NCBI GenBank assembly: GCA_020056965.1
Contig: JAGVGT010000072.1
Location: 6,197-70,196 of the forward strand
Length of the DNA: 64,000 nt
DNA from: Deltaproteobacteria bacterium
GTDB taxonomy: Bacteria; Desulfobacterota; Desulfobulbia; Desulfobulbales; JAGXFP01
Reading direction: 5' to 3'
Shown: in pieces, positions 1 through 64,000 of the stretch
Position numbering within the stretch: position 1 is the stretch's first letter
Layout of the letters: each line of letters starts with the position of its first letter
Notes under the pieces: generated by a model
Told to the model about the DNA's origin: nothing
What the model saw: the letters and a program-made list of their open reading frames with translations, nothing else
Database searches by the model: none
Translations under genes and position numbers: made by a program

Positions 1-765
1 CTTGCCACCCTTGGGGCTAACGTGGAAATGGTTCTCCAGAAACCAGCCCCTTCAGAGATGGCTTGGAAAAACGCCACTAGAAAGTTGGTGATGTTGGGTG
101 CAAAGGTTATTGTGGCTTATGGGTCCGAGACTGCCCTGGTAGTAATTAAGGAAAATGCCGAAGTGCCGGTGGTTTACGCAGCTGCTTATGCCCCCGAGAA
201 ATGCGGAATTACCGGTAAGGTCACCGGGATGGGGGCCACAGTGCCGATGGAGGGGTTGATCGACAACCTGAAGAAGATCTCTAATTTTTCCAAGCTGGGG
301 ATTCTTTATTCCAGTGATGAGATCGGTTCAGTCAAACAGATGGAGGCGGCGGAGGCCATTGCTTTGGTGAAGGGCGCCAAGGTCATCAGGATTGATACCA
401 AGGGTTCCGAAAACTATGACTTGGGTGGCGCCGATGCAGTGTTGTTCACTTCCTCGGCGTCCATAAATCAGAGTGAGAACCTCGAGGCCATTCTGAGTAA
501 AGCTCGCACTGGTAGGGTAGCGACGGCCTCGGTTTTCTGTGCATCTTGTCAGAATGGAGTTTTGATATCCCTTTCCGCTAACCCGATTCAGCAAGGGAAG
601 GGGGCGGCCCGAATGGTCGCGGAAATTCTAAAGGGCAGAAACCCTAAGGACATTCCCCCGGACAATGCCCCGGAGGTTGAGACAACGGTAAATTTGAAGG
701 AGGCCAAGGATCTTGGTTTCAGTATACCGTTTGAACTACTGGGTACCGCCAAGGTAGTGAAATAA
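1..765 (+). CDS. ABC-transporter periplasmic substrate-binding protein (ABC_sub_bind/BMP-like family), 5'-truncated by window edge
   Basis: The frame is open from nt 1 into ORF 22..765. The C-terminal pattern 'GRNPKDIPPDNAPEVETTVNLKEAKDLGFSIPFELLGTAKVV' is typical of this SBP family. Confidence 0.6.
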   Translation, partial: LATLGANVEMVLQKPAPSEMAWKNATRKLVMLGAKVIVAYGSETALVVIKENAEVPVVYAAAYAPEKCGITGKVTGMGATVPMEGLIDNLKKISNFSKLGILYSSDEIGSVKQMEAAEAIALVKGAKVIRIDTKGSENYDLGGADAVLFTSSASINQSENLEAILSKARTGRVATASVFCASCQNGVLISLSANPIQQGKGAARMVAEILKGRNPKDIPPDNAPEVETTVNLKEAKDLGFSIPFELLGTAKVVK

Positions 766-793
766 AATCGACATGAATTCAGGAGGAGTCAAC

Positions 794-1366
794 GTGAAAA
801 AAATATTCTTACTGACCACGATGATGCTGGTTTGGAGCGGCTCGGTTGTCGCTGGTGAACTGAAAGTCGCGGTCCCAGTTGATGAGTTTAAACAAATTAA
901 ATCACGGCTGGAGGCCCTGGAAAAAGAGAATAGCCAATTAAAGAAGGGTTCCGGCCCGGATGGGTCCATCATGGGCAGTCCTGGTAGCCCTGAGATGGAG
1001 GGGCGTTTGCAGGCGACGGAAAATGAAAACAGCCGACTCCGGCAGGAACTTAATGCCCTGAAGAGCCAGGAGCGCTCGACTTCATCGAATATGGAAATTC
1101 AGGCCAAGCTCGATACGGTTGAAAAAGAAAACCGTCAGCTTAAGGAAGCACAGGCTCGGCAAAGTGAGAAAAGCCCTGTTCTTGAAGATGCGAGTTTGGC
1201 TACCAAATTAAATGTCGTCGAAAATGAAAACAGCAAATTGCAGCAGGAAATTAAGGCGCTGAAGGATGGCGGTTTTGCAGCGGTTTTCGCGGAGAACAAA
1301 ATATCAGCACGTGAGTTATATTTTCTCGAGAGAAAAAAAGGAATCAACCACGCATTTAAGTTCTGA
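794..1366 (+). CDS. Secreted coiled-coil repeat protein (hypothetical)
   Basis: AGGAGG at 781-786 lies 7 nt before GTG 794. The N-terminus 'VKKIFLLTTMMLVWSGSVVAG' looks like a signal peptide. There are four heptad-like repeats built on 'E(K/N)EN(S/R)xL'. ATG 773 is an alternative start. Confidence 0.6.
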   Translation: MKKIFLLTTMMLVWSGSVVAGELKVAVPVDEFKQIKSRLEALEKENSQLKKGSGPDGSIMGSPGSPEMEGRLQATENENSRLRQELNALKSQERSTSSNMEIQAKLDTVEKENRQLKEAQARQSEKSPVLEDASLATKLNVVENENSKLQQEIKALKDGGFAAVFAENKISARELYFLERKKGINHAFKF

Positions 1367-1581
1367 TGTTGGTGCTCAGTCTGAGTTCGATGGTTGTTGT
1401 TTTGGCGGCTGTCTTTTTTGTGCGACGGTGATAGGTTGTTGTATTCTATTGTCGTGAAACTACTTGATCTTGTTTTTACAAGCGATTCTCAATGATCTAC
1501 TGAACCGAATGAAGTACTTGAGGAAAGAGTTGTCGGTATTTGACTTATAAGTAACCGCACTTTCCTTAAATCTATAGTCGC

Positions 1582-3603
1582 CTAGTTGCTTGCCAAATCC
1601 TTTAGGCTCAGTTCGGCAAAACTGTTGCGGAGTTTCGCTGAAGCCGCATAGTATTCCTTGGCTTTTCCAACATCCCTTGCGACGCCGGTGCCGCTTTCGT
1701 ATAGGTACCCCAGCAGGAAGGCGGCTAAACCGTGACCGTTGCGGGTGGCTTCTTCCCAAAGCCTGATCGTCTCAGGGTAATTTTTCTCGGTGCCTCTTCC
1801 GAGGCATTTCAGCAGACCCAGGCGGTAGCGCGAGTCATTGTTTCCTTCCTTGGCACCTTTGGCGTACCATTTGGCCGCCGAATCGATATCCTTCTTAACT
1901 CCCTCGCCATTTTCGTAAGATAGCCCAAGAAAGAAGTAGGTGCCGGTGTTGCCCTGTTCAGCTGCCTTACCAAGCCAGCTGACAGCTTCATTAAAGTTCT
2001 GCGTTACACCTTCTCCGGAGCGGAACATAATGGCAATTCTAGACTGGGCCAGAGTATCTCCGGATTGGGCACCCTTTAAATACCATTTTGCCGCCTCCTG
2101 GGGGTTCTTGCTGGTTCCCCGGCCCAAGTCGTAGAGCTGCGCCAACTGGTAATAAACCCGATTATCTCCTTTCTGGGCCAGTGGGTGAAGCCATTTCAAG
2201 GCTTCCGTGTAGTCTGGGGGGGTATCGTTGCCGGACGTAAGAATAGTTGCCAATTTGTATTGGGCATCTGAATTACCCTGTTTGGCGGCTTGCTGATAAT
2301 ATTTAATGGCGTCAGGGATTGATTTTGTGAAGCCTTTCCCGGAGGCATAACATTCGGCGGTTTTGAATTGGGCCTCGATCTGACCCTGATTGGCGGCGTT
2401 TTTATACCATTCACAAGCCTTGGCTTGGTTTATTGGCACCCCGACACCTTCTTCGTAAAGCTTGGCCAGACTCAACTGAGCCTGGAGATCGCCGGATTCG
2501 GCGGATTTAGACGCCAGACTCAATTTGGCTTGTGGATTGCCCTGGGCAGCGGCCAGGCCCCACAGCCGAAGGGCCTCGTCGGTGTTTTTTGTTACGCCAT
2601 CATCACCGGTGGAATATAGGGTGCCAAGTTCACACTGGGCCTCGTCGTTACCCTTTTCAGCGGCCTGTTTGAACCATTTGAGAGCATCATCCGGATTCTT
2701 GGGGACACCATCGCCGGTCTGGTACATTTTCCCCATCAGATAGGTCGCTTCCGAATCGCCGCTGGAAAGGGCTTTGCTGAACTCATATTGGCCATCGACA
2801 TTGCCTTTCCGGGCCGCCATTTGATAGTATTTTACGGCCCTGGCCGGGTCACGCTGGACATCTCGACCCTCCTCATAGCGTTTGCCCATCTGGTATTGGG
2901 CATTAGGGTCTCCAGACTCAGCCGATTTGATGAGCGAGCTGATCGCATCTCGGCCAGAAGAACCGTTCGGAGCGGCAGTTGGTGAAGCAATCGCGGTCTG
3001 AGTTGAAGTTGAAGGGGTGGCCGTTGGGGCCCCCGGAATGGTTTCAACAAAGACGTTAAATCTTTTGCCGAGGGTTTCTCGCGCTTTGGGGTGGCCTTGG
3101 GCCGCCGCCATCCGCAGAAGTTTTTCTGCCTCGATATTGTCCTGGGATACCCGATCGCCATTGGCATATAGAGTGCCCAAGCGAAACTGGGCTTCGGCAT
3201 GGCCGCTGGCGGCGGATTGTTTGAACCATTTGACCGCAATTGCCGGGTCTTTCTGAACACCGTCACCGCTTTGGTACATTTCGCCCATCAAGAAACTTGC
3301 TTCTGGGTGGCCGTTGGACAAGGCCTTGCCGAATTCGTACTGGGCCTCGATATTCCCCTGCCGAGCCGAGGCCCTGTATAACCTGATCGCCTTGGCAATG
3401 TCTGGTGAAACGCCTTTGCCTTCTTCGTAGATTTTCCCTAGTTCATATTGGGCGTTGGCGTCTCCATTGTCCGCCGCCCTAATAATTGTCTGAATTTGGT
3501 CAGCAGCCTGAATAAGGCTGGGGTGGAACAGCAGCATAAGCGTCATGCCCAGGCCGAGGACAACGGTCACAGGTAAGGATCTGGGGGCGGATATTCTTAG
3601 CAT
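1582..3603 (-). CDS. Sel1-like repeat (SLR, TPR-family) protein, secreted
   Basis: 673-aa ORF with an N-terminal hydrophobic signal. It has many iterations of 'A..WY.KAA.QG...AQ..LG..Y..G.GV..D', split by a Pro/Thr/Ser linker. Confidence 0.85.
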   Translation of the reverse strand: MLRISAPRSLPVTVVLGLGMTLMLLFHPSLIQAADQIQTIIRAADNGDANAQYELGKIYEEGKGVSPDIAKAIRLYRASARQGNIEAQYEFGKALSNGHPEASFLMGEMYQSGDGVQKDPAIAVKWFKQSAASGHAEAQFRLGTLYANGDRVSQDNIEAEKLLRMAAAQGHPKARETLGKRFNVFVETIPGAPTATPSTSTQTAIASPTAAPNGSSGRDAISSLIKSAESGDPNAQYQMGKRYEEGRDVQRDPARAVKYYQMAARKGNVDGQYEFSKALSSGDSEATYLMGKMYQTGDGVPKNPDDALKWFKQAAEKGNDEAQCELGTLYSTGDDGVTKNTDEALRLWGLAAAQGNPQAKLSLASKSAESGDLQAQLSLAKLYEEGVGVPINQAKACEWYKNAANQGQIEAQFKTAECYASGKGFTKSIPDAIKYYQQAAKQGNSDAQYKLATILTSGNDTPPDYTEALKWLHPLAQKGDNRVYYQLAQLYDLGRGTSKNPQEAAKWYLKGAQSGDTLAQSRIAIMFRSGEGVTQNFNEAVSWLGKAAEQGNTGTYFFLGLSYENGEGVKKDIDSAAKWYAKGAKEGNNDSRYRLGLLKCLGRGTEKNYPETIRLWEEATRNGHGLAAFLLGYLYESGTGVARDVGKAKEYYAASAKLRNSFAELSLKDLASN

Positions 3604-3941
3604 ACGTAGGTCTCTTAAGAAATCAGATAAATGAAAGAAATATTTAATAACATCGGAAAGTTAACAAATTCCATAAAAAATCATCAATCGAGTCTAATCA
3701 TCGGTGAACTTTAAGATTTCTACTAAAAAAGGAAGCTAAGAAGATAATTAATTATTCCCGGTAGATGGGATGTGGCAATAACATAACATAATAGTCTGTA
3801 ATTGAAGAGGGTTCTTGTGTGGGGAATGATGTTTTTTCGAGATTATTCTTGGCCGGGAGCAATCGGGCGCGGTTGCTTTTGGGATGCAAGAATAAGGGGC
3901 AAGGGTTATAATCGCCGGGCTGGTTTGCCGGGGAATAAAAT

Positions 3942-5015
3942 ATGAACGAAAGAAAAAAGACAAGACAGATTAAAGTCGGCGCGGTTCCAGTTGGGGGTGA
4001 TGCCCCGGTGGTGGTGCAGTCCATGACCAACACCGATACCCGCGACGTTGCGGCCACGGTGGCACAGGTCAGTCGTCTGGAGGCGGCGGGCTGCGAGATC
4101 ATTCGGGTTGCTGTGCTGGACCTGGAGGCGGCTTTGGCCATCCGGGCCATCCGTGCGCAGATTCGCATTCCCCTGATCGCTGATATCCATTTCGATTCCC
4201 GTCTGGCTGTGGCCGCCATGGAAAACGGCGCCCAGGGCATTCGCATTAACCCGGGTAATATTGGTGGTCCGGACAAGCTGGCCCGGGTGGTAGCTGCCGC
4301 CAAGCAACACTCGGTGCCGATTCGGGTCGGGGTTAATTCCGGGTCGGTGGAAAAGGATATTCTGGCCCGCCATGGCCACCCAACCCCGGCGGCCCTGGTC
4401 GAAAGCGGTCTGCGCAATATTCGGCGATTGGAGGAGTTAGACTTTTATGAAATCAAGGTATCGCTCAAGTCATCCGATGTCCTGACCACCATCGAGTCCT
4501 ATCGACTGCTGGCCGGCCAATGCGAGTATCCTCTGCATCTGGGGGTCACCGAGGCGGGAGGGCTGATCGCCGGTACGGTCAAGAGCAGCGTCGCTCTGGG
4601 TATACTGCTCTCCGAGGGGATCGGCGATACCCTGCGCATTTCGTTGACCCGTGACCCGGTCGAGGAGATTCGGGTCGCCTATGAACTGCTGCGTGCTCTG
4701 CGGATCAGAGAGCGTGGGCCGGAACTGATCTCCTGCCCAACCTGTGGCCGCTGCCAAGTCGATCTCTTCTCTCTGGCCGAAAAGGTCGAACAGTACGTCC
4801 AGAACATTGAGGTGCCCCTGAAGATCGCGGTGATGGGCTGCGTGGTCAACGGCCCTGGCGAGGCCAAGGAGGCTGACCTGGGCGTGGCCGGCGGCCACGG
4901 CGTGGGGATTATCTTCAAGAAGGGCAAGCTGTACAAGAAAGTTCCCGAGGCCGAGTTGCTGGCAACCTTTCTGGCCGAACTGGACCGGCTGGTCGAAGAA
5001 AAACGCCGGGGCTAG
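3942..5015 (+). CDS. ispG: 4-hydroxy-3-methylbut-2-en-1-yl diphosphate synthase IspG/GcpE
   Basis: 357 aa. Motifs seen: 'VGGDAPVVVQSMTNT', 'RINPGNIG' and the Fe-S motif 'SCPTCGRC'. Confidence 0.95.
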   Translation: MNERKKTRQIKVGAVPVGGDAPVVVQSMTNTDTRDVAATVAQVSRLEAAGCEIIRVAVLDLEAALAIRAIRAQIRIPLIADIHFDSRLAVAAMENGAQGIRINPGNIGGPDKLARVVAAAKQHSVPIRVGVNSGSVEKDILARHGHPTPAALVESGLRNIRRLEELDFYEIKVSLKSSDVLTTIESYRLLAGQCEYPLHLGVTEAGGLIAGTVKSSVALGILLSEGIGDTLRISLTRDPVEEIRVAYELLRALRIRERGPELISCPTCGRCQVDLFSLAEKVEQYVQNIEVPLKIAVMGCVVNGPGEAKEADLGVAGGHGVGIIFKKGKLYKKVPEAELLATFLAELDRLVEEKRRG

Positions 5016-5084
5016 GGCTTCTGGCGTTTCCGCGCTTCCCCTATTGGGAAGGATAAATAATCACAAAGATTTTTGGTGAGATGC

Positions 5085-6818
5085 ATGCGCTATTCGCAGA
5101 TGTTGTTGCCGACCCTGAAAGAAAATCCCTCTGAGGCGGAGGTGGCCAGTCATCGCCTGCTCCTGCGGGGCGGCTTCATTCGGAGATTGACCGCCGGAGT
5201 TTATGCCTATTTACCTTTGGGGCTGGCGACCATCCGTAAGGTCGAGCAAATCGTCCGGGAAGAGATGAACCGGGCCGGCGCCCAGGAGGTATTGTTGCCC
5301 ATTGTCCAGCCCGCCGATCTCTGGATCGAGTCGGGGCGCTGGACCAAATACGGGCCGGAGCTCCTGCGTTTCAAAGACCGCCATAATCGGGAAAGTTGTC
5401 TGGGGCCGACCCATGAAGAGGTCATCACCGATCTGGTCCGGATGAACGTCCATTCCTACCGAAATCTGCCTCTGAACCTCTACCAGATTCAGACCAAGTT
5501 CCGCGACGAGATCCGCCCCCGCTTCGGGCTGATGCGGGGCCGCGAGTTCATCATGAAGGATGGCTACAGTTTTGACCTGGCCGAGGAGGGCGCCAATCTC
5601 ACTTATCAGAAGATGTACGACGCCTACCACCGGATCTTCGCCCGCTGCGGCCTGGCCTTTCGGGCGGTGGAGGCGGACACCGGCACCATCGGCGGCAGTT
5701 TTTCCCATGAGTTCATGGTTCTGGCCGCCACCGGTGAGGATACCATCGTGATCTGCCGGGCTGCGGGCTGCGGTTATGCCGCCAACCTGGAAAAAGCCGC
5801 CGGACCGGCCTCGGAAGCGCCAAAGGAACCGGCAGATATGCTGCCCTTGGAGAAGGTGGAAACCCCCGGGCAGCGCAAGGTCGCGGCGGTGATCGCCTTT
5901 CTGGGAATTGCCCCAAGCCAGCTGGTCAAGACCATGGTCTACCTGGCCGATGGTAAACCGGTGGCAGTCTTGGTCCGCGGCGACCACGAGGTCCAGGATG
6001 TCAAGCTCAAGAATCTTCTGGGGGCGGTGGATGTGGTGTTGGCCGACGACCAGCAGATCTTCGAGGCCACCGGGGTTCCCAGTGGTTATCTGGGGCCGGT
6101 CGGGCTTAAAATTCTGGTGGTGGCCGACCGCGAGGTTGCGGTGATGCGCAATGTGGTGATCGGCGGTGGCGAGAAGAACTATCATTTCCGCAACGCCAAT
6201 CTGGAGCGCGATTTCCGGGTCGAGAAGTTCGCCGATCTTCGGCAGGTGACTGCTACCGACCGCTGTCCCTGTTGCGGCGGCGAACTGGAGTTTCCCAAAG
6301 GTATTGAGGTCGGCCACATCTTCAAGCTCGGTACCAGCTACAGTCAGGCCATGAAGGCCACCTACCTGGATAAGGACGGTCAGGAGAAATTCTTCGTCAT
6401 GGGCTGTTACGGCATTGGGGTGAGCCGGATCGTCGCCGCCGCCATCGAGCAGAACCACGACCAGGACGGCATCATCTTTCCCCTGCCTCTTGCCCCCTTC
6501 AAGGTGGTGGTGCTTAACCTCTCTCCCAATGATGAAAAGATCAGCGGGGCGGCCGAAGCGATCTATCAGGGGCTGCTGGCGGCCGGGACCGAGGTGCTGA
6601 TTGACGACCGCGATGAGCGGCCGGGCAGTAAATTTAAAGATGCCGATCTGGTGGGGATTCCCTTCCGGGTTACGGTCGGCAAGGGGTTCACCGCTGACGG
6701 CACCGTTGAAGTTCGCCGGCGCGCTGGTGCGACCGTTGCCGTTCCTCTGGCCGATACGGTGGCGCTGATCCTTGCGGAGATCGACCGCGAAATGTCGGCC
6801 TTGGCCGGCCAAAGTTGA
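5085..6818 (+). CDS. proS: Proline--tRNA ligase (bacterial type with editing insertion)
   Basis: 'MRYSQMLLPTLKENPSEAEVASHRLLLRGGFIR' is a canonical ProRS N-terminus. I prefer ATG 5085 over the GTG at 5073 in the ORF track. Confidence 0.95.
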   Translation: MRYSQMLLPTLKENPSEAEVASHRLLLRGGFIRRLTAGVYAYLPLGLATIRKVEQIVREEMNRAGAQEVLLPIVQPADLWIESGRWTKYGPELLRFKDRHNRESCLGPTHEEVITDLVRMNVHSYRNLPLNLYQIQTKFRDEIRPRFGLMRGREFIMKDGYSFDLAEEGANLTYQKMYDAYHRIFARCGLAFRAVEADTGTIGGSFSHEFMVLAATGEDTIVICRAAGCGYAANLEKAAGPASEAPKEPADMLPLEKVETPGQRKVAAVIAFLGIAPSQLVKTMVYLADGKPVAVLVRGDHEVQDVKLKNLLGAVDVVLADDQQIFEATGVPSGYLGPVGLKILVVADREVAVMRNVVIGGGEKNYHFRNANLERDFRVEKFADLRQVTATDRCPCCGGELEFPKGIEVGHIFKLGTSYSQAMKATYLDKDGQEKFFVMGCYGIGVSRIVAAAIEQNHDQDGIIFPLPLAPFKVVVLNLSPNDEKISGAAEAIYQGLLAAGTEVLIDDRDERPGSKFKDADLVGIPFRVTVGKGFTADGTVEVRRRAGATVAVPLADTVALILAEIDREMSALAGQS

Positions 6819-6836
6819 CCAGGGGGTTGCCCAATC

Positions 6837-9029
6837 GTGCCGGTTTGTGAAGAGTTAATCGAGAAGGCTGCGGTTTATCTACCCGAAGGAGATCTCGCCG
6901 TCCTGCGGGAGGCCTGTGCCTTTGCCGGGCGGATCTATACCGGGCGCCACCGTCTGTCCGGCATGCCCTACCTGGCCCATGCCCAGGCGGTGGCCGAAAT
7001 TCTGGCCAAATTGAAGCTGGACTTGCCAACCGTCACGGCCGGCCTGCTGCACGGCGCCCTGAAAGAACCGGCCTCGGTGCCGGAAGAGGAACTGGCCAAG
7101 AAGTTCGGGGCCGAAGTCACCACCATCGTGAAGGGTGTGACCAAGATCACCAGTGTTCACTTCGACAGTCGCCTGGCCTTCCAGGCCGAGAATATCCGTC
7201 GGATGTTTCTGGCCATGTCCGAAGATGTCCGGGTGTTGATCCTCAAACTGGCCGACCGACTGCATGACATGCAGTCCCTGCAGCCAGTGAGTCCGGAAAA
7301 GCAACAGGAATTTGCCCGCGAGACCATGGATCTCTACGCCCCGCTGGCCAGTCGTCTTGGGATTGACTGGGTCAAGCGGGAACTTGAGGACCTTTCATTT
7401 CGCTATCTTTATCCCGACGCCTATCTGGATCTGGCCGGCCGGATCAGCACCTCCCTGGGGGACCGCGAACGCTACGTCGAGGAGGTCAAGGAGATCCTTT
7501 CCGCCAAGCTTCGGGAACAGAACATCTCAGTGTTCCGCATTCTCGGCCGTCCCAAGCACCTGTATAGCATCTATAAAAAGCTTCAGGCCCAGAACATTCC
7601 CTTGGAAAAGGTCTACGACAAGGTGGCCTTCCGGATTATCCTCAAGTCGGTGCGCGAGTGTTACGAGGTGCTGGGACTGCTGCACGATCTTTGGCCCCCG
7701 GTTTCCGGCCGTTTCAAGGATTTTATCGGGACCCCCAAATCCAACCTGTATCAGTCGTTGCATACCACGGTGGTCGGTCCCTACGGTGAGTTTATGGAGG
7801 TCCAGATTCGCACCGAGGAAATGGACCGGATCGCCAACGATGGGATCGCCGCCCACTGGGCCTATAAGGAAGGCAAGACCATCACCAGCCGGGACGCCAA
7901 ACTTTTCCAGGGCTTGAAGCATCTGGTCCAGTCCCTGCAGGATCTTCAAGAGGTCCAGGACCCCGGGGAGTTCATGGAGGCGGTGGTGGATGAACTTCGG
8001 GAGGCGGAGGTTTACGCGCTGACCCCCACCGGAGAAGTCAAGGAGTTGCCCGGTGGCAGCACCCCTCTCGATTTCGCTTACGCCATTCATACTCAGGTTG
8101 GGGATCATTGCGCCGGTGCCAAGGTCAACGGCCGGATCGTCCCGCTTAAGCAGTTGTTGAGCAACGGCGATATGGTGGAGATCATTACCTCACCGACCCA
8201 GAGGCCGAACCGGGGCTGGTTGGCCATGGTCAAGACCAGTCGGGCTCGGGGGCGGATTCGGCACTGGCTTAAGAAGGACGAGTTGGAACGGGCCCTCAAG
8301 CTCGGCCGGGAAATCTGTGAGCGGGAACTGCACAAGCGTGAGCTGAGCCTGAAGAAGTTGACTAAAAGCGGCCATCTGCGGGAAACGCTCAAGGCCTTTG
8401 CGGTCAATAACCTTGACGAGTTGTTGCGGCAGGTTGGTTCAGGCAAGGTGACGGTAGAGGCCATTGCCGAAAAGATGCTGCCCGTCGAATTGCGGCGGGT
8501 TGAGCCGACGCTGCCGGCCGAAGAAGATGTGGCGGAATGGCGGGCCGAGACCAAGCAGAAGGTCTCGAAGGCGCCCCGGCAGTCCAGCGGGGGCGGGCCG
8601 GTTCTGGTCGATGGCTCGGATGATCTTCTGATCAGGATCAGCCGGTGCTGCACACCTCTGCCTGGCGATCCCATTGTCGGCTACATCTCGTCCGGTCGGG
8701 GGATTTCAGTCCACAAAAGGGGATGCCCAAACTATCTGGCCACCGATCCGGAGAGACGTATCGAGGTGGATTGGGCGTCCTCCTTGGCAGGGGCGGGGCA
8801 TCAGGCCCAGATCTTAGTGGTGGCACTTGACCAGAAAGGGCTCATTGCTGAGCTCGGCAGCCGGATCAGTTCGGCCGATGCCGACATTGTCAGCATGGCG
8901 GCCAGGACTTCCGTCGAGAATCTGGCTATTGTGAATCTGGTGTTGGGGGTGAAGAGTCTGGCCCACCTGGAGAAGGTGCTGCTGCAACTGCAACAGATCA
9001 ATGGGGTGTTGGAGGCCAGCCGCAAATAG
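6837..9029 (+). CDS. rel: Bifunctional (p)ppGpp synthetase/hydrolase, RelA/SpoT family
   Basis: 730 aa with a GTG start. It has an HD hydrolase region, the synthetase motif 'YQSLHTTV', and C-terminal TGS and ACT-like regions. Confidence 0.93.
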   Translation: MPVCEELIEKAAVYLPEGDLAVLREACAFAGRIYTGRHRLSGMPYLAHAQAVAEILAKLKLDLPTVTAGLLHGALKEPASVPEEELAKKFGAEVTTIVKGVTKITSVHFDSRLAFQAENIRRMFLAMSEDVRVLILKLADRLHDMQSLQPVSPEKQQEFARETMDLYAPLASRLGIDWVKRELEDLSFRYLYPDAYLDLAGRISTSLGDRERYVEEVKEILSAKLREQNISVFRILGRPKHLYSIYKKLQAQNIPLEKVYDKVAFRIILKSVRECYEVLGLLHDLWPPVSGRFKDFIGTPKSNLYQSLHTTVVGPYGEFMEVQIRTEEMDRIANDGIAAHWAYKEGKTITSRDAKLFQGLKHLVQSLQDLQEVQDPGEFMEAVVDELREAEVYALTPTGEVKELPGGSTPLDFAYAIHTQVGDHCAGAKVNGRIVPLKQLLSNGDMVEIITSPTQRPNRGWLAMVKTSRARGRIRHWLKKDELERALKLGREICERELHKRELSLKKLTKSGHLRETLKAFAVNNLDELLRQVGSGKVTVEAIAEKMLPVELRRVEPTLPAEEDVAEWRAETKQKVSKAPRQSSGGGPVLVDGSDDLLIRISRCCTPLPGDPIVGYISSGRGISVHKRGCPNYLATDPERRIEVDWASSLAGAGHQAQILVVALDQKGLIAELGSRISSADADIVSMAARTSVENLAIVNLVLGVKSLAHLEKVLLQLQQINGVLEASRK

Positions 9030-9071
9030 CGTGGGAATAAACCGAAAGAATGAAGGCAGGGTCACAAAAAA

Positions 9072-9106
9072 AAACGGGTACCAGCCGTTAAGCCGGTGCC
9101 CGTTTC
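9072..9106 (-). terminator. Rho-independent terminator for rpmB, possibly also serving rel
   Basis: Stem 'acgggtacc'/'ggtgcccgt'. An A9 run on the + strand gives a U-run after the stem on the minus strand. Confidence 0.7.
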
Positions 9107-9131
9107 TTGGGGTCTGAAAATTATTAAGTAA

Positions 9132-9341
9132 TCAGGCCTGCTTCGGATTGGCGACCGGTTTAACTACCGCGCCGGACCGGATACAGCGGGTGCAGACCTG
9201 CAGTTGCCGGTTGCCGGTGGGGCTTGCCACTCGGACGTTCTGCAGGTTCGGCAACCAGCGGCGCCTGGACTTATTGTGGGCGTGGCTGACGTTGTTGCCG
9301 GTGATCGGTTTCTTGCCGCAAACTTCACAAATATTAGCCAT
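9132..9341 (-). CDS. rpmB: 50S ribosomal protein L28
   Basis: '[34 protein letters not shown]' is the L28 signature. Confidence 0.95.
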
Positions 9342-9575
9342 GGTATTAACTCCTTGATCCTGTTTTTGAGAGGGGAACTTATAACGCGTCCGGACCAGGA
9401 TGGCAAGAATTTTGTCCGTACAACGGCGAGAATTTTTGAATCGGCTCCTTTGGTCAGTGGTGGCGCTCCTTCTGGGGTTCTAAATAATTGACACGGGGGG
9501 GAGGGAATGGTAGATTTCTCAACCATTTTAACTTGATAACGGTAGCCTTTCTGTCCCCCTCAACCAGAGTTGAAT

Positions 9576-10925
9576 ATGCAGAATAACAAGAACGAAATTT
9601 GGGCATTCCTGGCCTCGGTCAAACTGGCCCTGTTCACATTTTTCGCTTTGGCGATAACCTCAATCATTGGCACGGTTATCGAACAGGGTAAGGATATGGC
9701 TTACTATGTCGAGAGGTTCGGCCCTGGTACCGCCAAGTTTTTTCAGATTCTCAATGTACCGAATATGTATAGTTCTTGGTGGTTCATTTCCATGCTGGTT
9801 CTGTTTAGTTTGAATCTGTTGGTCTGCACCATCGACCGCTTTCCCAATATCTGGCGGTTGGTCAACTTGGATAATCTGGCTCTGGAGCTGGACCGGATTC
9901 TCAAGATGCCAAAGCGGCAGGTCTTTAAGTCGCAATTGTCGGCGGCGGAGTTGCATCAGGAAATCGAGAAGGCTCTGCCCGGTCTGTCCTGGAAATTCGA
10001 ATCGGCGGAGCTGGATGGCGGCAGACTATTTGCGGCCCAAAAAGGCAATTGGACTAGACTCGGGGTGATCATGGTCCATGTCAGCATCCTGGTCATTTTT
10101 GCCGGGGCCATAATCGGCGCCGCCTTCGGGTACAAGGGGTTCGTGATGATCCCTGAGGGTAGGTCGGTCAAGCAGATATACGCCTACGACGCCAATCGCA
10201 CCGAGATACCCTTGGACTTTTCGTTGCGTTGCGATCGCTTCGTGCTGGAGCTTTACGATACCGGTGCACCTAAGGAGTTTTTGTCGGATCTGGTGGTGGT
10301 CAAGGACGGGCAAGAGGTCCTCAAGCAGAGCATTGAGGTCAATGACCCCTTGCATTACGGTGGCCTTACCTTTTATCAATCGAGCTATGAGGCCTACGAC
10401 GAAGTGGTGCTGGAAATAGAGAACGGCACCAGCAAAGCAAAGAAAAAATTTATCGTTGGGATTGGCGAGCAGGTGGTCTGGCCGGAAGAACACCTGACGT
10501 TAGGGGTCGTCAATCGCATGGGCTCGAGAATGGCGGCTTTTGCTCGGGGCCAGGTTTGGCTGAAATCCGGGGAGGCTGAGCCGGTGCAGTTCTGGGTCAA
10601 CAGCGGCCAGTCGGCACTTATCGAGCGCCCTACTGGTAACTACGTGCTTACCTTGCGCCCGCTTTATGCCACCGGTCTGCAGGTTACCAGGGATCCAGGG
10701 GTTTGGTATGTATACATAGGCTGTATGTTGATGTTGGTGGGTCTGTATGTCGCCTTTTTTCTGTCGCATCGGAAGATTTGGCTCTACATCTCCGGAAGTG
10801 GCTCCGGCAGCACTCTGCACGTAGCCGGTGCCAGCAACAAGAACAAGCTCGGTTTTGAAAACGATTTCGCGGCCCTGATAGATAATTTGGAACAGAGCGG
10901 CACCCTGAAACTAACAAAGGAATAA
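9576..10925 (+). CDS. ccsB: Cytochrome c biogenesis protein ResB/CcsB (system II)
   Basis: About 450 aa. ResB-type N-terminal TM 'FLASVKLALFTFFALAITSIIGTVIEQG', a large periplasmic loop and a C-terminal TM. It sits immediately upstream of ccsA. I prefer ATG 9576 over TTG 9570. Confidence 0.88.
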   Translation: MQNNKNEIWAFLASVKLALFTFFALAITSIIGTVIEQGKDMAYYVERFGPGTAKFFQILNVPNMYSSWWFISMLVLFSLNLLVCTIDRFPNIWRLVNLDNLALELDRILKMPKRQVFKSQLSAAELHQEIEKALPGLSWKFESAELDGGRLFAAQKGNWTRLGVIMVHVSILVIFAGAIIGAAFGYKGFVMIPEGRSVKQIYAYDANRTEIPLDFSLRCDRFVLELYDTGAPKEFLSDLVVVKDGQEVLKQSIEVNDPLHYGGLTFYQSSYEAYDEVVLEIENGTSKAKKKFIVGIGEQVVWPEEHLTLGVVNRMGSRMAAFARGQVWLKSGEAEPVQFWVNSGQSALIERPTGNYVLTLRPLYATGLQVTRDPGVWYVYIGCMLMLVGLYVAFFLSHRKIWLYISGSGSGSTLHVAGASNKNKLGFENDFAALIDNLEQSGTLKLTKE

Positions 10926-10928
10926 GCC

Positions 10929-11777
10929 ATGACCAGTTCACTGCTTTTCGGCATTATCACGTTCACGTATCTGGCCGCCTCCTTTCTTTACATCGGCGGG
11001 TTTATTTTTCGTTCTCAGAAGGCGGGGTTGGTGGCATCGGTGCTCACCGGCCTCTCTTTTCTGGTCCAAACCGGTGCCATCGCATTGCGCTGGAAAGAGT
11101 CGTATTCGATGGGGTACGGGCATGCTCCTATGTCTAATATGTATGAGTCGCTGGTCTTTTTCTCTTGGGCGATCGTCATCTTCTACATGTTTATCGAGTA
11201 TAAGTTCAAAAATCGGCTGCTCGGGGCCTTTGCGGTGCCTTTTGCCTTCCTCAGTATGGCTTTGGCCTCCTTGACCGGCGACGAAATCAAGCCGTTGATC
11301 CCAGCCCTGCAGAGCAACTGGCTGATCGCCCACGTCATGACCTGTTTTGTCGGTTATGCTGCCTTTGCCGTGGCCTGCGGCATGGGGATCATGTACTTGA
11401 TCAAATCAACCTACGACGAAAAAGCCGACCGAAAAGGGGCGAGTCTACTGGCCACGCTGCCGCCTTTGAGCGTAATTGACGATATCACCCATAAGACTAT
11501 CGTCTTTGGTTTTCTCTGGTTGTCGGCGGGGATCATTACCGGGGCGATCTGGGCCAATTCCGCCTGGGGGACTTACTGGAGTTGGGACCCCAAGGAAACT
11601 TGGTCGTTGATTACCTGGTTCCTATATGCCGCAGCCCTTCATGCCCGCTTTACCAAGGGCTGGGGGGGGAAAAGGATCGCCTGGTTGGCGATTATCGGTT
11701 TTCTAGCTGTGGTCTTCACTTACTATGGCGTAAATTATCTCCTGTCCGGGCTGCACAGTTACGGATCGAGCGGGTGA
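10929..11777 (+). CDS. ccsA: Cytochrome c-type biogenesis protein CcsA/ResC (heme handling)
   Basis: Polytopic membrane protein with the WWD-type motif 'WANSAWGTYWSWDPKETW'. Confidence 0.9.
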   Translation: MTSSLLFGIITFTYLAASFLYIGGFIFRSQKAGLVASVLTGLSFLVQTGAIALRWKESYSMGYGHAPMSNMYESLVFFSWAIVIFYMFIEYKFKNRLLGAFAVPFAFLSMALASLTGDEIKPLIPALQSNWLIAHVMTCFVGYAAFAVACGMGIMYLIKSTYDEKADRKGASLLATLPPLSVIDDITHKTIVFGFLWLSAGIITGAIWANSAWGTYWSWDPKETWSLITWFLYAAALHARFTKGWGGKRIAWLAIIGFLAVVFTYYGVNYLLSGLHSYGSSG

Positions 11778-11967
11778 TTCGAGCGGTGATTAAGGGTATG
11801 TTGGGTTCCGCCTTCGCCTTGGCTGGTGATAGCGAATAAGAGGGTTTTTCTTTGAATGTTGGGTTTTTTCCTGCTTGACATTGCCGACTTATCCAGAATA
11901 TATGTTTGTCGCTCAGGTTTAATATTAGCTGTAAAATTCAGAATTATTAACCTTAAGGAGATTGGAA

Positions 11968-12330
11968 ATGTTCAAGAAGATTGTTCTTTGCGCAGCAGCG
12001 TTGGCCATGGTCTGTGGAGTAGCGGTAACTAGTGCCTCCGCTGCTGGTCCGGAAACTATTTCCTTCGATACCGCCAAGAAAGGCGGCACCAAGGTGACTT
12101 TCGGCCACAAGGCCCATCAGGCCATGATGGAGTGTAAGGAGTGTCATCACACCAAGGCTGCCGACGGTAAGCAGGGACCTTACGCCGCCGGCAAGGAAGC
12201 CAAGTGCGCCAGCTGCCACGAAGTGGGTAAGCCCAGCGACAACATCCACAAGAACTGCAAGGGTTGTCATCAGGCCGGACTGAACGGCAAGAAAGGCCCG
12301 ACCGGTTGTAACGATTGCCACAAGAAGTAA
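11968..12330 (+). CDS. Periplasmic tetraheme cytochrome c3/c7 family (PpcA-like)
   Basis: AAGGAG RBS at 11955-11960 and a signal peptide. Four CXXCH motifs (CKECH, CASCH, CKGCH, CNDCH). 'VTFGHKAHQ' and 'KKGPTGCNDCHKK' resemble Geobacter PpcA as I recall it. Confidence 0.85.
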   Translation: MFKKIVLCAAALAMVCGVAVTSASAAGPETISFDTAKKGGTKVTFGHKAHQAMMECKECHHTKAADGKQGPYAAGKEAKCASCHEVGKPSDNIHKNCKGCHQAGLNGKKGPTGCNDCHKK

Positions 12331-12356
12331 TTATCCGGACTTTGGTCAGGATTGGG

Positions 12357-12386
12357 AAAGGCTGCCCGAAAGGGCAGCCTTTTTTG
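12357..12386 (+). terminator. Rho-independent terminator
   Basis: 'aaggctgccc gaaa gggcagcctt' followed by a T5 run. Confidence 0.8.
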
Positions 12387-12468
12387 TTGGCGCCTTACGC
12401 CATTCCGCAATCGGGCGTGCGGCCTAATGGTGCTCGGCTTACTTTTTTTCGGCCTGTGGGCGTAAACA

Positions 12469-14511
12469 TTGCAAAAACCACTCGGTAACAATAACAACCA
12501 GGTTTCTTCACCCGGTGTCTGGAGCCACGTCCAGCTGTCTTTCCTGCTCTTGGGGATTGCGGTTGTGGCGACATTTTGTATAGCTTGTCTGATTTATCTT
12601 CTGACCGTTCTTAATCTGCCGAATATCTCCGCCCTCACGTCCTATCAGCCTCCGGAGGCCTCTCTGGTTATCGATTCCAGGGGGCAAGAACTGACCAGAT
12701 TCTATCGGGAAAATCGGCGGGTTATTAAACTTTCTGATATGCCTTCGCTTTTACCCAAGGCCTTCGTGGCCGCTGAGGATGGCAGATTTTACCAGCACGG
12801 CGGGGTGGATGGCTGGTCGGTGCTGCGGGCCGTTTTCAATAACCTCCGTTCTGGGCGGCGTTCCCAGGGAGGCAGCACCATCACCCAACAGGTGGCCCGC
12901 GCCCTTCTGCTGTCGCCGGAAAAAACTTATATCCGCAAACTGCGCGAGGCCGTCCTGGCTTACCGGATTGATCGGCTGCTTACCAAAGATCAGATCCTCC
13001 ACCTCTACCTGAATCAGATTTACCTTGGAGAGGGGGCCTACGGTGTTGAGGCGGCGGCCCGGGCCTATTTCGGTAAGCCGGCCAGGCAGCTTGATCTGGC
13101 CGAAATTAGCTTGCTGGCCGGTTTACCCCAGGCCCCCAGTCGTTATTCGCCCCTAGTCGATTTCAAGAGCGCTAAGACACGTCAGCGCTATGTCCTGAAC
13201 CGCATGGCGGAAGACGGATATGTGACCCCGGAAAAGGCCAGAGTCGCTTATGGGCAGGAGGTCCGCGTACACAGGGAACCTCCGCCCGACCCGAAGGAGG
13301 GGTATTTTTTTGAGGCGGTCCGCCAGTACGCGGAAGAGCGCTATGGTACGGAACGGTTGCTGGCTGGCGGCCTGACCATCCGGGTGACTATGGACCGGGA
13401 GTTACAGGCCGCAGCGGCTTTGGCTGTCGAGCGTGGGATTGCGGCCTGGCGGCAGCGTCATCCCAGGAAGAGCGATTATCCCCAAGGCGCTTTGGTGGCT
13501 CTGGAGGTGAAAAGTGGTCGGATTTTGGCCCTGGTCGGTGGCCGCGATTTTCGGACTAGCCAGTTTAATCGCGCGCTCCAGTCGCGGCGGCAACCGGGAT
13601 CGGTTTTCAAACCCATCATATATGCAGCGGCCTTGCAGGGTTCCTATACCCCGGCCAGCCTGCTCAATGATCAACCAATGGCCTTGCCCGGTGCGGCCGG
13701 GGAAGTCTGGCGACCCAGTAATTATGACGGCAAGTTCATGGGCCCGATTACCCTGCGGACCGGCCTGGTTCATTCCCGCAATATTGTTACCATAAAACTT
13801 TTGCAGGCGGTTGGCATCCGGCCGGTCGTAAAACTGTCTGAAAATCTGGGCATCAGCGCCCCCCTGGCTGAAAATCTTTCGTTGGCCTTGGGGACCTCCG
13901 GTGTGTCGTTGCTGGAAATGACCAGCGCCTACGAGGTCTTTGCCGATGGCGGGACCTATCTGGCACCATCGATGGTCGAGAGCATCAGCGACCGGCAGGG
14001 CCGAATCCTCGAAAAATCGGAGGCCGGTCATTCGCGAAGGGTTTTGCCGGCCAGTACGGCTTATCAGGTGACCAACCTCCTTCAGGGGGTGATCAAAGAG
14101 GGTACCGGCCGTCAGGCGGATGGTCTGGAAGGTGAAAGCGCCGGTAAGACCGGGACCACCGACAACAGCACTGATGCCTGGTTTATCGGCTATACCCCCG
14201 AATTGGTGACCGGGGTCTGGCTGGGCTTTGATCGCGGCGCCCATCTGGGCGAGGATGAAACTGGCGGTCGGGCGGCGGCGCCGGTTTGGTTGGATTTCAT
14301 GCGGGAGGCGATGCGGATTCGGCCGCCGGCGGTTTTGAATTTCCCGGTTCCAGAGGATGTGGTTCTCATGGCAGTGGATCAGGAAGGCGACAATATCAGG
14401 GACGGGGACGATTCCTCGAAGCTGCTTACCGCCTTTGCCCGCGAGCAGGAGCCGCTCCCCGGTAAGTCCGGCCTATTGAAAAACCTGTGGAATAAGCTGT
14501 GGGGGAAATAA
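12469..14511 (+). CDS. mrcA: Penicillin-binding protein 1A (glycosyltransferase + transpeptidase)
   Basis: GT51 motifs 'AAEDGRFYQHGGVD' and 'GGSTITQQ', and the transpeptidase motif 'PGSVFKP'. The start is uncertain (TTG 12469). Confidence 0.9.
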   Translation: MQKPLGNNNNQVSSPGVWSHVQLSFLLLGIAVVATFCIACLIYLLTVLNLPNISALTSYQPPEASLVIDSRGQELTRFYRENRRVIKLSDMPSLLPKAFVAAEDGRFYQHGGVDGWSVLRAVFNNLRSGRRSQGGSTITQQVARALLLSPEKTYIRKLREAVLAYRIDRLLTKDQILHLYLNQIYLGEGAYGVEAAARAYFGKPARQLDLAEISLLAGLPQAPSRYSPLVDFKSAKTRQRYVLNRMAEDGYVTPEKARVAYGQEVRVHREPPPDPKEGYFFEAVRQYAEERYGTERLLAGGLTIRVTMDRELQAAAALAVERGIAAWRQRHPRKSDYPQGALVALEVKSGRILALVGGRDFRTSQFNRALQSRRQPGSVFKPIIYAAALQGSYTPASLLNDQPMALPGAAGEVWRPSNYDGKFMGPITLRTGLVHSRNIVTIKLLQAVGIRPVVKLSENLGISAPLAENLSLALGTSGVSLLEMTSAYEVFADGGTYLAPSMVESISDRQGRILEKSEAGHSRRVLPASTAYQVTNLLQGVIKEGTGRQADGLEGESAGKTGTTDNSTDAWFIGYTPELVTGVWLGFDRGAHLGEDETGGRAAAPVWLDFMREAMRIRPPAVLNFPVPEDVVLMAVDQEGDNIRDGDDSSKLLTAFAREQEPLPGKSGLLKNLWNKLWGK

Positions 14512-14538
14512 AAAAGCCTGCCGGGATCGTGGCAGGCT
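14509..14538 (-). terminator. Rho-independent terminator for the CBS/ACT gene
   Basis: Stem 'agcctgcc'/'ggcaggct'. The A-run on the + strand gives a U-run on the minus strand. Confidence 0.6.
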
Positions 14539-14561
14539 TGGTCAGTTATCGCGGTACCCGT

Positions 14562-15245
14562 TCAGCGAATTCTTTTGGGCAGGGCCGATAAGTTGTCGCG
14601 ACCGGAATAGATGATACTGAAATGCTGGCTGAGCAGGGCGGTAAGCTCTTTTTCGCGGGCGTCTTCCAGGGGGGCGATGCGAATGGCCACCCGCTTCATC
14701 TTTTCGGTGGCGTCTTCGAAGGAGGTCAGGATGCTGATGATTCGGGCCTGCTGATCTTTCAGGACGGTGGTCACCTTGGTAACTGAGCCCGGTTCGTCGG
14801 GCAGGTCGAAGACATACTGGATGGCGTTGTCCTTGATCCCGGTCATGTGAATGAAGCCGCGCAGGACGTCGGTCTCACTGAGCAGACCGATAAGCAGGCC
14901 GGCATCGTCGACCACCGGCAGGCCGGAGATCTTGGAATTGAGCATGACAATGGCCGCCTTTTCCAGGGTGTCGCGACCAGAGAGGGTTAAAGGTGAGGAG
15001 GTCATGACATCCTTGACCTTCATCTCCGAGAGCAGGTAGTAGAGCTCGTGGATGTCCAGAGAGGTGGTTTTGGACGGCGAGGCGTCCTTGACGTCCCGGT
15101 CGGTGATGATCCCGATCAGCTTGCCGTGGGAAACCACCGGCAGCCGCCGGATATTGCTCTCCTTCATGATCCGGGTAGCCCGCATCAGCGAGGTGTTCTC
15201 GTCAACTGTCATGACATCTTTCGCCATCCAGTCTTGAATTAGCAT
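14562..15245 (-). CDS. CBS-pair plus ACT-like domain protein (AcuB-like)
   Basis: Two CBS motifs ('RRLPVV..GKLIGIITDRDV', 'SGLPVVDDAGLLIGLLSETDV') and a C-terminal ACT-like segment. Confidence 0.8.
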   Translation of the reverse strand: MLIQDWMAKDVMTVDENTSLMRATRIMKESNIRRLPVVSHGKLIGIITDRDVKDASPSKTTSLDIHELYYLLSEMKVKDVMTSSPLTLSGRDTLEKAAIVMLNSKISGLPVVDDAGLLIGLLSETDVLRGFIHMTGIKDNAIQYVFDLPDEPGSVTKVTTVLKDQQARIISILTSFEDATEKMKRVAIRIAPLEDAREKELTALLSQHFSIIYSGRDNLSALPKRIR

Positions 15246-15595
15246 CTTTGCCCTCCCGGGGGTCTGGTCTTTCTTGCGACCTGTTGTCGCGATGGTTTAA
15301 ATGTGACTTGATGATATTACCGAAGATTTATAAAATATTCGCCTTTTTCTGGCAAGGAGTTGTGCCGTCCTGGTGATAAAAAATGGTTGGTGCACCCGAC
15401 CTGGGTCGCGTCGGCCAAGCTGGCGTCTGCCACTGTCATGCCCGGACAGTGGCATCTGTGCCATGGTAGAGGCGGTCCCGGCATCAAGGCCTTGCTAATC
15501 CGCTCCTTAAGCGTTAAAGGGTTACTCCTTTTGTTGTCGGTCAGTTGGCTGGCCGGTGCGTATTTCCTTGCTGCCCCTCTTAATCGCGATGTGTA

Positions 15596-17509
15596 ATGGA
15601 TCCTTTTTCTCCGATACCTGATGAGCTTCTGGAAGGGTTGCTGTGCTACCTGGATGGGGCTGACGACTTCGTGTTTCTGGAGACCACCAGAGGCAGCCGG
15701 GAGAACCATCTGACCTATCTTTTCCTGGAACCGGAGGCGCGTTTGCAGTGCCGGGTTGGTGACGATCCGGTCCGTTATCTGGAGGGGCTCCAGGCGTATC
15801 TCGACCAGGGTTGGTATCTGGCGGGCTGGCTGGCCTATGAATTCGCCTATGGTCTGGAGCCGGTACTGTCCGGTCTGGCGAGGGCTGGAGGGCAGCCGGT
15901 GGTGGCCGACTTTGGGGTGTATGGGGCTCCTCTGCTTTATGATCACCTCACCGGTTGCTTTAGCGGGGGGGCGGGCTGGCCAGCGCCTGCGGCGCCGGCT
16001 GCCATTGCTCCGGGTTATCGGATCGACAATCTCAGGTTTAGTGAGGAGCGCGAGGAATACCTGGGCAAGGTGGCACGCATCAAAGGGTATATTGCCGCCG
16101 GTGATACCTACCAGGTCAATTACACTCTGAAACTGCTGTTTGATTTTGCCGGTGACGCTGGGGCGCTCTACAAGACTTTACGGCGCAATCAGAGTGTCGC
16201 TTATGGCGCCTTTCTGAAGAGTGGCGGGCAACGAATCCTCTCCTTCTCGCCGGAGTTGTTCTTCCGTAAGCAAGGGCGCGAGTGTCTGGTCCGGCCCATG
16301 AAGGGCACCGGTCGGCGGGAGACCTCCCTGGATGAAGACCTGCGGGCGGGGAGTCGGTTGGCCAGTGACCCCAAAAACCGCAGTGAAAATGTGATGATTG
16401 TCGATCTGTTGCGCAATGATCTGGGGCGGATCTGCGAGGCGGGTACAGTCGAGACGACCTCGCTCTTCGACGTTGAAACTTACGAAACCTTGCATCAGTT
16501 AACCTCGACCATTCGGGGCTGCCTGCGGCCGGAAGTCTCCCTGGCCCGGCTCTTTCAGGCCCTCTTTCCCTGCGGTTCGGTGACCGGCGCCCCCAAGATC
16601 AGGACCATGGAGATTATCCGAGAACTAGAGGGCGGTGACCGGGGAGTCTATACCGGGGCCATCGGGTTCATCGGTCCCGACGGGAGTGGGGCCTTTAACG
16701 TGCCGATTCGCACCGTGGTCTTGGATGGAGCTAGCGGTGAGATGGGGATCGGCTCGGGTATTGTTAATGACTCCGACGCCGAATCAGAGTGGCTGGAATG
16801 TCGTCTGAAGTCCAAGTTTTTGCATGAGCCGGCGGAGGATTTTCAGTTGATCGAGACCCTGCTCTGGCAGCCGGGCCAAGGTCTTTTTCTGTTGGATCTC
16901 CACCTCGACCGGTTGCGGAAATCGGCAAGCTACTGGGGCTTCCCATTCCAACCGGAAATGCTCCGCCGGCAACTGGCCGAAGCGGTGGGGGACTCTAGTA
17001 AACCTCTGAGGATGCGTCTGCTTCTACACAAGGACGGCCGGGTGACAGTCAGCATCGCGAACTGTGAACCGCCGCAATCGCTGGTGGCGGCAATCGAGCC
17101 TGGAGGGGATAGCCTACCCCTGGTGACGCTGGCTAAGGTTGCCACCGACCCGGATGATCCGTTTCTCTACCACAAGACCACTCGACGGCAGGTTTATGAT
17201 CGGGAACGGCAATGGGCCGCAGAGAAAGGTTGTTTCGAGGTGTTGTTCGTCAACAGTCGGGGGGAGTTGACTGAGGGCAGCTTTACTAACCTATTTGTTC
17301 GGCGTGGCCGCGAATTGCTGACTCCGCCGCTTACCGGCGGGCTGCTGGACGGGGTATTGCGGCGAGCCTTGCTGGCGGGAGTGATTCCCTTGCCACCTGG
17401 GCTGACCATTCGCGAAACAATCCTCCGGCCGGCCGACCTTGAGACGGCCGAAGCTATTCTGGTCGGTAACTCGGTGCGGGGGCTACGGCGGGTCGCCCTG
17501 CTCCGCTAG
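15596..17509 (+). CDS. pabB: Aminodeoxychorismate synthase component I fused to aminodeoxychorismate lyase (PabB-PabC)
   Basis: The N-terminal two-thirds is chorismate-binding ('GDTYQVNYT', 'PCGSVTGAPK', 'RGVYTGAIGF'). The C-terminal ~200 aa is class IV aminotransferase-like ('FLYHKTTRR', 'LFVNSRGELTEGS'). Confidence 0.88.
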   Translation: MDPFSPIPDELLEGLLCYLDGADDFVFLETTRGSRENHLTYLFLEPEARLQCRVGDDPVRYLEGLQAYLDQGWYLAGWLAYEFAYGLEPVLSGLARAGGQPVVADFGVYGAPLLYDHLTGCFSGGAGWPAPAAPAAIAPGYRIDNLRFSEEREEYLGKVARIKGYIAAGDTYQVNYTLKLLFDFAGDAGALYKTLRRNQSVAYGAFLKSGGQRILSFSPELFFRKQGRECLVRPMKGTGRRETSLDEDLRAGSRLASDPKNRSENVMIVDLLRNDLGRICEAGTVETTSLFDVETYETLHQLTSTIRGCLRPEVSLARLFQALFPCGSVTGAPKIRTMEIIRELEGGDRGVYTGAIGFIGPDGSGAFNVPIRTVVLDGASGEMGIGSGIVNDSDAESEWLECRLKSKFLHEPAEDFQLIETLLWQPGQGLFLLDLHLDRLRKSASYWGFPFQPEMLRRQLAEAVGDSSKPLRMRLLLHKDGRVTVSIANCEPPQSLVAAIEPGGDSLPLVTLAKVATDPDDPFLYHKTTRRQVYDRERQWAAEKGCFEVLFVNSRGELTEGSFTNLFVRRGRELLTPPLTGGLLDGVLRRALLAGVIPLPPGLTIRETILRPADLETAEAILVGNSVRGLRRVALLR

Positions 17510-17589
17510 CGGGAGCAGGGGCGTTGGACCGAGGCAGGCCTAAGAGGCCGTAAGGTATTAATCGAAAATGTAGCAGTTTGTAACGGGTC

Positions 17590-18039
17590 CTAATGAAAAA
17601 TTGCCCGGATAATGTCGGATTTGCCGATGACGCCAACCAGACGTCCCGCACTGGTTACCGGCAGGGTATGAACCTTGCGATCGGCCATGATTGAGGCCAG
17701 CTCCTCAAGCGTGGTGTCCTCGTTAACCGTCACCGGGTTGCGCGAGAAGATGTCCTCGACCTTGGTGCCGGTCATCTTCTTGATCTCCTGATCGAGCTTG
17801 GCCGGGCTTTCCAGAAAGATCATGCTGTCGAGAATCGACAGCACCGTCGGGATGTGCACTTTCTTATTCTGGTCAATCAGGTCGCTCTCCGTCACCACCC
17901 CGAGCAACTGCCCCTGGGCATCGACCACCGGGGCGCCGCCGATTTTGTTCTCCCAGAGCAGACTGGCTAGTTCTTCCACCCCCATCTCTGGGGTTACCGT
18001 GATGATCTTCTTGGTCATTATTTCGCCGGCAGTAAGCAT
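17590..18039 (-). CDS. CBS domain pair protein
   Basis: Start at ATG 18039 ('MLTAGEIMTKKIITV') with a GGAGAA RBS. Two CBS motifs. The N-terminal extension in the ORF track overlaps nnr and I reject it. Confidence 0.8.
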   Translation of the reverse strand: MLTAGEIMTKKIITVTPEMGVEELASLLWENKIGGAPVVDAQGQLLGVVTESDLIDQNKKVHIPTVLSILDSMIFLESPAKLDQEIKKMTGTKVEDIFSRNPVTVNEDTTLEELASIMADRKVHTLPVTSAGRLVGVIGKSDIIRAIFH

Positions 18040-18056
18040 GAATTTCTCCTTGTGGT

Positions 18057-19613
18057 TTAGTGAAGGGATAGTGCGTTGAAAACTTCCGGCAGGCGGTCCG
18101 CCAACTCCGAGGCCAGCAGGCCAAGGGCCCACCCTTTTTCGCGGTGGACCAGATCGGCGGCCCCCCCGTGTACGTAAACGCCCAGGGCGGCAGCCTGCCA
18201 GGGCATGGTTCCCTGGGCCAGAAGGCTGCCGATCAGACCGGCCAAAACATCGCCGCTGCCGCCGGCGGCCAGAAGCGGGTTGCCGCTGCTGTTGATGGCC
18301 AATTGACCTTCGGGGGAGGCGATCACGGTGGCGGTCCCCTTTAAGACCAGCCAGACTTGGTTAGCCGCGGCGAAAGTACGGGCGCACCCCAGTCGGTCGG
18401 CCTGGATCTGAGCGGTTGGCAAACCGGTCAGCCGGGCCATTTCACCGGGATGGGGGGTGAGGATGCGCGGGCCACCCTTGTTCTGCAGGTCGCAACCCTG
18501 ATCAACCAAGAGGTTGAGGCCGTCGGCGTCTACCACCATCGGTAACTCCACCCGGCGATAAAGTTCGGCGACCAGGCGGCCCGTGGCCTCATCCCTGCCT
18601 AGGCCTGGGCCGAGGACCATGGCGTCTTTTCCGGGCAGAGACGCCAGGATTGCCGGTAGGTCGGCCATGGTGGCTTGATCAGCGGGCGAGTTCGGTAAGG
18701 CGATGGTCATCGCCTCGGGAAGGGCGGTGGCCAGGATGTCGGAGAGGGCCAGCGGGGCAGCCACGGAAACCAGCCCGGCTCCGGCGCGCAGGGCACCGCG
18801 GCAGCAGAGGAGGGCGGCGCCGGTCTTGCCCCGGGAACCGGCCAACACCAAGAGGTGGCCAAAGGTGCCCTTGTGGGCCGTAACCGGGCGGGGGACTAAC
18901 CACGGACGCACGGTCTGGTCGTCGAGCAGTTCAATCTGGAGGCGGGCGGCGTTGATGCTTTTGCTCGGAAGGCCGATGTCGACGACTTGCAAGACTCCCG
19001 TGGCCTCGAGGCCGTCACCCAGGAAATGGCCGGGCATGGGGAGTCCGAAGGTGGCAGTGAGCGTTGCTTTTGCGCAGTCGCCTAGGCTTATGCCGGTGTC
19101 ACTGGCAAGCCCGGAGGGGATATCGACGCTGATCACCGGGCGGGCGGCGCCATTGATGGCGGTTACTGCCTCGGCGTAATGGCCCGAAAGCACCCTGGTT
19201 AAGCCGGTGCCGAAAATGGCGTCAACGATCAGTTCGCTGCCCACTAAGCCGGCACGGAGGGAAGAGATCTTTTCCGGCGTGTCCGTCACGAATAAAGGGA
19301 TGTCCAGGCCACGGACCATTGCCAGATTGGTGGCGGCGTCACCTTTAAGTTTCTTTGGGTCTATCAGGAGAAAAACCTGGGGGGTTGCGCCCCGTTGGAG
19401 AAGGTGCCGGGCGATGACCAGGCCGTCGCCGCCATTGTTGCCGGGGCCTGCCACGATGGCTACAACCAGGCCGGCCAGATCCCCGAAATGGGCGGACATG
19501 ACGTCCACCGCGCCACGTCCGGCGTTTTCCATGAGGAGCAGGCTGGGGATGCGGCATTTTTTAATGGCGGCCTGGTCAAGGTCGCGCATTTCTTCGGCGA
19601 GTGCGAGTTTCAT
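18057..19613 (-). CDS. nnr: Bifunctional NAD(P)H-hydrate repair enzyme Nnr (epimerase + ADP-dependent dehydratase)
   Basis: YjeF_N motif 'GPGNNGGDG' and C-terminal kinase-fold motif 'GGSGDVLAG'. Confidence 0.9.
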   Translation of the reverse strand: MKLALAEEMRDLDQAAIKKCRIPSLLLMENAGRGAVDVMSAHFGDLAGLVVAIVAGPGNNGGDGLVIARHLLQRGATPQVFLLIDPKKLKGDAATNLAMVRGLDIPLFVTDTPEKISSLRAGLVGSELIVDAIFGTGLTRVLSGHYAEAVTAINGAARPVISVDIPSGLASDTGISLGDCAKATLTATFGLPMPGHFLGDGLEATGVLQVVDIGLPSKSINAARLQIELLDDQTVRPWLVPRPVTAHKGTFGHLLVLAGSRGKTGAALLCCRGALRAGAGLVSVAAPLALSDILATALPEAMTIALPNSPADQATMADLPAILASLPGKDAMVLGPGLGRDEATGRLVAELYRRVELPMVVDADGLNLLVDQGCDLQNKGGPRILTPHPGEMARLTGLPTAQIQADRLGCARTFAAANQVWLVLKGTATVIASPEGQLAINSSGNPLLAAGGSGDVLAGLIGSLLAQGTMPWQAAALGVYVHGGAADLVHREKGWALGLLASELADRLPEVFNALSLH

Positions 19614-19755
19614 CAAGACCTTCCGGTAACCCTTGGTTCGGTTTCTCTTATTTTAGGTCAGAGACTGGTGCATGGTCAAAGATAATGGCGACGCAGGCGG
19701 AAATTGTCTTCGATCGACTGGGGCTTGGCCAACCGAATGCCGAGGAAGGCAAGGC

Positions 19756-20361
19756 TTAGATGATGATCCCCATCTCCTTTAGATAGAGGACGACAGTCTT
19801 GATGCATTCGTTGACGGTCTGGGTGTTGGTGTCGAATGTCAGATCGGGGGCGACTGGGGGCTCGTATGGTGAGGAAATGCCGGTGTAGTTGCTGATTTCT
19901 CCCCGACGGGCCTTCTGGTACAGGCCTTTGACATCGCGCTGCTCGCAAATCTCTAGGGGGCAGCTACAGTAAATCTCGATAAAGTTCTCCGGGCCGACGA
20001 TGGAGCGCACCTTTTCCCGATCTGCTCGCAGGGGGGAAATGAAGGCGGTGAGGGCGATGACCCCGGTGTCGATGAAGAGGTGGACCATCTCGGCGATCCG
20101 ACGCAGGTTTTCACTGCGGTCCTCAGGGCTGAAGCCCAAATCGCGGCAGAGGCCGTGGCGGACGTTGTCGCCGTCAAAAACGTAGGTGCGGCAACCCATC
20201 AGGTGCAGACGTTCCTCTACGGCGTGGGCCAGGGTGGATTTTCCCGAACCGGACAGCCCGGTAAACCAGAGATTGACGCTGCGGTGGCCGTTCAGGGTTT
20301 CCCGGCGGGAACGGATCACCGCTGGCTGATGTCTGACAACGTTGGGTGACTTATCCATCAT
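19756..20361 (-). CDS. cysC: Adenylyl-sulfate (APS) kinase
   Basis: '[15 protein letters not shown]' P-loop, '[10 protein letters not shown]' and 'ISPLRADR'. Confidence 0.93.
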
Positions 20362-20679
20362 TATATCCGAGACAGGTAAATTGCAGATTCAGATGGTCGG
20401 GAGAAAAAGTCGACGATATGGCCTCTCGTCAAGCTTTGTCAAGCTAACACAACGGCTGGCCGAAAACCAGTTTGAATTGGCGCGGGCGGTTCGATTTGAA
20501 GCTTTTGGCGGTAGGGCAGGTTTTGGACTTTATGACCACGATTGATGGTGGCAATTATGACAAAATTCTGGACCAGTCTCCCATTGTCTGGCCAGAAGAT
20601 CGTAGGTTCTATTGACTTATACTTAGTTATATTGTTTATGTGGTATAGGTCTGTATAACCTAATATAAGTGAGAGAATT

Positions 20680-21864
20680 ATGGACAAGATCAAAAATCCC
20701 TTTTCGCCAGGTGCTGGGTCTCCACCTCCAGAACTTGCTGGTCGCGCCGGTATTATGGAACAAGCCAGTGTGCTGTTGGGGCGAGTGCGCGCCAATCGGC
20801 CGGAAAAGAGCCTCTTGTTGACAGGGCTGCGCGGGGTTGGGAAGACCGTTTTGCTTAATGAGATTGATCGACTGGCGCAAGGCACCGGCTATCGAACCAT
20901 TATGGTTGAGGCGCATGAGGGCAAGTCGTTGGCCGTATTGTTGGCACCTCACCTCCGGCGTCTGTTGTTCGATTTGGACCGGATTGCTGGGGCCGGTGAC
21001 AAAGTGCGGCGGGGCATTGCGGTGCTTAAAAGTTTTGTCGGCGCAATTAAGATCACGGTTGGCGAGATCGACATCGGCTTGGATATTGAGCCGGAAGCGG
21101 GCGCTGCAGATAGCGGTGATCTTGAGGTCGATCTTCCCAGCCTGTTTATGGCTGTGGGCGAAGCTGCGCAGGAGCGCGGTGTTGCCGTTGCCATCCTGAT
21201 CGACGAGATTCAGTATTTCAGTTCGTCAGAGCTAAGTGCCTTGATCATGGCCATGCACAAGATGCAGCAGCGGCAGCTTCCCCTGGTGCTGATCGCTGCC
21301 GGTTTGCCGATTCTGCCGGGTCTGGCGGGGGAGTCAAAATCCTACGCCGAGCGCTTATTCAGTTTCCCAGATGTGGGTCCTTTGCCGGAACCGGATGCGA
21401 TTAAGGCTCTCCAAGACCCGGTTCTGGTGGCTGGAGAAGCGTTTGAACCATCTGCCCTGCAAGAGATTTTTCGATTGACCAAGGGCTATCCCTATTTCCT
21501 GCAGGAGTGGGGCTATCAAGCATGGAATCACGCTGCCGCTTCTCCGATTACCCTGCAAGTGGTTCAGGAGGCAAGCGAGCTGGTCTCCCTGCGGCTGGAC
21601 GAAAACTTTTTCCGGGTTAGGTTTGACCGGTTGACTCCCCGCGAAAAGAAGTTTCTGCGGGCCATGGCCGAGCTTGGAGCCGGGCCATACCGGACTGGCG
21701 ACGTTGCGGATAAGCTTGGTATAAAGATTAGCACCCTTGGGCCTCTCCGTGCCGGTTTGATCAAGAAAGGGATGGTGTATAGCCCGTCCTACGGCGATAT
21801 GGCTTTCACTGTGCCACTGTTTGATGAGTTCATGCGCCGCGCCATTCCAAATTTTGAGCCTTGA
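20680..21864 (+). CDS. Orphan AAA-type ATPase with C-terminal winged-helix (AAA_16/Arch_ATPase-like 'ATP-binding protein')
   Basis: Walker A 'GLRGVGKT', Walker B 'VAILIDEIQYF', and a C-terminal wHTH-like stretch 'LTPREKKFLRAMAELGAGPYRTGDVADKLG'. Confidence 0.7.
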   Translation: MDKIKNPFSPGAGSPPPELAGRAGIMEQASVLLGRVRANRPEKSLLLTGLRGVGKTVLLNEIDRLAQGTGYRTIMVEAHEGKSLAVLLAPHLRRLLFDLDRIAGAGDKVRRGIAVLKSFVGAIKITVGEIDIGLDIEPEAGAADSGDLEVDLPSLFMAVGEAAQERGVAVAILIDEIQYFSSSELSALIMAMHKMQQRQLPLVLIAAGLPILPGLAGESKSYAERLFSFPDVGPLPEPDAIKALQDPVLVAGEAFEPSALQEIFRLTKGYPYFLQEWGYQAWNHAAASPITLQVVQEASELVSLRLDENFFRVRFDRLTPREKKFLRAMAELGAGPYRTGDVADKLGIKISTLGPLRAGLIKKGMVYSPSYGDMAFTVPLFDEFMRRAIPNFEP

Positions 21865-22275
21865 AGGAAGTGCTTTTTCTTTACGATTGAGAGGCGAGCT
21901 GCATGGGTTTCGTAGGGGTTTCCAAATGAACTTTGATTGAAGCCGGTAGCAGATTGTGTGGGCGGCAACACGCCCCAGCTGGTCAGATTGTTTTCTGCTT
22001 ACTCTTGCTGGTGTAGGCGTAGCCGCTATTGCTTCCGCAAAGATGTTCGATCTGGGGCCGCTGTTACACATCTGCGCAGGCAGCCAAATACACACACTCG
22101 CTGGGGGTGGATAATCTGTGGCTGGACGCGGCTGTATTTTTGGGGTCGAAAAATTGGTCTGGTTGTTGTGGGTCAGAAATTGGTACCGAGAGTTGCACAG
22201 CATGCGCGAAAAACAGTCCTAAAACAGTCCTAAAAATCTAGGACTAAATCGACTTTTTTCGTAAAAAATCGCAAC

Positions 22276-22304
22276 TTGCCATTTTGGGGATGACGTGCTA
22301 TAAA
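22276..22304 (+). promoter_or_regulatory. Candidate sigma70 promoter for tRNA-Arg
   Basis: TTGCCA, a 17-nt spacer, then TATAAA. The -10 ends 30 nt before the tRNA 5' end. A/T tracts lie upstream. Confidence 0.5.
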
Positions 22305-22334
22305 TCGCGGCACTGTAGGCGTTTCAGACAAAAT

Positions 22335-22410
22335 GCCCTCGTAGCTCAGGGGATAGAGCACAGGATTCCTAATCCTGGAGTCGTAGGTTCGATTCCTACC
22401 GGGGGCACCA
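22335..22410 (+). tRNA. tRNA-Arg (anticodon CCT)
   Basis: Folded by hand. Acceptor GCCCTCG/CGGGGGC, D arm GCTC-AGGGGATA-GAGC, anticodon stem CAGGA/TCCTG with loop TTCCTAA, T arm GTAGG-TTCGATT-CCTAC, and an encoded CCA. Confidence 0.92.
22366..22410. repeat. attL-like direct repeat (3' 45 nt of tRNA-Arg)
   Basis: Identical to 26889-26933: 'ttcctaatcctggagtcgtaggttcgattcctaccgggggcacca'. Confidence 0.9.
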
Positions 22411-22455
22411 CAATATCAAGTAGTTACCTCGTTTGCCTCATTCATTGTCTCTTTC

Positions 22456-22491
22456 CAGTGTGCAAATTATTTACACACTGAGATTGTTTTT
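22456..22491 (+). terminator. Hairpin plus T-run downstream of tRNA-Arg, supplied by the islet
   Basis: 'cagtgtg' / 11-nt loop / 'cacactg', followed by 'agattgttttt'. Confidence 0.45.
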
Positions 22492-22687
22492 CTGAAGTTA
22501 TCTTTCTGGGTTTAATAATAAATTTGTAAATATATCAGTGAGTTGTCTCGCTTGGTGGAGATTGTGGCACCAGTATTGTCAATCCTGGAGTCGGGCGATG
22601 GATCGAGCAAGTTCTGTATCTTCAAGCCTTATTTGACTCGGCTGTTGAATCTATGCTCTTTTCAAAGTTAACCACGTGTGGCTGACC

Positions 22688-25114
22688 TTACAGGTGGAGT
22701 TGTTTTTGCTCTTCCTGAACACTGTATCCAATGGCTTTGTACCCTTGAATCCGGCGATTGTACATTCTCATGAGCATCGGAATATCTGTGTCGATGTAGT
22801 CGTAAACGCGAACCTCTTTTTTGCCGTCGAAATTTCGGTGTAGTCTGCCTGCATACTGCTGCAATGTCCCTCTCCATGAAATTGGTAGGGCCAATAGAAG
22901 GGTGTCCAATCGAGCATCGTCAAAACCCTCGCCAATGTAACGACCGGTTGCAATAAGCACTCTTTCCTTATTGTCCCCGATGTCGTCAAGGTTTTTGGCG
23001 ACCTCGGTTCTTTGCTTTTTTCCCATGCCACCTCGAAGAATTACAACATTCTTCGCTTTTCCATCCAGAAGTTCAGCTAATCGCTCCAGGTGATCCGTTC
23101 TTTCCGTGAGAACGAGCGGGGATCTACCGTCTTTTAGTGATTGCAGGACATCAGCTACGATCATCAAATTTCGACTTTCGTTGGCTGCCAGCTCTCTGTA
23201 GATTTCCTGTATTGAAGGAGTGCCTCCTGATGTTGTGATCTTAGCGTCGGTAAAGCGTGGGATCATCACGTGGTCGAATGGGCGGGCTTTTGCCGCAGAT
23301 CTGGCCTCAACTCGGAAACGTATCGGGCCGCATTGCATGAGAATAATGGGATGATGCCCGTCTTTTCTCACTGGTGTTGCCGTAAGGCCCAGAATGTATT
23401 TTGCCTTGGCCTTCTTCATGATCTGTTCGAAACTGAAGGCTGAAAGGTGGTGACATTCATCCACGATAATCTGTCCATACTCCGCAATAATATCGTTGAC
23501 CTCACCCTTTCGGTAAAAGCTTTGCAAGATGCCAATGTCAAGGCGTCTGGTGGGTTTTTTGCTGCCTCCTCCTATCTGCCCGATATCTTTTTCAGGAATA
23601 TCAAGGAAAGATGCCAACCTTTCTCGCCATTGATCCAGGAGCTGACGGCGGTGAACCAGGATCAGGGTGCTGCGTTTTCTCACAGCGATGAGCTTTGCCG
23701 CGACCACCGTCTTGCCAAAGGCGGTGGCTGCGCTAAGGATGCCTGTATCGTGTGATCGCAACGCCTTGACCGCTGGGATTTGTAGATCACGCAGACGACC
23801 TTTGAACGAGACCTCTAATGGTTTCCCTGTGGTTCGTTCATCTTGTATTGCGAGTTCGATATTAATGCTGCTAAAGAGCTCGGCGGCATCAGTCAGGCAT
23901 CCACGGGGAAGACCGATATGTTTGGGGAAATCTTCTGAGCAAGAGATAACCCGAGGCTTGTCATAGGTCGGTAATCGCATTGCCTGAAATTTGTAAAAGT
24001 CGGGATTTTGAAAGGCAGCAAGTCGGATTAATCTGTTTTGAAGGGCTGGCGGCAAACCCTCCTTTTCGATGTATAAAAGGTCGGCAAGAACTGCTTTGAT
24101 CATTGCTGGTAGCGGGCCTTTTATGATGGGCTCTATCAGCTTGGCGGAAGGCGGCAGTGTCCAGGGATCATCATCAACTTCGTCGCTGGTCTGACTTATC
24201 CTAACTCCAATAACTTCGCCTTTTCTGGTCGCATCTTGAGCAATTAATTCAAGCTCGTGGCCTGATATCGAGCGTACACCGGAAAGAAACGCCCATTGGT
24301 CAGGATAAGGATGGAAGTTCTCATCAAGAAAGACACTGTTTCCCTTTTCTCTTGGCCCCTTTTGTAAAGGCAAGGCAATGAGATTGCCGAATCCCCCTTT
24401 GGGCAGAGTGTCTTGATTCGGAAAAAGGCGGTCATATGAGTCAAGTCCGATCTGGTGGCGTTTCTCCATAGTGATTGTAAGAATGTAGCACCCAACCTTG
24501 CGGGCGATGGAGGCTTCGACTGGTTTAGAAAAGAAAATCCACACATGGCCACCATTTCCGGAGCGGGATCTTTCAAGAATTGCTGGTACCCCGAGGTTTT
24601 TGCAGCTCTCTAAATATTCAGCGACGTCTTCCTGCCATGTCCTTTTGTCAAAATCAGCAGCGAGGAACCAACAAGTGTCGTTCTGAAGCAAGGGATAAAC
24701 CCCGACAGTGTGTTTGCCGACAAGATGATCGTAAATGACCTTGTCCGTAACCGGTAAGAAATCGCGATGGTCACATTGTCCGCATTTGACCCGGGGTTTA
24801 TCGCAAAAGGTACGATTCCATTCGTGCCTACAGGCTGGCGAGTATCCGGTTTTCCCGCCTTTTGTTTCCCAGCGAACGGGATAGATATCCTCTCTGCCCT
24901 TAAAAAGGCGGCTGAAAATGGCAATTTTTATATCGGACGGAGAATCGTTTGTTACACCTGACTTGGAAGAATGTGAGCGAGGTGTGGTTTCTGGGGCGGG
25001 TGGGTTTTCCTGCGGTAGATTGAGGTGTTTTCTGAGGCGCTCATTTTCTTGCCGGAGTTTGGCGCATTCAGAGAGTGCCTCCTCAAGTCTTTTATGGGCG
25101 TCACTATTGTGCAT
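22688..25114 (-). CDS. Archaeo-eukaryotic primase (PrimPol-like) domain fused to SF2 DEAD/DEAH-box helicase
   Basis: 808 aa. AEP motifs are 'LAADFD' (DxD, aa 154-156), 'SGNGGHVWIFF' (sxH, H190) and 'SYDRLFP' (D228). A Cys cluster lies at C95/C104/C111/C114. Helicase motifs are 'AFGKT' (I), 'DECHH' (II), 'LTATP' (III) and 'QYAGRLHR' (VI). Confidence 0.85.
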   Translation of the reverse strand: MHNSDAHKRLEEALSECAKLRQENERLRKHLNLPQENPPAPETTPRSHSSKSGVTNDSPSDIKIAIFSRLFKGREDIYPVRWETKGGKTGYSPACRHEWNRTFCDKPRVKCGQCDHRDFLPVTDKVIYDHLVGKHTVGVYPLLQNDTCWFLAADFDKRTWQEDVAEYLESCKNLGVPAILERSRSGNGGHVWIFFSKPVEASIARKVGCYILTITMEKRHQIGLDSYDRLFPNQDTLPKGGFGNLIALPLQKGPREKGNSVFLDENFHPYPDQWAFLSGVRSISGHELELIAQDATRKGEVIGVRISQTSDEVDDDPWTLPPSAKLIEPIIKGPLPAMIKAVLADLLYIEKEGLPPALQNRLIRLAAFQNPDFYKFQAMRLPTYDKPRVISCSEDFPKHIGLPRGCLTDAAELFSSINIELAIQDERTTGKPLEVSFKGRLRDLQIPAVKALRSHDTGILSAATAFGKTVVAAKLIAVRKRSTLILVHRRQLLDQWRERLASFLDIPEKDIGQIGGGSKKPTRRLDIGILQSFYRKGEVNDIIAEYGQIIVDECHHLSAFSFEQIMKKAKAKYILGLTATPVRKDGHHPIILMQCGPIRFRVEARSAAKARPFDHVMIPRFTDAKITTSGGTPSIQEIYRELAANESRNLMIVADVLQSLKDGRSPLVLTERTDHLERLAELLDGKAKNVVILRGGMGKKQRTEVAKNLDDIGDNKERVLIATGRYIGEGFDDARLDTLLLALPISWRGTLQQYAGRLHRNFDGKKEVRVYDYIDTDIPMLMRMYNRRIQGYKAIGYSVQEEQKQLHL

Positions 25115-26030
25115 ATTTGCGCCATGGTCCTGGAGCCACCCAAACTCCAGCTTCGTGATGCTTGGATCGGAGATGCTTCACAATCGGGGTAAGGAATTCC
25201 CTGATCAACGAAATAACAACCTCAAAATTTTCTGGAGAATCCGTCTGCCCCAGTCTTTTCCTGAAGGCCTTCCATTGCTGAGATTTGATTTGCGCAAATT
25301 GATCTGAAAATGCCGGGATCTGTTCCGGGAGGTCCGTGCCGCGTTGGCGTAGTGTTTTCTCGATGGCCAGACATAGATTTTCTTCGTCAAAGTTAAATTG
25401 TCTGGCAAGCATCCAGATATCATAGAAATCCTTCATGCGGCTGTTCAACTCGCCCAGTTTGACCATGGCTTCGAACTTTTCGGCAATGGCACTTTCAATG
25501 GAGTAGCCCTGGAGGTCGGGGGCCGGAAAGTCAAGCAGGGATGGCAGCGAAATCCTTTGTGGGCCAGGGACAACAATGTCGCCAAAGCCGATATCGAGTT
25601 GCATGTTGATTCGAGCGGTATCAAGCTTGCCGATAAACCGAACCCGCACTCCATGGTAATCGGCATCTTCGGTGATTCGTTCAGCCACAATAGATTTGTC
25701 ATCAAAGGTCAAGCCATCATCCGGTTGAACTAGCGTTGTGCAGATATCCCTAACCTGCCCAATGACTATGTCGATTGCGTTGCTGGACTCCCGACCAAGC
25801 ATATCGATATCCATGGTCGCCCTCGCCAAGGGAAACTTCCATGCCCTGAGCATTAATGCGCCTTTCAGAAGAAAGGTATTAGAATGTGAGGATTGTGAGA
25901 GCCGATACAGAAATCGTTCCATAGCAAAATATTGCAACAGTTCGGCAAAAGGGCGCTGTTCCTGGCGGGCCTTATTCAGTAGCCGTTGCCGAATTGAGAC
26001 CCCGATATTTCTGGGTGTTTGGGTGGTCAT
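25104..26030 (-). CDS. abiEii: Nucleotidyltransferase AbiEii/AbiGii toxin family (type IV toxin-antitoxin)
   Basis: 308 aa. 'FLLKGALMLR', 'TMDIDM' (pol-beta-type catalytic Asp pair) and 'ESAIAEKFEAMV' are typical of DUF1814/AbiEii. Confidence 0.85.
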   Translation of the reverse strand: MTTQTPRNIGVSIRQRLLNKARQEQRPFAELLQYFAMERFLYRLSQSSHSNTFLLKGALMLRAWKFPLARATMDIDMLGRESSNAIDIVIGQVRDICTTLVQPDDGLTFDDKSIVAERITEDADYHGVRVRFIGKLDTARINMQLDIGFGDIVVPGPQRISLPSLLDFPAPDLQGYSIESAIAEKFEAMVKLGELNSRMKDFYDIWMLARQFNFDEENLCLAIEKTLRQRGTDLPEQIPAFSDQFAQIKSQQWKAFRKRLGQTDSPENFEVVISLIREFLTPIVKHLRSKHHEAGVWVAPGPWRKYAQ

Positions 26031-26620
26031 ATCAACGATTCGAGATATGGTTTCATGATATGGTCAACCCGGCAGATACGCCCGTATTTCAGCAGGAGTT
26101 CGCCGTTTCTCTTTCCCCTGGCCCCATAGAGTTTCAGGGCTTCAAGGACCACATCCATTCCCAGCTTGTTGCGGAATTTAAAACAGTCGGCTATGGTTTT
26201 CTCTGGATCGTACACCTTGACGGCTACGCCATCGATATCATGTCGCTCAATCCCGGCCTCATAAGCTTCCTGGGAAAAACGATGGGCCTCTATCGGCGGG
26301 TAATCAAGAGACGGAAGTCGATCATCCCGTGAGACTGCTATTGATACTCGGTGGGGGACTTGGGTTGTCAGTCCATGAAAGGACAGGGCGGATATAAGAC
26401 ATATCACCGCCTTGGGGTATCGCAGACAGACAGTGGCCAGGTCGGGATTGCTTATTGAGGGAAGCTCAGATAGACGATATACCCCCCTCGATACGGCGGT
26501 AATAACTTTTTGGTCCCTCAGACGGTAAAAGGCAGACCGGCTGACTCCCCCGGCAATGGCTTCGCTCATTCGCAGTTGACCACCGGCAAGCCGGAATATG
26601 TCTACGGGATTGTTTTTCAC
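26027..26620 (-). CDS. abiEi: AbiEi-family antitoxin / transcriptional regulator (type IV toxin-antitoxin)
   Basis: 197 aa. N-terminal wHTH-like 'RLRDQKVITAVSRGVYRL' and 'AVICLISALSFHGLTTQVP', typical of AbiEi. There is a 4-nt ATGA overlap with abiEii. Confidence 0.8.
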   Translation of the reverse strand: MKNNPVDIFRLAGGQLRMSEAIAGGVSRSAFYRLRDQKVITAVSRGVYRLSELPSISNPDLATVCLRYPKAVICLISALSFHGLTTQVPHRVSIAVSRDDRLPSLDYPPIEAHRFSQEAYEAGIERHDIDGVAVKVYDPEKTIADCFKFRNKLGMDVVLEALKLYGARGKRNGELLLKYGRICRVDHIMKPYLESLI

Positions 26621-26752
26621 TCTTGGGCCGATTGAAACCTTTTGTCGCCATTAGTTAATAAGTGGTGACATTATGTCTTGTCGGTTTGCCAAGGTCAAGC
26701 TCTTTCGCTTGATTAGGTCGTCAAGTATATTCCGGTCGTCAGATTGTTGGCC

Positions 26753-26816
26753 GGTGTGTGACTTGGTGTGTGACTTTTCGTAGAAAGTCTGCTAAAGGAT
26801 ATAAAATCTGCTAAAG
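26753..26816. repeat. Iteron-like direct repeats at the upstream end of the islet
   Basis: 'ggtgtgtgactt' occurs twice in tandem (26753-26776). 'tctgctaaag' occurs twice, 19 nt apart start to start (26788-26797 and 26807-26816). Confidence 0.7.
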
Positions 26817-26888
26817 TGTGTAAAATTTATCCTTTTGCTTTCGATAACTTATTGAATTTAGGCATTTATTTAGATGCCTTTGGGCGTG

Positions 26889-26933
26889 TTCCTAATCCTG
26901 GAGTCGTAGGTTCGATTCCTACCGGGGGCACCA
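26889..26933. repeat. attR-like direct repeat (copy of the tRNA-Arg 3' 45 nt)
   Basis: Perfect copy of 22366-22410. It has no matching tRNA 5' half upstream, so it is not a functional tRNA. Confidence 0.9.
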
Positions 26934-27122
26934 AGCGAAAATGTCTGTGGCTGGCGTCGGCGCCGATTGGGCTGGATACTTTACAGTGATTGTTTCTCTG
27001 TCGGATTTCTTTGTTTTAAAATGCCGGGAAATTGATTAGAAACTTAGCAGTTCGGTTGTGCTGGCCGGTTGAACTAGGGCGCCATTTGGTCGGTTCGGTT
27101 TGATTTTCTCGGGGGAGAAACG

Positions 27123-28088
27123 GTGAAACACTATAGTCTACTGGGACTCGTGGTTGTTGTGGGGGTGATGCTACTGGTTCCCCGTCTGGTCTATGCCCAC
27201 AGCGCAACGGGCCCTTGTGTCGATTGTCACACCATGCACAACAGCCAGAATGGTATCATGGAGGATAGTAACGGGCCGCAGGAGAATCTGCTGAAATTAA
27301 GTTGCATCGGTTGCCACGCCCGGACCTTTAATGATTCTACTGGTCGGGCTTCTTCCGCTGGCGGACCGGCTGCCCCACAAGTCGGGCCGTTGGCTGTCAA
27401 CGGAAGTTATCAGCTTTCCGGCGGATACTTTAGCACGACAGCCAATGCAACTACTCATAACGTGGCCGATATTCCGGGTACTGCACCCGACTCGCTAATA
27501 ACGTCTAACAGTGCTCCGGGCGGAACATTTGCCTTGCAAGACGGCGCTAAGCCGAAGTTGCGCTGCAATAGCTGTCACGATTCGGCCATTCGCCATGCCG
27601 CCGCTGGTTCTGAGCGCTTCGGCACAGCCGCTAGTTCATACCGCATGCTGCACGGCACCACGGCCCCCCTGTATGTGAAAGGGACAGGGGCGGCTGATTT
27701 TGAGGCCGGAGCTACGCAGAACCTCTACGATGCCCTCTCCATCAATCGTTTTTGCGCCCTCTGTCATGGCCTTTTTCATAGTCTGACTAACACCGACAGT
27801 ATCGGTGATGGCAACGGGGCCTGGGTACGGCACCCGACCGATGTTTCCACCAGCGATATTATCAACGGCCCTTCGCCCAACTATGAAGGGGGCGATAAGG
27901 TGGTCCCGCTCGGTGACGCTGGGGCTGTTGCGGCGGGGCACACCAATCAGGTGATGTGTCTCTCCTGCCATCGGGCGCATGGGAATGCCAACTCCGACAT
28001 GCTGCGGTTCAATTATAACGTTACAGGCAATCTGGCCGGTGATGTTGCTGTCTCGCAGGGGTGTGAGACCTGTCACGGCGCGAAATAA
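27123..28088 (+). CDS. OmcS-like hexaheme c-type cytochrome (secreted)
   Basis: GTG start with a GGGGGAG RBS, and a signal peptide ending 'VYA'. Six CXXCH motifs (CVDCH, CIGCH, CNSCH, CALCH, CLSCH, CETCH). 'CVDCHTMHNS', 'APGGTF', 'CLSCHRAHG..DMLRFN' and the terminal 'CETCHGAK' parallel G. sulfurreducens OmcS as I recall it. Confidence 0.75.
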   Translation: MKHYSLLGLVVVVGVMLLVPRLVYAHSATGPCVDCHTMHNSQNGIMEDSNGPQENLLKLSCIGCHARTFNDSTGRASSAGGPAAPQVGPLAVNGSYQLSGGYFSTTANATTHNVADIPGTAPDSLITSNSAPGGTFALQDGAKPKLRCNSCHDSAIRHAAAGSERFGTAASSYRMLHGTTAPLYVKGTGAADFEAGATQNLYDALSINRFCALCHGLFHSLTNTDSIGDGNGAWVRHPTDVSTSDIINGPSPNYEGGDKVVPLGDAGAVAAGHTNQVMCLSCHRAHGNANSDMLRFNYNVTGNLAGDVAVSQGCETCHGAK

Positions 28089-28121
28089 CTATTCATTGTG
28101 TTTTCATCTGGTGCGGTTGGC

Positions 28122-28162
28122 TGACCAAAAGCTGGCGCTCGAGGCCAGACGGCTTTTGGTCA
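28122..28162 (+). terminator. Strong hairpin downstream of the cytochrome gene (terminator-like)
   Basis: 'tgaccaaaagc' / 'gcttttggtca' 11-bp stem with an inner 'ctggc/gccag'. No clean T-run follows. Confidence 0.45.
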
Positions 28163-28231
28163 TATGCTATCGGCCATTCTCGTAGCGCCGCCTTCTCCTA
28201 GTCTCAAGGCAATTGGTTGGGGAGATCAATC

Positions 28232-28618
28232 ATGGCTCTATTCGACATGTCAGAGAAGCGGGATCGAACCAGAATCCCGGTTGACGCCAAAGTGATTCTC
28301 CACGCCGAAAACAAGGCTTTTTTCCTTGACGGTACCACCAGGGACGTGAGCATGAAGGGGCTTTTCGCCCGGAGTGATTTCGGGTTTCCGGTCGGGACCA
28401 AGTGCCAGATTGAGATCGTCCTGACCGGCCGTTCCTCGGAGTTGACCATCAAGCTGGGCGGCACCATTGTCCGGCGAGAAAAAGGGGGCTGCGGGGTTTT
28501 GTTTGAGGACGACCTGGAATGGTGGCCGGTATTTGCCATGCATCTTGCCAGTCACGAAAGTCATGGACGGGACTGGAAGTTTCTCGAGACCGGTCTGTCG
28601 GAACTGGATGACGACTGA
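28232..28618 (+). CDS. PilZ domain protein (c-di-GMP binding)
   Basis: 'KRDRTRIP' (RxxxR) and 'DVSMKG' (DxSxxG). I prefer ATG 28232, which has a GGGGAG RBS. Confidence 0.8.
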   Translation: MALFDMSEKRDRTRIPVDAKVILHAENKAFFLDGTTRDVSMKGLFARSDFGFPVGTKCQIEIVLTGRSSELTIKLGGTIVRREKGGCGVLFEDDLEWWPVFAMHLASHESHGRDWKFLETGLSELDDD

Positions 28619-28714
28619 ATTGAATTCGCGCGGCCCCTACTCCTCCTAGTCCATTCTCATCCCGCGCGTTCCTTGCTTAGCCCAACTATTTGAGCCTTCC
28701 TGGCGCCCTGAAGG

Positions 28715-28778
28715 CATCGCAACTGGTCTGGTTAGGAAATCCGCATCCTGGCCAGTTGCGATGTGTTAGTTTTTTTTT
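28715..28778 (+). terminator. Rho-independent terminator after the PilZ gene
   Basis: 12-bp perfect stem 'catcgcaactgg'/'ccagttgcgatg' followed by a T9 run. Confidence 0.7.
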
Positions 28779-28883
28779 GGTGACCATTCTGCAGGTTACC
28801 TTAGTTGCCTGGACGTAAATCCAAGGGCCTGTGCTTCAGAACGGCTCGACCGATCGTGGCTATTCAACGGGGCGAAAATTTAT

Positions 28884-29093
28884 TTACATCCCGCTGACGG
28901 CGCTGAACCACCCTTTGATCAGTCCGATGGGGCTCCCAGAGCCCAGCATAGCGCTGGCCAGGCAAGCAACCGCCCACAGCCCAACCAGGGCCGAAGCCGC
29001 ACCCATGGTGATGATGCTTCCTCTCGATACCGTGTCGATGGCCGCTTTGGAGGATTCCTGGGTTTGTGTCTGGGATTTGCTGGAGGTTGCCAT
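28884..29093 (-). CDS. Small single-TM protein, paralog 1 (hypothetical)
   Basis: 69 aa, with an AGGAG RBS 7 nt upstream. Shares the hydrophobic core 'G.WA.ACLA' with the next gene. Confidence 0.6.
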   Translation of the reverse strand: MATSSKSQTQTQESSKAAIDTVSRGSIITMGAASALVGLWAVACLASAMLGSGSPIGLIKGWFSAVSGM

Positions 29094-29135
29094 TTTCTTT
29101 CTCCTGGAATGTGAAATGGTTTAACTATCTCAATT

Positions 29136-29372
29136 TTAGCGGCCGATAATAGCTGCGGCCAGTTGTCTGATCATGCTTAACGGCCCATCCTGGAAGAAGG
29201 TGTTGGCCAGACAGGCCAGCGCCCAAAATCCTGCAAAAAAGGCGGTTGCTCCAATTATGAACAGGGTGAACTGGTTTACGGTCTCGTTGTTACTACTGGT
29301 GTCCTGGTAAGCCTGCCAGGCGCCTCTTCTCTTCACCCGGGTCAGGGCGGTTTCTTTTTCGTATTCCCGCAT
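29136..29372 (-). CDS. Small single-TM protein, paralog 2 (hypothetical)
   Basis: 78 aa from ATG 29372 (the ORF track extends to TTG 29441). The core 'GATAFFAGFWALACLANTFFQDGP' aligns with paralog 1. Confidence 0.5.
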   Translation of the reverse strand: MREYEKETALTRVKRRGAWQAYQDTSSNNETVNQFTLFIIGATAFFAGFWALACLANTFFQDGPLSMIRQLAAAIIGR

Positions 29373-29688
29373 GATTGGTTTTCCGGTCTGCTTGGTTTTA
29401 TTTTGTGTTGCCGCTGTGAGTTGATGCCAATCCTGTGCCAATAGATGATGCTTCGATAATTCAATTGGTTGCTTGGGCTGTAGATGTTTTTGATGCCATT
29501 ATGGCATGGTGCTTATGTCATTTTGACAAAGCCGCTTTCTGGTCGGCCGGGTGATTTGGTTAAGCGGTCAGGAGGCGACAATCTCCTTGACGGAGTAGCG
29601 CCGATGGGATTATTTGCACGGGATTTTTGACTCCCGCCCCGGTCCGACGATGCCGGTAAATGATGAGTTATCCAGTTGGTGAGATGTC

Positions 29689-29889
29689 GTGAAAACCTTG
29701 GCCGCCCTACTTGGTTTGGTTCTGATCTTTGAGGGGCTGCCCTATGCCACCTTCCCGGAGGCCATGCAAAAATGGCTTAGGCAGCTCCTTGAGGCCCAGC
29801 CGTTTGTGCTCAGAATTATGGGGACAATGGCAGTGTTGGCCGGGTTGCTGATCTGCTATCTTGCCCGCCGCACCTCCTTTCTGGGCTAA
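29689..29889 (+). CDS. DUF2065-family small membrane protein
   Basis: 66 aa with a GTG start. 'LGLVLIFEGLPYATFPEAMQKWL' and a second TM match the DUF2065 pattern from memory. Confidence 0.65.
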   Translation: MKTLAALLGLVLIFEGLPYATFPEAMQKWLRQLLEAQPFVLRIMGTMAVLAGLLICYLARRTSFLG

Positions 29890-29926
29890 ACCGCCGGTTT
29901 CCCACTTCCTGTTTCGAGGTTGAAAA

Positions 29927-31000
29927 TTGTTCGACATCAATGATTATGACTTTCATCTCCCTCCGGAATGCATCGCCCAGCATCCGGCGGTCGAACGTGA
30001 TGAGTCCCGCCTTCTTATTCTCGATAGCCGCAACCACACCCTGACTGACGGCAGATTTAGGGATGTGGCCGGCCTTCTACAGACCGGCGATCTTCTGGTC
30101 GTCAACGACACCAAGGTTTTTCCGGCTCGTTTGGTAGGGCAGAAAGAAAGCGGAGGTCGGGTCGAGCTGTTCGTCCTTGATTTTCCTCGGGTCTTCACTA
30201 ATGAAGGGGGTGAAGCAGGGCAGAGAAAAACCGAGATTTTGGGTCTTTTGAAAAGTTCGAAGGGTGGCAGAGTGGGGGGACGATTGATATTCCCCGAGGG
30301 TTTGTCCGGGGAGGTCCTTGAGGTGTACGCCGACGGGAAGGTCCGGGTTTCCTTAACCTTTACCGGGGACTTCGCCGAGGTGCTGGAAAAGTGCGGTCGA
30401 GTTCCCCTGCCTCCTTACATCCGGCGAGCGGAGGGTGAGACCGCAGCTGACCGGGAACGTTATCAGACCGTTTATGCGCGTGAGAACGGGGCGGTGGCTG
30501 CGCCCACGGCCGGTTTGCACTTTACCGAACCGCTGCTGGAGACCTTGGCTGGTAGCGGGGTGCAGCTAGCCCGGGTTACCCTGCACGTTGGCTACGGAAC
30601 ATTCGCGCCGGTTCGCGACGATGATATCCGGCAACATCGGATCCACCGGGAATATTTTCGATTGCCGGCGGTCACTGCTGAATTGGTCAATCGCACCAAG
30701 GCTGCGGGCGGGCGGGTCTGGGCTGTGGGCACCTCCACAGCCAGGGTGCTGGAGACGGTAGCCGGGTCGGATGGCCTGTTGGAGGCCCAAGAAGGCTGGT
30801 CAGAGCTTTACATCTTTCCCGGTTATCGTTTTAGGGTGATCAATAACCTGATTACCAATTTTCACCTGCCCCGGTCATCGCTGCTCTTCCTAGTCTGTGC
30901 CTTGGCCGGCCGGGAAGCACTGCTGGCGGCTTACGCGCACGCGGTGCTGGATGGGTACCGGTTTTACAGTTACGGTGACGCCATGGTGATTATGACCTGA
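29927..31000 (+). CDS. queA: S-adenosylmethionine:tRNA ribosyltransferase-isomerase
   Basis: 'DYDFHLPPECIAQHP', 'LPPYI', 'RYQTVYA', 'AAPTAGLHFT' and 'FYSYGDAM'. Confidence 0.93.
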   Translation: MFDINDYDFHLPPECIAQHPAVERDESRLLILDSRNHTLTDGRFRDVAGLLQTGDLLVVNDTKVFPARLVGQKESGGRVELFVLDFPRVFTNEGGEAGQRKTEILGLLKSSKGGRVGGRLIFPEGLSGEVLEVYADGKVRVSLTFTGDFAEVLEKCGRVPLPPYIRRAEGETAADRERYQTVYARENGAVAAPTAGLHFTEPLLETLAGSGVQLARVTLHVGYGTFAPVRDDDIRQHRIHREYFRLPAVTAELVNRTKAAGGRVWAVGTSTARVLETVAGSDGLLEAQEGWSELYIFPGYRFRVINNLITNFHLPRSSLLFLVCALAGREALLAAYAHAVLDGYRFYSYGDAMVIMT

Positions 31001-31390
31001 ACTGCTCGGGGGGCCTTGGGGGTTTCGGACAATAGTTCTTAAACAAAGGGAGTTCATGGAAAATTTTACCATCCGCATCGTTGTCCCGGTTTAACTCCGG
31101 CCTGAGGAAAACCATCGCCTATTTCGCCGAACTGCTGGGCAAGAAAGGAGAGAGCAATTCATTATGATTCCCTCTTAGCCCATATTAATCCTTTGCTTAG
31201 TATGGTGACGAAGTGAATCAGCCGGGATCTCACCCGGGAAAATTGTCCTTCCCTTTAACGGCATTGCCCTTATATTAAAGCTGCCCTAAAATATGGCGGC
31301 CTCTGGAGATATGCTGCCCACCGGCATGCCATCCGCCGACCGCTGGAGCCAGTACGGAAATCCCACAATCATCAGCACAAGGACAAGGAC

Positions 31391-31795
31391 ATGATCAACA
31401 AGGCAATTCTCATCGGCAACCTCGGGGCCGACCCGGAAGTCCGTTACACCCAGACGGGCACGGCCGTGGCCAATTTTAACCTGGCTACCACTGAAAGTTG
31501 GACCAAGGACGGCAACAAGGAAGAAAAAACCGAGTGGCACCGGATTGTCGCCTTCGGGCGGCTGGGTGAAATTTGCGGTGAATATCTCTCCAAAGGCTCC
31601 AAGGTTTATATTGAGGGCCGCATCCAGACCCGACAGTGGGACGACAAGGATGGCAACAAACGCTACACCACCGAGATTGTGGCCAGGGAGATGAAAATTC
31701 TCACCCCGCGCAGTGGTGGCGGCACCAGCAGCGGTGGCTACGACGAGGAGCCGCCGCTGCCGGAACCGACCATGGGTGATGACGTCCCGTTTTAG
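31391..31795 (+). CDS. ssb: Single-stranded DNA-binding protein
   Basis: '[20 protein letters not shown]', 'TEWHRIV.FG', a Gly-rich linker and an acidic tail 'DDVPF'. Confidence 0.95.
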
Positions 31796-32058
31796 GTCAT
31801 CTGCGCCAGCGTAGGCTCTGCCTATCCGGGCGGTGAACGCACCGACACCTCCCCCCTCACATTTCTGCATTGGGATGGGGGAGCGTGCAGACCTGGTTCG
31901 TCAATCTCCCCATCTCCCTTCCCAAGCGAGAAGGCGTTCGGTAAATCCGTTGGTTTCAGCCGGGCCGGATTTGACTGGAGGCCGGACCGTTATTACCAGT
32001 CAAGATGACGGGTTGAATCAAAAAATCAGTAACAACGGGAACAAGCGGGCAACGACCT

Positions 32059-32988
32059 ATGGACTATTACGAAGTGTTGGGGGTGGCAAAGACCTCTTCC
32101 CCGGAGGAGCTCAAGAAGGCGTACCGCAAGCTGGCCCTTAAATACCACCCGGACAAGAACCCGGACGACAAGAAGGCTGAGGAACGGTTCAAGCAGATCA
32201 GTGAGGCCTATGCGGTTCTTTCCGACAAGGAGAAGCGCCAGAACTATGACACTTACGGTGCTGAGGGCTTCCAGCAGCGCTACAGCCAGGAAGATATCTT
32301 CAAGGGCGCCGATCTCAACGATATCCTGCGGGAATTCGGCTTCAACTTCGGCGGCGGGGGCGGCCGCGGCTCTTTTCGGACCTCTCGGGGCGGCGGTGAT
32401 CCCTTCAGCTCCTTTTTTCAGCAGGGCCAAGGTGGCCCCGGCGGTTTTCAGCAAGGGCCGCCGCCCAAGGGCCAGGATTTGAGTCTGGAGTTGCCGATTG
32501 CCCTGGATGAGGTGCTGCACGGGGCGGAAAAGACCATTTCCCTAGGGCGGGGCGGCAAGAGCGACAAGGTTTCGGTGAGAATTCCGGCCGGCATCGAATC
32601 CGGCAAGAAGCTGCGGGTGACCGGCAAGGGCAACCCTTCCCAGTTTGGCGGTCCGCCTGGCGATCTTTATCTGCTGATCAATGTCCTGTCCCACGATCTC
32701 TTTAGCCGCGAGGGAGACGATCTGCTCGTCGATCAGAAAGTCCCGTACAGCAGCATGGTTCTGGGTGGCAAGGTCGATGTTCCCACTCTGGAAGGCAAGA
32801 CCTTAAGCGTCAAGGTGCCCCACGGAACCCAGGCCAATGCCAAACTGCGCTTGAAGGGCCACGGTCTACCCGCCGGCCCCCATGGCCCACGCGGCGATCT
32901 CTTTGTCCGGTTAAACGTGGAGATTCCCAAGAGTCTCGACAAGGAGCAGAAAAAGCTGGTCGGGGAGTTGCAGGAGAAGGGTTTGTAG
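32059..32988 (+). CDS. cbpA: DnaJ-class co-chaperone without zinc finger (CbpA-like)
   Basis: J domain 'DYYEVLGV...[10 protein letters not shown]', a G/F-rich region, and C-terminal DnaJ_C repeats. There are no CxxCxGxG motifs. Confidence 0.85.
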
Positions 32989-33000
32989 GGAGGTGGGGGG

Positions 33001-33090
33001 CGGGTTAGCGGCTTTATCGCGTAACCCGACAATTACCCCAAAGCTAGATTGTCAGAAACGTCGGGTTGCGTTGCGCTAACCCGACCTACG
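33001..33090. repeat. REP-like double hairpin element
   Basis: Two hairpins are built on 'cgggttagcg/cgc(g)taacccg(ac)'. They are separated by 'gacaat...attgtc', and the second ends in 'cctacg'. A half copy lies at 52556-52568. Confidence 0.6.
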
Positions 33091-33097
33091 CGACTGA

Positions 33098-33125
33098 ATA
33101 ATAAAGGGCCACCCGGGGGTGGCCC
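33098..33125 (-). terminator. Rho-independent terminator for the carbonic anhydrase gene
   Basis: 'gggccacc cggg ggtggccc', followed on the minus strand by 'tttattatt'. Confidence 0.7.
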
Positions 33126-33150
33126 TGCCGTAACCTAAGGGCTGTGCTTT

Positions 33151-33858
33151 TTAGTGGTGAGCGTGTTCCTCTTCCTCAAGAAGAGAAACCCGACCGCTGG
33201 TCAGGTCATATTTGGCGGCAACCACCTTCACTAACCCGCTTTCAATCCCCTCCCGCACGATCTCACTTTCGTTTTCCATCTGCTCGACCACGTTATGGAC
33301 GTTGGTGACAATGCACGCCTCCTTGCCCTCGAAGTAAGACTCTTCGACCGCCGGGGCGATATCCTTGAGCAGCGAACCAATATTGCCTTCCATGGCGGTT
33401 TCGGGGACGATGCCGGTGGCGGGATCGGCGGCGTCAAAGGTCGCGCCGACCGCGCCGCAGGCGGAGTGGCCAAGGACCATCACCAGACGGGCGCCCAAGT
33501 GCTCCAGGGCATATTCGATGGAACCCAGTTCGTGAGGGGCGACGATGTTGCCGGCCACCCGCACGACAAAAACCTCGCCCAGGCCTTTGTCGAAGATGAT
33601 CTCAGGGGAGAGCCGGGAATCGGCACAAGCGACGATGATCGAGTCAGGATGCTGTCCGGTCGCAACTTCCAGCCGCCGCTTCACGGAGGACATCTTGTTG
33701 AGATTGCTGACATCGGCTTGCTTGGCAAATCCCTTGTTGCCGTCCATCAGGCTGGCCAGGGCCACACGGGGATCGGTGCCGCTACCCATTTCCGCAAACC
33801 CGGCGGCGGCAGTAAACAGAGTGGTGGCCATCACCGCGCTAGCGATCAACTTCTTCAT
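33151..33858 (-). CDS. Beta-class carbonic anhydrase with signal peptide
   Basis: Zinc-ligand motifs 'CADSRLSPE' and 'GHSACGAV', plus an N-terminal signal 'MKKLIASAVMATTLFTAAAGFA'. Confidence 0.88.
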   Translation of the reverse strand: MKKLIASAVMATTLFTAAAGFAEMGSGTDPRVALASLMDGNKGFAKQADVSNLNKMSSVKRRLEVATGQHPDSIIVACADSRLSPEIIFDKGLGEVFVVRVAGNIVAPHELGSIEYALEHLGARLVMVLGHSACGAVGATFDAADPATGIVPETAMEGNIGSLLKDIAPAVEESYFEGKEACIVTNVHNVVEQMENESEIVREGIESGLVKVVAAKYDLTSGRVSLLEEEEHAHH

Positions 33859-34264
33859 TCTTTTCTCCTTTTTCTTTTCTTTTGTTATTTGGTCCCGGCA
33901 GAAAACCGGGGCATCAAGCAGCGTGAGGTAAATCAGACCGATTCAGCTAATCGCAACTCAGCGCTATCAATTACTTCATGTGGCGCGACCTAGCAATATT
34001 TTTTCTGTAAGTGGAGGGAGGTTGGTGCTGGTCAGATTGTTTGCGCTGGCAAGTGCAGTAGCGACAGGGGTGGCTTTATCCTCGGTATTTAAGATGTTAG
34101 CCGTGCCGTACTTGTGGAGATATTATTTAAGGAATCAGGTTGCCTTTGCGGTTGTCTGAGTCAGGTTGTTGCGGTTTTCTGCGGTAGAAGCGGGGAAGTG
34201 AAAGAAAATCCTGGCACGAAGATTGCCGGCCAATAACGGTGGGTCTGTTCGTGAATTTTTCCCG

Positions 34265-35545
34265 CTACCAGGCTTTCACGACCGGGAGTTCCTTCCAGTT
34301 GGTGGTATAGGCGGGTGACTTTTTGGCCTGCCTGAGCCACCAGGGCCGCGTAAATCCCGCCGCCGCGTAGCGCATGGTATCATGCCCCCAGCGGTGGTTG
34401 ATGTTGTCCAAGGCAGTCATCAGCTCATGGTTCTTCGGTGACTCCGGGGGGACGAAAAGCTCGCCCTGGCCGCAGCTATCCGGTTGCAGATCAGTGAGCA
34501 TTACCCCGACCTTCTGATAGACATAACCCGGTCGGTACAGTTCATTAATCAGCGTCAGCCCCCGGCCGATCAACTCCGCCGTGGTCGAGGTGGCCAGGCT
34601 CAGGTTGACCGCCCGGCTGTCGGCGTATTGGGGCGCGTCCGCCCGGAAGCGGTTGGTGGTGAGAAAAACCTGCAGACAGCCGGTTTTCTGGTGCGAGCCG
34701 CGCAGCTTCGCGGCCGCAATCGTCATGTAGGTGGTCACGGCCTCCCGCAGATCGCCCAGGCTGGTGACCGGCCGGCCGAAGGAGCGGGAGGTGACGATGG
34801 ACTTTCGGGGGGACGGCGCGGCTTCCAGGTCGATGCAGGGCGTGCCGCGCAGTTCCAGCTGGGTCCGCGCCCCGGTGACGGTCAGCATTTTTCGCACCCA
34901 GGCCGGATCGGCGTTTTTCAAATCGAGCCCGGTGCAAATGCCCCGGAGCGCCAGCTTGCGGGTGGATTGGCGGCCGATGCCCCAGATCTCGCCAACCTCG
35001 ATGGTACTCAACAGTTGATCGATATTCCGGCCTGGCAAAATTGCAAAGACCCCGTCATGGGCCGGCTGCTTCTTGGCAATCCGGTTGGCGATCTTGGCCA
35101 GGGTCTTGGTGGGGCCGTAGCCGATGGAGACCGGCAGCCCCACCTGGCGGCGGACGGTGGCCCGGATGGCGCGGCCGTTGGCCTGAATCTGCTCGGGAGA
35201 ACCTTGCGGCAGGCGAAAGAAGGCCTCGTCGATGGAATAGACCTCCACCTCCGGCTCCAGCCGCCCGAGGATATCCATGACCCGCCGGGAGAGGTCGCCG
35301 TAGAGGGCGTAGTTCGAGGAGAAGACCTCGACCTGGTGGGTGTCGAGCAAGCGGCGGCACCTGTGATAGGGCTCACCCATGCCGATGCCGAGCGCCTTGG
35401 CCTCGGCCGAGCGGGCGATCACGCAGCCGTCGTTATTCGAGAGTACCACCAACGGGCGCCCTTCCAGTTCGGGCCTGAAGAGCCGTTCGCAGGAGGCGTA
35501 GAAGTTGTTGCAGTCCAACAGGGCATAGAGTTTGCGGTTGGTCAT
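34265..35545 (-). CDS. umuC: Y-family DNA polymerase V catalytic subunit UmuC
   Basis: 'YALLDCNNFYASCERLFRPEL', 'VVLSNNDGCVIA' and 'YSIDEAF'. Confidence 0.9.
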   Translation of the reverse strand: MTNRKLYALLDCNNFYASCERLFRPELEGRPLVVLSNNDGCVIARSAEAKALGIGMGEPYHRCRRLLDTHQVEVFSSNYALYGDLSRRVMDILGRLEPEVEVYSIDEAFFRLPQGSPEQIQANGRAIRATVRRQVGLPVSIGYGPTKTLAKIANRIAKKQPAHDGVFAILPGRNIDQLLSTIEVGEIWGIGRQSTRKLALRGICTGLDLKNADPAWVRKMLTVTGARTQLELRGTPCIDLEAAPSPRKSIVTSRSFGRPVTSLGDLREAVTTYMTIAAAKLRGSHQKTGCLQVFLTTNRFRADAPQYADSRAVNLSLATSTTAELIGRGLTLINELYRPGYVYQKVGVMLTDLQPDSCGQGELFVPPESPKNHELMTALDNINHRWGHDTMRYAAAGFTRPWWLRQAKKSPAYTTNWKELPVVKAW

Positions 35546-35554
35546 CTTCCCGGC

Positions 35555-36013
35555 CTAAAGTGAGTGGATGACGAAGGTGGCCACCCCCCAGATCTCGCAT
35601 GATTCACCATCGGTGAGCAGACGATCGGGATAGGCCGGGTTTGCGGCGGCCAGACAAAACGACTCGCCGTTGCGAAACAACCGCTTGACGGTCAGTTCGC
35701 CGTTCAAGACCGCGATGACCACCTTGCCGTTGGCCGGCTCCACGGAGCGGTCCACCACCAGGATGTCGTCATGGTTGATACCGGCCCCGGTCATGGAATC
35801 GCCCGCCACCCGCACGAGAAAGGTGGCGGCCGGATGCTTGATCAGCATCTCGTTTAAGTCCAGGTGCTTGTCGAGATGGTCATCGGCCGGCGAGGGGAAG
35901 CCGGCTGAGACCCGGCACAGGAAGAGCGGCAGCGGCAGACCGGCCTTCGGGGCAAAGCCATGGATGGCGCCAATGGTTGCATCGGTTTGCGGGGTGGTGG
36001 AAGGCGTTTTCAT
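35555..36013 (-). CDS. umuD: LexA-like S24 peptidase UmuD
   Basis: 'AGFPSPADD', 'VAGDSMTGAGI' (catalytic Ser) and 'VKRL' (Lys). The start is either ATG 36013 or TTG 36049. Confidence 0.85.
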   Translation of the reverse strand: MKTPSTTPQTDATIGAIHGFAPKAGLPLPLFLCRVSAGFPSPADDHLDKHLDLNEMLIKHPAATFLVRVAGDSMTGAGINHDDILVVDRSVEPANGKVVIAVLNGELTVKRLFRNGESFCLAAANPAYPDRLLTDGESCEIWGVATFVIHSL

Positions 36014-36064
36014 CCCTCCATAAGTACCGGGTGGGTGAGATGCGGACAAGCCTTTTTCGACCGT

Positions 36065-36080
36065 CTGTCGATTCGATCAG
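36065..36080. promoter_or_regulatory. Candidate LexA (SOS) box upstream of umuD
   Basis: 'CTGTcgattcgaTCAG' has one mismatch to the gamma-proteobacterial CTGT-N8-ACAG. The lineage-specific LexA motif is unknown to me. Confidence 0.25.
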
Positions 36081-36194
36081 GCCGTGGGGATTTAAGGCCA
36101 ACCGCTGGACCAGTGGTGCCGGGGGGGCCTTTCTTTCACGCCGCAGGTTGACGGTCCAAGAAAGGCAGCGAGCCGCTGGCCGGTAAACTCTCCA

Positions 36195-36240
36195 AACAAA
36201 CCAAACGCCGGAAGGTTCTCCCGCCGACGTTTGGTTTGTT
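36195..36240 (-). terminator. Hairpin downstream of purC
   Basis: 13-bp perfect arms 'aacaaaccaaacg'/'cgtttggtttgtt'. The 3' arm is U-rich on the minus strand. Confidence 0.45.
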
Positions 36241-36309
36241 GCTGGCCTCCGGCCTATGTTGTTTGCAGTCCAGTTCCGGCGGCCAGCTCCGGCCTTGAAG
36301 GCAATGGTT

Positions 36310-37200
36310 TCACAAACCCTTGCCGGTGATCTTCCCCAACGCCTCGCGGTAACGGCGGCCGGTCTTGTCCAGAATCTCGGCGGGCAGGGGCGGGGGCGGC
36401 GGGGTTTTGTCCCAGGTAAGCGAGGAGAGATAGTCGCGCAGGAACTGCTTGTCGAAGCTGGGCTGGCCGCTGCCCGGCTGATATTGATCCATCGGCCAGA
36501 AGCGCGAAGAGTCCGGGGTCAACACCTCGTCGATCAGGATCAACTCCTCGCCGTCCCAGCCCAGCTCGAACTTGGTGTCGGCAATGATGATCCCCCGGCC
36601 CCGGGCATAGTCGGCCGCCTTCTCGTAGAGCTGGACGCAGACCTCGGCGATTCGCTGGGTGGCCGCCTCGCCCAATAGATCGGACATCTCGGCCAGGGAG
36701 ATATTCTCGTCGTGGGTGCCTAGGGCGGCCTTGGTGGAGGGGGTAAATAAGGTCTGCGGAAACTTCTCCGATTCCTTAAGGCCCGCCGGCAGGGCAAAGC
36801 CGCAGACGGTGGTGTTCTTCTGGTAGGCGCTCCAGAAGGAGCCGGAGATATAGCCGCGGACGATGCACTCCACCGGCAGCGGTTTGGCCTTCTTGACCAG
36901 CATGCTGCGGCCCCGGAGAATCTCGCGGTAGGGGGCGCACACGGTCGGGAAGGCCTCGACGTCGGCGGTGATCAGATGGTTGGGAATGATCTCTTTCAGA
37001 TAGTCGAACCAGAAGAGGGACAGTTTAGTCAACACCTTGCCCTTGTCGGGGATCGGCTCGTTCATCACCACGTCGTAGGCGGAGATCCGGTCGGTGGCCA
37101 CCATCAGGAGCTGGTTGTCGATTTCGTAGAGGTCGCGGACCTTGCCGCGATGGACCAGCTTGAGGTCGGGGAAATTGGTTTGGGTCAGGGCGGTGCTCAT
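36310..37200 (-). CDS. purC: Phosphoribosylaminoimidazole-succinocarboxamide synthase
   Basis: '[10 protein letters not shown]', '[12 protein letters not shown]' and 'IIADTKFE'. Confidence 0.93.
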
Positions 37201-37323
37201 TATTTTCTCCTTGAAAGGGTTGATTGCTTTATATCCGGCGTGGCCGAAAACCCTGCGGATTTTAACCGGGGCGGCCGAGACGGCGCAACCGCATTTAACG
37301 GGATCCCCGATCGGGAAATTAAT

Positions 37324-39213
37324 TCAGGTGCGGTGGAACCACTTTTTGATCTCTGTGGCCCCAAAGACCCGCACTGTTGGCCGACCGTGCGGGCAGTGGG
37401 AAAATACCTCGTGCCTCTGCATCTCCTTTAAAAGGGCCGCCATTTCCTCGGGCAGCAGGGCATGGTTGGCCTTGACCGCCGCCTTGCAGGCCATCAGCGA
37501 GAGGACATCGTCCAGCCGCCGGAACCCGTCCCCGGTGGCTGCCCCGGAGCCCTCAGCAAAGCTGGCGATAATTCCCCGCAGCACCTCCGCCGGCGGCAGA
37601 TGGGCCAAAAGGGACGGCACCGCCTGGATCAGGCAGGTGGCCCCGCCGAACTCCCGGACCTCAAGGCCCAGGGCGGCGATCTCCGCCTCAGCTTCCTCCA
37701 GGATGGTCAGCTCCCCGGCGGTAAGCTCGACGGTGACCGGGAAAAGCAGCCCTTGGCGAAGGGCGCCGCCTGCCGCCACCTGGCCTCGCAGCCGCTCGAA
37801 GATCAGCCGCTCCTGGGCGGCGTGCTGGTCGATGGCCACCAGGGTGCCCTCGCCCTCGCAGAGGATATAGGAATCAAAAAGCTGACCGATCACTCGCAGT
37901 CCACCGGGCAAACCGACTCCAGTTTGGGGCTCCTCTCGTTCCGGTCCAACGGGGGCGAGCACCCTGGCGATCTCTGGACTCTGGGGCTGCGCCGTGGGCT
38001 CAGCCATCCGCACCCCGGTCTGCCGGGACTGCTGCTGGTAGGCGGCTGGCGTGGCAGGGCGTGGGGAAGCAGCCGGCTCGGGCCGCTGGGGCTGGATCGA
38101 GCCGGAAGACGAAGGTGGCGGGGGTGCCGAGCGGCGCTCCTGCCCGGGTTTGAATCCGGGCAGGGCGGCCCCGAATAAACTTTGGCGCAAGCCGGACTGC
38201 TGGGCCACCATGGCCCCGGCCACCGTGCTGACGATCAGCTGATGGACCAGGTTGGGCCGGTGGAAGCGAACCTCCTGCTTGGTCGGGTGGACATTGACGT
38301 CCACCCCGGTGGGTGGCACGGTCAGGTAGATCACCCCGGTCGGGGCGTGGCCCTTGAGGAGGAAATTGCGTAGCCCCTCGCCGACCGCATGGAACAGGAC
38401 TCGGTCGCGGACCGGCCGGCCGTTGACGAAGACCCGCAACCGCCCGCTCGGACCGCAACGTTCAGGGGCGACCAGGAAGCCCGAAACGTCAATCGCCTCC
38501 GGACCAGGGTCAGGCGAAGAATTTACTTCAACAAGTTCACCGACCGCGCTACCGCCCAGCAGGCGCCGTAATCGCGCGGCCGGATCAGCCCCGGCGGCCT
38601 GCAGCCCCAGCACCTCGCCGCCGTTAACCAGATAGGAGATGGCCAGCCCGGTGCGGACCAGACCGTAGTTTCTTACCATCTCCTCGATATGGGCCAGTTC
38701 GGTGCGGGTTGATTTGAGAAACTTTTTGCGGGCCGGGACATTGCCGAAGAGGTCGCGCACCTCGATCACCGTGCCGAAGGCGCAACCCATCTCGTGGACC
38801 TTGACCACCTTGCCGAACTTGATCTCAACCCGGCTGCCCAGATCGGCCCCGGCCGGCCGCGAAGTGATGGTCAGCCGCGCCACCGAGGCGATGCTGGGCA
38901 ACGCCTCACCCCGGAAGCCCAGGGTGGTGATGGCGTCCAGGTCCTCGGCCCGGGTCAACTTGCTGGTGGCATGGCGCTCCAGGCTCAGGAGGATATCGTC
39001 GCGATCCATGCCACCCCCATCGTCGATCACCCGGATCAGCGAGGTGCCGCCGCCTTCGATTTCCACCGTGAGGCTGGTGGCCCCGGCGTCGATGGCGTTC
39101 TCGACCAATTCCTTGACTACCGAGGCGGGGCGTTCCACCACCTCACCAGCGGCGATCTGATTGGCCAGGTTCTCCGGCAGGATTCGAATGATTGACAAGG
39201 TTAACGGTCCCAC
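37324..39213 (-). CDS. mutL: DNA mismatch repair protein MutL
   Basis: 'IRILPENLANQIAAGEVVERPASVVKELVENAIDAG' is a GHKL N-terminus. The C-terminus has 'QLFDSYIL' and 'CPHGRP'. The start is GTG 39213 or TTG 39198. Confidence 0.92.
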   Translation of the reverse strand: MGPLTLSIIRILPENLANQIAAGEVVERPASVVKELVENAIDAGATSLTVEIEGGGTSLIRVIDDGGGMDRDDILLSLERHATSKLTRAEDLDAITTLGFRGEALPSIASVARLTITSRPAGADLGSRVEIKFGKVVKVHEMGCAFGTVIEVRDLFGNVPARKKFLKSTRTELAHIEEMVRNYGLVRTGLAISYLVNGGEVLGLQAAGADPAARLRRLLGGSAVGELVEVNSSPDPGPEAIDVSGFLVAPERCGPSGRLRVFVNGRPVRDRVLFHAVGEGLRNFLLKGHAPTGVIYLTVPPTGVDVNVHPTKQEVRFHRPNLVHQLIVSTVAGAMVAQQSGLRQSLFGAALPGFKPGQERRSAPPPPSSSGSIQPQRPEPAASPRPATPAAYQQQSRQTGVRMAEPTAQPQSPEIARVLAPVGPEREEPQTGVGLPGGLRVIGQLFDSYILCEGEGTLVAIDQHAAQERLIFERLRGQVAAGGALRQGLLFPVTVELTAGELTILEEAEAEIAALGLEVREFGGATCLIQAVPSLLAHLPPAEVLRGIIASFAEGSGAATGDGFRRLDDVLSLMACKAAVKANHALLPEEMAALLKEMQRHEVFSHCPHGRPTVRVFGATEIKKWFHRT

Positions 39214-39222
39214 AAAGAGATT

Positions 39223-39450
39223 GGGCCACCCTTCGACAGGCTCAGGGCGATAGGAATAACTTATTGCGATTACGAATCACACTCAGACGACAACGCCTAA
39301 AAATTATCCCCCGGCGCAAGGACAGCTAGATAATTCCGAACCTTACGGACCCGGACAAAATCCCCCCTAAGGAGCCACAACATCAAGCCAGGCGAGAACG
39401 GTATATCAAGCAGGTATTCCGTTCACCCTGAGCCTGTCGAAGGGCGGCCC
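39223..39450. repeat. MITE-like element with 28-bp terminal inverted repeats
   Basis: 39223-39250 'gggccacccttcgacaggctcagggcga' matches the reverse complement of 39423-39450 at 26 of 28 positions, including a 19-bp perfect core. The element has no ORF. Confidence 0.65.
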
Positions 39451-39616
39451 AACTGCTTCTCTGAACTCATCCGGCGCAATTCGCAAGCCCATTACGTCCT
39501 ACACACTGCTCAGTAGATACGTCATTTGCATGTTTTGGCGTTTCTATGGGCTTCAGGATCAACCTCTTTCCATACCACCTTGCTGGAACCACTTGCTCCT
39601 TGAGTTGCCAACTTTA

Positions 39617-41014
39617 TTAGATAATCCCATTAATATTGAATCCCATCCAGGAGGGATCCCACCACTCCAGGGGGTTGACAAAGACACCGTTGACCAGGAC
39701 GCCAAAGTGGAGATGGTCGCCACCGGCCATGCCGGTGGTGCCGGTCAGCCCCAGGGTTGATTCCGGAGTCACCTTGTCGCCGACCTTGACCTGAATCTGG
39801 TTCATGTGCGAGTAGAGGGTGAAGACCCCGCAGCCGTGATCGACGATGACGCAGTTGCCGTAGATCCCCAGGTAATCGCCAAAGGCCACCACCCCGCCGC
39901 CGGCCGATTTGATCGGAGCCTGGGCGGTGGAGGCGAGATCGATCCCCAGGTGGACCTGCTGATCGATGCTCTTGCCCTGGTACATGTAGGTGCGATACTC
40001 GGCGTAACCGGCCTTGCGGCTGCCCCGGGCCATGGCTGCAAAGGTGCCGCTCCAGAGCTGCTCCGGCTGGGATTTGGTGCAGACCTCGCGGATTTTGGCG
40101 TTGTTCTCATTGCGAATGCGGCTGTTGACCTCCAAAAACTGCGCCACCGGCGACTTGCCGTTCAACTCCGGATAGTGGCTGGCGAACTCCGGCAACTTGT
40201 TGTTCAGGAAATTGTCGCTGATCTCGATCTTGTCGGACTTGCGCTTGACCTCTTTCAGATACATCGGGAAATGCATCTTGATTTCGTTACCGGCCAGATC
40301 AACAGCCTGAACCTCCAACTGCGCCAGATTGCTGGCGTCATAAGGCAGGGCGAAGACCGCCCCGTAAGTATTCTTGCCTTTCTTGGGCAAGGGGAATCCG
40401 GGGTGGAAGTTGCCGTTGCAGTTGACCCCGTAACGACCGACCTCCTCGTCAAACTGATAGACCACCGACCCGGCCCCGCCGGGGGAGATATAGCGGCCGG
40501 AATTGAGGATCGTCACCTGCGGTGGCTTGGTATCGATGACGGTGGGGATGACCAGTTCGGTAAGATTGCCGCGCTGCCAGCCCCACCAGGAGCAATCGCG
40601 CACCTTGACCACCACCTTAGCCTCGCCGTCAGTGAATTTCAGCTCGAGCGGCGCCACCTTGATCTTCTCCTCACTGCGGGACGGGCCTGAGAGACCCAGC
40701 AGGCCCTGGCGATCATAAGAACGTTCGAAGAGCATGGCTGCCTTGGCGCCCTGCACCAGCTCCACCTCCACCGACCGCAGTCCCCGCCCTTCGTCGCTCA
40801 GGACAAGAGTAAGCTCGCGGCTGCGCCCCAGCCGAGCAAAGTCTTTACCAGACGCAACCTGGGGTCGCCCGATTTCCACGACATACCAGGCGGCCGCCAC
40901 CAGGCCAAGCAGCCCCAACAGCAAAAAAAGCAGCGCCAACGACTTCCCGGTTCCCGAACTCCTGGTTTTCAGCAACGATTCCAAACCTTCACCTATCTTC
41001 TTGAATTTCATCAT
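39617..41014 (-). CDS. M23-family metallopeptidase (membrane anchored)
   Basis: The C-terminus has 'HLGIDLAS', 'VIVDHGCGVFTLYSHM' and 'GGDHLHFGV'. There is an N-terminal TM. I prefer the ATG pair at 41014/41011. Confidence 0.85.
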   Translation of the reverse strand: MMKFKKIGEGLESLLKTRSSGTGKSLALLFLLLGLLGLVAAAWYVVEIGRPQVASGKDFARLGRSRELTLVLSDEGRGLRSVEVELVQGAKAAMLFERSYDRQGLLGLSGPSRSEEKIKVAPLELKFTDGEAKVVVKVRDCSWWGWQRGNLTELVIPTVIDTKPPQVTILNSGRYISPGGAGSVVYQFDEEVGRYGVNCNGNFHPGFPLPKKGKNTYGAVFALPYDASNLAQLEVQAVDLAGNEIKMHFPMYLKEVKRKSDKIEISDNFLNNKLPEFASHYPELNGKSPVAQFLEVNSRIRNENNAKIREVCTKSQPEQLWSGTFAAMARGSRKAGYAEYRTYMYQGKSIDQQVHLGIDLASTAQAPIKSAGGGVVAFGDYLGIYGNCVIVDHGCGVFTLYSHMNQIQVKVGDKVTPESTLGLTGTTGMAGGDHLHFGVLVNGVFVNPLEWWDPSWMGFNINGII

Positions 41015-41164
41015 TAAACGTTTACCCGGCACCCGGTGCCGAAACCGGGCTGAATTTAACACATCGCCCGTCAAAAGGGTAGGGGAGAGCGGTCCGAATT
41101 TCTTGACAGCCTTAGATACCGGCTATAACTTGGCGGGTATGAACTTTCCAGCGACTCAGCACCC

Positions 41165-42181
41165 ATGCAAAAATATCATACCGTCGTAGTCGGAGCCGGA
41201 CCGGGCGGCCTGGCCTGCGCCACGCTCCTGGCCAAGGCCGGCAAAGATGTGCTGGTCCTGGAGCGAAGACGGTGGATCGGGCCGAAGGTCTGCGCCGGCG
41301 GCGTTACCTGGTCCGGCCTCCGTCAGCGACTGCCCGAGTCCCTGATGCAGAAAACCTTTCCCGACCAGCACCTCTTTACCCGCTGGCAGCGGACAGTGAT
41401 CTCGGCCGCCCAACCCCTGGTCTCGACGGTCAACCGGGAGGAACTAGGGCAGTGGCAACTCAAAGAGGCGCTGGGTGCAGGGGTCCGGGTCGAAGCAAAC
41501 CACCCGGTAGGTCGAATCAGCGAGCACAGCCTGGAGGCGGCCGGAAAGGGCTTCTCCTTCCAATACCTGGTCGGGGCCGATGGCAGTTCCTCGACGGTCC
41601 GCCGACACCTCGGTCTGGCGACTCGGCAGGTGGGAGTGGGACTCAACCTCTTCGTTGAAGGCGATTTTCCCCGGATGGAATGGCATCTGGACGACCGATT
41701 ATTCAACAATGGCTACGCCTGGGTTTTTCCCCATCGGGGCTGTGCCTCTATCGGCGCCTATGCCGGGCGACTGGCGGTCGAACCCGGGGTGCTGCGGAAA
41801 AATTTCCTGCTCTGGGCGGCCGGACATGGTATTAATCTCGAATCGGCAAAGATGCAGGCCGGATTGATCAATTATGATTACCAGGGCTGGCGTTTCGGCC
41901 ATCGTTTTCTGGTCGGTGATGCGGCCGGACTGGCTTCGGCCCTTACCGGCGAGGGGATTTTCCCGGCCATCATCTCCGGTGAGGAGGCGGCCCGCACCAT
42001 TCTGGATCCGCTCTACCCTGCCCCGGAAATGGCCCGGCTCCTGGCCCGCCACCACTTGCATCGCCGCCTGGTGGCCTTCACCGGCAGCAGCCTTCTGGCC
42101 TGCCGGTTGACCATGGAGACCCTGGTGGCGGCCCTGCGCGTTGGCGCGGTATCCTTTAATGCCTTGGAAATGGCGGGCTGA
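41165..42181 (+). CDS. FAD-dependent oxidoreductase, geranylgeranyl reductase family
   Basis: 'VVVGAGPGGLACATLLAKAGKDVLVLER' dinucleotide-binding fold and 'GDAAG' near the C-terminus. Confidence 0.75.
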   Translation: MQKYHTVVVGAGPGGLACATLLAKAGKDVLVLERRRWIGPKVCAGGVTWSGLRQRLPESLMQKTFPDQHLFTRWQRTVISAAQPLVSTVNREELGQWQLKEALGAGVRVEANHPVGRISEHSLEAAGKGFSFQYLVGADGSSSTVRRHLGLATRQVGVGLNLFVEGDFPRMEWHLDDRLFNNGYAWVFPHRGCASIGAYAGRLAVEPGVLRKNFLLWAAGHGINLESAKMQAGLINYDYQGWRFGHRFLVGDAAGLASALTGEGIFPAIISGEEAARTILDPLYPAPEMARLLARHHLHRRLVAFTGSSLLACRLTMETLVAALRVGAVSFNALEMAG

Positions 42182-42221
42182 GCTAACGCCCGGTAAATAC
42201 GAATAGATTGGAGGTGTCGAC

Positions 42222-42497
42222 TTGACCGAAAAGAAGAAGGGCCGCAAAATCCTGGTTTACAACCTGCTGTTTCTCGTCGTCGGTGGCGCGATCGTGGCCT
42301 TTCTCCTGAACGCCCCCAAGGAGACCACCCACCGCATGCCGCGCGACGACAACCATCTGCGCTTTTACCAGATGGACAAGAAGGCGGCGGAGAAATTCTG
42401 CGGAGAATGCCACAATCCGACCGGCCAGGCCGGCGCCCTGCCCAAGGACCATCCCTCCAAGTTCCGCTGCCTGCTCTGCCACAAGAAAATCAGCTGA
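42222..42497 (+). CDS. Small membrane-anchored diheme c-type cytochrome
   Basis: GGAGGTG RBS followed by TTG. An N-terminal TM and two CXXCH motifs (CGECH, CLLCH). Confidence 0.6.
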   Translation: MTEKKKGRKILVYNLLFLVVGGAIVAFLLNAPKETTHRMPRDDNHLRFYQMDKKAAEKFCGECHNPTGQAGALPKDHPSKFRCLLCHKKIS

Positions 42498-42500
42498 ACC

Positions 42501-42608
42501 GGTAACTGTCCGGCCGCACCACATCTGCATTGTCATTGGCCTGCTCATGTGCAAAAGCACATTTCGCAGACCTCTTCCTAGCATCTGCGGCGCGGCCGGA
42601 CAGTTACC
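42501..42608. repeat. Long-range perfect 17-bp inverted repeat enclosing 74 nt
   Basis: 'ggtaactgtccggccgc' (42501-42517) pairs with 'gcggccggacagttacc' (42592-42608). An inner hairpin 'atgtgc aaaa gcacat' lies at 42547-42562. Confidence 0.7.
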
Positions 42609-42632
42609 TAAACCCAAACATCCGGCCTTGGC

Positions 42633-43124
42633 ATGAACATCCGCACCCTGCACCTCGACCTGCCCGATCTGGCCGCCACAGTGCGGCTTGGTAGCCGTCT
42701 CGGGGAACTGCTGCAGCAAGGCGACATGATCCTGCTTACCGGCCCGTTGGGCGCCGGCAAGACTACCCTGGCCCAGGCCATCTGCAGGGGCGGCGGGGTG
42801 GCGGATTCCTGCTATATCACCAGTCCCACCTACAACCTGCTGCACGAGTATCCCGGTCGTCTGCCCCTCTACCATCTGGATCTCTACCGGCTCACCTCCG
42901 AGGAAGAAATCGAGGAACTGGGCTTTCTCGATTTTCTTTATGGCCAGGGGGCTACGCTGATTGAGTGGCCGGACCGGCTGGGGCAGCTCAAACCGCTATC
43001 CTGCCTGGACCTGGAGTTGACTTTTGCTGGGGACAAGAGCCGGACCGCAGTGGTGTCCGCAGTCGGTGAACAGTGGCTGGAACGGATGGAGCAGTTGACC
43101 GATTTGGCAGAGGTAACGAGATAA
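42633..43124 (+). CDS. tsaE: tRNA t6A37 biosynthesis ATPase TsaE
   Basis: 'LLTGPLGAGKTTLAQ', 'SPTYNLLHEY' and 'HLDLYRL'. Confidence 0.88.
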   Translation: MNIRTLHLDLPDLAATVRLGSRLGELLQQGDMILLTGPLGAGKTTLAQAICRGGGVADSCYITSPTYNLLHEYPGRLPLYHLDLYRLTSEEEIEELGFLDFLYGQGATLIEWPDRLGQLKPLSCLDLELTFAGDKSRTAVVSAVGEQWLERMEQLTDLAEVTR

Positions 43125-43160
43125 TCTTCAAGAGTGGCAAGACGCCGGTCGGACCTAAGT

Positions 43161-43775
43161 TTACGCCGACACCGCGGCCAGGAGTTCGGAAAAAGGAATG
43201 GCACCGGACCTGATCAAGCGCAATCTCCCGTCCTCCTCGGCGACAATAGTTGAACCCAGCCCGCCTGAAGCTTGGCCGCCATCGAGGATGCCCGCCAGAC
43301 CGGTTGGGAAATACGCCAGGGCCTCAGCGGCAGTGCTGGCCGCCGGGGCACCGCCCGGGTTGGCGCTGGTGCCGGTGATCACCCCGCCGGCCGCCGCCGC
43401 CAACCGACAGGCCAGGGGCTGAGAGGAAAGCCGGATCCCGATGGTGCCGCGCCTGTCGGTCAACAATTCCGGCAGCCCCTGACGACCCGGGAAAATCAAG
43501 GTCAAGGGACCGGGCCAGAACCTTGCCATCAGCACCTCATAAAGCGGCGGTATCTCCAGGACCAGCTCCCGGAGTCGGGCCGTTTCGTCGATCAGCACCA
43601 GGACCGGCTTCTCGGGGGGGCGCTGCTTGAGGGCGAAGAGTTTAGCCAGTGCCTCTTGGACAAAGGGATTTACCGCCAGACCGTAGAAGGTCTCGGTGGG
43701 GAAGGCCACTACCCCGCCCCGGGCCAGTTCTCGGACCAACCGGGCCATCTCGGCTGCTTCTGGTTTTATTGGCAT
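43161..43775 (-). CDS. tsaC: L-threonylcarbamoyladenylate synthase (YrdC/TsaC type)
   Basis: Start at ATG 43775. Motifs 'GGVVAFPTETFYGLA', 'KQRPPEKPVLVL' and 'GTSANPGG'. I reject the longer ORF in the track because it overlaps purE. Confidence 0.85.
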   Translation of the reverse strand: MPIKPEAAEMARLVRELARGGVVAFPTETFYGLAVNPFVQEALAKLFALKQRPPEKPVLVLIDETARLRELVLEIPPLYEVLMARFWPGPLTLIFPGRQGLPELLTDRRGTIGIRLSSQPLACRLAAAAGGVITGTSANPGGAPAASTAAEALAYFPTGLAGILDGGQASGGLGSTIVAEEDGRLRLIRSGAIPFSELLAAVSA

Positions 43776-43779
43776 GTAA

Positions 43780-45555
43780 TCAGCAGAATTCCCGGGCCAT
43801 TTTTTCGGCCTTGGCAGTGACCTCCGCCGCCATCTGTACCTTGAATTCCGCCAGCTTTGCAGCCAGATCAGGGTCGGCCAGACTGATGATCTGGGCGGCC
43901 AGAATTGCCGCATTTTTGGCACCGCTCTTGCCGATTCCCATGGTCGCCACCGGAATACCAGGCGGCATCTGGACCGTGGAGAGCAAGGCATCAAGGCCAT
44001 TGAGGGATGAGGCGTCAATGGGCACCCCGATCACCGGCAGGGTGGTATGGGCGGCCAGGACTCCGGCCAGGTGGGCGGCCATGCCGGCGGCAGCAATGAT
44101 CACCTGCACTCCCCGTTGCCGGGCTGTGGCGGCATACTCAGAAGCGCGAGCCGGAGTGCGATGGGCCGAGGCGATTGTGATTTCAAAGGGAATTCCGAAT
44201 TTCCGCAATTGCTCAACGCAGCTCTGCATGACCGGCAGGTCCGAATCGCTGCCCATGACGATGCCGACTTTTGCCCCGACCTTTTGGCGCCGCAAGGCCT
44301 TGCCGCCGATATCAGTGCGGTGGAATTCACCCGGCCAGCTGATCCGTCCCACCGCCTCATAGGCATTGGCGATGGCGGTCGGTAGATCGCCACCAATGGC
44401 GGTAACCCCCAGGACCCGGCCGCCGGCATTGACCACCTGGCCGTTTATCTCAGCGGTGCCGGCATGGAAGACCTGGACCTCGGGAACCTCGGCCGCTGCC
44501 GCCAGCCCCCGGATCGTCCGGCCCTTTTCGTAAGGCCCGGGATATCCCTCGGAGGCCATGACCACGCAGACCGTGGGCCGGGGATCGATTTCCAGTGTAA
44601 CCTCGCTCAAGCGGCCGTCGATCACCGCCTCCATGACCTCGACCAGGTCGCTGCGCAAGCGCATCAAGAGCGGCTGGCACTCGGGGTCGCCGAAGCGGCA
44701 ATTAAATTCCAGAACCTTGATCCGCCCTTGGTCGATCATCAAACCGGCGTAAAGGATGCCCTGATATTCGCAGCCTTCGGCGGCCATGGCCCGGACGGTC
44801 TTGTACATCACCTCTTCCATGACCTCGGCGTGAATTTCCGGAGTTACAACCGGGGCCGGTGAGTAGGCGCCCATGCCGCCGGTGTTGGGCCCCCGGTCTC
44901 CGTCGAAAACCGCCTTGTGGTCTTGGGAAGAGGGCAGGGCTAATACCGTTTTCCCATCGGTGAAGGCCAGAAAAGAGGCCTCCTCACCGACCAGAAACTC
45001 TTCAACCACCAAGCGGGTCCCGGCCGCCCCGAAGGCCTTTTCGCCCATGATCAGTTCGACCCCGGCCAAAGCCTCCTCGATGGTTTGGGCGACAATCACA
45101 CCCTTCCCGGCGGCCAGACCGTCGGCCTTGATCACCAGCGGCGCCCCGACTCTGCGGATATAAGCCACTGCTTTCTCGCGGTCGTCAAAGACCTCATAGG
45201 CCGCGGAAGGGATGCCATATTTTTTCAGAAGATTCTTGCTGAAGACCTTGCTGCCTTCCAGGGCGGCGGCCTGTCCGGACGGCCCGAAAACCCGCAGCCC
45301 CCTGGCCTTGAAAAGGTCGACGATGCCCATGGTCAGAGGCACCTCCGGTCCGACCACAGTCAGCCCAACCCCCTCGCGCTCGGCAAAATCGGCCAGGCCG
45401 GCCAGGTCGGTAGTCTCAATGTGCACGCACTGAGCCAGCCGGCTGATCCCCGCATTGCCGGGGGCGCAGAAGATTTTCTCGACCCTGGGGCTTTGCGCCA
45501 ACTTCCAGACCATGGCATGTTCACGCCCACCCGAACCAATCACTAGAACTTTCAT
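43780..45555 (-). CDS. purD: Phosphoribosylamine--glycine ligase (PurD) fused to N5-CAIR mutase-type PurE
   Basis: GGAGG RBS before ATG 45555. The N-terminal ~425 aa is 'MKVLVIGSGGREHA...' (PurD). The C-terminal ~165 aa has 'VGIVMGSDSDLPVM', 'SAHRTP' and 'GMAAHLAGV' (PurE). There is no stop between them. Confidence 0.88.
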   Translation of the reverse strand: MKVLVIGSGGREHAMVWKLAQSPRVEKIFCAPGNAGISRLAQCVHIETTDLAGLADFAEREGVGLTVVGPEVPLTMGIVDLFKARGLRVFGPSGQAAALEGSKVFSKNLLKKYGIPSAAYEVFDDREKAVAYIRRVGAPLVIKADGLAAGKGVIVAQTIEEALAGVELIMGEKAFGAAGTRLVVEEFLVGEEASFLAFTDGKTVLALPSSQDHKAVFDGDRGPNTGGMGAYSPAPVVTPEIHAEVMEEVMYKTVRAMAAEGCEYQGILYAGLMIDQGRIKVLEFNCRFGDPECQPLLMRLRSDLVEVMEAVIDGRLSEVTLEIDPRPTVCVVMASEGYPGPYEKGRTIRGLAAAAEVPEVQVFHAGTAEINGQVVNAGGRVLGVTAIGGDLPTAIANAYEAVGRISWPGEFHRTDIGGKALRRQKVGAKVGIVMGSDSDLPVMQSCVEQLRKFGIPFEITIASAHRTPARASEYAATARQRGVQVIIAAAGMAAHLAGVLAAHTTLPVIGVPIDASSLNGLDALLSTVQMPPGIPVATMGIGKSGAKNAAILAAQIISLADPDLAAKLAEFKVQMAAEVTAKAEKMAREFC

Positions 45556-45711
45556 CGTTTCCTCCACCCTTCCTGGCTGCAGTCATCACCGAAAATGGTG
45601 CATCCTACCCGTACCGCGCCGCGCTTGTCAATCCTCGCCTTTGCTGCTCTCACCCTGTTGGGGCTGGGCAGCTTGGGTGTATACTTCCCCTGCCGGCAGG
45701 CCCTTTTCCGC

Positions 45712-45740
45712 TTGACACGAAAAACCTCTGCATCTATTCT
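45712..45740 (+). promoter_or_regulatory. Sigma70-type promoter of the TetR gene
   Basis: TTGACA (45712-45717), a 17-nt spacer, then TATTCT (45735-45740). Confidence 0.6.
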
Positions 45741-45747
45741 TGTTTAA

Positions 45748-45763
45748 GAATGAACATTCATTC
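45748..45763. promoter_or_regulatory. Palindromic operator candidate (TetR autoregulation)
   Basis: 'gaatgaa ca ttcattc' has perfect 7-bp arms. It starts 8 nt after the -10 hexamer. Confidence 0.5.
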
Positions 45764-45813
45764 ATAAATTTATTGCAAATTGCACCGCTCCCCCATTCAG
45801 CCAGGGATCTTCC

Positions 45814-46401
45814 ATGCGGGTATCCGACAAGCACAACAAGATTCTTCAGGCCGCGATCAAGGTTTTCGCCCAGAAAGGTTTTTACAGCGCCAGAATCTCA
45901 GATATCGCCAATGAAGCCTCGGTGGCGGACGGCACCATCTATCTCTACTTTAATAACAAGTACGATATCCTGATTTCTATCTTCGAAGAGGAAATCGGCA
46001 AGTTGATCCAGGAGATTAAGAACCTTATCGAGGCAGAAAAAGACCCCCGGCGGATGCTGGAACTTTTTGCCCGCCAGCACATGGAACTGCTCCGGGATAA
46101 AAAGGATCTGGCCGAGGTTCTGCAGATGGAATTGCGTCAGAGCAACAAGTTTATGAAGGAGTACCGGAACACCAAATTCATCGAATATGTCGATATCATT
46201 TCCCGGATTATTCACAAGGGGCAGGAGATGAAGGTCTTCCGAAACGATGTGATGCCTGGGGTGGCCAAACGCGCCCTCTTCGGTGCTTTGGACGAGACCG
46301 CCAGATTGTGGATTCTCTCTCCTGACAACCAGTACACCATTGAAGAGGCGGCCAGCCAGATCAGCGCCATCTTCCTCACCGGCCTTGCCGTAAAAGATTA
46401 A
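45814..46401 (+). CDS. TetR/AcrR-family transcriptional regulator
   Basis: N-terminal HTH 'ILQAAIKVFAQKGFYSARISDIANEASVADGTIYLYFNNK'. Confidence 0.88.
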   Translation: MRVSDKHNKILQAAIKVFAQKGFYSARISDIANEASVADGTIYLYFNNKYDILISIFEEEIGKLIQEIKNLIEAEKDPRRMLELFARQHMELLRDKKDLAEVLQMELRQSNKFMKEYRNTKFIEYVDIISRIIHKGQEMKVFRNDVMPGVAKRALFGALDETARLWILSPDNQYTIEEAASQISAIFLTGLAVKD

Positions 46402-46421
46402 GGGGCGGTGCGCGGATACGC

Positions 46422-46907
46422 TCAGGCCTCGGGTGGGCGCGAGATTCCCATGATTTCCAACTGCCGCACTCCGGCGGGGGTCTTAACCGTGACGTCCTCG
46501 CCAACTGCCTTGCCCAGCATCGCTCCTCCCAAGGGGGAAAGCACTGAAATCTGGTTGCGCTTCATATCCGCTTCCTCCGGACCCAGGAGGTGGTAGCTCA
46601 ACTCCTCATCCGTATCCAGATCCATCACTGCAACCACCGTACCGAACACCACCTTCTCGCAGCTCAACTGGGAACAGTCAATCACTTCGGCCCGGCCCAG
46701 CTTGTCCTTCAATTCCATAATCCGGCCTTCGATAAACCCCTGGCGTTCTTTGGCCGCGTGATATTCAGCGTTTTCTTTCAAATCACCGTGCTCGCGGGCC
46801 CGTTCGATTGACCTGATCACCTCCATGCGTTCATGCTTGTGGAGATGGTCCAGTTCGGCCCTCAATCTGGCAAACCCGGTCTTTGATATCGGGATTCTCG
46901 TAACCAT
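46422..46907 (-). CDS. greA: Transcription elongation factor GreA
   Basis: 'GFARLRAELDHL', 'GDLKENAEYHAAKE' and the C-terminal 'SPLGGAMLGK'. Confidence 0.93.
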   Translation of the reverse strand: MVTRIPISKTGFARLRAELDHLHKHERMEVIRSIERAREHGDLKENAEYHAAKERQGFIEGRIMELKDKLGRAEVIDCSQLSCEKVVFGTVVAVMDLDTDEELSYHLLGPEEADMKRNQISVLSPLGGAMLGKAVGEDVTVKTPAGVRQLEIMGISRPPEA

Positions 46908-47128
46908 TTTTATTCAACCTCTTAAAATAGATACGGTGGAAAACCGGTCGGTCATCCACCGTGAGTTAATAATCAAGTTGTTTCCGGTCTTAAAAGCAGG
47001 CGAAAACCTGACCCATCGCGTTGGCATCTGGCTGAGCCTAGCGCCGTTCAGGTCTGGCCGTTATCCTTGGGTGGTAACGACTTATCGTGATTCTCCGGCT
47101 TCACGAGCCGACAGCCATCGGGATCTTT

Positions 47129-47230
47129 TCAAGAAAATCCACCTTTGACCCGGGGCGCCACATAAACCGAAACCAGCAGCCACACGAGCAAAACCCCGAG
47201 AATTTCCAGAACTTCCCACAAGCCTTTCAT
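47129..47230 (-). CDS. Candidate 33-aa hydrophobic micro-protein (not in the ORF track)
   Basis: My translation: 'MKGLWEVLEILGVLLVWLLVSVYVAPRVKGGFS'. An AAGGTGG RBS lies 7 nt upstream. It sits between the TPR gene and greA on the same strand. Confidence 0.3.
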   Translation of the reverse strand: MKGLWEVLEILGVLLVWLLVSVYVAPRVKGGFS

Positions 47231-47315
47231 AATTTAGCCACCTTGACCAACAGGGCTGTTAACATAACCACTTCAAAATCTTTCTGCAAGCACAGCCGCA
47301 CCCCGCCAACCATAA

Positions 47316-50276
47316 TCATTGCCCTCTGATCAGGATCGACCTGAAACTTTTTTCCCAGCGGAGCCAGGCCAATATCGTTGAGACCAGTTCGTTTACTTTT
47401 CTTCTCTCCGGCTGCGACTGGTCAATAAAAGCCTCGGCTTTCAACATTTCTACCGCTAGATCAAAAGGCGGGCGACTAAAAGTCAGAGTCTGCCACAGTG
47501 AACTTTTGCGGGGCGTCGGCAACGGCAGACCGGCCTCGGATAAGCGCTTCGCCAACAGACTTGAGCCGGTCAGCGGATACAACTCCTGGACCTGGCGGGT
47601 AGCCTCAACCTGATTGCCCTGCGCCAACTCGCAGCGGACCATGAGGAACTTGATATCTAGACGGTCTGGTTCTGCCGCCAAAATATGCCTGCATAAGGGA
47701 ATCGCCTTCTGGTACTGGCCGTTTTTAAAATAAAGCTTGGCATTCAGGGCCGCAACGGAAGTGTTGCCCGGAAAGCTTTCGGCCAGGGCTTCACCAAGCC
47801 GCAGGGCCTCGCCATTATTCTCTTCGCCGATCAGCGCCTCGACCTTAACAAAAACGGCCCGCAGTGAATCAGGCCAGTCACTCAACACTTTGTCGGCAAC
47901 CGTGGTCTGGGCTGCTGACAATCCCCGCTGTTGCATGAATTCGGCTAATTGCAACAGTTTGATCCCGTCCGCTTCCGGCTGTAGGAGGCCCTGCAGTATT
48001 CCGGCGGCAGCCGTAACTTCGCCGGCCCGGAGATAAATAGCCTGCAACAGTACCAGAACCTCCAGGTCTGATTCCGCCCCGGGAATGACCAGGCATTGTT
48101 GTTCCGCCGCCACCAACTCGCCGGCCTCAAGCAGAATCTCGACCAGCAGCAATCCGGCTTGCCTGCTCACCATGACCTCCGCCCCGGTCGGCTGCAGGCC
48201 ATCGCCGGTTTCCATCTGGGTAAGCAATTGGCGCAAAATTTCTTCGGCTTGATGACGCTCTTTTGAAGCGGCAAGCAGTCGGGCACGAAGGATGGCGGCT
48301 GCGGCCGGTCCAACCTCGGGCCGGTTTTGCAACTGTCTATGCCACACCCGGGCACTTTCCAGGTCTGGATGTTCTCCAGCCAGAGACAGCTCGAAAAGCC
48401 GGTGCAGGTATACGCCTTGGTCAGCTTCGGACAGCAGCCCTTCACGCAGGACCTGCTCTGCCTCAAAGGGCAGGTCGTTCCGCTGGTACAGCTGGGCCAG
48501 CCCCAGCCTGGCCTGTCGCGAAAGGGCTGGGGGCATGCCGGCCTGGCTGGCCAGAACCAGGCGATAGTAGTGTATGGCCCGGCTGAAATCCCGGGCACTG
48601 GCGAAGGCCTCGGCCAACAACACCATCTCGCCGATTCGTTTGCCCTCCGGGGCATTACCTTCAAGCCCGGCGGCAATCTGCGCCAGAAAGGTCACATCGC
48701 CCAGTTCTCCGGCCAGAAAGATGCAACGGTTGCGGAGATTCTCCTCGGAATCTGGCGACAGAGTCAGAGATTTCTTGTAGTCGGCCAAGGCCCTTGATGG
48801 CTGTCCCAACTTTTCGTAAATGGCCAAACGGCCGGTATAAAGGTCGCGGCTCTGATAGCCGGTCTGCTCCAGCTTATTGTAATATTCCAGTCCGGCGTTT
48901 AATTCACCGTGAAAGACCATCAAACGGGCCAGCTGTCCGATGACTTCCCGGTCATCCGGTGCCAGGCGGTGAATGGTCTCCAGAACCTCGATCAATCGTA
49001 CTTGGTGCCTTGGATTATCCAGTAGCCTGGCCAAGGCCCGGTATGCTTCAACCCGCTTCGGGGCCAGTTTGATCAAGCGTTCCCACATGGCCAGTGCCAT
49101 TTCCGGCTTGCCGACTGCCTCCCAGCCCGCGTCCAGCCGATTAAACACCCCCAGGTCCTCGGAAGAAATCGCCAATAGAAGCCGAAAAAGAGCGGTTTGT
49201 TCTTCTTCCCGGCCGTTCGTGAGGTTTATGGCCGCCCGGATGAAGTCTAGATCGTCGGGCCGTAACCGGAGAAACCTTTCGTAATAGGGAAAAGCCTCGG
49301 CAAAAGGCGCTGAGGAATCGAGGTAGATCCAGCAGATTCGCCCGAGAATCGAGATATTCTGGGGTTCTTGTTCCAACAGGAAATGCAGATGGGGCAGGGC
49401 CTTATCCGGCCGCCTCAGGTTTTCCTGATATTTGGCCAGCCACCCATGGGCCTCGCGGTTGGCGGGGTCCATAGTCAAACCTTTCTCCCAGTATCCGACT
49501 GCCTCCTTCTCTCTCCCCAGCGTTTCGTGGAGTCTGGCTGCAAAGAGGAGGGTGTCGAGCTCAACCTTTTTGCCGGAGGACAGTGAAACCAGAAGCTTGC
49601 GGGCCATTTCCATCTGGCCCTGTTCGTAAGCCATGGTGGCCAGGGCCAGACTCAATTCACGGTCCTCGGGCTTCCTAGTGACAATCTCCTGGATCAGCGG
49701 CAGGGCCTCTTTCTTCCGCCCAGCTTCGATAAGTCCCTGTGCCTGTCCGATCAGGGCGGTGAAGTTTTCGGGAAAGCGTTCCCGAACTTTGCCGAAGATA
49801 TCCAGGGCTCGTCCAGACTGCCCGGCATGACGCAGGGCTACTCCCAAGGCGTTCAGGTATTCGACATTGTCGGGGGCGGCTTCGACCAGGAGCTCCAATT
49901 CACTCCGGGTCCTCTCCCAATCCTCCAGGCCGGCCAGGAGCATGGCTAACTCCCAGCGGGCCTCTTCGATATTGGGTTTGGCGAGCAGCAGCCGCTGATA
50001 GTTCTCCAGCGCCCCCCGGAGATCACCAGAGCGGAACAACCGGCGGCCGTTCTCCCAAGCCTTTCGCCACTCCGGTCGGTTCCCCGCACCTAAGATGAGA
50101 TCCCGCTCCGGAAAGGATCGGGGGAATTGGAGGTACTCGCTCAACTGGGCAACTGAGAGTCCGGGCCGGCCAAGACCCAGCAGGAGTAAGCCAAGCAGAA
50201 AAAATCGCCGGATTTTGACCGCATCGATCCGGCCTGGCGATATAAATTTACTCCCCCTGGGCATAGAAGGCGGCAA
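47316..50276 (-). CDS. Large TPR-repeat protein with N-terminal signal/anchor
   Basis: 986 aa with TPR-like helical repeats throughout. The N-terminus 'FFLLGLLLLGLGRPGLSVA' is hydrophobic. Confidence 0.8.
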   Translation of the reverse strand: MPPSMPRGSKFISPGRIDAVKIRRFFLLGLLLLGLGRPGLSVAQLSEYLQFPRSFPERDLILGAGNRPEWRKAWENGRRLFRSGDLRGALENYQRLLLAKPNIEEARWELAMLLAGLEDWERTRSELELLVEAAPDNVEYLNALGVALRHAGQSGRALDIFGKVRERFPENFTALIGQAQGLIEAGRKKEALPLIQEIVTRKPEDRELSLALATMAYEQGQMEMARKLLVSLSSGKKVELDTLLFAARLHETLGREKEAVGYWEKGLTMDPANREAHGWLAKYQENLRRPDKALPHLHFLLEQEPQNISILGRICWIYLDSSAPFAEAFPYYERFLRLRPDDLDFIRAAINLTNGREEEQTALFRLLLAISSEDLGVFNRLDAGWEAVGKPEMALAMWERLIKLAPKRVEAYRALARLLDNPRHQVRLIEVLETIHRLAPDDREVIGQLARLMVFHGELNAGLEYYNKLEQTGYQSRDLYTGRLAIYEKLGQPSRALADYKKSLTLSPDSEENLRNRCIFLAGELGDVTFLAQIAAGLEGNAPEGKRIGEMVLLAEAFASARDFSRAIHYYRLVLASQAGMPPALSRQARLGLAQLYQRNDLPFEAEQVLREGLLSEADQGVYLHRLFELSLAGEHPDLESARVWHRQLQNRPEVGPAAAAILRARLLAASKERHQAEEILRQLLTQMETGDGLQPTGAEVMVSRQAGLLLVEILLEAGELVAAEQQCLVIPGAESDLEVLVLLQAIYLRAGEVTAAAGILQGLLQPEADGIKLLQLAEFMQQRGLSAAQTTVADKVLSDWPDSLRAVFVKVEALIGEENNGEALRLGEALAESFPGNTSVAALNAKLYFKNGQYQKAIPLCRHILAAEPDRLDIKFLMVRCELAQGNQVEATRQVQELYPLTGSSLLAKRLSEAGLPLPTPRKSSLWQTLTFSRPPFDLAVEMLKAEAFIDQSQPERRKVNELVSTILAWLRWEKSFRSILIRGQ

Positions 50277-51444
50277 TGCTGGCGACCACCTGTTCCTGTG
50301 CGGCGGCAGTAAGCTCTGGGTAGATCGGCAGGGCCAGGGTCTGGGTCGCCGCCTGTTCGGAGGTGGGATAAGTCAGTTCATCATAGCCCAGCCCGGCCAG
50401 GCACTTTTGGCGATGTAGCGGAATCGGGTAGTAAACCTCAACTCCGACGCCGGCCGCCTGTAAGTAAGTCCTGAGTTCGTCGCGCCGGCTGGCCCGAATA
50501 ACGAACTGATTATAAATGTGATAGTCCCGGCAACCCGCCGCCCCCGCCGCCGCTTCATAAACCGCCACCGGCAACGTGACCAGATCATTCTCCAGAAGGC
50601 CTGATTCCCGAAACAGCCGGCGATAACGGGCGGCGTTTTCACGGCGCTGGTGGTGCCAGGAATCCAGGTGGGCCAATTTGATCGACAGAACCACCGCCTG
50701 AATGGGATCGAGGCGGAAATTGCCGCCGACTACGCCGTGGTGGTACCTGGGGGCGCCGCCGTGGACTCGGATTATCTTGACCCGCTCGGCAAAATCCGCG
50801 TCTTGGCAGACGATCATGCCACCGTCACCTACCCCGCCCAGATTTTTGCTGGGGAAGAAGGAAAAACAGCCGGCCAGTCCCAACGAGCCGGCCCGCCGCC
50901 AGACCACCTGGCCATTTTCGGGCATGGGACAGGCTGCCCCGATGGCCTGGGCCGCATCTTCCACCACTGGAATCCCATAGCGGTCGGCCACCGCCATGAT
51001 TCTGGCCATGTCGGCACACTGGCCATACAGATGGACCGGGATGATCGCCTTGATCCGGGCCGTCCGGTCCGGGTCGGCGGCCAGGGCTTCTTCCATCAGC
51101 CCGGGATCAAGGTTGTAGGAGATCGGGTCAATATCCACAAAGAGCGGCCTGGCGCCCAACCGCAACACGCAACCCATGGTGGCGAAAAAGGTGTAGGGCG
51201 TGGTGAGAACCAGATCGCCGGGGCCGACCCCGATGGTCATCAAAACCGCCAAAAGCGCGTCGGTGCCGCTGGCCACCCCGATGCCATGGGCAGCGCCACT
51301 GTAAGAAGCCACCTCCCGCTCCAGCTGTTCGACCTTGGGTCCCATGATGTAGGTGGTGGAATCAATCACCTCGGTAACTGCGGCGATGATCTCCTCCCTC
51401 AGGGGTTTCAGCTGTTCGTGCAAATCCAGTAACGGTACCCGCAT
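50248..51444 (-). CDS. DegT/DnrJ/EryC1/StrS-family PLP-dependent sugar aminotransferase
   Basis: 'VPLLDLHEQL', 'GVASGTDALL' and 'FFPSKNLG' (the Lys that binds PLP). Confidence 0.88.
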   Translation of the reverse strand: MRVPLLDLHEQLKPLREEIIAAVTEVIDSTTYIMGPKVEQLEREVASYSGAAHGIGVASGTDALLAVLMTIGVGPGDLVLTTPYTFFATMGCVLRLGARPLFVDIDPISYNLDPGLMEEALAADPDRTARIKAIIPVHLYGQCADMARIMAVADRYGIPVVEDAAQAIGAACPMPENGQVVWRRAGSLGLAGCFSFFPSKNLGGVGDGGMIVCQDADFAERVKIIRVHGGAPRYHHGVVGGNFRLDPIQAVVLSIKLAHLDSWHHQRRENAARYRRLFRESGLLENDLVTLPVAVYEAAAGAAGCRDYHIYNQFVIRASRRDELRTYLQAAGVGVEVYYPIPLHRQKCLAGLGYDELTYPTSEQAATQTLALPIYPELTAAAQEQVVASIAAFYAQGE

Positions 51445-51475
51445 GGGCTTATTTCTCCTTAGGACGAATCGACGC

Positions 51476-52462
51476 TCAGTGGCCCTGGCGCCAATTGGTC
51501 AAAATTTCATCGATATAGTTATGAATATCCGGCAGTTCTTTTTCGAAGAAGACCCGCATTTTGCCCAGCAGGTTGGCCTCGATCTGCCGGACCCTTTCCC
51601 GGGAGACCTTGAACTGGTCGGCGATGACTTGCAGGGTCAAGGGCTCGTCGGAAAGCAATCGGTGTTCGAGGATGGCTTTTTCCTTGTCGTTCAGAGTTCC
51701 CCGCATTTTCTCCACCACCATGGCCACCTTGCTGCGCAATTCGGTCTCCGCCACGATCTCTTCGACGCTTTGGCCGGGTGAAATCAGGAAATCTTTCTGC
51801 TCCTCGTTGGAGCCTTCCCGTACCGGCCCCTCCAGGGAACTTTCCTGACTGGCCAACCGCTGGGTCATCTCAATGATCTCGCTCTCCTTGACGTGCAACC
51901 GCTCGGCCAGGAGCTTGGGTTCGGGCGCGAACCCTTGCGCCTCCAAGAGTTTGCGCTCCTTGTTGAGACTGAAGAAAAGCTTGCGCTGGGCCTGGGTGGT
52001 GCCGATCTTGACCAACCGCGAGTTGTCCATAATCGACTTCAGGATGTAGGCCCTGATCCAATAGGCGGCGTAGTAGGAGAACTTCACCCCCCGATAAGGG
52101 TCGAACTTTTTTACCGCCTGGACCAGCCCGATATTACCTTCCTGAATCAGGTCGAGAAAGTTCTGCATCCAGTACTTCTGGAAATCCATGGCCACCTTGA
52201 CCACCAGCCGCAAGTTGGCGGTCACCAACCGGTAGGCGGCGTCGGGATCCTGGTTTTCGCGGTAACGAATAGCCAGTTCCTCGGTCTCTTCCCTGGTAAG
52301 CAGCTTGTGCTGGCTGATTTCCTGGAGGTAACGCTGGAGTCCGGTATGGCCCACCGCCGGCAGGTGTTCATCCTCTGCAATGCTTACCAGCGGCCGGTAC
52401 TCTTCCGTAGAATCGATGTTCTGACCCTCCGAATAATCGGAATCGGTCATACGCTTAACCAT
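51476..52462 (-). CDS. rpoH: RNA polymerase sigma-32 factor RpoH
   Basis: Sigma70 regions 2-4 plus the RpoH box 'TTQAQRKLFFSLNK'. Confidence 0.85.
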   Translation of the reverse strand: MVKRMTDSDYSEGQNIDSTEEYRPLVSIAEDEHLPAVGHTGLQRYLQEISQHKLLTREETEELAIRYRENQDPDAAYRLVTANLRLVVKVAMDFQKYWMQNFLDLIQEGNIGLVQAVKKFDPYRGVKFSYYAAYWIRAYILKSIMDNSRLVKIGTTQAQRKLFFSLNKERKLLEAQGFAPEPKLLAERLHVKESEIIEMTQRLASQESSLEGPVREGSNEEQKDFLISPGQSVEEIVAETELRSKVAMVVEKMRGTLNDKEKAILEHRLLSDEPLTLQVIADQFKVSRERVRQIEANLLGKMRVFFEKELPDIHNYIDEILTNWRQGH

Positions 52463-52692
52463 GACAGGCTCCTCTCGCCTTGGAAAGCCGCCCGGGAAAC
52501 GGAGAAAACCTTCCGCCCGCGGGCCTGGTTACAAAAAAGGGCATATTATAACGTCTAACCCGACAATTGCCAGCCTTATCGGCGGACGATTGTTGTCCTC
52601 GCAAAAAGGCGCGAGAACGATGGATATTGTGATCAATACATTGATTTATCGTTGGCCAAATTGGCCGGTTTTGACCTGTTGCGCGTCATGAT

Positions 52693-53340
52693 TCAAGGGT
52701 TGCTCAGTTCAAGGATCAGGCTGAAATCACCGTCACCTCTGGTCTGGTTGGCAAAACTTCCCGGCAGCGGCTCGCGACTGCCGGCCAGGCCGGTGGAATA
52801 GGGAACCGGCAGGGGACTCTGCTCTAAATTAGCCGGTTGTCCCAACGTGGCGATCTCTCGATTGATCTCGCCCAGCAGCCGAACCTGCATCGCCCGGTCG
52901 TCCCGATCCATGAGAAACTGGTCGGTCAGTCCCTCAAGGCCGATCAACCGGTGATTGGCGGCCAGGAGATAAAAACGCTCTTTGCCGTTGCCGCTGTCCA
53001 GGGTGAACCAACCCCGGCCGGAGGGGATGTAAAATTTCTGCCAGGCCGGGAATTCCCCACCGTAGAAATCTGGGGTGGGCGGAAAGACTAGGTAGAGGTC
53101 CCCCCGGGAATCGTGGAGATAAAGATAGACATAGGTCTTTTCCTGGAGCTGTAGATAAATCCGCAGGAGATCCCCGGCGGCGAATCTTTCGGTCTCGTCG
53201 AAGCTCAGGCTTTTCACCTGACCCTCGCCGTCTTTTAGGAAAAAGGCCCAAGCCACCCCGACCTGATCCCCGGCCCGGGCCGGGCTGGCAAAGAAAGCGG
53301 TCAGCAGCAGGGACAGAAACAGCTTGCGCAATATGCTCAT
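52693..53340 (-). CDS. Secreted DUF4384-like protein
   Basis: Signal peptide 'MSILRKLFLSLLLTAFFASPARA' from ATG 53340. 'GDLLRIYLQLQEKTYVYLYLHDSRGDLYLVFP' fits the DUF4384 pattern from memory. Confidence 0.55.
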   Translation of the reverse strand: MSILRKLFLSLLLTAFFASPARAGDQVGVAWAFFLKDGEGQVKSLSFDETERFAAGDLLRIYLQLQEKTYVYLYLHDSRGDLYLVFPPTPDFYGGEFPAWQKFYIPSGRGWFTLDSGNGKERFYLLAANHRLIGLEGLTDQFLMDRDDRAMQVRLLGEINREIATLGQPANLEQSPLPVPYSTGLAGSREPLPGSFANQTRGDGDFSLILELSNP

Positions 53341-53762
53341 GGGAAACGCCTGAACGGGTTGAACTATGGTCACCGGGGTCGCCCGGCAACTTCTTAGAGG
53401 CCGTTACTAAAATACCTGGGCAATTCCAACCCCTCACTTACGGCCCCTGGATCACTACCCCTGAGGAGATGCCGACCACCTTCAGTTCAATGTTACAGTT
53501 TTTTTGGACAACGGCTTAGCAAAATTAACCGGTCCTGCAAATCATTAAGCATCGGTAGACGAGCCACTCGATTATATTGAAAGATATTCCCAACTCTTCA
53601 GTTTTGTGATAAAAAGACATGCCTTTGGCTGGTCCCGCACCGGCAAAGGCCGGCGACCTTTTGGTCGCCAGAGTCCCTTGCCCTAGCCATGATCCGCCAG
53701 GCCGTAAAAACCCCAGCGGGAGCGTCACCCGCCCAACCCATCTTCGGCACCCCTTAAACCTC

Positions 53763-55556
53763 ATGGACAACATCCGCAATTTCAGCATCATCGCCCATAT
53801 TGACCACGGCAAATCGACCCTGGCTGATCGCTTTATTCAGAAATGCAAGATGGTCACCGATCGCGAGTTCAAGGACCAGATGCTCGATAGCATGGACATC
53901 GAGCGCGAGCGCGGCATCACCATCAAGAGTCAGACCATCTGTCTGCCTTACAAGGCCAAGGACGGCAAGGATTATGTCCTCAACCTGATCGACACCCCCG
54001 GTCATGTCGACTTCAGCTACGAGGTCTCCCGGGCGCTGGCCGCCTGCGAGGGCGCCCTGCTGTTGATTGATGCCGCCCAGGGCGTCCAGGCCCAGACCCT
54101 GGCCAACCTCTATCTGGCCATGGAGAACAATCTGGAGGTGATCCCGGTCATCAACAAGATCGACCTGCCGGCCGCCGACCCCGAGGCAATAACCATCCAG
54201 ATCAAGGAGGATCTGGGCCTGGATGTTGCCCACATCCAAAAATGCTCGGCTAAAACCGGCCTTGGCGTCGATGAGGTTCTGGAGGCGGTGGTCAACCTGC
54301 TGCCGCCCCCGGAGGGCGACCCGGATAAACCCTTGGAAGCCCTGATCTTCGATGCCAACTATGATCCCTATCGCGGCACCATTATCTCCTGCCGGATCTT
54401 CCAGGGGCGGGTCCGGGCCGGCGACACCATTGTCTTCATGTCCAACGGCGCTTCTTACAAGGTTGAAGAGGTGGGCTTTTTCCATCTCACCCGCGTCGCC
54501 CAGAAGGAATTGTCCGCCGGCCAGGTCGGCTACATCCTGGCCGGGGTCAAGACGGTCAACGACACCCGCCCGGGCGACACCATCACCTTGAAGAACGACC
54601 CCTGCGCCAAGGCGCTGCCCGGCTTCAAGGAGGTCCAGCAGGTGGTCTTCTCCTCGCTCTACCCGATCTCCACCGACGACTACGAAGACCTGGCCACTGC
54701 CTTGGACAAGCTTAAGCTCAACGACGCCGCCCTCTCATTCCAGAAGGACACCTCGGCCGCCTTAGGGTTCGGTTTTCGCTGCGGCTTTCTGGGGTTGCTG
54801 CATCTGGAGGTGGTCCAGGAACGGCTGGAGCGGGAGTTCGATATCCCCCTGATCCTCACCATCCCGACGGTCAGCTACCACTTCTACCTGCAGGACGGCA
54901 GCATGGTGGAAATCGACAACCCGGCCCATTTCCCCGATCCGAGCCGGATCGAACGGACCGAGGAGCCCTTCATCAAGGCCACCATTCTGATGCCGGATCG
55001 CTACATGGGTGTGGTCATGAATCTCTGCATGGAACGGCGGGGCGAGAACACCGACTATCATTACCCCACCCCGGGCCGGATTGAACTCACCTGCGAACTG
55101 CCCCTGGGCGAGGTGATTTACGATTTTTACGATAAGCTGAAATCCCTCACCCAGGGTTACGGCTCCTTCGACTATGAGCTGATCGATTATCGCCGCAGCG
55201 ACCTGGTCAAGCTGGATATCCTGGTCAACGGCGAGAGGGTCGATGCTCTCTCGCAGCTGGCCCATCGCAGCAAGGCCCGCGAGCGTGGCCTGCATGCCTG
55301 CGAACGGCTCAAAGAAGAGATTCCCCGCCAGATGTTCAAGATCGCCATCCAGGGGGCCATCGGCGGCGCCATCGTTGCCCGGGAAACCATCTCGGCCCTG
55401 CGCAAGGACGTCACCGCCAAATGCTACGGCGGCGACATCTCCCGGAAACGCAAGCTCCTGGAGAAACAAAAGGCTGGGAAGAAGCGGATGAAGACGGTCG
55501 GCAATGTGGAAATTCCCCAGAGCGCCTTTTTGGCGGTGCTGAAGTCGGACCAGTGA
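53763..55556 (+). CDS. lepA: Elongation factor 4 (LepA)
   Basis: '[20 protein letters not shown]', 'DTPGHVDF' and 'NKID'. The conserved C-terminus has '[25 protein letters not shown]'. Confidence 0.95.
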
Positions 55557-55582
55557 TGAACGGTGCGGAGGGGCAGGCGCCG

Positions 55583-55873
55583 ATGAAAAATAAGTTGACT
55601 GTCATGGGCTTGGCCCTTGGGATCGCCGGTCTGGTGCTGGCCGCTCCGGCCCGGGCCGCTCAGGATTGTGCCGAACAGGTTCTGGCCTCTTGCACCAGCT
55701 GCCATTACCAGACCCGGGTCTGCGAAAAGCTGGACAAGAAGAGCAAAAGAGAATGGAAGGTGACGCTTAAGCGCATGCTCCGTTACGGTCTGGTGCTGGA
55801 CGAAGCCGGACAGGGACGGATGTTGGAATGCCTGGTGGCCCTGGGCAAGGACCACACCAAGCTCTGCAAGTAG
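55583..55873 (+). CDS. Small secreted protein with a single CXXCH (putative monoheme cytochrome c)
   Basis: GGAGGGG RBS, signal peptide 'MKNKLTVMGLALGIAGLVLAAPARA', and 'CTSCH'. An upstream in-frame ATG at 55556 overlaps the lepA stop. Confidence 0.5.
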   Translation: MKNKLTVMGLALGIAGLVLAAPARAAQDCAEQVLASCTSCHYQTRVCEKLDKKSKREWKVTLKRMLRYGLVLDEAGQGRMLECLVALGKDHTKLCK

Positions 55874-55955
55874 GCCGAACTGGGAAATTGGAAGAAGGGA
55901 ACGGCTTGGCCAATTGGTTGCCGCGAAGGGCGGGAAACGAGGCCTTGCGAGGTGA

Positions 55956-56255
55956 TTACTGGGTAAGGTGGTAGGCGCGGCAGCCCTGGCTTTCGGGGTT
56001 TTTTGCCTTAGCGGCCATGATGTCGGCGATCTCGGACGGACTTAACACCGACTGGCTCTGATGGAGGACATAGACCAGGCAATCGCCGCAGACGTTGAGG
56101 GCGTTGCGATAATCATCAAAGGAACCGACCACCTCCCAGCAGGTCCGGCCACCGGCCTGGGCCATCTTCGAGACTTGGCACTTTCCCTGCTTGCCGCAGC
56201 CGATAATCTCCCAGCACCTCGGAAGTCGTTGATCCTTTTCCATGCCCAACCCCAT
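55956..56255 (-). CDS. Cysteine-rich small protein with two 'CWE' motifs (two-CW-domain-like)
   Basis: 'RCWEIIGCGKQGKC' and 'RTCWEVVGSFDD...CGDC'. The start is ATG 56255 or 56243. Confidence 0.5.
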   Translation of the reverse strand: MGLGMEKDQRLPRCWEIIGCGKQGKCQVSKMAQAGGRTCWEVVGSFDDYRNALNVCGDCLVYVLHQSQSVLSPSEIADIMAAKAKNPESQGCRAYHLTQ

Positions 56256-56326
56256 GCGCTTGCCAGTAACCGACCGACCTGCCTCAAGCTTCCAAAATCG
56301 TCACTATACCGGCTATGATTTTTCGG

Positions 56327-56944
56327 TCAAGATTTATCGAGATAGGTATCCAGGGCGGTTAGCAGTGCGGGCATGCCTTCGCCGCTCTTGGCGGAAAAGA
56401 TCACCCGGGCGGCCGGGGCGACCTTGAAGCCGGCGTCGAGAATCCGCGCCTGCCGGTTCTGCTCGCTCCGAGACAGCTTGTCGGATTTGGTGTAGACCAG
56501 AAGCAACGGCACGGCGCGGGCCTGTAGCCAGGCCACCAAATCTTGATCATATTCCTTAGGGGGGTGGCGCAGATCGACGATTACCACCACGCAGCACAAA
56601 CTCTCCCGTTTCTCCAGATAACTGGTGATCATGCCCTGCCAGTCGTTCAGAACCTTTTTAGGCACCTTGGCATAGCCGTAGCCGGGCAGATCGACCAGAT
56701 AGAGGTCGGCCCCGATCAGGAAATAATTGAGGCTCTGGGTCTTGCCGGGCGTAGCGCTGACCTTGACTAGGCCATGCCGGTTGACCAACCGATTGATCAG
56801 GCTGGACTTACCGACGTTGGAGCGGCCGGCGAAGGCGATTTCCGGATATTCCGGGGCCGGCAACTGGCTGTTGTTAAAGGCGCTCTTGATATAAACCGCC
56901 TGACAGTTGCCGGTGCCGAAAAGGCTGGTGGCGGAGACGGTCAT
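56327..56944 (-). CDS. engB: Ribosome biogenesis GTPase EngB/YihA/YsxC
   Basis: 'IAFAGRSNVGKSSLINRL', 'DLPGYGYA' and 'TKSDK'. The ATG overlaps the hisG stop (ATGA). Confidence 0.9.
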   Translation of the reverse strand: MTVSATSLFGTGNCQAVYIKSAFNNSQLPAPEYPEIAFAGRSNVGKSSLINRLVNRHGLVKVSATPGKTQSLNYFLIGADLYLVDLPGYGYAKVPKKVLNDWQGMITSYLEKRESLCCVVVIVDLRHPPKEYDQDLVAWLQARAVPLLLVYTKSDKLSRSEQNRQARILDAGFKVAPAARVIFSAKSGEGMPALLTALDTYLDKS

Positions 56945-57816
56945 CAGATGACCTTGTTCAGCGAATATTCGATGATCCCCTCGGCTCCGGCCCTGAGCAG
57001 CTTGGGGATGAGGTCGCGCACCTGGTGTTCGGAGATCACGGTCTCCACCGAGAACCACTCACTCTTGTAGAGATGGGCGATGGTCGGCGCGTTCATGCTG
57101 GGCAGGATGGCGATCAGGGAATCGAGTTTATCGCCGGGCACGTTCATCTTCAGGCCGACGATCTTGTCGGCCCTAAGCGCCCCCTGCAGGAGCATGGCGA
57201 TATTCTGGATCTTCTCCCGCTTCCAGGGATTTTCCCAGGCCGCCCGGTTGGCGATGAGCTGGGTGTTGGAGGACATCATCTCGTGGATGATTCGCAAGCC
57301 GTGGGCCCGGATGGTACTCTCGGTCTCGGTGACCTCGACGATGGCGTCGGCCAGGCCGGAGACCACCTTGGCCTCGGTGGCCCCCCAGGAGAATTCGATA
57401 TCGACCTTGATGTTGCGCTCGGCAAAGAAACGCTGGGTATAGTTAACCAGCTCGGTGGAAATCTTCTTGCCGTTCAGGTCTTCCAGGGTATGGATGGCGG
57501 AATCGCCAGGTACGGCGATGACCCAGCGGGTCGGCTTCTTGCTGACCTTGGAATAGATCAGGTCCTCGACCACCACGACGTCGGAATTGTTCTCCATGGT
57601 CCAGTCGCGGCCGGTGATGCCGGCGTCCAGCACCCCCTGCTCGACATAGCGGCTCATTTCCTGGGGCCGGCAGATCGAACAGGACAGTTCCGGGTCGTCC
57701 ACCTCCGGGAAATAGTTGCGGGACGAGAGCTTGATTCGCCACCCCGATTTCTCGAAGAGTTCGATGGTGGCCTTTTCCAAGCTGCCCTTGGGCAGACCGA
57801 TTTTCAGTACATTCAT
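56944..57816 (-). CDS. hisG: ATP phosphoribosyltransferase (long form)
   Basis: '[14 protein letters not shown]' and 'DAGITGRDW'. Its 290-aa length fits HisG-long. Confidence 0.9.
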
Positions 57817-58190
57817 TTCTTGTATACCTCCCGCGGATCGAAAACCAGTCGACCCGTAACCTTGAAAGAACCGTCTTCCATCTTGCGGAAGAAACAGCTT
57901 GAATAACCCTTGTGGCAGGCGGCCCCGCCCAACTGTTCGACCTTGAAGACCACGGTGTCGCCATCGCAGTCCACCAGGATTTCCTTGATCATCTGGATAT
58001 GGCCGGAGCTTTCGCCTTTCAGCCAGAGCTGATTGCGGGAGCGACTCCAGTAATGAGCCTGGCCGGTCTCCAGGGTTTTACGCCAGGACTCCGCGTTGAT
58101 ATAGGCCATCATCAGCACCTCGCCGGTCTGATGATCCTGGGCGATGGCCGGCAGCAGTCCGCCGCCTTTGGCAAAATCCAATGTTTCCAT
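57813..58190 (-). CDS. hisI: Phosphoribosyl-AMP cyclohydrolase
   Basis: Start at ATG 58190. Motifs '[22 protein letters not shown]', '[18 protein letters not shown]' and 'VDCDGD'. Confidence 0.9.
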
Positions 58191-58206
58191 GGTGCAACTC
58201 TGTGAG

Positions 58207-58395
58207 CTATTTCGGGGATTCGGAACCATCCGGGTTCTCAGTCGGTTCCGGGCCGCGTCGCGCCTCGCGAGCTCTTTCCCTGGTCATGAAATTGATGATA
58301 CAGGCCGAGCGGAACTTACAGTGCTCCACGAGGTGGGCGCATTCCGCCTCAGCCTCGGTCATCATTACTTTATACTTTTCGCAGATAAGTTCCAT
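58207..58395 (-). CDS. Small Cys-containing hypothetical protein upstream of hisI
   Basis: '[36 protein letters not shown]' followed by a charged tail. The RBS is weak and I recognise no family. Confidence 0.35.
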
Positions 58396-58577
58396 GGCGG
58401 ATCCGGCCTGGATCGAAAAGCTGTTGAAATTACGCGGGAAAAGGAAAGTTGTCAAGTCATATTAGCCGGAATCCCGCGGTAGCGGAGGGCCCGGGCGGGT
58501 ACGCTTGCAATAATTGCAAATGACATTATCATGTCAGCCTGTCGTCCCCAAAATATTTATAACCGCGGAGTTACTCG

Positions 58578-58817
58578 GTGCAGATCCTCTGGCGCTTCCT
58601 CGATTCCATTCCCCTGCCGCTCTTGGCGGTGGCGGCAATTTTTATGGCCCTGGCCCCATTCGTGCCCCAGCCGCACCTGCTGGAAAAGCTGAAGATGCTG
58701 GCCGCGGGGAGACTGGTCAAGCCACTGGACATCTTTGACCTGTTCTTCCATCTGGTGCCGCTTCTGCTGTTGCTGACCAAGATCGTCCGAGGGATGATGG
58801 TCGGCAAAACCGGCTGA
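58578..58817 (+). CDS. Conserved small two-TM membrane protein (hypothetical)
   Basis: GTG start. 'LAPFVPQPHLLEKLKMLAAGRLVKPLDIFDLFFH' resembles a widespread unnamed small-protein family that I recall from other genomes. Confidence 0.5.
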   Translation: MQILWRFLDSIPLPLLAVAAIFMALAPFVPQPHLLEKLKMLAAGRLVKPLDIFDLFFHLVPLLLLLTKIVRGMMVGKTG

Positions 58818-58879
58818 CCGTGGCTACAGCCTCGAACCGCAATACTATATCCACACAAATTAAGATAAAGGAGTCAACC

Positions 58880-59380
58880 ATGCAACCAGCCGAGACCGGC
58901 GACCAAGTTATCCTCGTATACGACGGCGTCCTCGCCAGCGGCGAGGTCTTCGAATCCTCCGCCGATACTGGCCCCTTGGACTTTACCCTGGGTGACGGCA
59001 CCGTCATGCCCGCCTTTGAGGCGGCAGTGCGCGGCATGAAGGCGGGAGAGAGCAAGAACATCAAGGTGCCACCCCAGAGTGCCTACGGAGAGCGCGACGA
59101 GGAACTGGTTCACACCGTACCCCGCTCAGCTGTCAACACCCAGGCCGATCTGGCCCCGGGCATGGTGATCGGCTTGACCATGGAGCGCGACGGTCAAGCC
59201 CACCAGGTTCCGGCCATGATCATCGAGGTTGATGGCGATCGGATCACCGTCGATTTCAACCACCCCCTGGCCGGCCAGGAACTGGTCTACCGGATCAACG
59301 TCCAATCCGTGACCCGCCCAGAAGAGCCGGGCGGCTGCAACTGCTCCGCCGACTCCGGCTGTGACTGTGGCCACAGCTGA
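58880..59380 (+). CDS. slyD: FKBP-type peptidyl-prolyl isomerase, SlyD-like
   Basis: AAGGAG RBS. 'GDQVILVYDGVLASGEVFESS', an IF-domain insertion 'GMVIGLTMERDGQ', 'DFNHPLAG', and a Cys/His-rich tail 'GGCNCSADSGCDCGHS'. Confidence 0.85.
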   Translation: MQPAETGDQVILVYDGVLASGEVFESSADTGPLDFTLGDGTVMPAFEAAVRGMKAGESKNIKVPPQSAYGERDEELVHTVPRSAVNTQADLAPGMVIGLTMERDGQAHQVPAMIIEVDGDRITVDFNHPLAGQELVYRINVQSVTRPEEPGGCNCSADSGCDCGHS

Positions 59381-60215
59381 AAATTCTCCGCCCCCGGTCC
59401 GGGCCATCCTGAGTATCGCCGGTTCCGACCCCTCGGGCGGAGCCGGCATCCAGGCTGACCTCAAAACCTTCGCCACCCTCGGGGTTTACGGGGCAGCGGC
59501 CATCACCTGCGTGACCGTCCAGAACACCACCGGGGTCTTCGCCACTCATCCGATGGATCCGGAAATCGTCAAGGCCCAGGCAGCCAAGGTTTTGGCCGAT
59601 CTGGAGGTCAGTCACATCAAGCTGGGGATGTTGGGTGACGGTGGGATTGTCCGGGCGGTTGGCGAGGTGCTGGATAGTTTCAGCGGGGAGGTGATCTGCG
59701 ACCCGATCCTCCGCTCCTCCTCCGGCCAGATCCTTCTGGAGGATGCGGCCTTGGTCGATTTCAAACAGGAAATCATGGCCCACGCCACCGCCCTTACCCC
59801 CAATTTCAGAGAGTTTCAGGTGCTGGCCGGGATCAGCGGCGAGGATAGCGAGGAGATTTTGGCGGCCATCGCCAAGATGTTTGATACTTACCTGCGACTT
59901 GCCGCCATCGTCCTGAAGGGGGGGCACCGTCGGGAAGATGAGCCACAGGTGGTTGATACGTTGTTTCTCAGGGCAAGCGGGGGATTTAAAACCATCGAGT
60001 CACGACGGGAACGACTTAAGACCACAAATACCCACGGCACCGGCTGCACCTTCGCTTCAGCCTTGGCGGCCGGCCACCAGAAAAGCGGGAGCTGGGAAAT
60101 TGCTTTCCAGCAGTCTTGTGACTATCTGGATCAATTGTTGCGGCTCAGCGCCAATTATCGGATTGGCCATGGCCACGGCCCCCTTATCCATCATCTGTAC
60201 CAAAAACAAGAGTAA
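59361..60215 (+). CDS. thiD: Hydroxymethylpyrimidine/phosphomethylpyrimidine kinase
   Basis: 'ILSIAGSDPSGGAGIQADLKTF' and 'NTHGTGCTFASALAA'. The GTG start overlaps the slyD 3' end. Confidence 0.9.
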   Translation: MTVATAENSPPPVRAILSIAGSDPSGGAGIQADLKTFATLGVYGAAAITCVTVQNTTGVFATHPMDPEIVKAQAAKVLADLEVSHIKLGMLGDGGIVRAVGEVLDSFSGEVICDPILRSSSGQILLEDAALVDFKQEIMAHATALTPNFREFQVLAGISGEDSEEILAAIAKMFDTYLRLAAIVLKGGHRREDEPQVVDTLFLRASGGFKTIESRRERLKTTNTHGTGCTFASALAAGHQKSGSWEIAFQQSCDYLDQLLRLSANYRIGHGHGPLIHHLYQKQE

Positions 60216-60240
60216 AAGCCGCCCGAAAAATTAGGGTCAA

Positions 60241-60276
60241 AAAAAACGCAGCCCTTGGTTGAGGGCTGCGTTTTTT
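60241..60276. terminator. Bidirectional Rho-independent terminator (thiD / fmdB-like gene)
   Basis: 'aaaaaacgcagccct tggttg agggctgcgtttttt', with an A-run and a T-run flanking the stem. Confidence 0.85.
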
Positions 60277-60293
60277 GCCAGGGGTTGGCTTAA

Positions 60294-60572
60294 TTATGAG
60301 CCACAGCTCGTTCCGCTGCTCTTGGGGCATTCCTTTGAGGCGGCGGCCGCCGGGCACTCGCCGCTCTTACAAGGCGCGGACGATGGCTTGGGTGTGCTGC
60401 TGTAACTGTCGGCATACCAGCCGCCGCCTTTAAGGGCAAAAGAACTCATTGAGATAATCTTTTTTACCGCACCTTGGCAAGTTGGGCAGGTTGTGAGTTG
60501 GGCCTCGGCAAGCCCCTGCCAGATCTCGGTAATTTCGTGACAGTTCAGGCATTCGTACTCGTAGACGGGCAT
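60294..60572 (-). CDS. FmdB-family zinc-ribbon protein
   Basis: 'MPVYEYECLNCHE...CPTCQG' followed by a Cys-rich tail. Confidence 0.85.
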   Translation of the reverse strand: MPVYEYECLNCHEITEIWQGLAEAQLTTCPTCQGAVKKIISMSSFALKGGGWYADSYSSTPKPSSAPCKSGECPAAAASKECPKSSGTSCGS

Positions 60573-61498
60573 AGTCTTTTACCTCTTTGTATCGTTAGCG
60601 TGAAGCGGGCGGTGATGAAAGTCGATTGCCGCAGTATGTGAGCCGTCGTTCAATAATAGCGATGATATTGAAATGACGTGATCGACACTAAGGACCGGAG
60701 CTAACCGGTTATATGAAACGGTTGTTCAGTAAAACCTTAAAATAATATCTTACCTTGATAAAGTCAATTGCTTGGGCGCCTTTGGTCTCGGAAACGGCGC
60801 CAGGATCCGTTTGGTTGAAATAATTGGCGGATAAATCAGCCTCTAAAATCTACCAATTAATCAAGCCTTTCTAGTTAAACTAGATGATGAAAATTTTTGC
60901 TTCAGTTCCAGTCTTCTTTGGTTGTTGGAATGGGGCTTGTTGGTAACGTAACAGTCCATTAAAAAAACAAGCTTGGCAGGCGGGGCAACCGCTGGTCGGC
61001 TGACTCAGTCAGCCAAGCATTGCGCGGGTTTAAAACGACCGCAGCTTTGATGATGATATCCGAGGGGCGTATCATGCAAGGTGATTATGCAATTTGAAAT
61101 GACGATAACGGGGGCAGGGGGTGGCTTGAAGACCACCGGTATTTGTTTTGAAAAAGTCATCAATTTATCGATTGCCAGTAACTAAATAATGGCTGATGAG
61201 ATTTGCCTTAAATCATCAACTATACAGCTGCGGTGTTTAATATAAGAGTATTTATGGAGAAGTGCTTGCCGGCCAGCAACCCCTCCGGAGATTGCGGAAA
61301 ACCCCTGAGGAATGGCGAGTGCTTGGATGATCACACAGCAGAAAGATTAGGAAAGATTGCAGGACATGATCATTGGAAAAATCTTTTCAAACAACAAAAC
61401 ATCCATTATGAACTGTAAAAAAGCCTTGCTATTGGAATTCTGTTAATATATGGTCTTCGTCAGGGTAAGGTAAGGAAATATTAACAAGGAGGTTTGAA

Positions 61499-61975
61499 AT
61501 GAGTAAGACGTTGGTTGAAATGGCGGCTGCGATCGTTCAGTCGCAGAGTGCTTCTAAGGGAATGACCACCGAAGAAGTGACTTTTGCACTGCAAAGTACC
61601 TACAAGGCTCTACAAGAATTGCAAAGCGATGAGAGCAGATTGGCGCAGGGAACATCTGATGGAACCGTGGCCGAAAGCGGAGTTTCAGTCTCTGGTTTGA
61701 CCGCCGAAAAATCCATCCAGAAGAACAAGATTGTTTGTCTGGAGTGCGGTCAAGAGTTTCGGATGCTGTCGCCCAAGCATCTGAAGTCGCACGGTTTGAC
61801 CGGTCGCGAGTATCGCACCAAACACGGCTTCTCCCTGCGGCAACCATTATGTGCCAAGTCGCTTTCCGACCGGCGCAAAAAGGCCGGCAAGGTCCGTGGT
61901 CTGCCGGAAAATCTCAAGAAGGCCATTGCTAAACGCAAGGCTGCCGGGGCAGCCAAGAACCGTAAGAAAAAATAA
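61499..61975 (+). CDS. MucR/Ros-family zinc-finger transcriptional regulator
   Basis: AAGGAGG RBS. 'KIVCLECGQEFRMLSPKHLKSHGLTGREYRTKHGFSLRQPLCAKSLSDRR' matches the ROS/MucR core. The tail is basic. Confidence 0.85.
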   Translation: MSKTLVEMAAAIVQSQSASKGMTTEEVTFALQSTYKALQELQSDESRLAQGTSDGTVAESGVSVSGLTAEKSIQKNKIVCLECGQEFRMLSPKHLKSHGLTGREYRTKHGFSLRQPLCAKSLSDRRKKAGKVRGLPENLKKAIAKRKAAGAAKNRKKK

Positions 61976-62033
61976 TTGTGGCCTGAAGTTGTGCGATAGT
62001 GGTCGAATGGCGATGCCTGTTCGATCCGAGGCA

Positions 62034-62076
62034 GGGGGGGGGCAGCCGAAAAGGCGGGCTCCCCCTTGTTTTTTTG
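62034..62076 (+). terminator. Rho-independent terminator after the MucR-family gene
   Basis: GC-rich imperfect stem 'gggggggcagcc gaaaa ggcgggctccccc' followed by 'ttgttttttt'. Confidence 0.6.
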
Positions 62077-62192
62077 TTGAGCCGGACGATTTAACTTATT
62101 AACTGTATCCGGCCGAAGGTCGTCGTGCTGGCGGCCTTTATTTGACCGTCGTGGTGGCGGTCTTTTCGGGATATTAGAGCGAGAAACAGAGC

Positions 62193-62978
62193 ATGATTGG
62201 TATTTTTGATTCCGGGGTGGGTGGCATGACCGTCGCCAGGGCGGTGGAGCAGTTGCTGCCCGACTACCCCCAGGTGTATTTCGGTGATCTGGCCAGGGCG
62301 CCTTACGGCCCCAAAAGCCGCGAGCGGATAATTCAATATTCCTTCGACAATACGAAGTTTCTCCTGGAACACGGCGCAAAAATCATTATCATCGCCTGTA
62401 ATTCTGCGGCCAGTGTCGCCACCGATCTGCTGGTGGAAGCCTTCCCGGTGCCTTTTTTTGAGGTGATTACTCCGGCGGTCAGGCAGGCGGTGGAGACCAC
62501 CGGCAGCGGTCGGATCGGCGTAATCGGCACCCTGGCGACGATTAGAAGCGGGGTGTATGAGCGGAAGATTCTGGCGGAGGCCCCGACGCTCAAGGTGTTT
62601 TCCGCCCCTTGCCCCTTGCTGGTGCCCCTGGTCGAAGAAGGGTGGCTGGACGGGCGGGAGACCAAGATGATCTTGCGACGCTATCTGCAGCCCTTGAAAC
62701 TGCAACAGGTCGATACTCTGGTGTTGGGCTGCACCCATTATCCGCTGTTGCGGGAACTGATTCAGCCGCGGATCGGGCGACGGGTCCGGGTCATTGATTC
62801 ATCGGCGGCCGTGGCGGAAGAGTTGAAGACCTTTTTGGCTTCCACCCCAGCGGTGGCCAACGAATTGCGGCAGGTGGGGCCCAGCCGTTATTATGTTTCG
62901 GACATCACCGATGCGGCGCGGGAGACGGCGGCCAGGATATTCGGCCGCCCGATTGATCTGATCAGGACTGATGCCTAA
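62193..62978 (+). CDS. murI: Glutamate racemase
   Basis: 'IGIFDSGVGGMTV', 'IIIACNSAAS' and 'LVLGCTHYPLL'. Confidence 0.93.
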   Translation: MIGIFDSGVGGMTVARAVEQLLPDYPQVYFGDLARAPYGPKSRERIIQYSFDNTKFLLEHGAKIIIIACNSAASVATDLLVEAFPVPFFEVITPAVRQAVETTGSGRIGVIGTLATIRSGVYERKILAEAPTLKVFSAPCPLLVPLVEEGWLDGRETKMILRRYLQPLKLQQVDTLVLGCTHYPLLRELIQPRIGRRVRVIDSSAAVAEELKTFLASTPAVANELRQVGPSRYYVSDITDAARETAARIFGRPIDLIRTDA

Positions 62979-63060
62979 AGGCCCGGCGGCGGTGTCTTCC
63001 GCCCCTGGTTCCGCCCGGCGGTTGTTTCATAAATTTCAACATTAGCCACGGACTAGTTAA

Positions 63061-63717
63061 ATGCTTATCAACAGATTGATCACGCTGGCTATGGCCATCC
63101 TTTTGTCCCAGCCGGTTGGCGCTGCCACGGCGGCCCCAAGCCCGGATGAGATCGCCAAGAAACTCCAGCAGACCTACGAGAAAACCTCTTCCTTTCAGGC
63201 CGATTTCAGCCAGTCCACTTCTTTGCAACAGAGCCGCCGACAGCGCGAGGGAGAAGGGACTATGGTCATTGCCAAGCCAGGCTTGATGCGCTGGGATTAC
63301 CGGAAACCTGATCGCCAGGTCTTCATCTGCGACGGCACCACCATGTCCATGTATTTCGCCAAGGCCGCCCAGATGATGGTCATTCCGGCCCGCGATTATC
63401 TGCAGTCCGATGTGACCTATGCCTTTTTTGTCGGTACCGGCGATATTCTGCGGGATTTCGAACCCAGATTTCCCAAAGCCGACTACTGCTGCGGTGAAAG
63501 CCCCACCCTGCAACTCTTCCCCCGTGTGGAGCACGGTCAGGTGGAACATCTCGATGTTTGGATTGATGACCGCTCTCTGGTTAGAAGGCTACGGATTGTC
63601 GATCATTTCGGCAGCCTTACCGAACTGAATTTTACCAACACCCGCCTCAATCAACCGGTTGACCGGGAGATCTTTAAGTTCACCCCGCCCACAGGCACCG
63701 AGATCGTCAAGCAATAG
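63061..63717 (+). CDS. lolA: Outer-membrane lipoprotein carrier protein LolA-like
   Basis: Signal peptide, 'SSFQADFSQ', 'KPGLMRWDY' and 'TPPTGTEIV'. Confidence 0.8.
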   Translation: MLINRLITLAMAILLSQPVGAATAAPSPDEIAKKLQQTYEKTSSFQADFSQSTSLQQSRRQREGEGTMVIAKPGLMRWDYRKPDRQVFICDGTTMSMYFAKAAQMMVIPARDYLQSDVTYAFFVGTGDILRDFEPRFPKADYCCGESPTLQLFPRVEHGQVEHLDVWIDDRSLVRRLRIVDHFGSLTELNFTNTRLNQPVDREIFKFTPPTGTEIVKQ

Positions 63718-63888
63718 GTGCGCAGGAATTTTAACCCAACGCATGGGCGGCCAACTGGCATTCTTCCGCCTTTCGCCAGGGTTACCGTCCTAAGACCAGC
63801 CGCGGCCTTTTCCCATGGATGAGACCTTGCTCCACTTGCCGCCCCGCCAAGCTGCCGGTGTAGCGATTTTTCCCAACTTTGGTTATTT

Positions 63889-64000
63889 ATGAAAATCGCC
63901 ATTCTTTCCGATAGTCATGATCATATTCCCAACCTGCGCCAGGCTGTGCACCAGAGTAACCAGAGGGGTTGCGCCCTTCTGATCCACTGCGGCGACCTGA
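63889..64000 (+). CDS. Metallophosphoesterase (YfcE/MJ0936-like), 3'-truncated by window edge
   Basis: My translation: 'MKIAILSDSHDHIPNLRQAV...LIHCGDL'. Motifs I and II of calcineurin-like phosphoesterases are present. Confidence 0.7.
   Translation, partial: MKIAILSDSHDHIPNLRQAVHQSNQRGCALLIHCGDL

Follow-up and report, generated by a model that had tools for sequence, protein, structure and literature searches.

Positions 22411 to 26888 of the window, that is, of the whole 64,000-nucleotide stretch of DNA analyzed here, are probably occupied by a horizontally acquired, nonautonomous islet of the CIME (cis-mobilizable element) type, which would have been moved by a tyrosine integrase from elsewhere and would be stabilized by AbiE addiction. 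This 4478-bp interior directly follows a tRNA-Arg(CCT) gene on the plus strand (22335–22410; ARAGORN, Rfam tRNA 68.5 bits), the integration target, whose 3′ 45 nt form attL (22366–22410) and recur on the same strand as the stranded copy attR (26889–26933). The preliminary description had reported this perfect recurrence and read it as the attL/attR footprint of site-specific integration, and both the observation and the reading stand. A repeat search recovers the two perfect 45-nt direct repeats at a spacing of 4523, each beginning at tRNA position 32, where the anticodon loop starts, and ending with CCA; they are the only copies of the 45-mer in the 3.08-Mb assembly, all of which was searched with up to three mismatches permitted, and a chance origin of the pair is excluded. 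Empty sites, which that description had proposed to seek in relatives, are present in two genomes. At the G009 site, the tRNA (67–143) is followed by a cytochrome gene (289–1254) and then by PilZ (1377–1778), the order matched in the window by the host DNA 3′ of attR, which leads into a cytochrome gene; in G001, of the same genus, PilZ follows the tRNA at a distance of ~330 bp.

Integrase-bearing islands occupy the same site in other genomes and further support the footprint reading. The G074 island (8.9 kb) has genes for an Arm-DNA-bind_3 integrase, a PrimPol/DUF3987 protein and a capsid; the G086 island (11.2 kb) combines an integrase with a relaxase and type IV secretion genes. They are bounded by 49- and 50-bp repeats, respectively, of the same tRNA block. 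In G141 and G069, 349-aa integrases lie directly after the tRNA. These islands show tRNA-Arg(CCT) to be in use by integrases within this order. An unrelated integrase-less islet, with an attR decaying through a 3-bp deletion and a mismatch, is found at the same tRNA in G002.

That no integrase, excisionase or transposase lies in or beside the islet had been noticed at first reading and is borne out here. Profile searches and PADLOC assign its only three ORFs to other families (AbiEi, AbiEii and a fused AEP-TOTE and SF2 helicase), and the three proteins harbor no nuclease or recombinase domain by profile search. The tyrosine integrase profile PF00589 has no match on the window's contig, the serine recombinase profile PF00239 has none anywhere in the genome, and tblastn with seven integrases as queries returned nothing in the window or nearby. 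Apart from XerC-/XerD-like proteins and two fragments, the genome itself (assembly 89.9% complete) encodes just one integrase, located at tRNA-Ala(CGC), and no helper for the islet's arm type was detected in it. Two other classes of element were considered and rejected: an autonomous tRNA-integrating island, prophage or satellite, given that neither att site has a tyrosine or serine recombinase beside it, and an insertion sequence or MITE, given that there is no transposase, no terminal inverted repeats join the ends and the repeat at its borders consists of 45 bp of tRNA sequence.

The three genes form an operon on the minus strand. The first encodes the antitoxin/repressor AbiEi (26027–26620; PF13338; PADLOC AbiEi, E = 6e-70) and overlaps by 4 nt the start of the second, which encodes the nucleotidyltransferase toxin AbiEii (25104–26030; PF08843, E = 7.6e-46; PADLOC AbiEii, E = 4.6e-99) and in turn overlaps the start of the third by 11 nt. 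The third gene (22688–25114) encodes an 808-aa fusion of an AEP-TOTE primase-polymerase to an SF2 helicase (ResIII/DEAD/Helicase_C; PF22548, E = 2.8e-103; PF04851, E = 5e-26; PADLOC PrimPol), the TOTE assignment being made by the PF22548 domain, which matches over 228 of 230 profile positions. Adjacent, overlapping genes for AbiEi (wHTH, COG5340-type) and AbiEii (DUF1814 nucleotidyltransferase) place the pair among the AbiE type IV toxin–antitoxin systems, and the encoded domains mark the operon as a defense or conflict module. A consensus scan locates a candidate abiE promoter, TTGACC-17-CATAAT (10 of 12 consensus positions), at 26643 to 26698 on the minus strand; it overlaps a palindrome (26643–26670) and is kept in all four aligned islets, including the other arm type described below. 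AbiEi binds inverted repeats in promoters (PMC3985639), and the palindrome is likely the AbiEi operator. An abiEi–(abiEii)–TOTE linkage is also seen in a distant clade, where the TOTE protein is 44% identical, has an added PLD domain and is encoded beside tRNA-Asn(GTT); these copies have no integrase in view and no flanking repeat. TOTE homologues that are 54 to 77% identical occur alone among housekeeping genes or beside other toxin–antitoxin pairs, with no tRNA on the contig or in the 10 kb fetched on each side.

The three-gene, integrase-less islet recurs on six further metagenomic contigs (L025, L026, L027, L031, L033 and L034), and none of the seven copies, the window's included, contains a recombinase. 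Nucleotide identity to the window is 93% for L025, 92% for L031 and 74% for L026, L027 and L033; L034 also belongs to the family. All five contigs that reach an islet end have tRNA-Arg(CCT) sequence there. In L025, this tRNA segment differs from that of the window at 4 of 24 aligned nucleotides, and its 29 nt are those of tRNA-Arg(CCT) in G035, G024 and G033, which represent three families (f10, f14 and f8); a search of 11 genomes from the family of the window did not find this variant. These matches indicate that the islet family has moved between bacterial families although integrase-less, with the proviso that L025 is a 4.4-kb contig without an assigned host and that its stretch of tRNA may have come with the element instead of belonging to the host. 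Ahead of the islet in L033 stands a partial tRNA copy that lacks the 5′ half, and ahead of that the right arm of a different element, an arrangement that reads as a tandem array or accretion. That upstream element, L026 and L034 share a second arm type (type B), and its terminal 59 to 61 bp match the attR end of G141's integrase-bearing island at 86 to 88% identity. For the arm type of the window's islet (type A), searches of the genome itself and of 400 genomes from the order, together with pattern scans of viral and metagenome sequences, turned up no integrase-bearing element.

Comparison of the window with L025 reveals that the islet is not uniform along its length. The 155 bp next to the tRNA (22411–22565, plus strand) are 68 to 75% identical to L025, whereas identity to the right of 22566 is 88 to 97% (Fisher P = 6e-18), and this left module has a history different from that of the cargo. 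The jump in identity coincides exactly with a degenerate version of the tRNA's anticodon arm and its surroundings (22566–22596, plus strand), a relic att site that we term att*. It contains the 13-mer AATCCTGGAGTCG, of which the window has three copies (0.01 expected), and the string CCAGTATTGTCAATC at att* is common to the window, L025 and L027. The site att* marks a recombination breakpoint between the 155-bp tRNA-proximal module and the cargo, and the element is composite, which corrects the first reading. The left module also contains a hairpin (22456–22480) followed by a T-rich tail (22484–22493), with stems that recur in L025 and L027, and this is a candidate replacement terminator for the tRNA, with a weak predicted fold (−10 kcal/mol, z −1.3). 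The noncoding right arm (26701–26888, plus strand) carries two copies of GGTGTGTGACTT (26753–26776) and one of AGTGTGTA (26815), which are candidate binding sites for an integrase or accessory protein, and the pentamer GTGTG is enriched in both arms (8 in 545 bp versus 0.35 expected). This right arm is 78 to 81% identical to that of L027, compared with 47 to 65% at third codon positions and 25% in the host DNA past attR, a pattern that points to arm conservation above the neutral level. No conserved ORF is present in the arms, and the right arm of L025 has a stop.

The islet is compositionally foreign. Its GC content is 48.2%, as against 57 to 58% in the 10-kb flanks and 59.0% genome-wide, which places it in the lowest 1.6% of the genome's 4.5-kb windows. 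The AT-rich interior recorded in the preliminary description is therefore real, but the hand counts given there (40–45% inside, 60–68% in flanking genes) exaggerated it; within the islet, 40% GC is reached by the two noncoding arms only. Every copy of the islet family has a GC content of 43 to 49%, which agrees with that of the host in one case, the low-GC L027, and not elsewhere. From the window to L027, GC content changes by ~12 points in the host flanks and by ~4 in the islets.

An immobile remnant is the alternative that fares best, and we consider it unlikely: an integrase island that entered an ancestor would have been stripped of its integrase by a deletion and then inherited vertically, with occasional loss, as a fixed defense locus. 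Missing integrase genes in and near the islet, the failure to find either a helper integrase or relatives of the arms, and the decaying integrase-less islet in G002 all fit such a history. So does the comparison with L027, where the islet lies at the same locus and where islet proteins (68–85% identical to those of the window) and host flank proteins (74–80%) are about equally diverged; taken alone, this is what old vertical descent would give. The repeats tell against it. L027 has its own perfect 45-bp repeat, which carries its own T-stem variant (L026 matches at 44 of 45 positions), and with third-codon identity between the window and L027 at 0.47 to 0.65, the probability that 45 neutral bases stay unchanged in one lineage is ≤6e-5. 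Perfect, lineage-specific repeats alongside saturated neutral sites are cleaner than old vertical descent would leave them. A point against the favored reading is that gene conversion might preserve their identity with no integrase involved. Other observations speak against a remnant as well: G001, the closer relative, lacks the islet, which the more distant host of L027 has; GC content in the islet is unameliorated (48% versus 59%) next to flanking genes at host GC; and a remnant would account poorly for conserved arms, for the L033 tandem array and for a copy, 93% identical, that adjoins the tRNA variant of other families.

Movement without any integrase is, in our estimation, quite improbable. 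Here, homologous recombination over the 45-bp block would drive both entry (a Campbell-type crossover of a circle) and loss (deletion between repeats), transformation or transduction would spread the islet, and the repeats would be homogenized in the same way. An integrase in none of the seven copies, repeats that match each host's own tRNA, as crossover or conversion anywhere in the block would produce, and a window–L025 breakpoint that falls within another tRNA-like stretch are all compatible with this scheme. However, 45 bp is close to the lower length limit for RecA-dependent exchange, and the start of the repeat coincides precisely with the anticodon loop, just as it does in the islands of this tRNA that bear an integrase. 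The scheme also leaves conserved noncoding arms with repeated motifs without a reason, and it has to contend with type-B arms that match the end of an integrase-bearing island.

That the islet of another organism was threaded into the contig through shared tRNA sequence is very improbable. The genome is a 96-contig MAG, the GC content of the islet is atypical and related contigs, such as L025, end at the repeats, but a chimera would require two precise false joins. L027, an independent JGI contig, has the same architecture, with the islet inserted between syntenic cysC–tRNA and cytochrome–PilZ genes, and for this reason an assembly artifact, which the preliminary description had named as a refuting outcome, is unlikely; L026 likewise has tRNA, islet and attR on one contig. 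Hardly credible at all is cargo that moves itself, with the AEP primase-helicase, with or without AbiE, providing a novel tRNA-targeted insertion or replication mechanism: the linkage beside tRNA-Asn(GTT) in a distant clade, with no integrase in view, would favor it, but those copies lack a flanking repeat, closer TOTE homologues occur away from tRNAs, the three proteins have no nuclease or recombinase domain and integrases demonstrably use the tRNA-Arg(CCT) site.

The reading that we favor is that of a nonautonomous islet served by an outside integrase. Site-specific recombination of the tyrosine-integrase type would have put it into the single tRNA-Arg(CCT) gene, with an exchange point in or near the anticodon loop, and the identity block, reaching the CCA, would rebuild the tRNA on the left and strand the old 3′ part as attR on the right. 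Integration and later excision would need the integrase of another same-site element, borrowed in trans or, following tandem accretion and excision between the outer sites, in cis, and att* would join a tRNA-proximal module (tRNA 3′ part and candidate terminator) to the cargo module. By analogy with published AbiE biology, addiction would penalize any loss of the islet, also when the 45-bp repeats recombine, which would explain the persistence of integrase-less copies. Three options had been left side by side in the preliminary description, namely a decayed remnant, mobilization in trans and a mini-element type lacking its own recombinase. An outside integrase acting on a nonautonomous element is favored among them because all seven copies are integrase-less, a 93%-identical copy lies beside a tRNA variant of other families, the arms are conserved, one copy stands in a tandem array and type-B arms share their ends with the G141 island; decay in place in this genome is disfavored. 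A bolder proposal, which we put forward tentatively and as speculation, is that AbiE–TOTE islets constitute a dedicated lineage of integrase-less hitchhikers and not debris, in effect miniature integrative elements built from three functional components: conserved arms able to recruit integrases from unrelated tRNA-Arg(CCT) elements, an AbiE system that defends the host and punishes loss, and an AEP primase-helicase that possibly replicates the excised circle.

Three groups of known systems invite comparison. AbiE stabilizes plasmids, a related system stabilizes the SXT ICE (PMC3985639) and AbiE stabilizes an ICE of Streptococcus suis (PMC11062541); the islet resembles these systems in its overlapping abiEi–abiEii genes, its promoter palindrome and its location on a mobile element, where AbiE stabilizes the carrier, and differs in the third, translationally coupled AEP-TOTE primase/SF2 helicase gene. 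With the tyrosine-integrase islands of G074, G086, G141 and G069 it shares the target gene, the identity block (45 bp versus 49–50 bp) and a rebuilt tRNA with the old 3′ part stranded; unlike the islet, these islands have an integrase beside attR (G074 and G086) or beside the tRNA (G141 and G069), and the arms of G074 and G086 have no relation to those of the window's islet. The closest parallel is provided by the CIMEs, which, together with tandem accretion, are known from ICESt1/ICESt3-related elements of Streptococcus thermophilus (PMC5704250; PMC10201445). Like them, the islet has attL and attR from site-specific integration at a tRNA 3′ end and no integration/excision or transfer genes; type-B relatives have an att-proximal end in common with the integrase-bearing G141 island, and for type-A arms no such match was found in the sequences searched and no parent ICE or IME is known. 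A tandem array, a relic internal att site and addiction/defense cargo extend the likeness, and the islet may be mobilized by the integrase of a tandem or co-resident element. In contrast to the CIMEs of Firmicutes, it comes from an uncultured lineage of sulfate-reducer type, and its integrase-less state is common to a whole family whose copies are 74 to 93% identical, which therefore looks like a stable lifestyle rather than the product of a one-off decay. The islet would thus be a fresh example of an already known kind of hitchhiking element, not a different kind.

The last 45 nt of the tRNA-Arg(CCT) gene (22335-22410, ARAGORN), from tRNA position 32, the first base of the anticodon loop, through CCA, form the left attachment site (attL, 22366-22410) and recur without mismatch at 26889-26933 (attR). 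As the preliminary description had it, this perfect repeat bounds 4,478 bp of intervening DNA; the 45-mer has just these two copies in the whole assembly (3.08 Mb, 96 contigs, 89.9% complete) even when up to three mismatches are allowed. The islet was also said to be AT-richer than its surroundings, and this contrast is real (48.2% GC in the interior versus 57-58% in the 10-kb flanks and 59.0% in the genome, where 1.6% of 4.5-kb windows are equally AT-rich), but the hand counts of 40-45% versus 60-68% offered for it were exaggerated. An Rfam scan returned the tRNA as its sole RNA match and no known RNA in the islet arms. A further repeat, D10 (22115 and 26944, 15 of 18 nt), was set aside because its 11-nt exact seed is, by our rough estimate, expected by chance in 7.5 kb.

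Comparison with relatives uncovered the empty site that had been proposed as a check. In G009, a genome of the same family but another genus, the tRNA gene is followed directly by a homologous cytochrome gene and then by PilZ, and the same-genus genome G001, in which tRNA and PilZ lie ~330 bp apart, has neither the islet nor the cytochrome and upstream AAA ATPase genes. The islet is a site-specific insertion at the anticodon-loop-to-CCA block. This block is used repeatedly in the order: the 45-mer, at ≤3 mismatches, is present in 48 of 401 genomes (a 400-genome scan plus the window's own), several of which hold two copies. G074 holds an island of 8.9 kb, bounded by a 49-bp repeat, with genes for an Arm-DNA-bind_3 integrase, a PrimPol/DUF3987 protein, and a capsid. 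The G086 island, 11.2 kb long and with a 50-bp repeat, has genes for an integrase, a relaxase, and type IV secretion; in G141 and G069, 349-aa tyrosine integrases follow the tRNA immediately. The G074 element (locus L017, G074:C34, 2293-11346), with its P4-type integrase, PrimPol/DUF3987 primase, and phage major capsid gene, looks like a phage satellite or small prophage. G234 (family f17) carries a tandem array (L118, G234:C8, 3862-10045) in which two partial tRNA-Arg(CCT) copies 6.1 kb apart enclose an integrase, the true tRNA being on another contig. Finally, the same tRNA in the family relative G002 is occupied by another kind of islet without an integrase (2.4 kb; L016, G002:C5, 4712-7210), whose single gene encodes a 646-aa TPR-sulfotransferase and whose attR has decayed, with one mismatch and 3 bp deleted.

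Both host flanks are patchy among relatives. Between cysC and the tRNA lies a gene for a 394-aa AAA_16/AAA_22 ATPase (20680-21864) of host-like GC content (56%), with a 78%-identical homologue in G005; it is missing from G001 and from the related copy L027, where cysC is ~210-235 bp from the tRNA, and variability thus extends to the region upstream of the tRNA. A 321-aa multihaem cytochrome (27123-28088) stands directly after attR; it is absent from G001 and has ~50%-identical versions in G009 and L027, a distribution that indicates gene loss or replacement beside the hotspot.

Three overlapping minus-strand genes span 22688-26620 of the islet: abiEi (26620..26027) and abiEii (26030..25104), which make up an AbiE toxin-antitoxin system, and a gene (25114..22688) for an 808-aa protein in which an AEP-TOTE primase-polymerase (PF22548, E = 2.8e-103) is followed by an SF2 helicase (ResIII, DEAD, Helicase_C), hereafter TOTE. 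Outside these genes the islet consists of non-coding arms of 277 bp (left) and 268 bp (right). None of the short ORFs in the arms is conserved, and a 36-aa ORF (26673-26783) considered as a small gene was rejected since it is broken in L025. A search with the helicase protein as query, followed by context look-ups, identified six further contigs with this set of three genes, none with an integrase. The closest are L025 (Logan SRR16297629; 93% nucleotide identity over 4,387 bp, comprising the tRNA 3' part and most of the islet) and L031 (JGI; 92%, partial and without ends). More distant are L026 (ENA; 74%; tRNA, islet, and attR, with 44 of 45 repeat positions matching), L027 (JGI; 74.5%; cysC, tRNA, islet, attR, cytochrome, and PilZ, with a perfect 45-bp repeat), L033 (JGI; 74%; left end only, in a tandem array), and L034 (JGI; attR and right arm, AbiEi 78% identical in amino acid sequence). 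The arms are of two kinds, type A in the window, L025, and L027, and type B in L026, L034, and the right arm of the element upstream of the L033 islet.

TOTE is not an obligate partner of AbiE or of a tRNA site, as homologues of 54-77% identity occur solo or beside HigBA- or VapBC-type pairs. Four loci with 71-77%-identical TOTE helicases (L028, L029, L030, and L032) do not contain AbiE, and their partners are HigB/HTH, PIN/PhD, PIN/HTH, and an AAA_15/AAA_21 protein with DUF4276; the helicase seems to spread in company with toxin-antitoxin or defence modules that can be exchanged for one another. A distant clade on metagenome contigs (L042, L043, L051, L087, and L088) keeps the abiEi-(abiEii)-TOTE order, although in several copies AbiEii is absent or disrupted, and its TOTE is 44% identical, ~1030-1060 aa long, and extended by a C-terminal PLD nuclease domain. 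A tRNA-Asn(GTT) gene lies ~0.1-1 kb away from these cassettes; no integrase is in view, and flanking repeats were looked for around them and not found. A literature search returned no paper describing a TOTE system.

Taken alone, the identities between the window and L027 (68-85% for islet proteins, 74-80% for host flank proteins) suggest vertical descent, with islet and host having co-diverged. Several observations argue against this. In each genome the repeat matches the local tRNA, yet five differences, among them compensatory T-stem changes, separate the two tRNAs, while third codon positions are 47-65% identical and host DNA past attR is unalignable; under neutral decay, a lineage would keep all 45 bases unchanged with a probability of ≤6e-5. 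Islet GC differs by ~4 points (48.2% in the window, 44.6% in L027) but that of the host flanks by ~12. The islet is anomalous in the window and unremarkable in L027; its composition is foreign. The islet is also absent from the closer relative G001. L025, 93% identical overall, nevertheless differs in its tRNA segment at 4 of 24 aligned nt, and this 29-nt segment is that of the tRNA-Arg(CCT) of G035, G024, and G033, genomes of three further families, and of none of the 11 own-family genomes searched. In L033, a partial tRNA copy without the 5' half precedes the islet and the right arm of another element lies further upstream, and the locus is thus a tandem array. Together these data are evidence of recent spread of the islet family between bacterial families.

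GTGTG-containing motifs number eight in the 545 bp of arm sequence (0.35 expected), as a tandem GGTGTGTGACTT pair (26753-26776), AGTGTGTA at 26815, an inverted pair (22458/22474), and one at 22676, and are present again in L025 and L027. A promoter-like site (26698-26670, 10/12) overlaps a palindrome (26643-26670), both conserved across the two arm types; the palindrome fits a candidate AbiEi operator, by analogy with those described for AbiE systems (PMC3985639). Downstream of the tRNA, a hairpin (22456-22480) followed by a T-rich tail may replace the tRNA terminator; its folding energy is modest (-10 kcal/mol, z -1.3). Within the left arm, AATCCTGGAGTCG has a third copy at 22581-22593 (three matches versus 0.01 expected). 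This copy lies within att* (22566-22596), a degenerate version of the anticodon-arm region that is conserved in all three type-A islets. Identity between the window and L025 is 68-75% left of att* (111/155) and 88-97% right of it (3,966/4,208; Fisher P = 6e-18), and this jump marks att* as the border between modules, which is what accretion would be expected to leave of an earlier attachment site. In the right arm (26701-26888), the window and L027 agree at 78-81% of positions, far more than at synonymous sites. We consider it unlikely that the islet, devoid of a recombinase, is an immobile remnant; the arms show signs that its ends still matter.

That no recombinase resides in the islet was borne out, with zero PF00589 matches on the window's contig and no integrase pseudogene remnants in the arms by tblastn with seven integrases. 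An own-genome tyrosine integrase with a matching att core, also suggested, did not materialize. PF00239 has zero matches in this genome, and its tyrosine recombinases, namely XerC-/XerD-like proteins (C95 and C86), a 427-aa integrase (C12), and two C-terminal fragments (C22 and C35), were rejected as helpers, being ≤31% identical to tRNA-Arg(CCT)-using integrases. The C12 integrase (L015, G000:C12, 5496-6970) lies directly 3' of tRNA-Ala(CGC) and probably marks another integrated island; the fragments (G000:C22:35178-35300 and C35:28419-28496) share the motif NYDIRTIQ.LLGH..LK.TMI.TH and look like remnants of one integrase family. Neither islet arm has a further copy in this genome, type-A arms have no relatives in 41 related genomes, and matches in 400 genomes of the order are at chance level (22-31 nt; the best, in G196, is 26 nt and not beside a tRNA). 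Exact type-A matches are absent from the metagenome and viral collections, type-B motifs have no match in the viral collection, and the arms share no similarity with the G074 and G086 islands. An integrase-bearing partner for type-A arms was not found in the own genome, the 400 order genomes, or the viral and metagenome pattern scans. For type-B arms, the last 59-61 bp share 86-88% identity with the attR terminus of the G141 island, whose 349-aa integrase is on the tRNA side, and the L033 left arm is weakly similar to the G141 tRNA-proximal arm (68% over 92 nt). Such a relation is what one expects of a cis-mobilizable element (CIME) and its parent.

Under the CIME model (PMC5704250), the integrase would be supplied by another tRNA-Arg(CCT)-using element, in trans or after accretion, and AbiE addiction may penalize islet loss; AbiE stabilizes plasmids, and a related system stabilizes SXT (PMC3985639), while in an ICE AbiE is stabilizing and AbiEi modulates excision (PMC11062541). 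RecA-driven cycling across the 45-bp block, for which the perfect repeat offers homology, appears improbable; the repeat begins at the anticodon loop, as it does in the integrase-bearing islands at this site. A chimeric contig is highly improbable, the same tRNA-islet-attR order being seen in L026 and L027, and self-mobilization by the three cargo genes is more doubtful still.

Integrase-less att-flanked islets escape island finders keyed on recombinases, yet the one described here holds an entire defence operon and has passed from one family to another. If mobilized by the integrases of other elements, such islets would be a cheap route for the spread of defence systems and would explain stacks of small defence modules at tRNA genes. 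With defined arms, a relic att site, and candidate helper integrases, this islet is a test case for toxin-antitoxin addiction preserving non-autonomous elements. An ICEfinder analysis of 23,213 chromosomes found no CIMEs (PMC10201445). The islet has the structure that defines a CIME; derivation from a parent element is seen for its type-B relatives only, and its mobilization we infer. Its contributions to this class are a conserved cargo of three genes, arms of two types, a relic att site in the interior, and evidence of recent spread between families.

Follow-up and report, generated by a model that had tools for sequence, protein, structure and literature searches.

Introduction

Toxin–antitoxin (TA) modules readily enter operons of mobile DNA, and a toxin module can even be embedded in a helicase-containing defence operon, as the anticodon nuclease PrrC is within the type Ic restriction-modification system EcoprrI. 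AbiE is a TA and abortive-infection system of type IV, or by proposal type VII (PMC3985639; preprint 10.64898/2026.01.19.700257). Among primase-polymerases (PrimPols), the CRISPR-associated CAPPs are DNA-dependent enzymes (PMC8211822), and non-CRISPR homologues of the 'CAPP-helicase' type have already been noted as common in mobile genetic elements (MGEs) (Zabrady et al. 2021, PMC8211822). TOTE stands for TPR, OB, TBP, Effector (Aravind, Iyer & Burroughs 2022, cited by PMC12458937). For mobile DNA itself, the CIME class is defined in ICEberg 2.0 (PMC6323972).

Here, we analyze a locus within a 64,000-nucleotide stretch of a Desulfobulbales contig (the window), at which an AbiE pair runs on into a primase-helicase gene. 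With our confidence about evenly divided, we read it as a mobile islet with a composite conflict operon, in which an exchangeable, autoregulated TA pair drives and retains an autonomous primase-helicase.

Results

An overlapping operon of abiEi, abiEii and a primase-helicase gene

The operon lies on the minus strand in the order abiEi (26027..26620, 197 aa, a wHTH antitoxin/autorepressor), abiEii (25104..26030, 308 aa, a DUF1814 nucleotidyltransferase toxin) and an 808-aa fusion of an AEP-TOTE PrimPol to an XPB-like SF2 helicase (22688..25114). The original prediction had placed three genes here, at coordinates that agree with the ORF listing, and the two overlaps it reported, a 4-nt ATGA between the abiE genes (26027-26030) and 11 nt between the end of abiEii and the helicase start (25104-25114), are both legible in the sequence. 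Its statement that no strong ribosome-binding site precedes the helicase gene is fair, since the sole Shine-Dalgarno-like element is an AGGA at 13 nt from the ATG. The start codon of abiEi is GTG in the window and ATG at the same position in relatives. All three genes, with overlapping junctions, recur in L001, L010 and L008, the three closest homologues (96%, 80% and 78% amino acid identity), and overlaps are kept in a further locus, L016; judged from this shared layout in the three closest homologues, the arrangement exceeds chance.

Upstream of abiEi, a candidate operon promoter, TTGACC-17-CATAAT (10/12 match), is followed by an inverted repeat, GTnnCCA-N12-TGGnnAC, which constitutes a putative AbiEi operator (together 26643..26698, minus strand). 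The −35, the −10 and the repeat arms are invariant or compensated across the window, L001, L008 and L010, and promoter and repeat are retained in nucleotide-diverged relatives (74-93%). A weak internal promoter-like site (25448-25419, 9/12 match) lies within abiEii.

Profile matches upheld the predicted identities of both AbiE proteins (AbiEi: PF13338, 26.3 bits with the cut-off at 25, and a full-length match to PADLOC AbiEi at 6e-70; AbiEii: PF08843, 7.6e-46, PADLOC AbiEii 4.6e-99). AbiEii retains all of motifs I-IV of Dy et al. 2014 (G57-A58-x15-D74-I-D76 with R70; K185FEAM; K200-D-F-Y-D204). The assignment of AEP and SF2-helicase domains to the third protein was likewise correct. Its AEP domain (24248..24928, minus strand, aa 63-289) matches Pfam PF22548, AEP-TOTE (344.9 bits, 2.8e-103), and the PDB CAPP structures 7nqd/7nqf (4e-15); it contains the motifs DxD (154-156) and SGNGGH (185-190), ahead of which stand an N-terminal helix (aa 3-30) and four invariant cysteines (95, 104, 111, 114). 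The XPB-like module (22715..24127, minus strand, aa ~330-800) matches XPBII by phmmer (2e-23), ResIII (5e-26, aa 440-583) and Helicase_C (2.7e-6), and its top Foldseek matches are archaeal XPB-Bax1 and TFIIH XPB over ~480 aligned columns. It carries GKT (467-469), DECH (552-555), TATP (578-581) and QQYAGRLHR (752-760). The residues named in the original prediction, D154/D156 of the AEP domain and K468 of Walker A, are invariant in 25 homologues, as is DECH 552-555. The catalytic motifs of AbiEii and of the PrimPol-helicase are intact.

The operon is the entire cargo of a mobile islet

The locus is an integrase-less, CIME-type mobile islet in the 3' half of a tRNA-Arg(CCT) gene, an att-flanked insertion that the original prediction had overlooked. 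The target gene (22335..22410, plus strand; ARAGORN; Rfam tRNA, 68.5 bits) ends in the attL core (22366..22410, plus strand), the 45 nt that run from its anticodon loop to the CCA end, and these are identical at 45/45 positions to the attR core (26889..26933, plus strand), which duplicates the 3' half of the tRNA gene. A repeat that starts in the anticodon loop is a classic tyrosine-integrase signature. Relative to the empty site, found in locus L102 of a related genome in the order APS kinase, tRNA-Arg, cytochrome, the insertion comprises 4,523 bp (22411..26933), and both of the window's repeats align to the single att copy there (1718-1762). The islet is low in GC (0.46-0.49, where flanking DNA has about 0.54-0.65), and the three-gene operon is all that it carries. 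No recombinase was found within the islet, nor by phmmer anywhere in the window, nor was a helper integrase found; the islet would presumably move by a tyrosine integrase acting in trans. A degenerate third att-like copy (22571..22593, plus strand, 83% over 23 nt), also conserved in L001, is possibly a relic of earlier accretion.

Islets holding only the trio arose at three distinct att sites: tRNA-Arg (window, L008, L010), tRNA-Thr (L046; 50-nt repeat, 4,525 bp) and a non-tRNA site (L027; 30-nt repeat, 4,358 bp). More broadly, exact repeats of at least 20 nt bracket the helicase gene in 10/41 loci, compared with 0/21, 0/19 and 1/46 in controls.

Such anatomy could belong to a minimal satellite or hitchhiker, a modified form of the original prediction's second reading, whose AEP-helicase would replicate or propagate the islet once a helper integrase had excised it and whose AbiE would act as an addiction module; we consider this unlikely. 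Consistent with it, the AEP-helicase is the only gene common to many att-flanked, integrase-less islets of 3.6-10 kb at various tRNAs and other sites, the window and L102 show presence/absence polymorphism at the exact att boundaries, and the L001 islet is 93% identical in nucleotides while the adjoining tRNA T-stem differs. Bacteroidota-like contigs also place an HTH_17-...-helicase operon beside integrases, and AbiE stabilizes plasmids (Dy et al. 2014, PMC3985639). However, the helicase belongs to SF2 and is XPB-like, unlike the SF3/SF4/D5 helicases of known AEP replicases, and no circular contig was seen. In the plasmid collection, matches occurred only on records of at least 26.7 kb, and full-length ones only on plasmids of at least 47 kb, with no small plasmid having the AEP-helicase as its sole Rep; the Pantoea plasmid examined encodes an IncFII RepA of its own, and a replicon typing is recorded for most of the others. 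Full-length homologues numbered 0 in 50,697 phage records and only ~31 in 2.9 M viral contigs. In E. coli, the gene is variable cargo of hotspot islands that carry their own int, alpA and yfjI. The original prediction's second reading, a mini-replicon with the AEP-helicase as Rep, is disfavoured on the same grounds (an SF2 enzyme that is not a replicative hexamer, large plasmids only, no phage genomes), and we regard it as unlikely.

Pairing with AbiE is recurrent but optional

We examined linkage in a non-random sample, the best 80 of at least 599 matches to the third gene. In this sample, AbiEii was the commonest neighbour of the AEP-helicase and was position-specific: among distant homologues it stood directly upstream (−1) and co-directional in 8/80, compared with 5/347 other flank genes (Fisher P = 6e-4). 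The linked AbiEii proteins fall into at least five mutually divergent subfamilies over at least five helicase clades, some pairs showing no detectable mutual similarity. The preferential linkage to AbiE on which the original prediction depended is therefore borne out, with divergent AbiEii subfamilies recruited repeatedly. Its description of the third gene as obligately coupled was wrong, as ~90% of the sampled homologues (again the best 80 of at least 599) lack AbiE, which also means that the pairing may be opportunistic. AbiE was absent at 6/6 genome loci, 6/6 opened annotated plasmid contexts and 3/3 opened E. coli contexts, and the third-gene family, which is very large and is present in 876/5,426 complete E. 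coli genomes, usually has no AbiE adjoining. Other toxins occupy the AbiE slot: HigBA in A. baumannii (HigB-HigA-helicase, 25-nt gap) and in the closest AbiE-less relative, L009, and a PIN gene in L034. The pairing is thus independently recurrent yet optional, and each module is autonomous elsewhere.

These data bear on an obligate tripartite abortive-infection machine, corresponding to the original prediction's first reading, in which sensing of, or action on, replicating phage DNA by the PrimPol-helicase would free AbiEii from AbiEi control to arrest the cell. Translational coupling, with overlaps conserved in the window clade and L016, the repeated convergent recruitment of unrelated AbiEii subfamilies to one position, and trio-only islets at three independent sites all argue for such a machine. 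Yet both modules occur much more often alone, most other clades have junction gaps of 7-63 nt instead of overlaps, and mechanistically different toxins, the HigB RNase and PIN, hold the same slot, which disfavours a specific AbiEii-helicase interface. We therefore judge one obligate machine improbable, and it is not our best reading of the trio.

Neighbourhoods of the primase-helicase family

In E. coli CP4-57-type islands, the AEP-helicase occupies the spot held by abpAB in K-12. Family neighbours include Schlafen/Fic, HNH, OLD-like ATPases, DUF4143 and ParE; members are also found next to integrases, resolvases and RIT-like recombinase trios, as well as on conjugative plasmids. Both Pfam and PGAP name the family 'TOTE conflict system', and both CAPP and the DRT7/UG10 defence reverse transcriptase contain related AEP domains. 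We found no homologue with a tested phenotype in the literature, so the 'defence' label comes only from context and naming, and the integrase, resolvase and conjugative-plasmid context fits a role in MGE establishment, replication or repair equally well. Quite doubtful, in our view, is an MGE-borne DNA-damage tolerance or repair module (repriming or MMEJ-like synthesis with fork or bubble remodelling) that the TA pair merely adjoins: the related MGE PrimPol AgaPP performs translesion synthesis and MMEJ and aids post-damage survival, a PrimPol-RT protein of E. coli is reported to play a part in responding to oxidative damage, and XPB and RadD are repair helicases, but housekeeping repair genes do not typically show so patchy and HGT-driven a spread in islets, in neighbourhoods rich in TA and defence genes and in a defence hotspot, and position-specific AbiE recruitment would be left without explanation.

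Discussion

Under the composite-operon reading that we favour, the cargo is one operon, P(abiE)/operator, abiEi, abiEii and PrimPol-XPB helicase. AbiEi would act at the conserved inverted repeat to repress the single promoter, and would also neutralize AbiEii; once released, AbiEii would arrest growth. It is one of the DUF1814 nucleotidyltransferases, and its MenT relatives block tRNA charging. Through this repression, neutralization and arrest, the TA pair would give regulated, stress-responsive transcription, ensure post-segregational retention of the islet and probably act as an abortive back-up. Translation of the helicase gene would proceed by coupling to abiEii. The PrimPol-helicase would itself be an autonomous conflict protein, its XPB-type translocase opening duplex DNA and its CAPP/TOTE-type PrimPol priming or extending on the strand thus exposed, with invading or replicating foreign DNA as the most likely target. 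Because the TA slot is exchangeable (several AbiE subfamilies, HigBA, PIN), AbiE would be an optional driver or partner and not an obligate subunit.

Comparison with known systems

The locus resembles AbiE in its bicistronic abiEi-abiEii with a 4-nt overlap, wHTH AbiEi, DUF1814 AbiEii with motifs I-IV, inverted repeat at the promoter and carriage on mobile DNA. The original prediction set the third gene outside the description of AbiE, which holds insofar as AbiE is described as two genes and the window operon runs on into an 808-aa PrimPol-helicase, an extension seen in ~10% of sampled third-gene relatives (best 80 of at least 599); the gene itself, however, belongs to a named Pfam/PGAP family. 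PrrC is likewise a latent tRNA-directed toxin co-encoded with an SF2 (ResIII-type) DNA translocase, and this parallel suggests that a back-up or guard logic may apply to AbiE and the helicase. The window toxin's partner is a PrimPol-helicase, not a restriction enzyme, and the likeness is one of gene content.

The window AEP domain matches the TOTE domain PF22548 over its full length, and the E. coli homologue that takes the TOTE name from PGAP is 48% identical to the window protein, also over the full length. However, TPR-OB/TBP genes were found neither in the islet nor in the 25 gene families most often neighbouring at 86 loci, leaving an AEP-helicase without the system behind the domain's name. 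Of the AEP domains with solved structures, that of CAPP is the closest (7nqd/7nqf, about 4e-15), and the 'CAPP-helicase' type shares the PrimPol-then-helicase architecture, but there are no cas genes or arrays here, the 808-aa protein scores 103.7 for NCBIfam PrimPol_Msp, below the cut-off of 200, and TA coupling is not among described CAPP features. Archaeal XPB/XPBII-Bax1, TFIIH XPB and RadD, which are dsDNA translocases or DNA-opening enzymes, are the best sequence and fold matches to aa ~330-800, with all SF2 motifs present; in the window, by contrast, the module is fused to a PrimPol and sits within a mobile islet without a Bax1-like nuclease partner. DRT7/UG10, a PrimPol-reverse transcriptase protein whose defence role has experimental support, has a related PrimPol domain (PADLOC RT_UG10_large 2.7e-6, aa 161-266), but its partner domain is a reverse transcriptase instead of an SF2 helicase and it lacks a TA. 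Finally, the islet shares with CIMEs intact attL and attR, a tRNA target and the lack of integration and transfer genes. Whereas CIMEs are usually regarded as decayed ICEs or IMEs, many independent islets here keep one conserved gene, the AEP-helicase, a pattern that decay alone does not predict.

A canonical AbiE pair coupled to a PrimPol-helicase gene

The operon consists of three minus-strand ORFs, exactly as claimed in the original prediction and recovered in our ORF table of the window: abiEi (26620-26027) and abiEii (26030-25104), both identified by Pfam and PADLOC, and the gene for an 808-aa protein (25114-22688; Pfam) that joins an archaeo-eukaryotic primase (AEP) to a helicase, here called AEP-helicase. 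The HMM searches proposed as a check on AbiE bore out both assignments. AbiEi aligned to its PADLOC model over aa 7-196 of 197 (6e-70) and carries a winged helix-turn-helix and C-terminal antitoxin domain (Pfam PF13338, 26.3 bits, cut-off 25). AbiEii, a DUF1814/pol-beta nucleotidyltransferase, matched PF08843 (7.6e-46, 157.4 bits) and PADLOC (4.6e-99), and abiEi lies immediately upstream of it, the gene order that defines AbiE. Motifs I and II of AbiEii read G57-A58-x15-D74-I-D76 together with R70, where the family pattern is hG[G/S]x15DhD plus Arg, and motifs III and IV read K185FEAM and K200DFYD204 (with DxxD). An Ala at position 58 is known from homologues, and in S. agalactiae AbiEii mutation of any of the four motifs abolishes toxicity (Dy et al. 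2014, PMC3985639); sequence comparison finds all four kept in the window protein.

The AbiE pair itself is canonical, but the operon is not bicistronic: the two overlaps described earlier, ATGA between abiEi and abiEii and 11 nt between abiEii and the helicase gene, can be seen directly in the sequence. Just upstream of abiEi, in the region 26643-26698, sequence matching and conservation point to a candidate sigma-70-like promoter (TTGACC-17-CATAAT), and an inverted repeat (GTnnCCA-N12-TGGnnAC) overlaps the -10/+1 region. Across four islets with a DNA identity of just 74-93%, both elements either stay unchanged or vary in a compensated way. Whereas the AbiE of Dy et al. has two promoter inverted repeats, the window operon has one that is conserved. 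Scanning revealed no terminator-like site between abiEii and the helicase gene. Taken together, the conserved promoter, the inverted repeat and the gene overlaps support a single abiEi-abiEii-helicase transcription unit, although they fall short of proof given a weak promoter-like match within abiEii.

The third protein has the domain order first noted for it, with an N-terminal AEP at aa 63-289 followed by ResIII/Helicase_C (Pfam), and the residues then singled out, the primase DxD (154-156) and Walker A GKT (467-469), are invariant in 25 homologues, as is the DECH box (552-555). Its AEP domain matches Pfam PF22548, 'AEP-TOTE', end to end (2.8e-103, model positions 2-228 of 230). The closest solved AEP in a PDB search is the CRISPR-associated Prim-Pol (CAPP) of Marinitoga, a DNA-dependent primase-polymerase whose helicase-bearing homologues outside CRISPR systems are frequent in mobile genetic elements (Zabrady et al. 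2021, PMC8211822). Residues ~330-800 resemble XPB (phmmer to XPBII 2e-23; Foldseek 4e-19, about 480 columns), and SF2 motifs I, II, III and VI are all present (GKT, DECH, TATP, QxxGRxxR). These motifs, with a predicted XPB-like fold that includes an N-terminal DRD-like region, point to the XPB family, the fine structure of the module being uncertain at a model pLDDT of only 70.5. Ahead of the AEP core lie a long N-terminal helix (aa 3-30, window 25025-25108) and four invariant cysteines, C95, C104, C111 and C114 (aa 95-114, window 24773-24832), which probably form a zinc-binding element; these two regions are poorly modelled or of obscure role.

The operon fills an integrase-less islet at tRNA-Arg(CCT)

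A tRNA-Arg(CCT) gene occupies 22335-22410, and its 3' 45 nt, from anticodon loop to CCA (22366-22410), recur perfectly (45/45) at 26889-26933. The 4,523 bp between these repeats hold just the three genes, at a GC content of 0.46-0.49 versus roughly 0.54-0.65 in both flanks. A related locus, L102, is an empty site in which APS kinase, tRNA-Arg(CCT) and cytochrome genes lie together with nothing between; its flanking genes are 68-79% identical to the window at the nucleotide level, and its one 45-nt segment (1718-1762) aligns to each window repeat. Because the site is empty and the repeat single in L102, the islet was gained or lost as one discrete unit at att-like boundaries.

The islet itself encodes no recombinase. 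AbiEi, AbiEii and AEP-helicase are its sole genes and none gives a recombinase match; phmmer with six recombinase queries, a search of limited sensitivity, found none in the 64-kb window, where no helper integrase was identified, and an Rfam scan of the islet detected the tRNA alone. Target-site duplication was rejected as the origin of the repeats, because their variable lengths (17-98 nt) and their start in the anticodon loop are the pattern of a tyrosine-integrase att core. Terminal overlap indicating a circle was absent from short contigs and from L001, another AEP-helicase locus. Within each genome the att copies are 96-100% identical (we compared those of the window, those of the related locus L008 at 4182-4226 and 8625-8669, and the single L102 segment), whereas between genomes they differ, including by compensatory T-stem changes in both copies; this pattern implies either independent insertions or continuing exchange between copies (concerted evolution).

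Several further features mark this locus. A degenerate third att/tRNA copy (22571-22593), 160 nt within the islet and kept in L001, may serve in integrase binding or be left over from tandem accretion. The region 20480-22263, 5' of the tRNA, contains an ORF (20680-21864, plus strand) for a 394-aa AAA_16/ATPase_2-like ATPase; L102 lacks it, so this is a separate insertion, the second at this tRNA locus. An ATPase_2/DUF234 ATPase occurs in another AEP-helicase islet (L087). Finally, window ~31000-60395 (~29 kb) has no counterpart between the matching L102 segments (5687 to 5912) and is a large insertion or rearrangement relative to L102.

The same cassette recurs elsewhere. All three of the closest homologues of the 808-aa protein (96, 80 and 78% identity) lie in abiEi-abiEii-helicase arrangements with overlapping junctions. 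Two of these, L008 and L010, sit at tRNA-Arg(CCT) between 45-52 nt repeats, and L008 is syntenic with the window, its islet having diverged about as far as its flanks (74.5% vs 71-73% nucleotide identity). Islets holding only the trio are also found at tRNA-Thr(TGT) with a 50-nt repeat (L046, 4,525 bp) and at a non-tRNA 30-nt repeat (L027, 4,358 bp). We found no description of this recurrent three-gene AbiE-PrimPol-helicase cassette in the literature.

A large helicase family with an islet habit

At 90% identity the family forms no fewer than 8,000 clusters in the protein collection searched, and nearly all of the 120 best among the matches listed are full-length, two being truncated, with the same two-domain architecture. 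The AEP domain alone, used as query, matched 1,435 clusters at 50% identity with E 1e-30 or better. An E. coli homologue, 48% identical to the window protein over its full length and named 'TOTE conflict system archaeo-eukaryotic primase domain-containing protein' by PGAP, occurs in 876 of the 5,426 complete genomes (16%), O157:H7 included; native E. coli homologues include WP_000233452 and WP_061892948. In CP4-57-type islands of O157:H7 and M19 the gene comes after int-alpA-yfjI-yfjJ (E. coli-type loci: L097 9001-11361; L098 9001-11367; L099 8352-12154). The place after yfjJ holds either AEP-helicase (O157:H7, M19, plasmid pCP127) or the AbpAB anti-phage genes abpB/abpA (K-12), and this alternation makes it a defence-type hotspot. 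K-12 YfjK (AbpB), considered as a possible family member, proved to be a different helicase at the same hotspot. In M19 and EC93, DprA paired with a hypothetical protein adjoins AEP-helicase. Our literature search returned no report of a phenotype for any AEP-helicase homologue, and AbiE, PrimPol and TOTE go unmentioned in the recent defence-discovery papers examined.

Exact repeats of at least 20 nt bracket the helicase in 10 of the 41 loci with enough flank, compared with 0/21, 0/19 and 1/46 for three kinds of control. When loci with shorter flanks are included, repeats of 17-98 nt are present in about 17 and enclose 3.6-10 kb. Where the repeats reach at least 45 nt, ARAGORN identifies tRNAs for Arg, Pro, Thr and Cys, an 18-nt repeat abuts tRNA-Gly, and those of L035, L045 and L054 are tRNA-like. 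In L054 a 46-nt repeat resembling a tRNA 3' half occurs three times (4254-4299, 9030-9075, 11124-11168), indicating two tandem islets, the first with AEP-helicase. Ten small-islet genes, the largest and most candidate-like, yielded no recombinase, and Phage_integrase occurs in 3 of 130 large neighbours of AEP-helicase loci. Recombinases do adjoin the gene in two other settings: RIT-like trios on alphaproteobacterial conjugative plasmids (L091 8469-11904; L092 8480-11933), and Bacteroidota-type integrases (Arm-DNA-bind_5) on human-gut contigs of a viral collection (L116-L131, e.g. L118 11259-16175). In both settings tandem tyrosine recombinases lie immediately after the helicase gene and convergent with it. 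On the gut contigs the helicase (966 aa) closes an HTH_17 - 219 aa - DUF3307 operon; in IMG/VR AEP-helicase is rare.

An exchangeable slot upstream of the helicase gene

We determined neighbourhood statistics, as the original prediction had advised, for 80 metagenomic loci with helicases 52-60% identical, the best 80 of at least 599 matches. Pfam-verified AbiEii lies directly 5' of the helicase gene and co-directional with it (position -1) in 8 of 80 loci (L014, L016, L020, L022, L027, L046, L066, L071), against 5 of 347 other flank genes of the same loci (odds ratio 7.6, Fisher P = 6e-4), a local background surely far above the genome average. The gap between the two genes varies between -8 and about +63 nt. 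The eight linked helicases span at least five helicase clusters and remain 50-60% identical, whereas similarity among their AbiEii partners extends from 77% identity to none that can be detected. Repeated capture of different AbiE modules upstream of the helicase accounts best for this contrast.

The obligate coupling of the third gene to AbiE that had been supposed does not hold: the pairing is facultative and the modules autonomous, with roughly 90% of metagenomic loci lacking AbiE, and none was found in six genome-collection loci scanned with a single protein as query. Other toxin-antitoxin (TA) genes take its place. In L009, the closest relative without AbiE (71-73% identity), HigB/HigA adjoin the helicase within a 3.7-kb islet whose repeat is 26 nt long. 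On an A. baumannii plasmid the order is HigB-HigA-helicase, all in one direction and with a gap of 25 nt, and in L034 a PIN toxin takes position -1. Further occupants are OLD-like or DUF4143 ATPases, Schlafen-Fic, HNH, RmuC and a resolvase. Given this variety, the slot is exchangeable, and TA modules, AbiE above all, are its preferred occupants. We found no published description of such a TA slot, or of the habitual tiny att-flanked islets without integrase.

The 3' side of the helicase also has recurrent neighbours. A ParE-like gene overlaps its 3' end in L012, and a co-directional two-gene module, encoding a ~130-aa CcbP-like protein and a ~380-aa protein with no Pfam match, follows directly in L028 (7092-8621), L035 (7038-8579), L088 (3116-4709), L019 and L025; L056 has a DUF6398-CcbP fusion at the same place.

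Interpretation and significance

Both halves of the cassette are of known kinds, AbiE being experimentally characterised and AEP-helicase predicted and named. Our preferred reading, to which we give an even chance, is a mobile integrase-less islet with a composite conflict operon, made of an autoregulated AbiE module and an autonomous PrimPol-XPB effector on DNA. The AbiE module would supply the promoter, with AbiEi acting at a putative operator, and would secure retention of the islet while probably serving as abortive arm. Co-transcription of the trio and translational coupling would deliver the PrimPol-XPB protein, an effector with a presumed DNA substrate and defensive role. The target of AbiEii may be that suggested by analogy with MenT and by the known neutralisation mechanism, and the islet would be mobilised in trans.

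That AEP-helicase is instead a hitchhiker promoting its islet's own propagation is conceivable but not likely. An obligate tripartite Abi system of AbiEi, AbiEii and helicase appears unlikely, the pairing being facultative. We are doubtful, too, that the PrimPol-XPB helicase is the defining core gene of an unrecognised class of minimal integrase-less att-flanked islets whose propagation it would promote. Such a class may extend over four tRNA species (Arg, Pro, Thr and Cys by ARAGORN), tRNA-like repeats and several non-tRNA sites; its enzyme would, for example, replicate or repair excised or target DNA, hijacking a helper integrase, or drive priming-based insertion, with AbiE and other TA modules as addiction cargo. 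Less radically, TA-coupled PrimPol-helicases may constitute a genuine, new abortive-infection system of three parts. It is improbable that AEP-helicase is a repair module and the TA a bystander.

If the islet does carry a composite conflict operon, one of the commonest uncharacterised 'conflict' proteins gains a defined compact genetic context, and AbiE, always described as two genes, gains a recurrent three-gene form. The catalytic residues are obvious mutation targets and a tractable E. coli homologue exists; the trio offers a solid lead, testable through E. coli, but not a categorical surprise. Repeated capture of unrelated AbiE, HigBA and PIN modules directly before one gene is a natural experiment on how TA modules serve the genes beside them, whether through regulation, retention or abortive back-up. 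Att-flanked islets without integrase also pose the question of who moves them.

Comparison with known systems

The mini-replicon reading of the original prediction, with AEP-helicase as Rep, is disfavoured by helicase type and by plasmid and phage distribution. Plasmid records with the gene range from 26.7 kb to 2.4 Mb, full-length copies occur only on plasmids of at least 47 kb, and the full-length gene is absent from 50,697 phage genomes. In pRN1 ORF904 and P4 alpha-like replicases, the AEP is fused to an SF3/D5/DnaB-type helicase and is the sole Rep of a small replicon; the window protein, unlike these, has an SF2 XPB-like helicase, and the Pantoea plasmid that we opened has its own IncFII RepA, most other plasmid records likewise carrying replicon typing.

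With the TOTE conflict system (TPR, OB, TBP, Effector; Aravind, Iyer & Burroughs 2022, as cited in PMC12458937) the trio shares the AEP domain of PF22548, and the TOTE partners, a TPR-OB S1/CSD protein and a TBP-like protein, are absent from the islet and from the common neighbour families of 86 loci. CAPP differs in lying within a CRISPR-cas operon next to cas1-cas2, whereas the islet has no cas genes; the protein scores 103.7 bits against the CAPP equivalog NF040561 (NCBIfam, PrimPol_Msp), under the cut-off of 200. A CRISPR link hinted at by PADLOC model PDLC01465, which matches the domain only, was dismissed for lack of cas genes in the islet and of tandem or CRISPR-like arrays in the window. 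For AbiE embedded in type I R-M operons, the literature offered no usable published statement. Cis-mobilizable elements (CIMEs), for whose mobilisation a helper ICE or integrase acts on the att sites, are defined by retention of attL and attR and absence of integration and transfer genes (ICEberg 2.0, PMC6323972), and the islet shares this form, having kept both att sites without genes for integration, excision or transfer.

Follow-up and report, generated by a model that had tools for sequence, protein, structure and literature searches.

A full-length IS-excision enhancer (IEE)-family protein encoded with AbiE genes on a small tRNA-flanked islet

We found that the 808-codon ORF at positions 22688..25114 of the window (the whole 64,000-nucleotide stretch of DNA that was analysed) encodes a protein of 808 amino acids, P0001, which judged by its sequence is a full-length member of the IS-excision enhancer (IEE) family. 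Its combination of a primase-polymerase with a helicase is real but was already known. The best overall explanation, which we regard as quite likely, is that P0001 is an IEE-family protein that acts by an IEE-like mechanism and is carried on a horizontally acquired abiEi-abiEii-iee islet. For P0001, the analysis establishes that it belongs to the family, that its catalytic residues are conserved, what its fold is and in which operon and islet its gene lies, whereas we infer its biochemical activities and its role in its own organism by analogy with the E. coli enzyme.

Results

P0001 matches E. coli IEE from end to end

An earlier note on this DNA had described the ORF at 22688..25114 without naming a strand; the ORF was borne out, and it lies on the minus strand (25114→22688). 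When compared by BLASTP with the IEE of E. coli O157:H7 (ECs_1305, 786 amino acids, annotated as 'IS-excision enhancer IEE'), P0001 showed 65% positives and 48% identity (743 bits), a level of identity that does not guarantee the same role in vivo. The alignment ran end to end, with P0001 residues 1–799 collinear with IEE residues 2–777. The Pfam profiles of the two proteins were equal: P0001 matched AEP-TOTE (PF22548, E = 2.8e-103, residues 63–289), ResIII (5e-26) and Helicase_C (2.7e-6), and IEE itself matched PF22548 (1.7e-98), ResIII and Helicase_C. The closest named homologs of P0001 came from Thermodesulfobacteriota-type metagenome genomes. The architecture, which the earlier note had called unusual, turned out to be widespread, being common to at least 8000 clusters defined at 90% identity, and the family has already been characterised through its E. 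coli member (Calvo 2023, PMC9943667). The gene and the parts of its product are as follows.

22688..25114, minus strand: IEE-family gene (P0001; Z1568-like/AEP-TOTE primase-polymerase plus XPB/UvsW-like SF2 ATPase), from the ORF, its translation, Pfam and the IEE alignment
25025..25108, minus strand: long N-terminal helix, residues 3–30 (AF2 helix 3–30, pLDDT 73–90)
24938..25024, minus strand: Pro/Ser-rich disordered spacer, residues 31–59 (pLDDT 31–51; unconserved)
24215..24937, minus strand: AEP (PrimPol) catalytic domain, residues 60–300 (PF22548, Foldseek, PDB profile search)
24773..24832, minus strand: Cys4 cluster C95/C104/C111/C114 (conserved, shared with IEE)
24134..24208, minus strand: disordered, variable inter-domain linker, residues 303–327 (pLDDT below 50; gaps and low conservation)
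23840..24103, minus strand: small folded alpha/beta module before the motor, residues 338–425 (AF2 secondary structure, pLDDT 73–93)
23255..23797, minus strand: SF2 RecA-like lobe 1, residues 440–620 (ResIII 5e-26, XPBII 6e-26, invariant residues)
22715..23212, minus strand: SF2 RecA-like lobe 2, residues 635–800 (Helicase_C, conservation, Foldseek matches to XPB/UvsW)

The motifs that the earlier note had read from the translation (the heptad stretch, the Pro/Ser stretch, the Cys4 cluster and the AEP and helicase motifs) all lie at the residues it gave, with conservation in homologs. Our homolog set comprised 54 sequences of 58–80% identity and 55 further, more distant representatives. On the AEP side, D154, D156, H190, D228, R229, F231, P232, Q234 and D235 were invariant in the 54 homologs, as were G467-K468-T469, the DECH box, T580-P581, Q753, G756, R757 and R760 on the SF2 side; the same AEP, Cys4 and SF2 residues were at least 90% conserved in the 55 more distant representatives. 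The earlier note had said that a missing AEP match or unconserved catalytic residues would count against it, and we found both the match and the invariance. Longer members of the family add C-terminal PLD (PLDc_2) or DUF559/REase nuclease domains.

The N-terminal half is a CAPP-like AEP domain with family-specific additions

Pfam, a PDB profile search and Foldseek agreed with the proposal that the N-terminal half is an AEP primase-polymerase and the C-terminal half a DExH SF2 ATPase, and the check that the earlier note had suggested, AlphaFold followed by Foldseek, assigned the N-terminal half as CAPP PrimPol-like and the C-terminal half as XPB-like. The AEP catalytic residues of P0001 (D154, D156, H190 and D228) fall in the motifs AADFD (152–156), GGHVWIFF (188–195) and SYDRLFP (226–232). 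Their spacing is identical to that of D142/D144/H178/D216 in IEE, which together with K451, the counterpart of P0001 K468, were defined by mutagenesis (Calvo 2023, PMC9943667). The predicted N-terminal half matched the CAPP PrimPol structures 7nqd, 7nqe and 7nqf with TM-scores of 0.78–0.81 at 26% identity, and the profile search placed the CAPP match (4e-24) at query residues 127–302. Published HHpred searches with IEE gave the templates 7NQE and 2OCA, as we found for P0001. CAPP from Marinitoga (7NQD/7NQE/7NQF; Zabrady 2021, PMC8211822) is the nearest solved AEP structure and has the same catalytic motifs; however, P0001 has its AEP domain fused to an SF2 motor rather than to the TPR/PriCT domains of MpCAPP, lacks a CRISPR-Cas context and carries its Cys4 elaboration outside the aligned part.

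The Cys4 cluster (C95-x8-C104-x6-C111-x2-C114) lies N-terminal to the stretch aligned with CAPP. All four cysteines are invariant in the 54 homologs and also present in IEE, and the cluster reads as a putative zinc knuckle within an N-terminal addition to the AEP domain that is specific to the family. The N-terminal helix carries short, leucine-zipper-like heptads (K8–L31) with Asn24 at an 'a' position; L20, N24 and L27 are invariant in the 54 homologs, L10 and L14 are at least 90% conserved, and the BLASTP alignment shows a counterpart in IEE. The helix is probably dimerising. In the IEE papers that we text-searched for such terms, we found no mention of the Cys4 knuckle or the N-terminal zipper.

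The C-terminal half is an XPB-like motor

Between the two halves, the earlier note had placed a linker of about 150 amino acids, of which only part held up: residues 303–327 are indeed disordered, but residues 338–425 fold into an alpha/beta module in which N370, P371 and P403-R404-G405 are conserved. Modelling suggests that this module probably corresponds to the DRD-like domain at the N terminus of archaeal XPB; the Foldseek alignments to XPB extended over ~490 columns against targets of ~437 residues.

Lobe 1 contains Q445, AFGKT (465–469, with GKT at 467–469), DECHH (551–555) and LTATP (577–581, with TATP at 578–581), followed directly by a conserved, RED-like R583-K584-D585, which we liken to the RED motif of XPB; the 'TATPxRRDG' block is also found in IEE. 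Motif VI in lobe 2 is Q753-x2-G756-R757-x2-R760 (QYAGRLHR, 753–760). The Walker A lysine K468 and the arginines R757/R760 are conserved and match K451 and the arginine finger R735 of IEE.

Foldseek matched the C-terminal half to archaeal XPB (E = 1e-20) and also to UvsW, and the XPBII profile matched at E = 6e-26, so that while the earlier description of the motor as ResIII-like fits the Pfam match, XPB/UvsW-like describes it better. With two RecA lobes, motifs I–VI and an N-terminal accessory domain, the P0001 motor is XPB-like, but it is not an XPB orthologue, because its score with the NCBIfam XPB model (70 bits) falls below the 610-bit cut-off. Archaeal XPB (XPB-Bax1, 6P4O/6P4F) and T4 UvsW (2OCA) gave the best structural and profile matches for the C-terminal ~470 residues, and archaeal XPB shares the RED-like tripeptide after motif III and the extra N-terminal module before lobe 1. 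Nonetheless, identity is ~20%, no Bax1-like nuclease partner is present at the P0001 locus (some relatives fuse PLD or DUF559), and E. coli IEE is ATPase-active without measurable unwinding.

The iee gene ends an AbiE operon on a 4.5-kb islet

The iee gene closes an abiEi-abiEii-iee operon at a tRNA gene, the elements of which are listed here.

25104..26030, minus strand: abiEii, nucleotidyltransferase toxin (Pfam AbiEii 7.6e-46; PADLOC AbiEii 4.6e-99)
26027..26620, minus strand: abiEi, antitoxin/transcriptional regulator, first gene of the operon (Pfam AbiEi_4; PADLOC AbiEi 6e-70)
26643..26698, minus strand: promoter-like site TTGACC-17-CATAAT (10/12), overlapped by an imperfect palindrome
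22335..22410, plus strand: tRNA-Arg(CCT), islet insertion site (ARAGORN)
22366..22410, plus strand: left copy of the 45-bp direct repeat, at the tRNA 3′ end (repeat family D1, 100% identity)
26889..26933, plus strand: right copy of the 45-bp direct repeat (repeat family D1, 100% identity)
22571..22593, plus strand: degenerate third att-like fragment, inside the islet (repeat family D2, 83% identity)

The abiEii and iee reading frames share 11 nt, from the iee start to the abiEii stop. AbiEi is known to regulate its own expression, and by analogy the promoter-like site with its palindrome is likely to be the operon promoter and AbiEi operator. The three genes fill the 4,523 bp between the 45-bp repeats, where GC content is 0.44–0.52 versus 0.55–0.60 in the flanks, which are made up of housekeeping genes; no integrase was found within the islet. 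In a same-genus genome the site is unoccupied as judged by gene order, the non-coding flanks being too diverged for alignment at the nucleotide level. A sister islet from another sample (L015) carries the same trio at 93.4% identity and conserves the degenerate att-like fragment, beside another tRNA-like end, and that tRNA 3′ end had no match in the window's assembly. The iee gene has been acquired horizontally.

P0001 and E. coli IEE share their Pfam domains, catalytic residues with their spacing, Cys4 cluster and N-terminal helix, and both reside at a tRNA locus in DNA gained by horizontal transfer, SpLE1 being annotated from just before its integrase. They differ in host lineage and in the size of the carrier, which is an integrase-less AbiE islet for P0001 but, for IEE, an element with an annotated length of 86 kb or more. 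They differ also in that the host assembly of P0001, which is 90% complete in 96 contigs, a kind of assembly from which repeats are often lost, showed no IS3/IS30-type transposase; it yielded neither an rve-type transposase nor an IS3 OrfA (HTH_Tnp_1) match, so that the elements on which IEE is known to act were not found there.

Small repeat-bounded islets recur around iee genes

Islets of 3.5–8.3 kb bounded by repeats of 45–68 bp were found in the window and at no fewer than 10 other loci (nine among the 54 loci with enough flank), at tRNA-Arg, -Leu, -Pro, -Thr, -Gly, -Cys, -Ser and other tRNA genes. The iee gene was the sole constant gene among them, with varying toxin-antitoxin and restriction cargo, and its stop codon lay 150–280 nt from one end of the islet, with the gene reading in the same direction as the tRNA or in the opposite one. 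Recombinases of the tyrosine or serine type were present in none of 12 islets. Searches for a shared cis element were negative: similarity between loci in blastn was confined to coding DNA, and no 8–10-mer was shared above shuffled expectation by the gene-to-border segments of nine islets.

Across ~100 loci the immediate neighbours of iee genes included AbiE, HigBA, DarTG, type II R-M, Fic, PIN, BrnT and Zeta, as well as HEPN, Schlafen/AlbA_2, SNF2+SWIM, AAA_15, RhuM and DruA; the commonest upstream neighbour was AbiEii/AbiEi (8 of ~70 metagenomic loci, plus L009 and L013). Many copies lie outside discrete islets, for example at five syntenic loci adjoining cdhD, and in Bacteroidota-type elements an iee-family gene has an Xis-like gene on one side and two integrases on the other. 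Three homolog loci (L001, L003 and L006), all from MAG assemblies, had split ORFs.

Discussion

A proposed mechanism by analogy with E. coli IEE

E. coli IEE promotes the transposase-dependent excision of IS3, IS1 and IS30 elements, according to the accounts of Kusumoto 2011 given in Calvo 2023 (PMC9943667) and Chandler 2023. The enzyme has Mn-dependent polymerase activity, performs MMEJ that requires both domains, and is an ATPase without measurable unwinding (Calvo 2023, PMC9943667, a paper in which we found no mention of a primase assay). Its cellular role is debated between end-joining after cut-out and strand switching during copy-out. By analogy, the ATPase half of P0001 would hold dsDNA and juxtapose either a pair of 3′ ssDNA ends or a primer with a displaced template, and the AEP half would carry out Mn2+-dependent extension of a 3′ end that is paired by a few bases of microhomology. 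In vivo, intermediates produced by copy-out-paste-in IS transposases (IS3, IS1 and IS30 families) would be resolved with loss of the IS, deletions would also arise from IEE-type activity, and the net effect would be an anti-transposon, end-joining activity. Extension of microhomology-paired 3′ ends is also a property of LigD PolDom/PrimPolC and Pol theta (Calvo 2023, PMC9943667), the latter likewise coupling a polymerase to an SF2 helicase-like domain; however, LigD belongs to another AEP clade and Pol theta to another polymerase family, and P0001 has no ligase or phosphoesterase domain.

The earlier interpretation was thus supported in part, and the observation beneath it was confirmed. A repair- or surveillance-like role, which it favoured over that of a classic replicase, would fit P0001 by analogy with IEE, and Pfam does label PF22548 as a 'conflict system' domain, in line with that note's mention of 'conflict system' surveys. 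We rejected a phage or plasmid replicase of the pRN1 ORF904 or P4 alpha type on the basis of the motor, which is SF2 and not SF3/DnaB-type, and of the phage and plasmid distribution, with no full-length copy among 50,697 phage records. A canonical TOTE system was also rejected. The acronym TOTE is built from TPR, OB, TBP and Effector (Aravind, Iyer et al. 2022, cited in PMC12458937), and although the P0001 AEP domain falls in the Pfam family named after it, the defining TPR-OB (TPR-S1/CSD) and TBP genes are absent from the islet, did not recur in 133 upstream and 127 downstream ORFs of homologs and were not seen around ~100 homologs in all.

Alternative explanations

Placement beside toxin-antitoxin and restriction genes, together with the PLD and DUF559 nuclease variants, could point to a broader anti-invader role. 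In one such reading, P0001 would be a stand-alone anti-phage or anti-plasmid effector whose XPB-like motor senses invading DNA and whose aberrant priming or synthesis poisons replication, with IS excision as a side activity. The Pfam name of its domain ('TOTE conflict system AEP'), the PADLOC matches to Cas-associated PrimPol models, the defence and toxin-antitoxin genes as immediate neighbours in ~100 loci and the nuclease domains on longer family members all speak for it. However, any cargo of mobile islands is expected to co-locate with defence genes, no TPR-OB/TBP partner recurred in the 260 neighbouring ORFs or in 16 individually inspected loci, the literature searched yielded no experimental anti-phage phenotype, and the one activity for which the family has been tested acts on IS elements; we consider this explanation unlikely. 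A CRISPR-associated primase-polymerase serving spacer acquisition is brought to mind by the same PADLOC model, the CAPP structural match and the existence of a CAPP-helicase type (Zabrady 2021, PMC8211822), but non-CRISPR homologs mostly carry the helicase fusion in that same study, the NCBIfam CAPP model scored 104 bits against a 200-bit cut-off, the islet has neither a cas gene nor an array, and no cas family recurred beside ~100 homologs. The missing CRISPR-Cas context led us to reject this identity, which for this locus is effectively refuted.

The islets themselves raise two further possibilities, each of which we hold to be improbable. P0001 might be a pri-rep-like replication or mobility protein of minimal integrase-less islets that move by host recombination or an integrase in trans, as would fit iee being their only constant gene, the recurrence of repeat-bounded tRNA islets without a recombinase of their own, the short distance from its stop codon to the islet end and the Bacteroidota-type copies next to Xis-like and integrase genes. 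This is countered by the lack of unwinding by E. coli IEE and of any primase assay that we could find mentioned for it in Calvo 2023, by the absence of full-length copies from the phage records, by the many copies outside discrete islets and by the failure to find a shared motif between gene and border or DNA-level similarity between loci; the plasmid records listed were all large replicons (89 kb–1.4 Mb), presumably self-replicating, and the three inspected were conjugative. Alternatively, abiEi-abiEii-iee could be an obligate three-gene system with the primase-helicase functionally coupled to the AbiE toxin. The 11-nt overlap, the conservation of the trio in another sample at 93% identity and the frequency of AbiE as upstream neighbour would agree with such coupling, yet most homologs lack AbiE and sit instead beside HigBA, DarTG, R-M or Gp49/HTH, E. 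coli IEE functions without AbiE, and the neighbour pattern is better matched by addiction cargo that can be exchanged than by a fixed partner. An IEE-like enzyme on a horizontally acquired islet remains our preferred explanation.

What the gene may mean for its family

As a protein architecture P0001 matters little, being a distant member of a family that is named, in Pfam and biochemically studied. It has a modest comparative value, part of which lies in the Cys4 knuckle and the zipper-like helix as candidate contributors to priming, DNA binding or end synapsis: the knuckle might serve metal-dependent priming or DNA binding, and the zipper might provide dimerisation in end synapsis. The IEE family extends across many phyla with high conservation (about 50–60% identity), and its gene typically stays constant while the addiction or defence modules that travel with it are swapped, in many cases on very small, integrase-less, tRNA-flanked islets. 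We offer as a speculative idea that IEE-family genes may mark recurrent minimal integrase-less tRNA-repeat islets with swappable cargo, with the knuckle and zipper as functional parts of the enzyme. The deletion-promoting activity of IEE would prune carrier islands down to 'IEE + addiction module', or IEE would support islet movement, with excision and integration carried out by host recombination or by integrases in trans. Should IEE activity underlie the islet pattern, an enzyme that acts against transposons would be tied to the way in which genomic islets are shaped or moved.

An IEE-type fusion of a primase-polymerase and an SF2 helicase

The 808-aa protein is encoded by a confirmed open reading frame on the minus strand (25114 to 22688, ATG start), and each of the domain elements that the earlier note had read from its translation was found at the residues assigned to it. 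An AlphaFold2 model built from a 54-sequence alignment (mean pLDDT 78) and matches to Pfam gave the following features:

aa 3–30, long helix, followed by a disordered spacer (AlphaFold2)
aa 60–300, AEP domain (AlphaFold2)
aa 63–289, AEP-TOTE, PF22548 (Pfam, E=2.8e-103)
aa 303–327, disordered linker (AlphaFold2)
aa 338–425, small folded alpha/beta module, followed by two RecA-like lobes (AlphaFold2)
aa 440–583, ResIII (Pfam, E=5e-26)
aa 655–761, Helicase_C (Pfam)

The protein also matched the Cas-associated PrimPol models of PADLOC, and its matches to the CAPP (CRISPR-associated primase-polymerase), XPB and RadD models of NCBIfam were all sub-threshold. Foldseek searches of the model against the PDB, a check that the earlier note had proposed, identified an AEP fold in the N-terminal half and an XPB/UvsW-like structure in the C-terminal half. 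The AEP domain resembled the Prim-Pol domain of CAPP (7NQD/E/F; TM 0.78–0.81 on the target, 26% identity), and the C-terminal ~470 residues resembled archaeal XPB of XPB–Bax1 complexes (E=1e-20), with further matches to XPB of TFIIH and to T4 UvsW. A profile search of PDB sequences agreed (XPBII, 6e-26; CAPP, 4e-24) and placed the Cys4 cluster N-terminal to the CAPP-aligned portion, which makes the cluster a family-specific elaboration.

We assessed conservation in two alignments, one of 54 homologs with 58–80% identity and the other of 55 more distant representatives. Invariant or at least 90% conserved were the AEP catalytic triad (D154/D156/D228) and H190, the 'DR.FP.QD' and 'GFGNLIALPLQ' blocks, the four cysteines (C95, C104, C111 and C114), and, in the helicase, Q445, G467-K468-T469, the DECH box, TATP and Q753-x2-G756-R757-x2-R760. 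Within the N-terminal helix L20, N24 and L27 were invariant, and the variable segments were aa 31–60 and aa 303–327. Directly after motif III lies a conserved R-K-D, which resembles the RED motif of XPB.

[quoted passage not shown] E. coli O157:H7 ECs_1305, annotated in the Sakai chromosome as 'IS-excision enhancer IEE' within SpLE1, aligned over residues 1 to 799 with 48% identity (65% positives, 743 bits); the aligned region takes in every motif as well as the N-terminal helix and the four cysteines. The E. coli protein likewise matched PF22548 (1.7e-98), ResIII and Helicase_C. The catalytic residues published for IEE (D142/D144/H178/D216 and K451; Calvo 2023, PMC9943667) correspond, with identical spacing, to D154/D156/H190/D228 and K468, and the HHpred templates reported for IEE (7NQE and UvsW; Calvo 2023; Chandler 2023) are those found here. 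The AEP domain of IEE, of the Z1568-like family, is an error-prone, Mn-dependent DNA polymerase; the C-terminal half hydrolyses ATP in a DNA-dependent manner and shows no detectable unwinding; the whole enzyme joins 3′ overhangs via microhomology of at least 4 bp, for which both domains are required; and in cells IEE stimulates the excision, by a transposase-dependent route, of elements of the IS3, IS1 and IS30 families and also produces deletions (Calvo 2023, PMC9943667; Chandler 2023). The protein family, architecture and core biochemistry are already known, and the earlier suggestion of a repair- or surveillance-like, conflict-related role, not that of a replicase, was right in spirit.

A three-gene islet at a tRNA gene

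The gene lies in a 4,523-bp islet delimited by a tRNA gene and a perfect copy of its last 45 nt:

22335–22410, tRNA-Arg(CCT)
25114–22688, minus, iee homolog
26030–25104, minus, abiEii, upstream of the iee homolog
26620–26027, minus, abiEi, upstream of the iee homolog
26889–26933, repeat of the tRNA 3′ end

The islet contains these three protein-coding genes only, with no integrase, and its GC content is below that of the flanks. The start of the iee homolog and the stop of abiEii share 11 nt, and a palindrome overlaps the best promoter-like site (10/12), which sits immediately upstream of abiEi. Another sample's contig (L015) carries the same trio with 93.4% nucleotide identity over 4,387 nt, the similarity stopping exactly at a tRNA-like 3′ end whose sequence differs from the window's and has no match in the window's assembly. 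In a genome of the same genus (G001; L140, C5:97592–100671), homologs of window genes 28252–28618 and 28884–29402 are the next conserved genes, within ~330 nt of tRNA-Arg(CCT); because no islet separates them from the tRNA, the site is unoccupied as judged by gene order, the non-coding DNA at the junction being too diverged to align. Also missing at the G001 site is the gene for the multi-haem cytochrome (window 27123–28088). Just left of the window's tRNA, outside the repeats and convergent with the islet, 20680–21864 (plus) encodes an AAA_16/AAA_22 ATPase of 394 aa, which weakly matches mad8 and CARF in PADLOC.

Integrase-less islets and neighbours across the family

The window and at least 10 further loci, 9 of the latter among the 54 with enough flank, have islets of 3.5–8.3 kb bracketed by tRNA-derived direct repeats of ~18–68 nt (most 45–68 nt), at targets that include tRNA-Pro, -Thr, -Gly, -Cys, -Ser and -Leu:

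window, 22366–26933
L009, 4786–11780
L012, 7095–10674
L031, 839–4464
L057, 3763–8337
L066, 4254–9075 (third copy at 11124)
L068, 149–8540
also L026, L033, L056 and L069

Each combines an IEE homolog with variable toxin-antitoxin or defence cargo. A tyrosine or serine recombinase was found in 0 of 12 such islets, and one end of the islet is 150–280 nt away from the IEE stop codon, with the gene in either orientation with respect to the tRNA. L012 has tandem islets (1550–3872 and 7095–10674) that share a conserved 124-nt non-coding left end and differ in cargo: the intact one is Gp49-HTH-IEE, the other has AbiEi-AbiEii and then just the initial ~250 nt of an IEE gene (88% identical), and an integrase lies just beyond the second repeat.

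No constant partner gene emerged from ~110 further IEE-family loci, where the gene directly adjoins addiction or defence modules that are interchangeable (HigB/HTH, AbiE, type II R-M, DarT/Macro, Gp49/HTH, AAA_15 with HEPN and PIN, ParE, YhcG, RhuM, an integrase). Among 133 upstream and 127 downstream ORFs, AbiEii/AbiEi were commonest (8 and 7 ORFs), followed by Fic, PIN, Schlafen/AlbA_2, BrnT and SNF2+SWIM; Phage_integrase occurred at most once per side, and no TPR, S1/CSD or TBP family recurred. The full fusion was in zero of 50,697 phage records. On large conjugative plasmids the homolog lies beside a tyrosine recombinase trio or TniQ, VapBC and an integrase, and in a Bacteroidota-type IMG/VR cluster between HTH_17 (Xis-like), DUF3307 and two integrases. 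In longer members of the family, a PLDc_2 or DUF559/REase nuclease domain is appended at the C terminus.

Several loci showed further arrangements. On the Rhodobacterales conjugative plasmids pDSHI01 (D. shibae, L017) and pAMI8 (P. aminophilus, L018), at 8469–11933, three consecutive tyrosine recombinase genes are convergent after the homolog, resembling a 'recombinase in trio'. Gut-metagenome contigs of IMG/VR (L113, L115, L119, L124 and others; ~4900–12900) carry HTH_17, a sigma-like gene of 219–237 aa, DUF3307 and a 967-aa homolog, the block ending in two convergent Bacteroides-type tyrosine integrases; this conserved block recurs in at least 8 contigs classed as viral. Five related 'delta proteobacterium' genomes (L001, L003, L004, L006, L014) have the gene at 8001 with a CdhD-like neighbour at ~10.6–12.6 kb and differ in what lies upstream, which is either an AAA_15 ATPase plus type I R-M, or ParE, or part of YhcG; the L001, L003 and L006 copies of the gene each consist of two ORFs, a split that long-read indel errors may have caused. 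Variants of 905–1106 aa include P0165 and P0193 (PLDc_2), P0126 (DUF559/REase_MTES_1575) and P0125 (a TraG P-loop replacing SF2), and some are extended at the N terminus by GNAT or FMN-reductase-like sequence, perhaps through gene-call fusion. E. coli iee has a replication-like module upstream (L141, 16030–18799: genes for a DUF3987 protein and for a small product that weakly matches REP_ORF2-G2P), of a kind not seen beside the window's gene.

Interpretation

The best-supported reading is that of an IEE-family enzyme that arrived, along with an AbiE addiction module, on a small islet associated with a tRNA gene. Homology predicts a microhomology-directed polymerase and end-synapsis machine that works on intermediates made by transposases. 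In this machine the ATPase half would hold duplex DNA, the N-terminal zipper would plausibly dimerise for synapsis and the Cys4 knuckle would plausibly bind zinc.

A stand-alone defence effector is supported by the gene context and by the nuclease fusions in the family but seems unlikely; no partner gene and no phenotype were found. We give only a slim chance to an islet replicase or mobility protein: IEE is the only constant gene of the integrase-less islets, but E. coli IEE shows no detectable unwinding, the full fusion was absent from the phage records and, among the plasmid records listed, from small plasmids, and no conserved cis element was found. An obligate AbiE-IEE system is just as improbable, being contradicted by the variable cargo, and it is hardly conceivable that the protein is a CAPP, given that CRISPR context is absent.

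Returning to the IEE-family reading, the substrates known from E. coli did not turn up in the window's own assembly (3.08 Mb, 96 contigs, incomplete), where neither an rve-type nor an IS3 OrfA (HTH_Tnp_1) match was found. An artefact of the assembly could explain this, or it may be in keeping with an IS-purging activity. In term searches Calvo 2023 (PMC9943667) yielded no reference to cysteines, to a zinc site in IEE or to a coiled coil. The conserved Cys4 knuckle and the zipper-like helix may be new, though minor, features of the family, as may the recurrent integrase-less, tRNA-flanked islets of which IEE is the constant gene.
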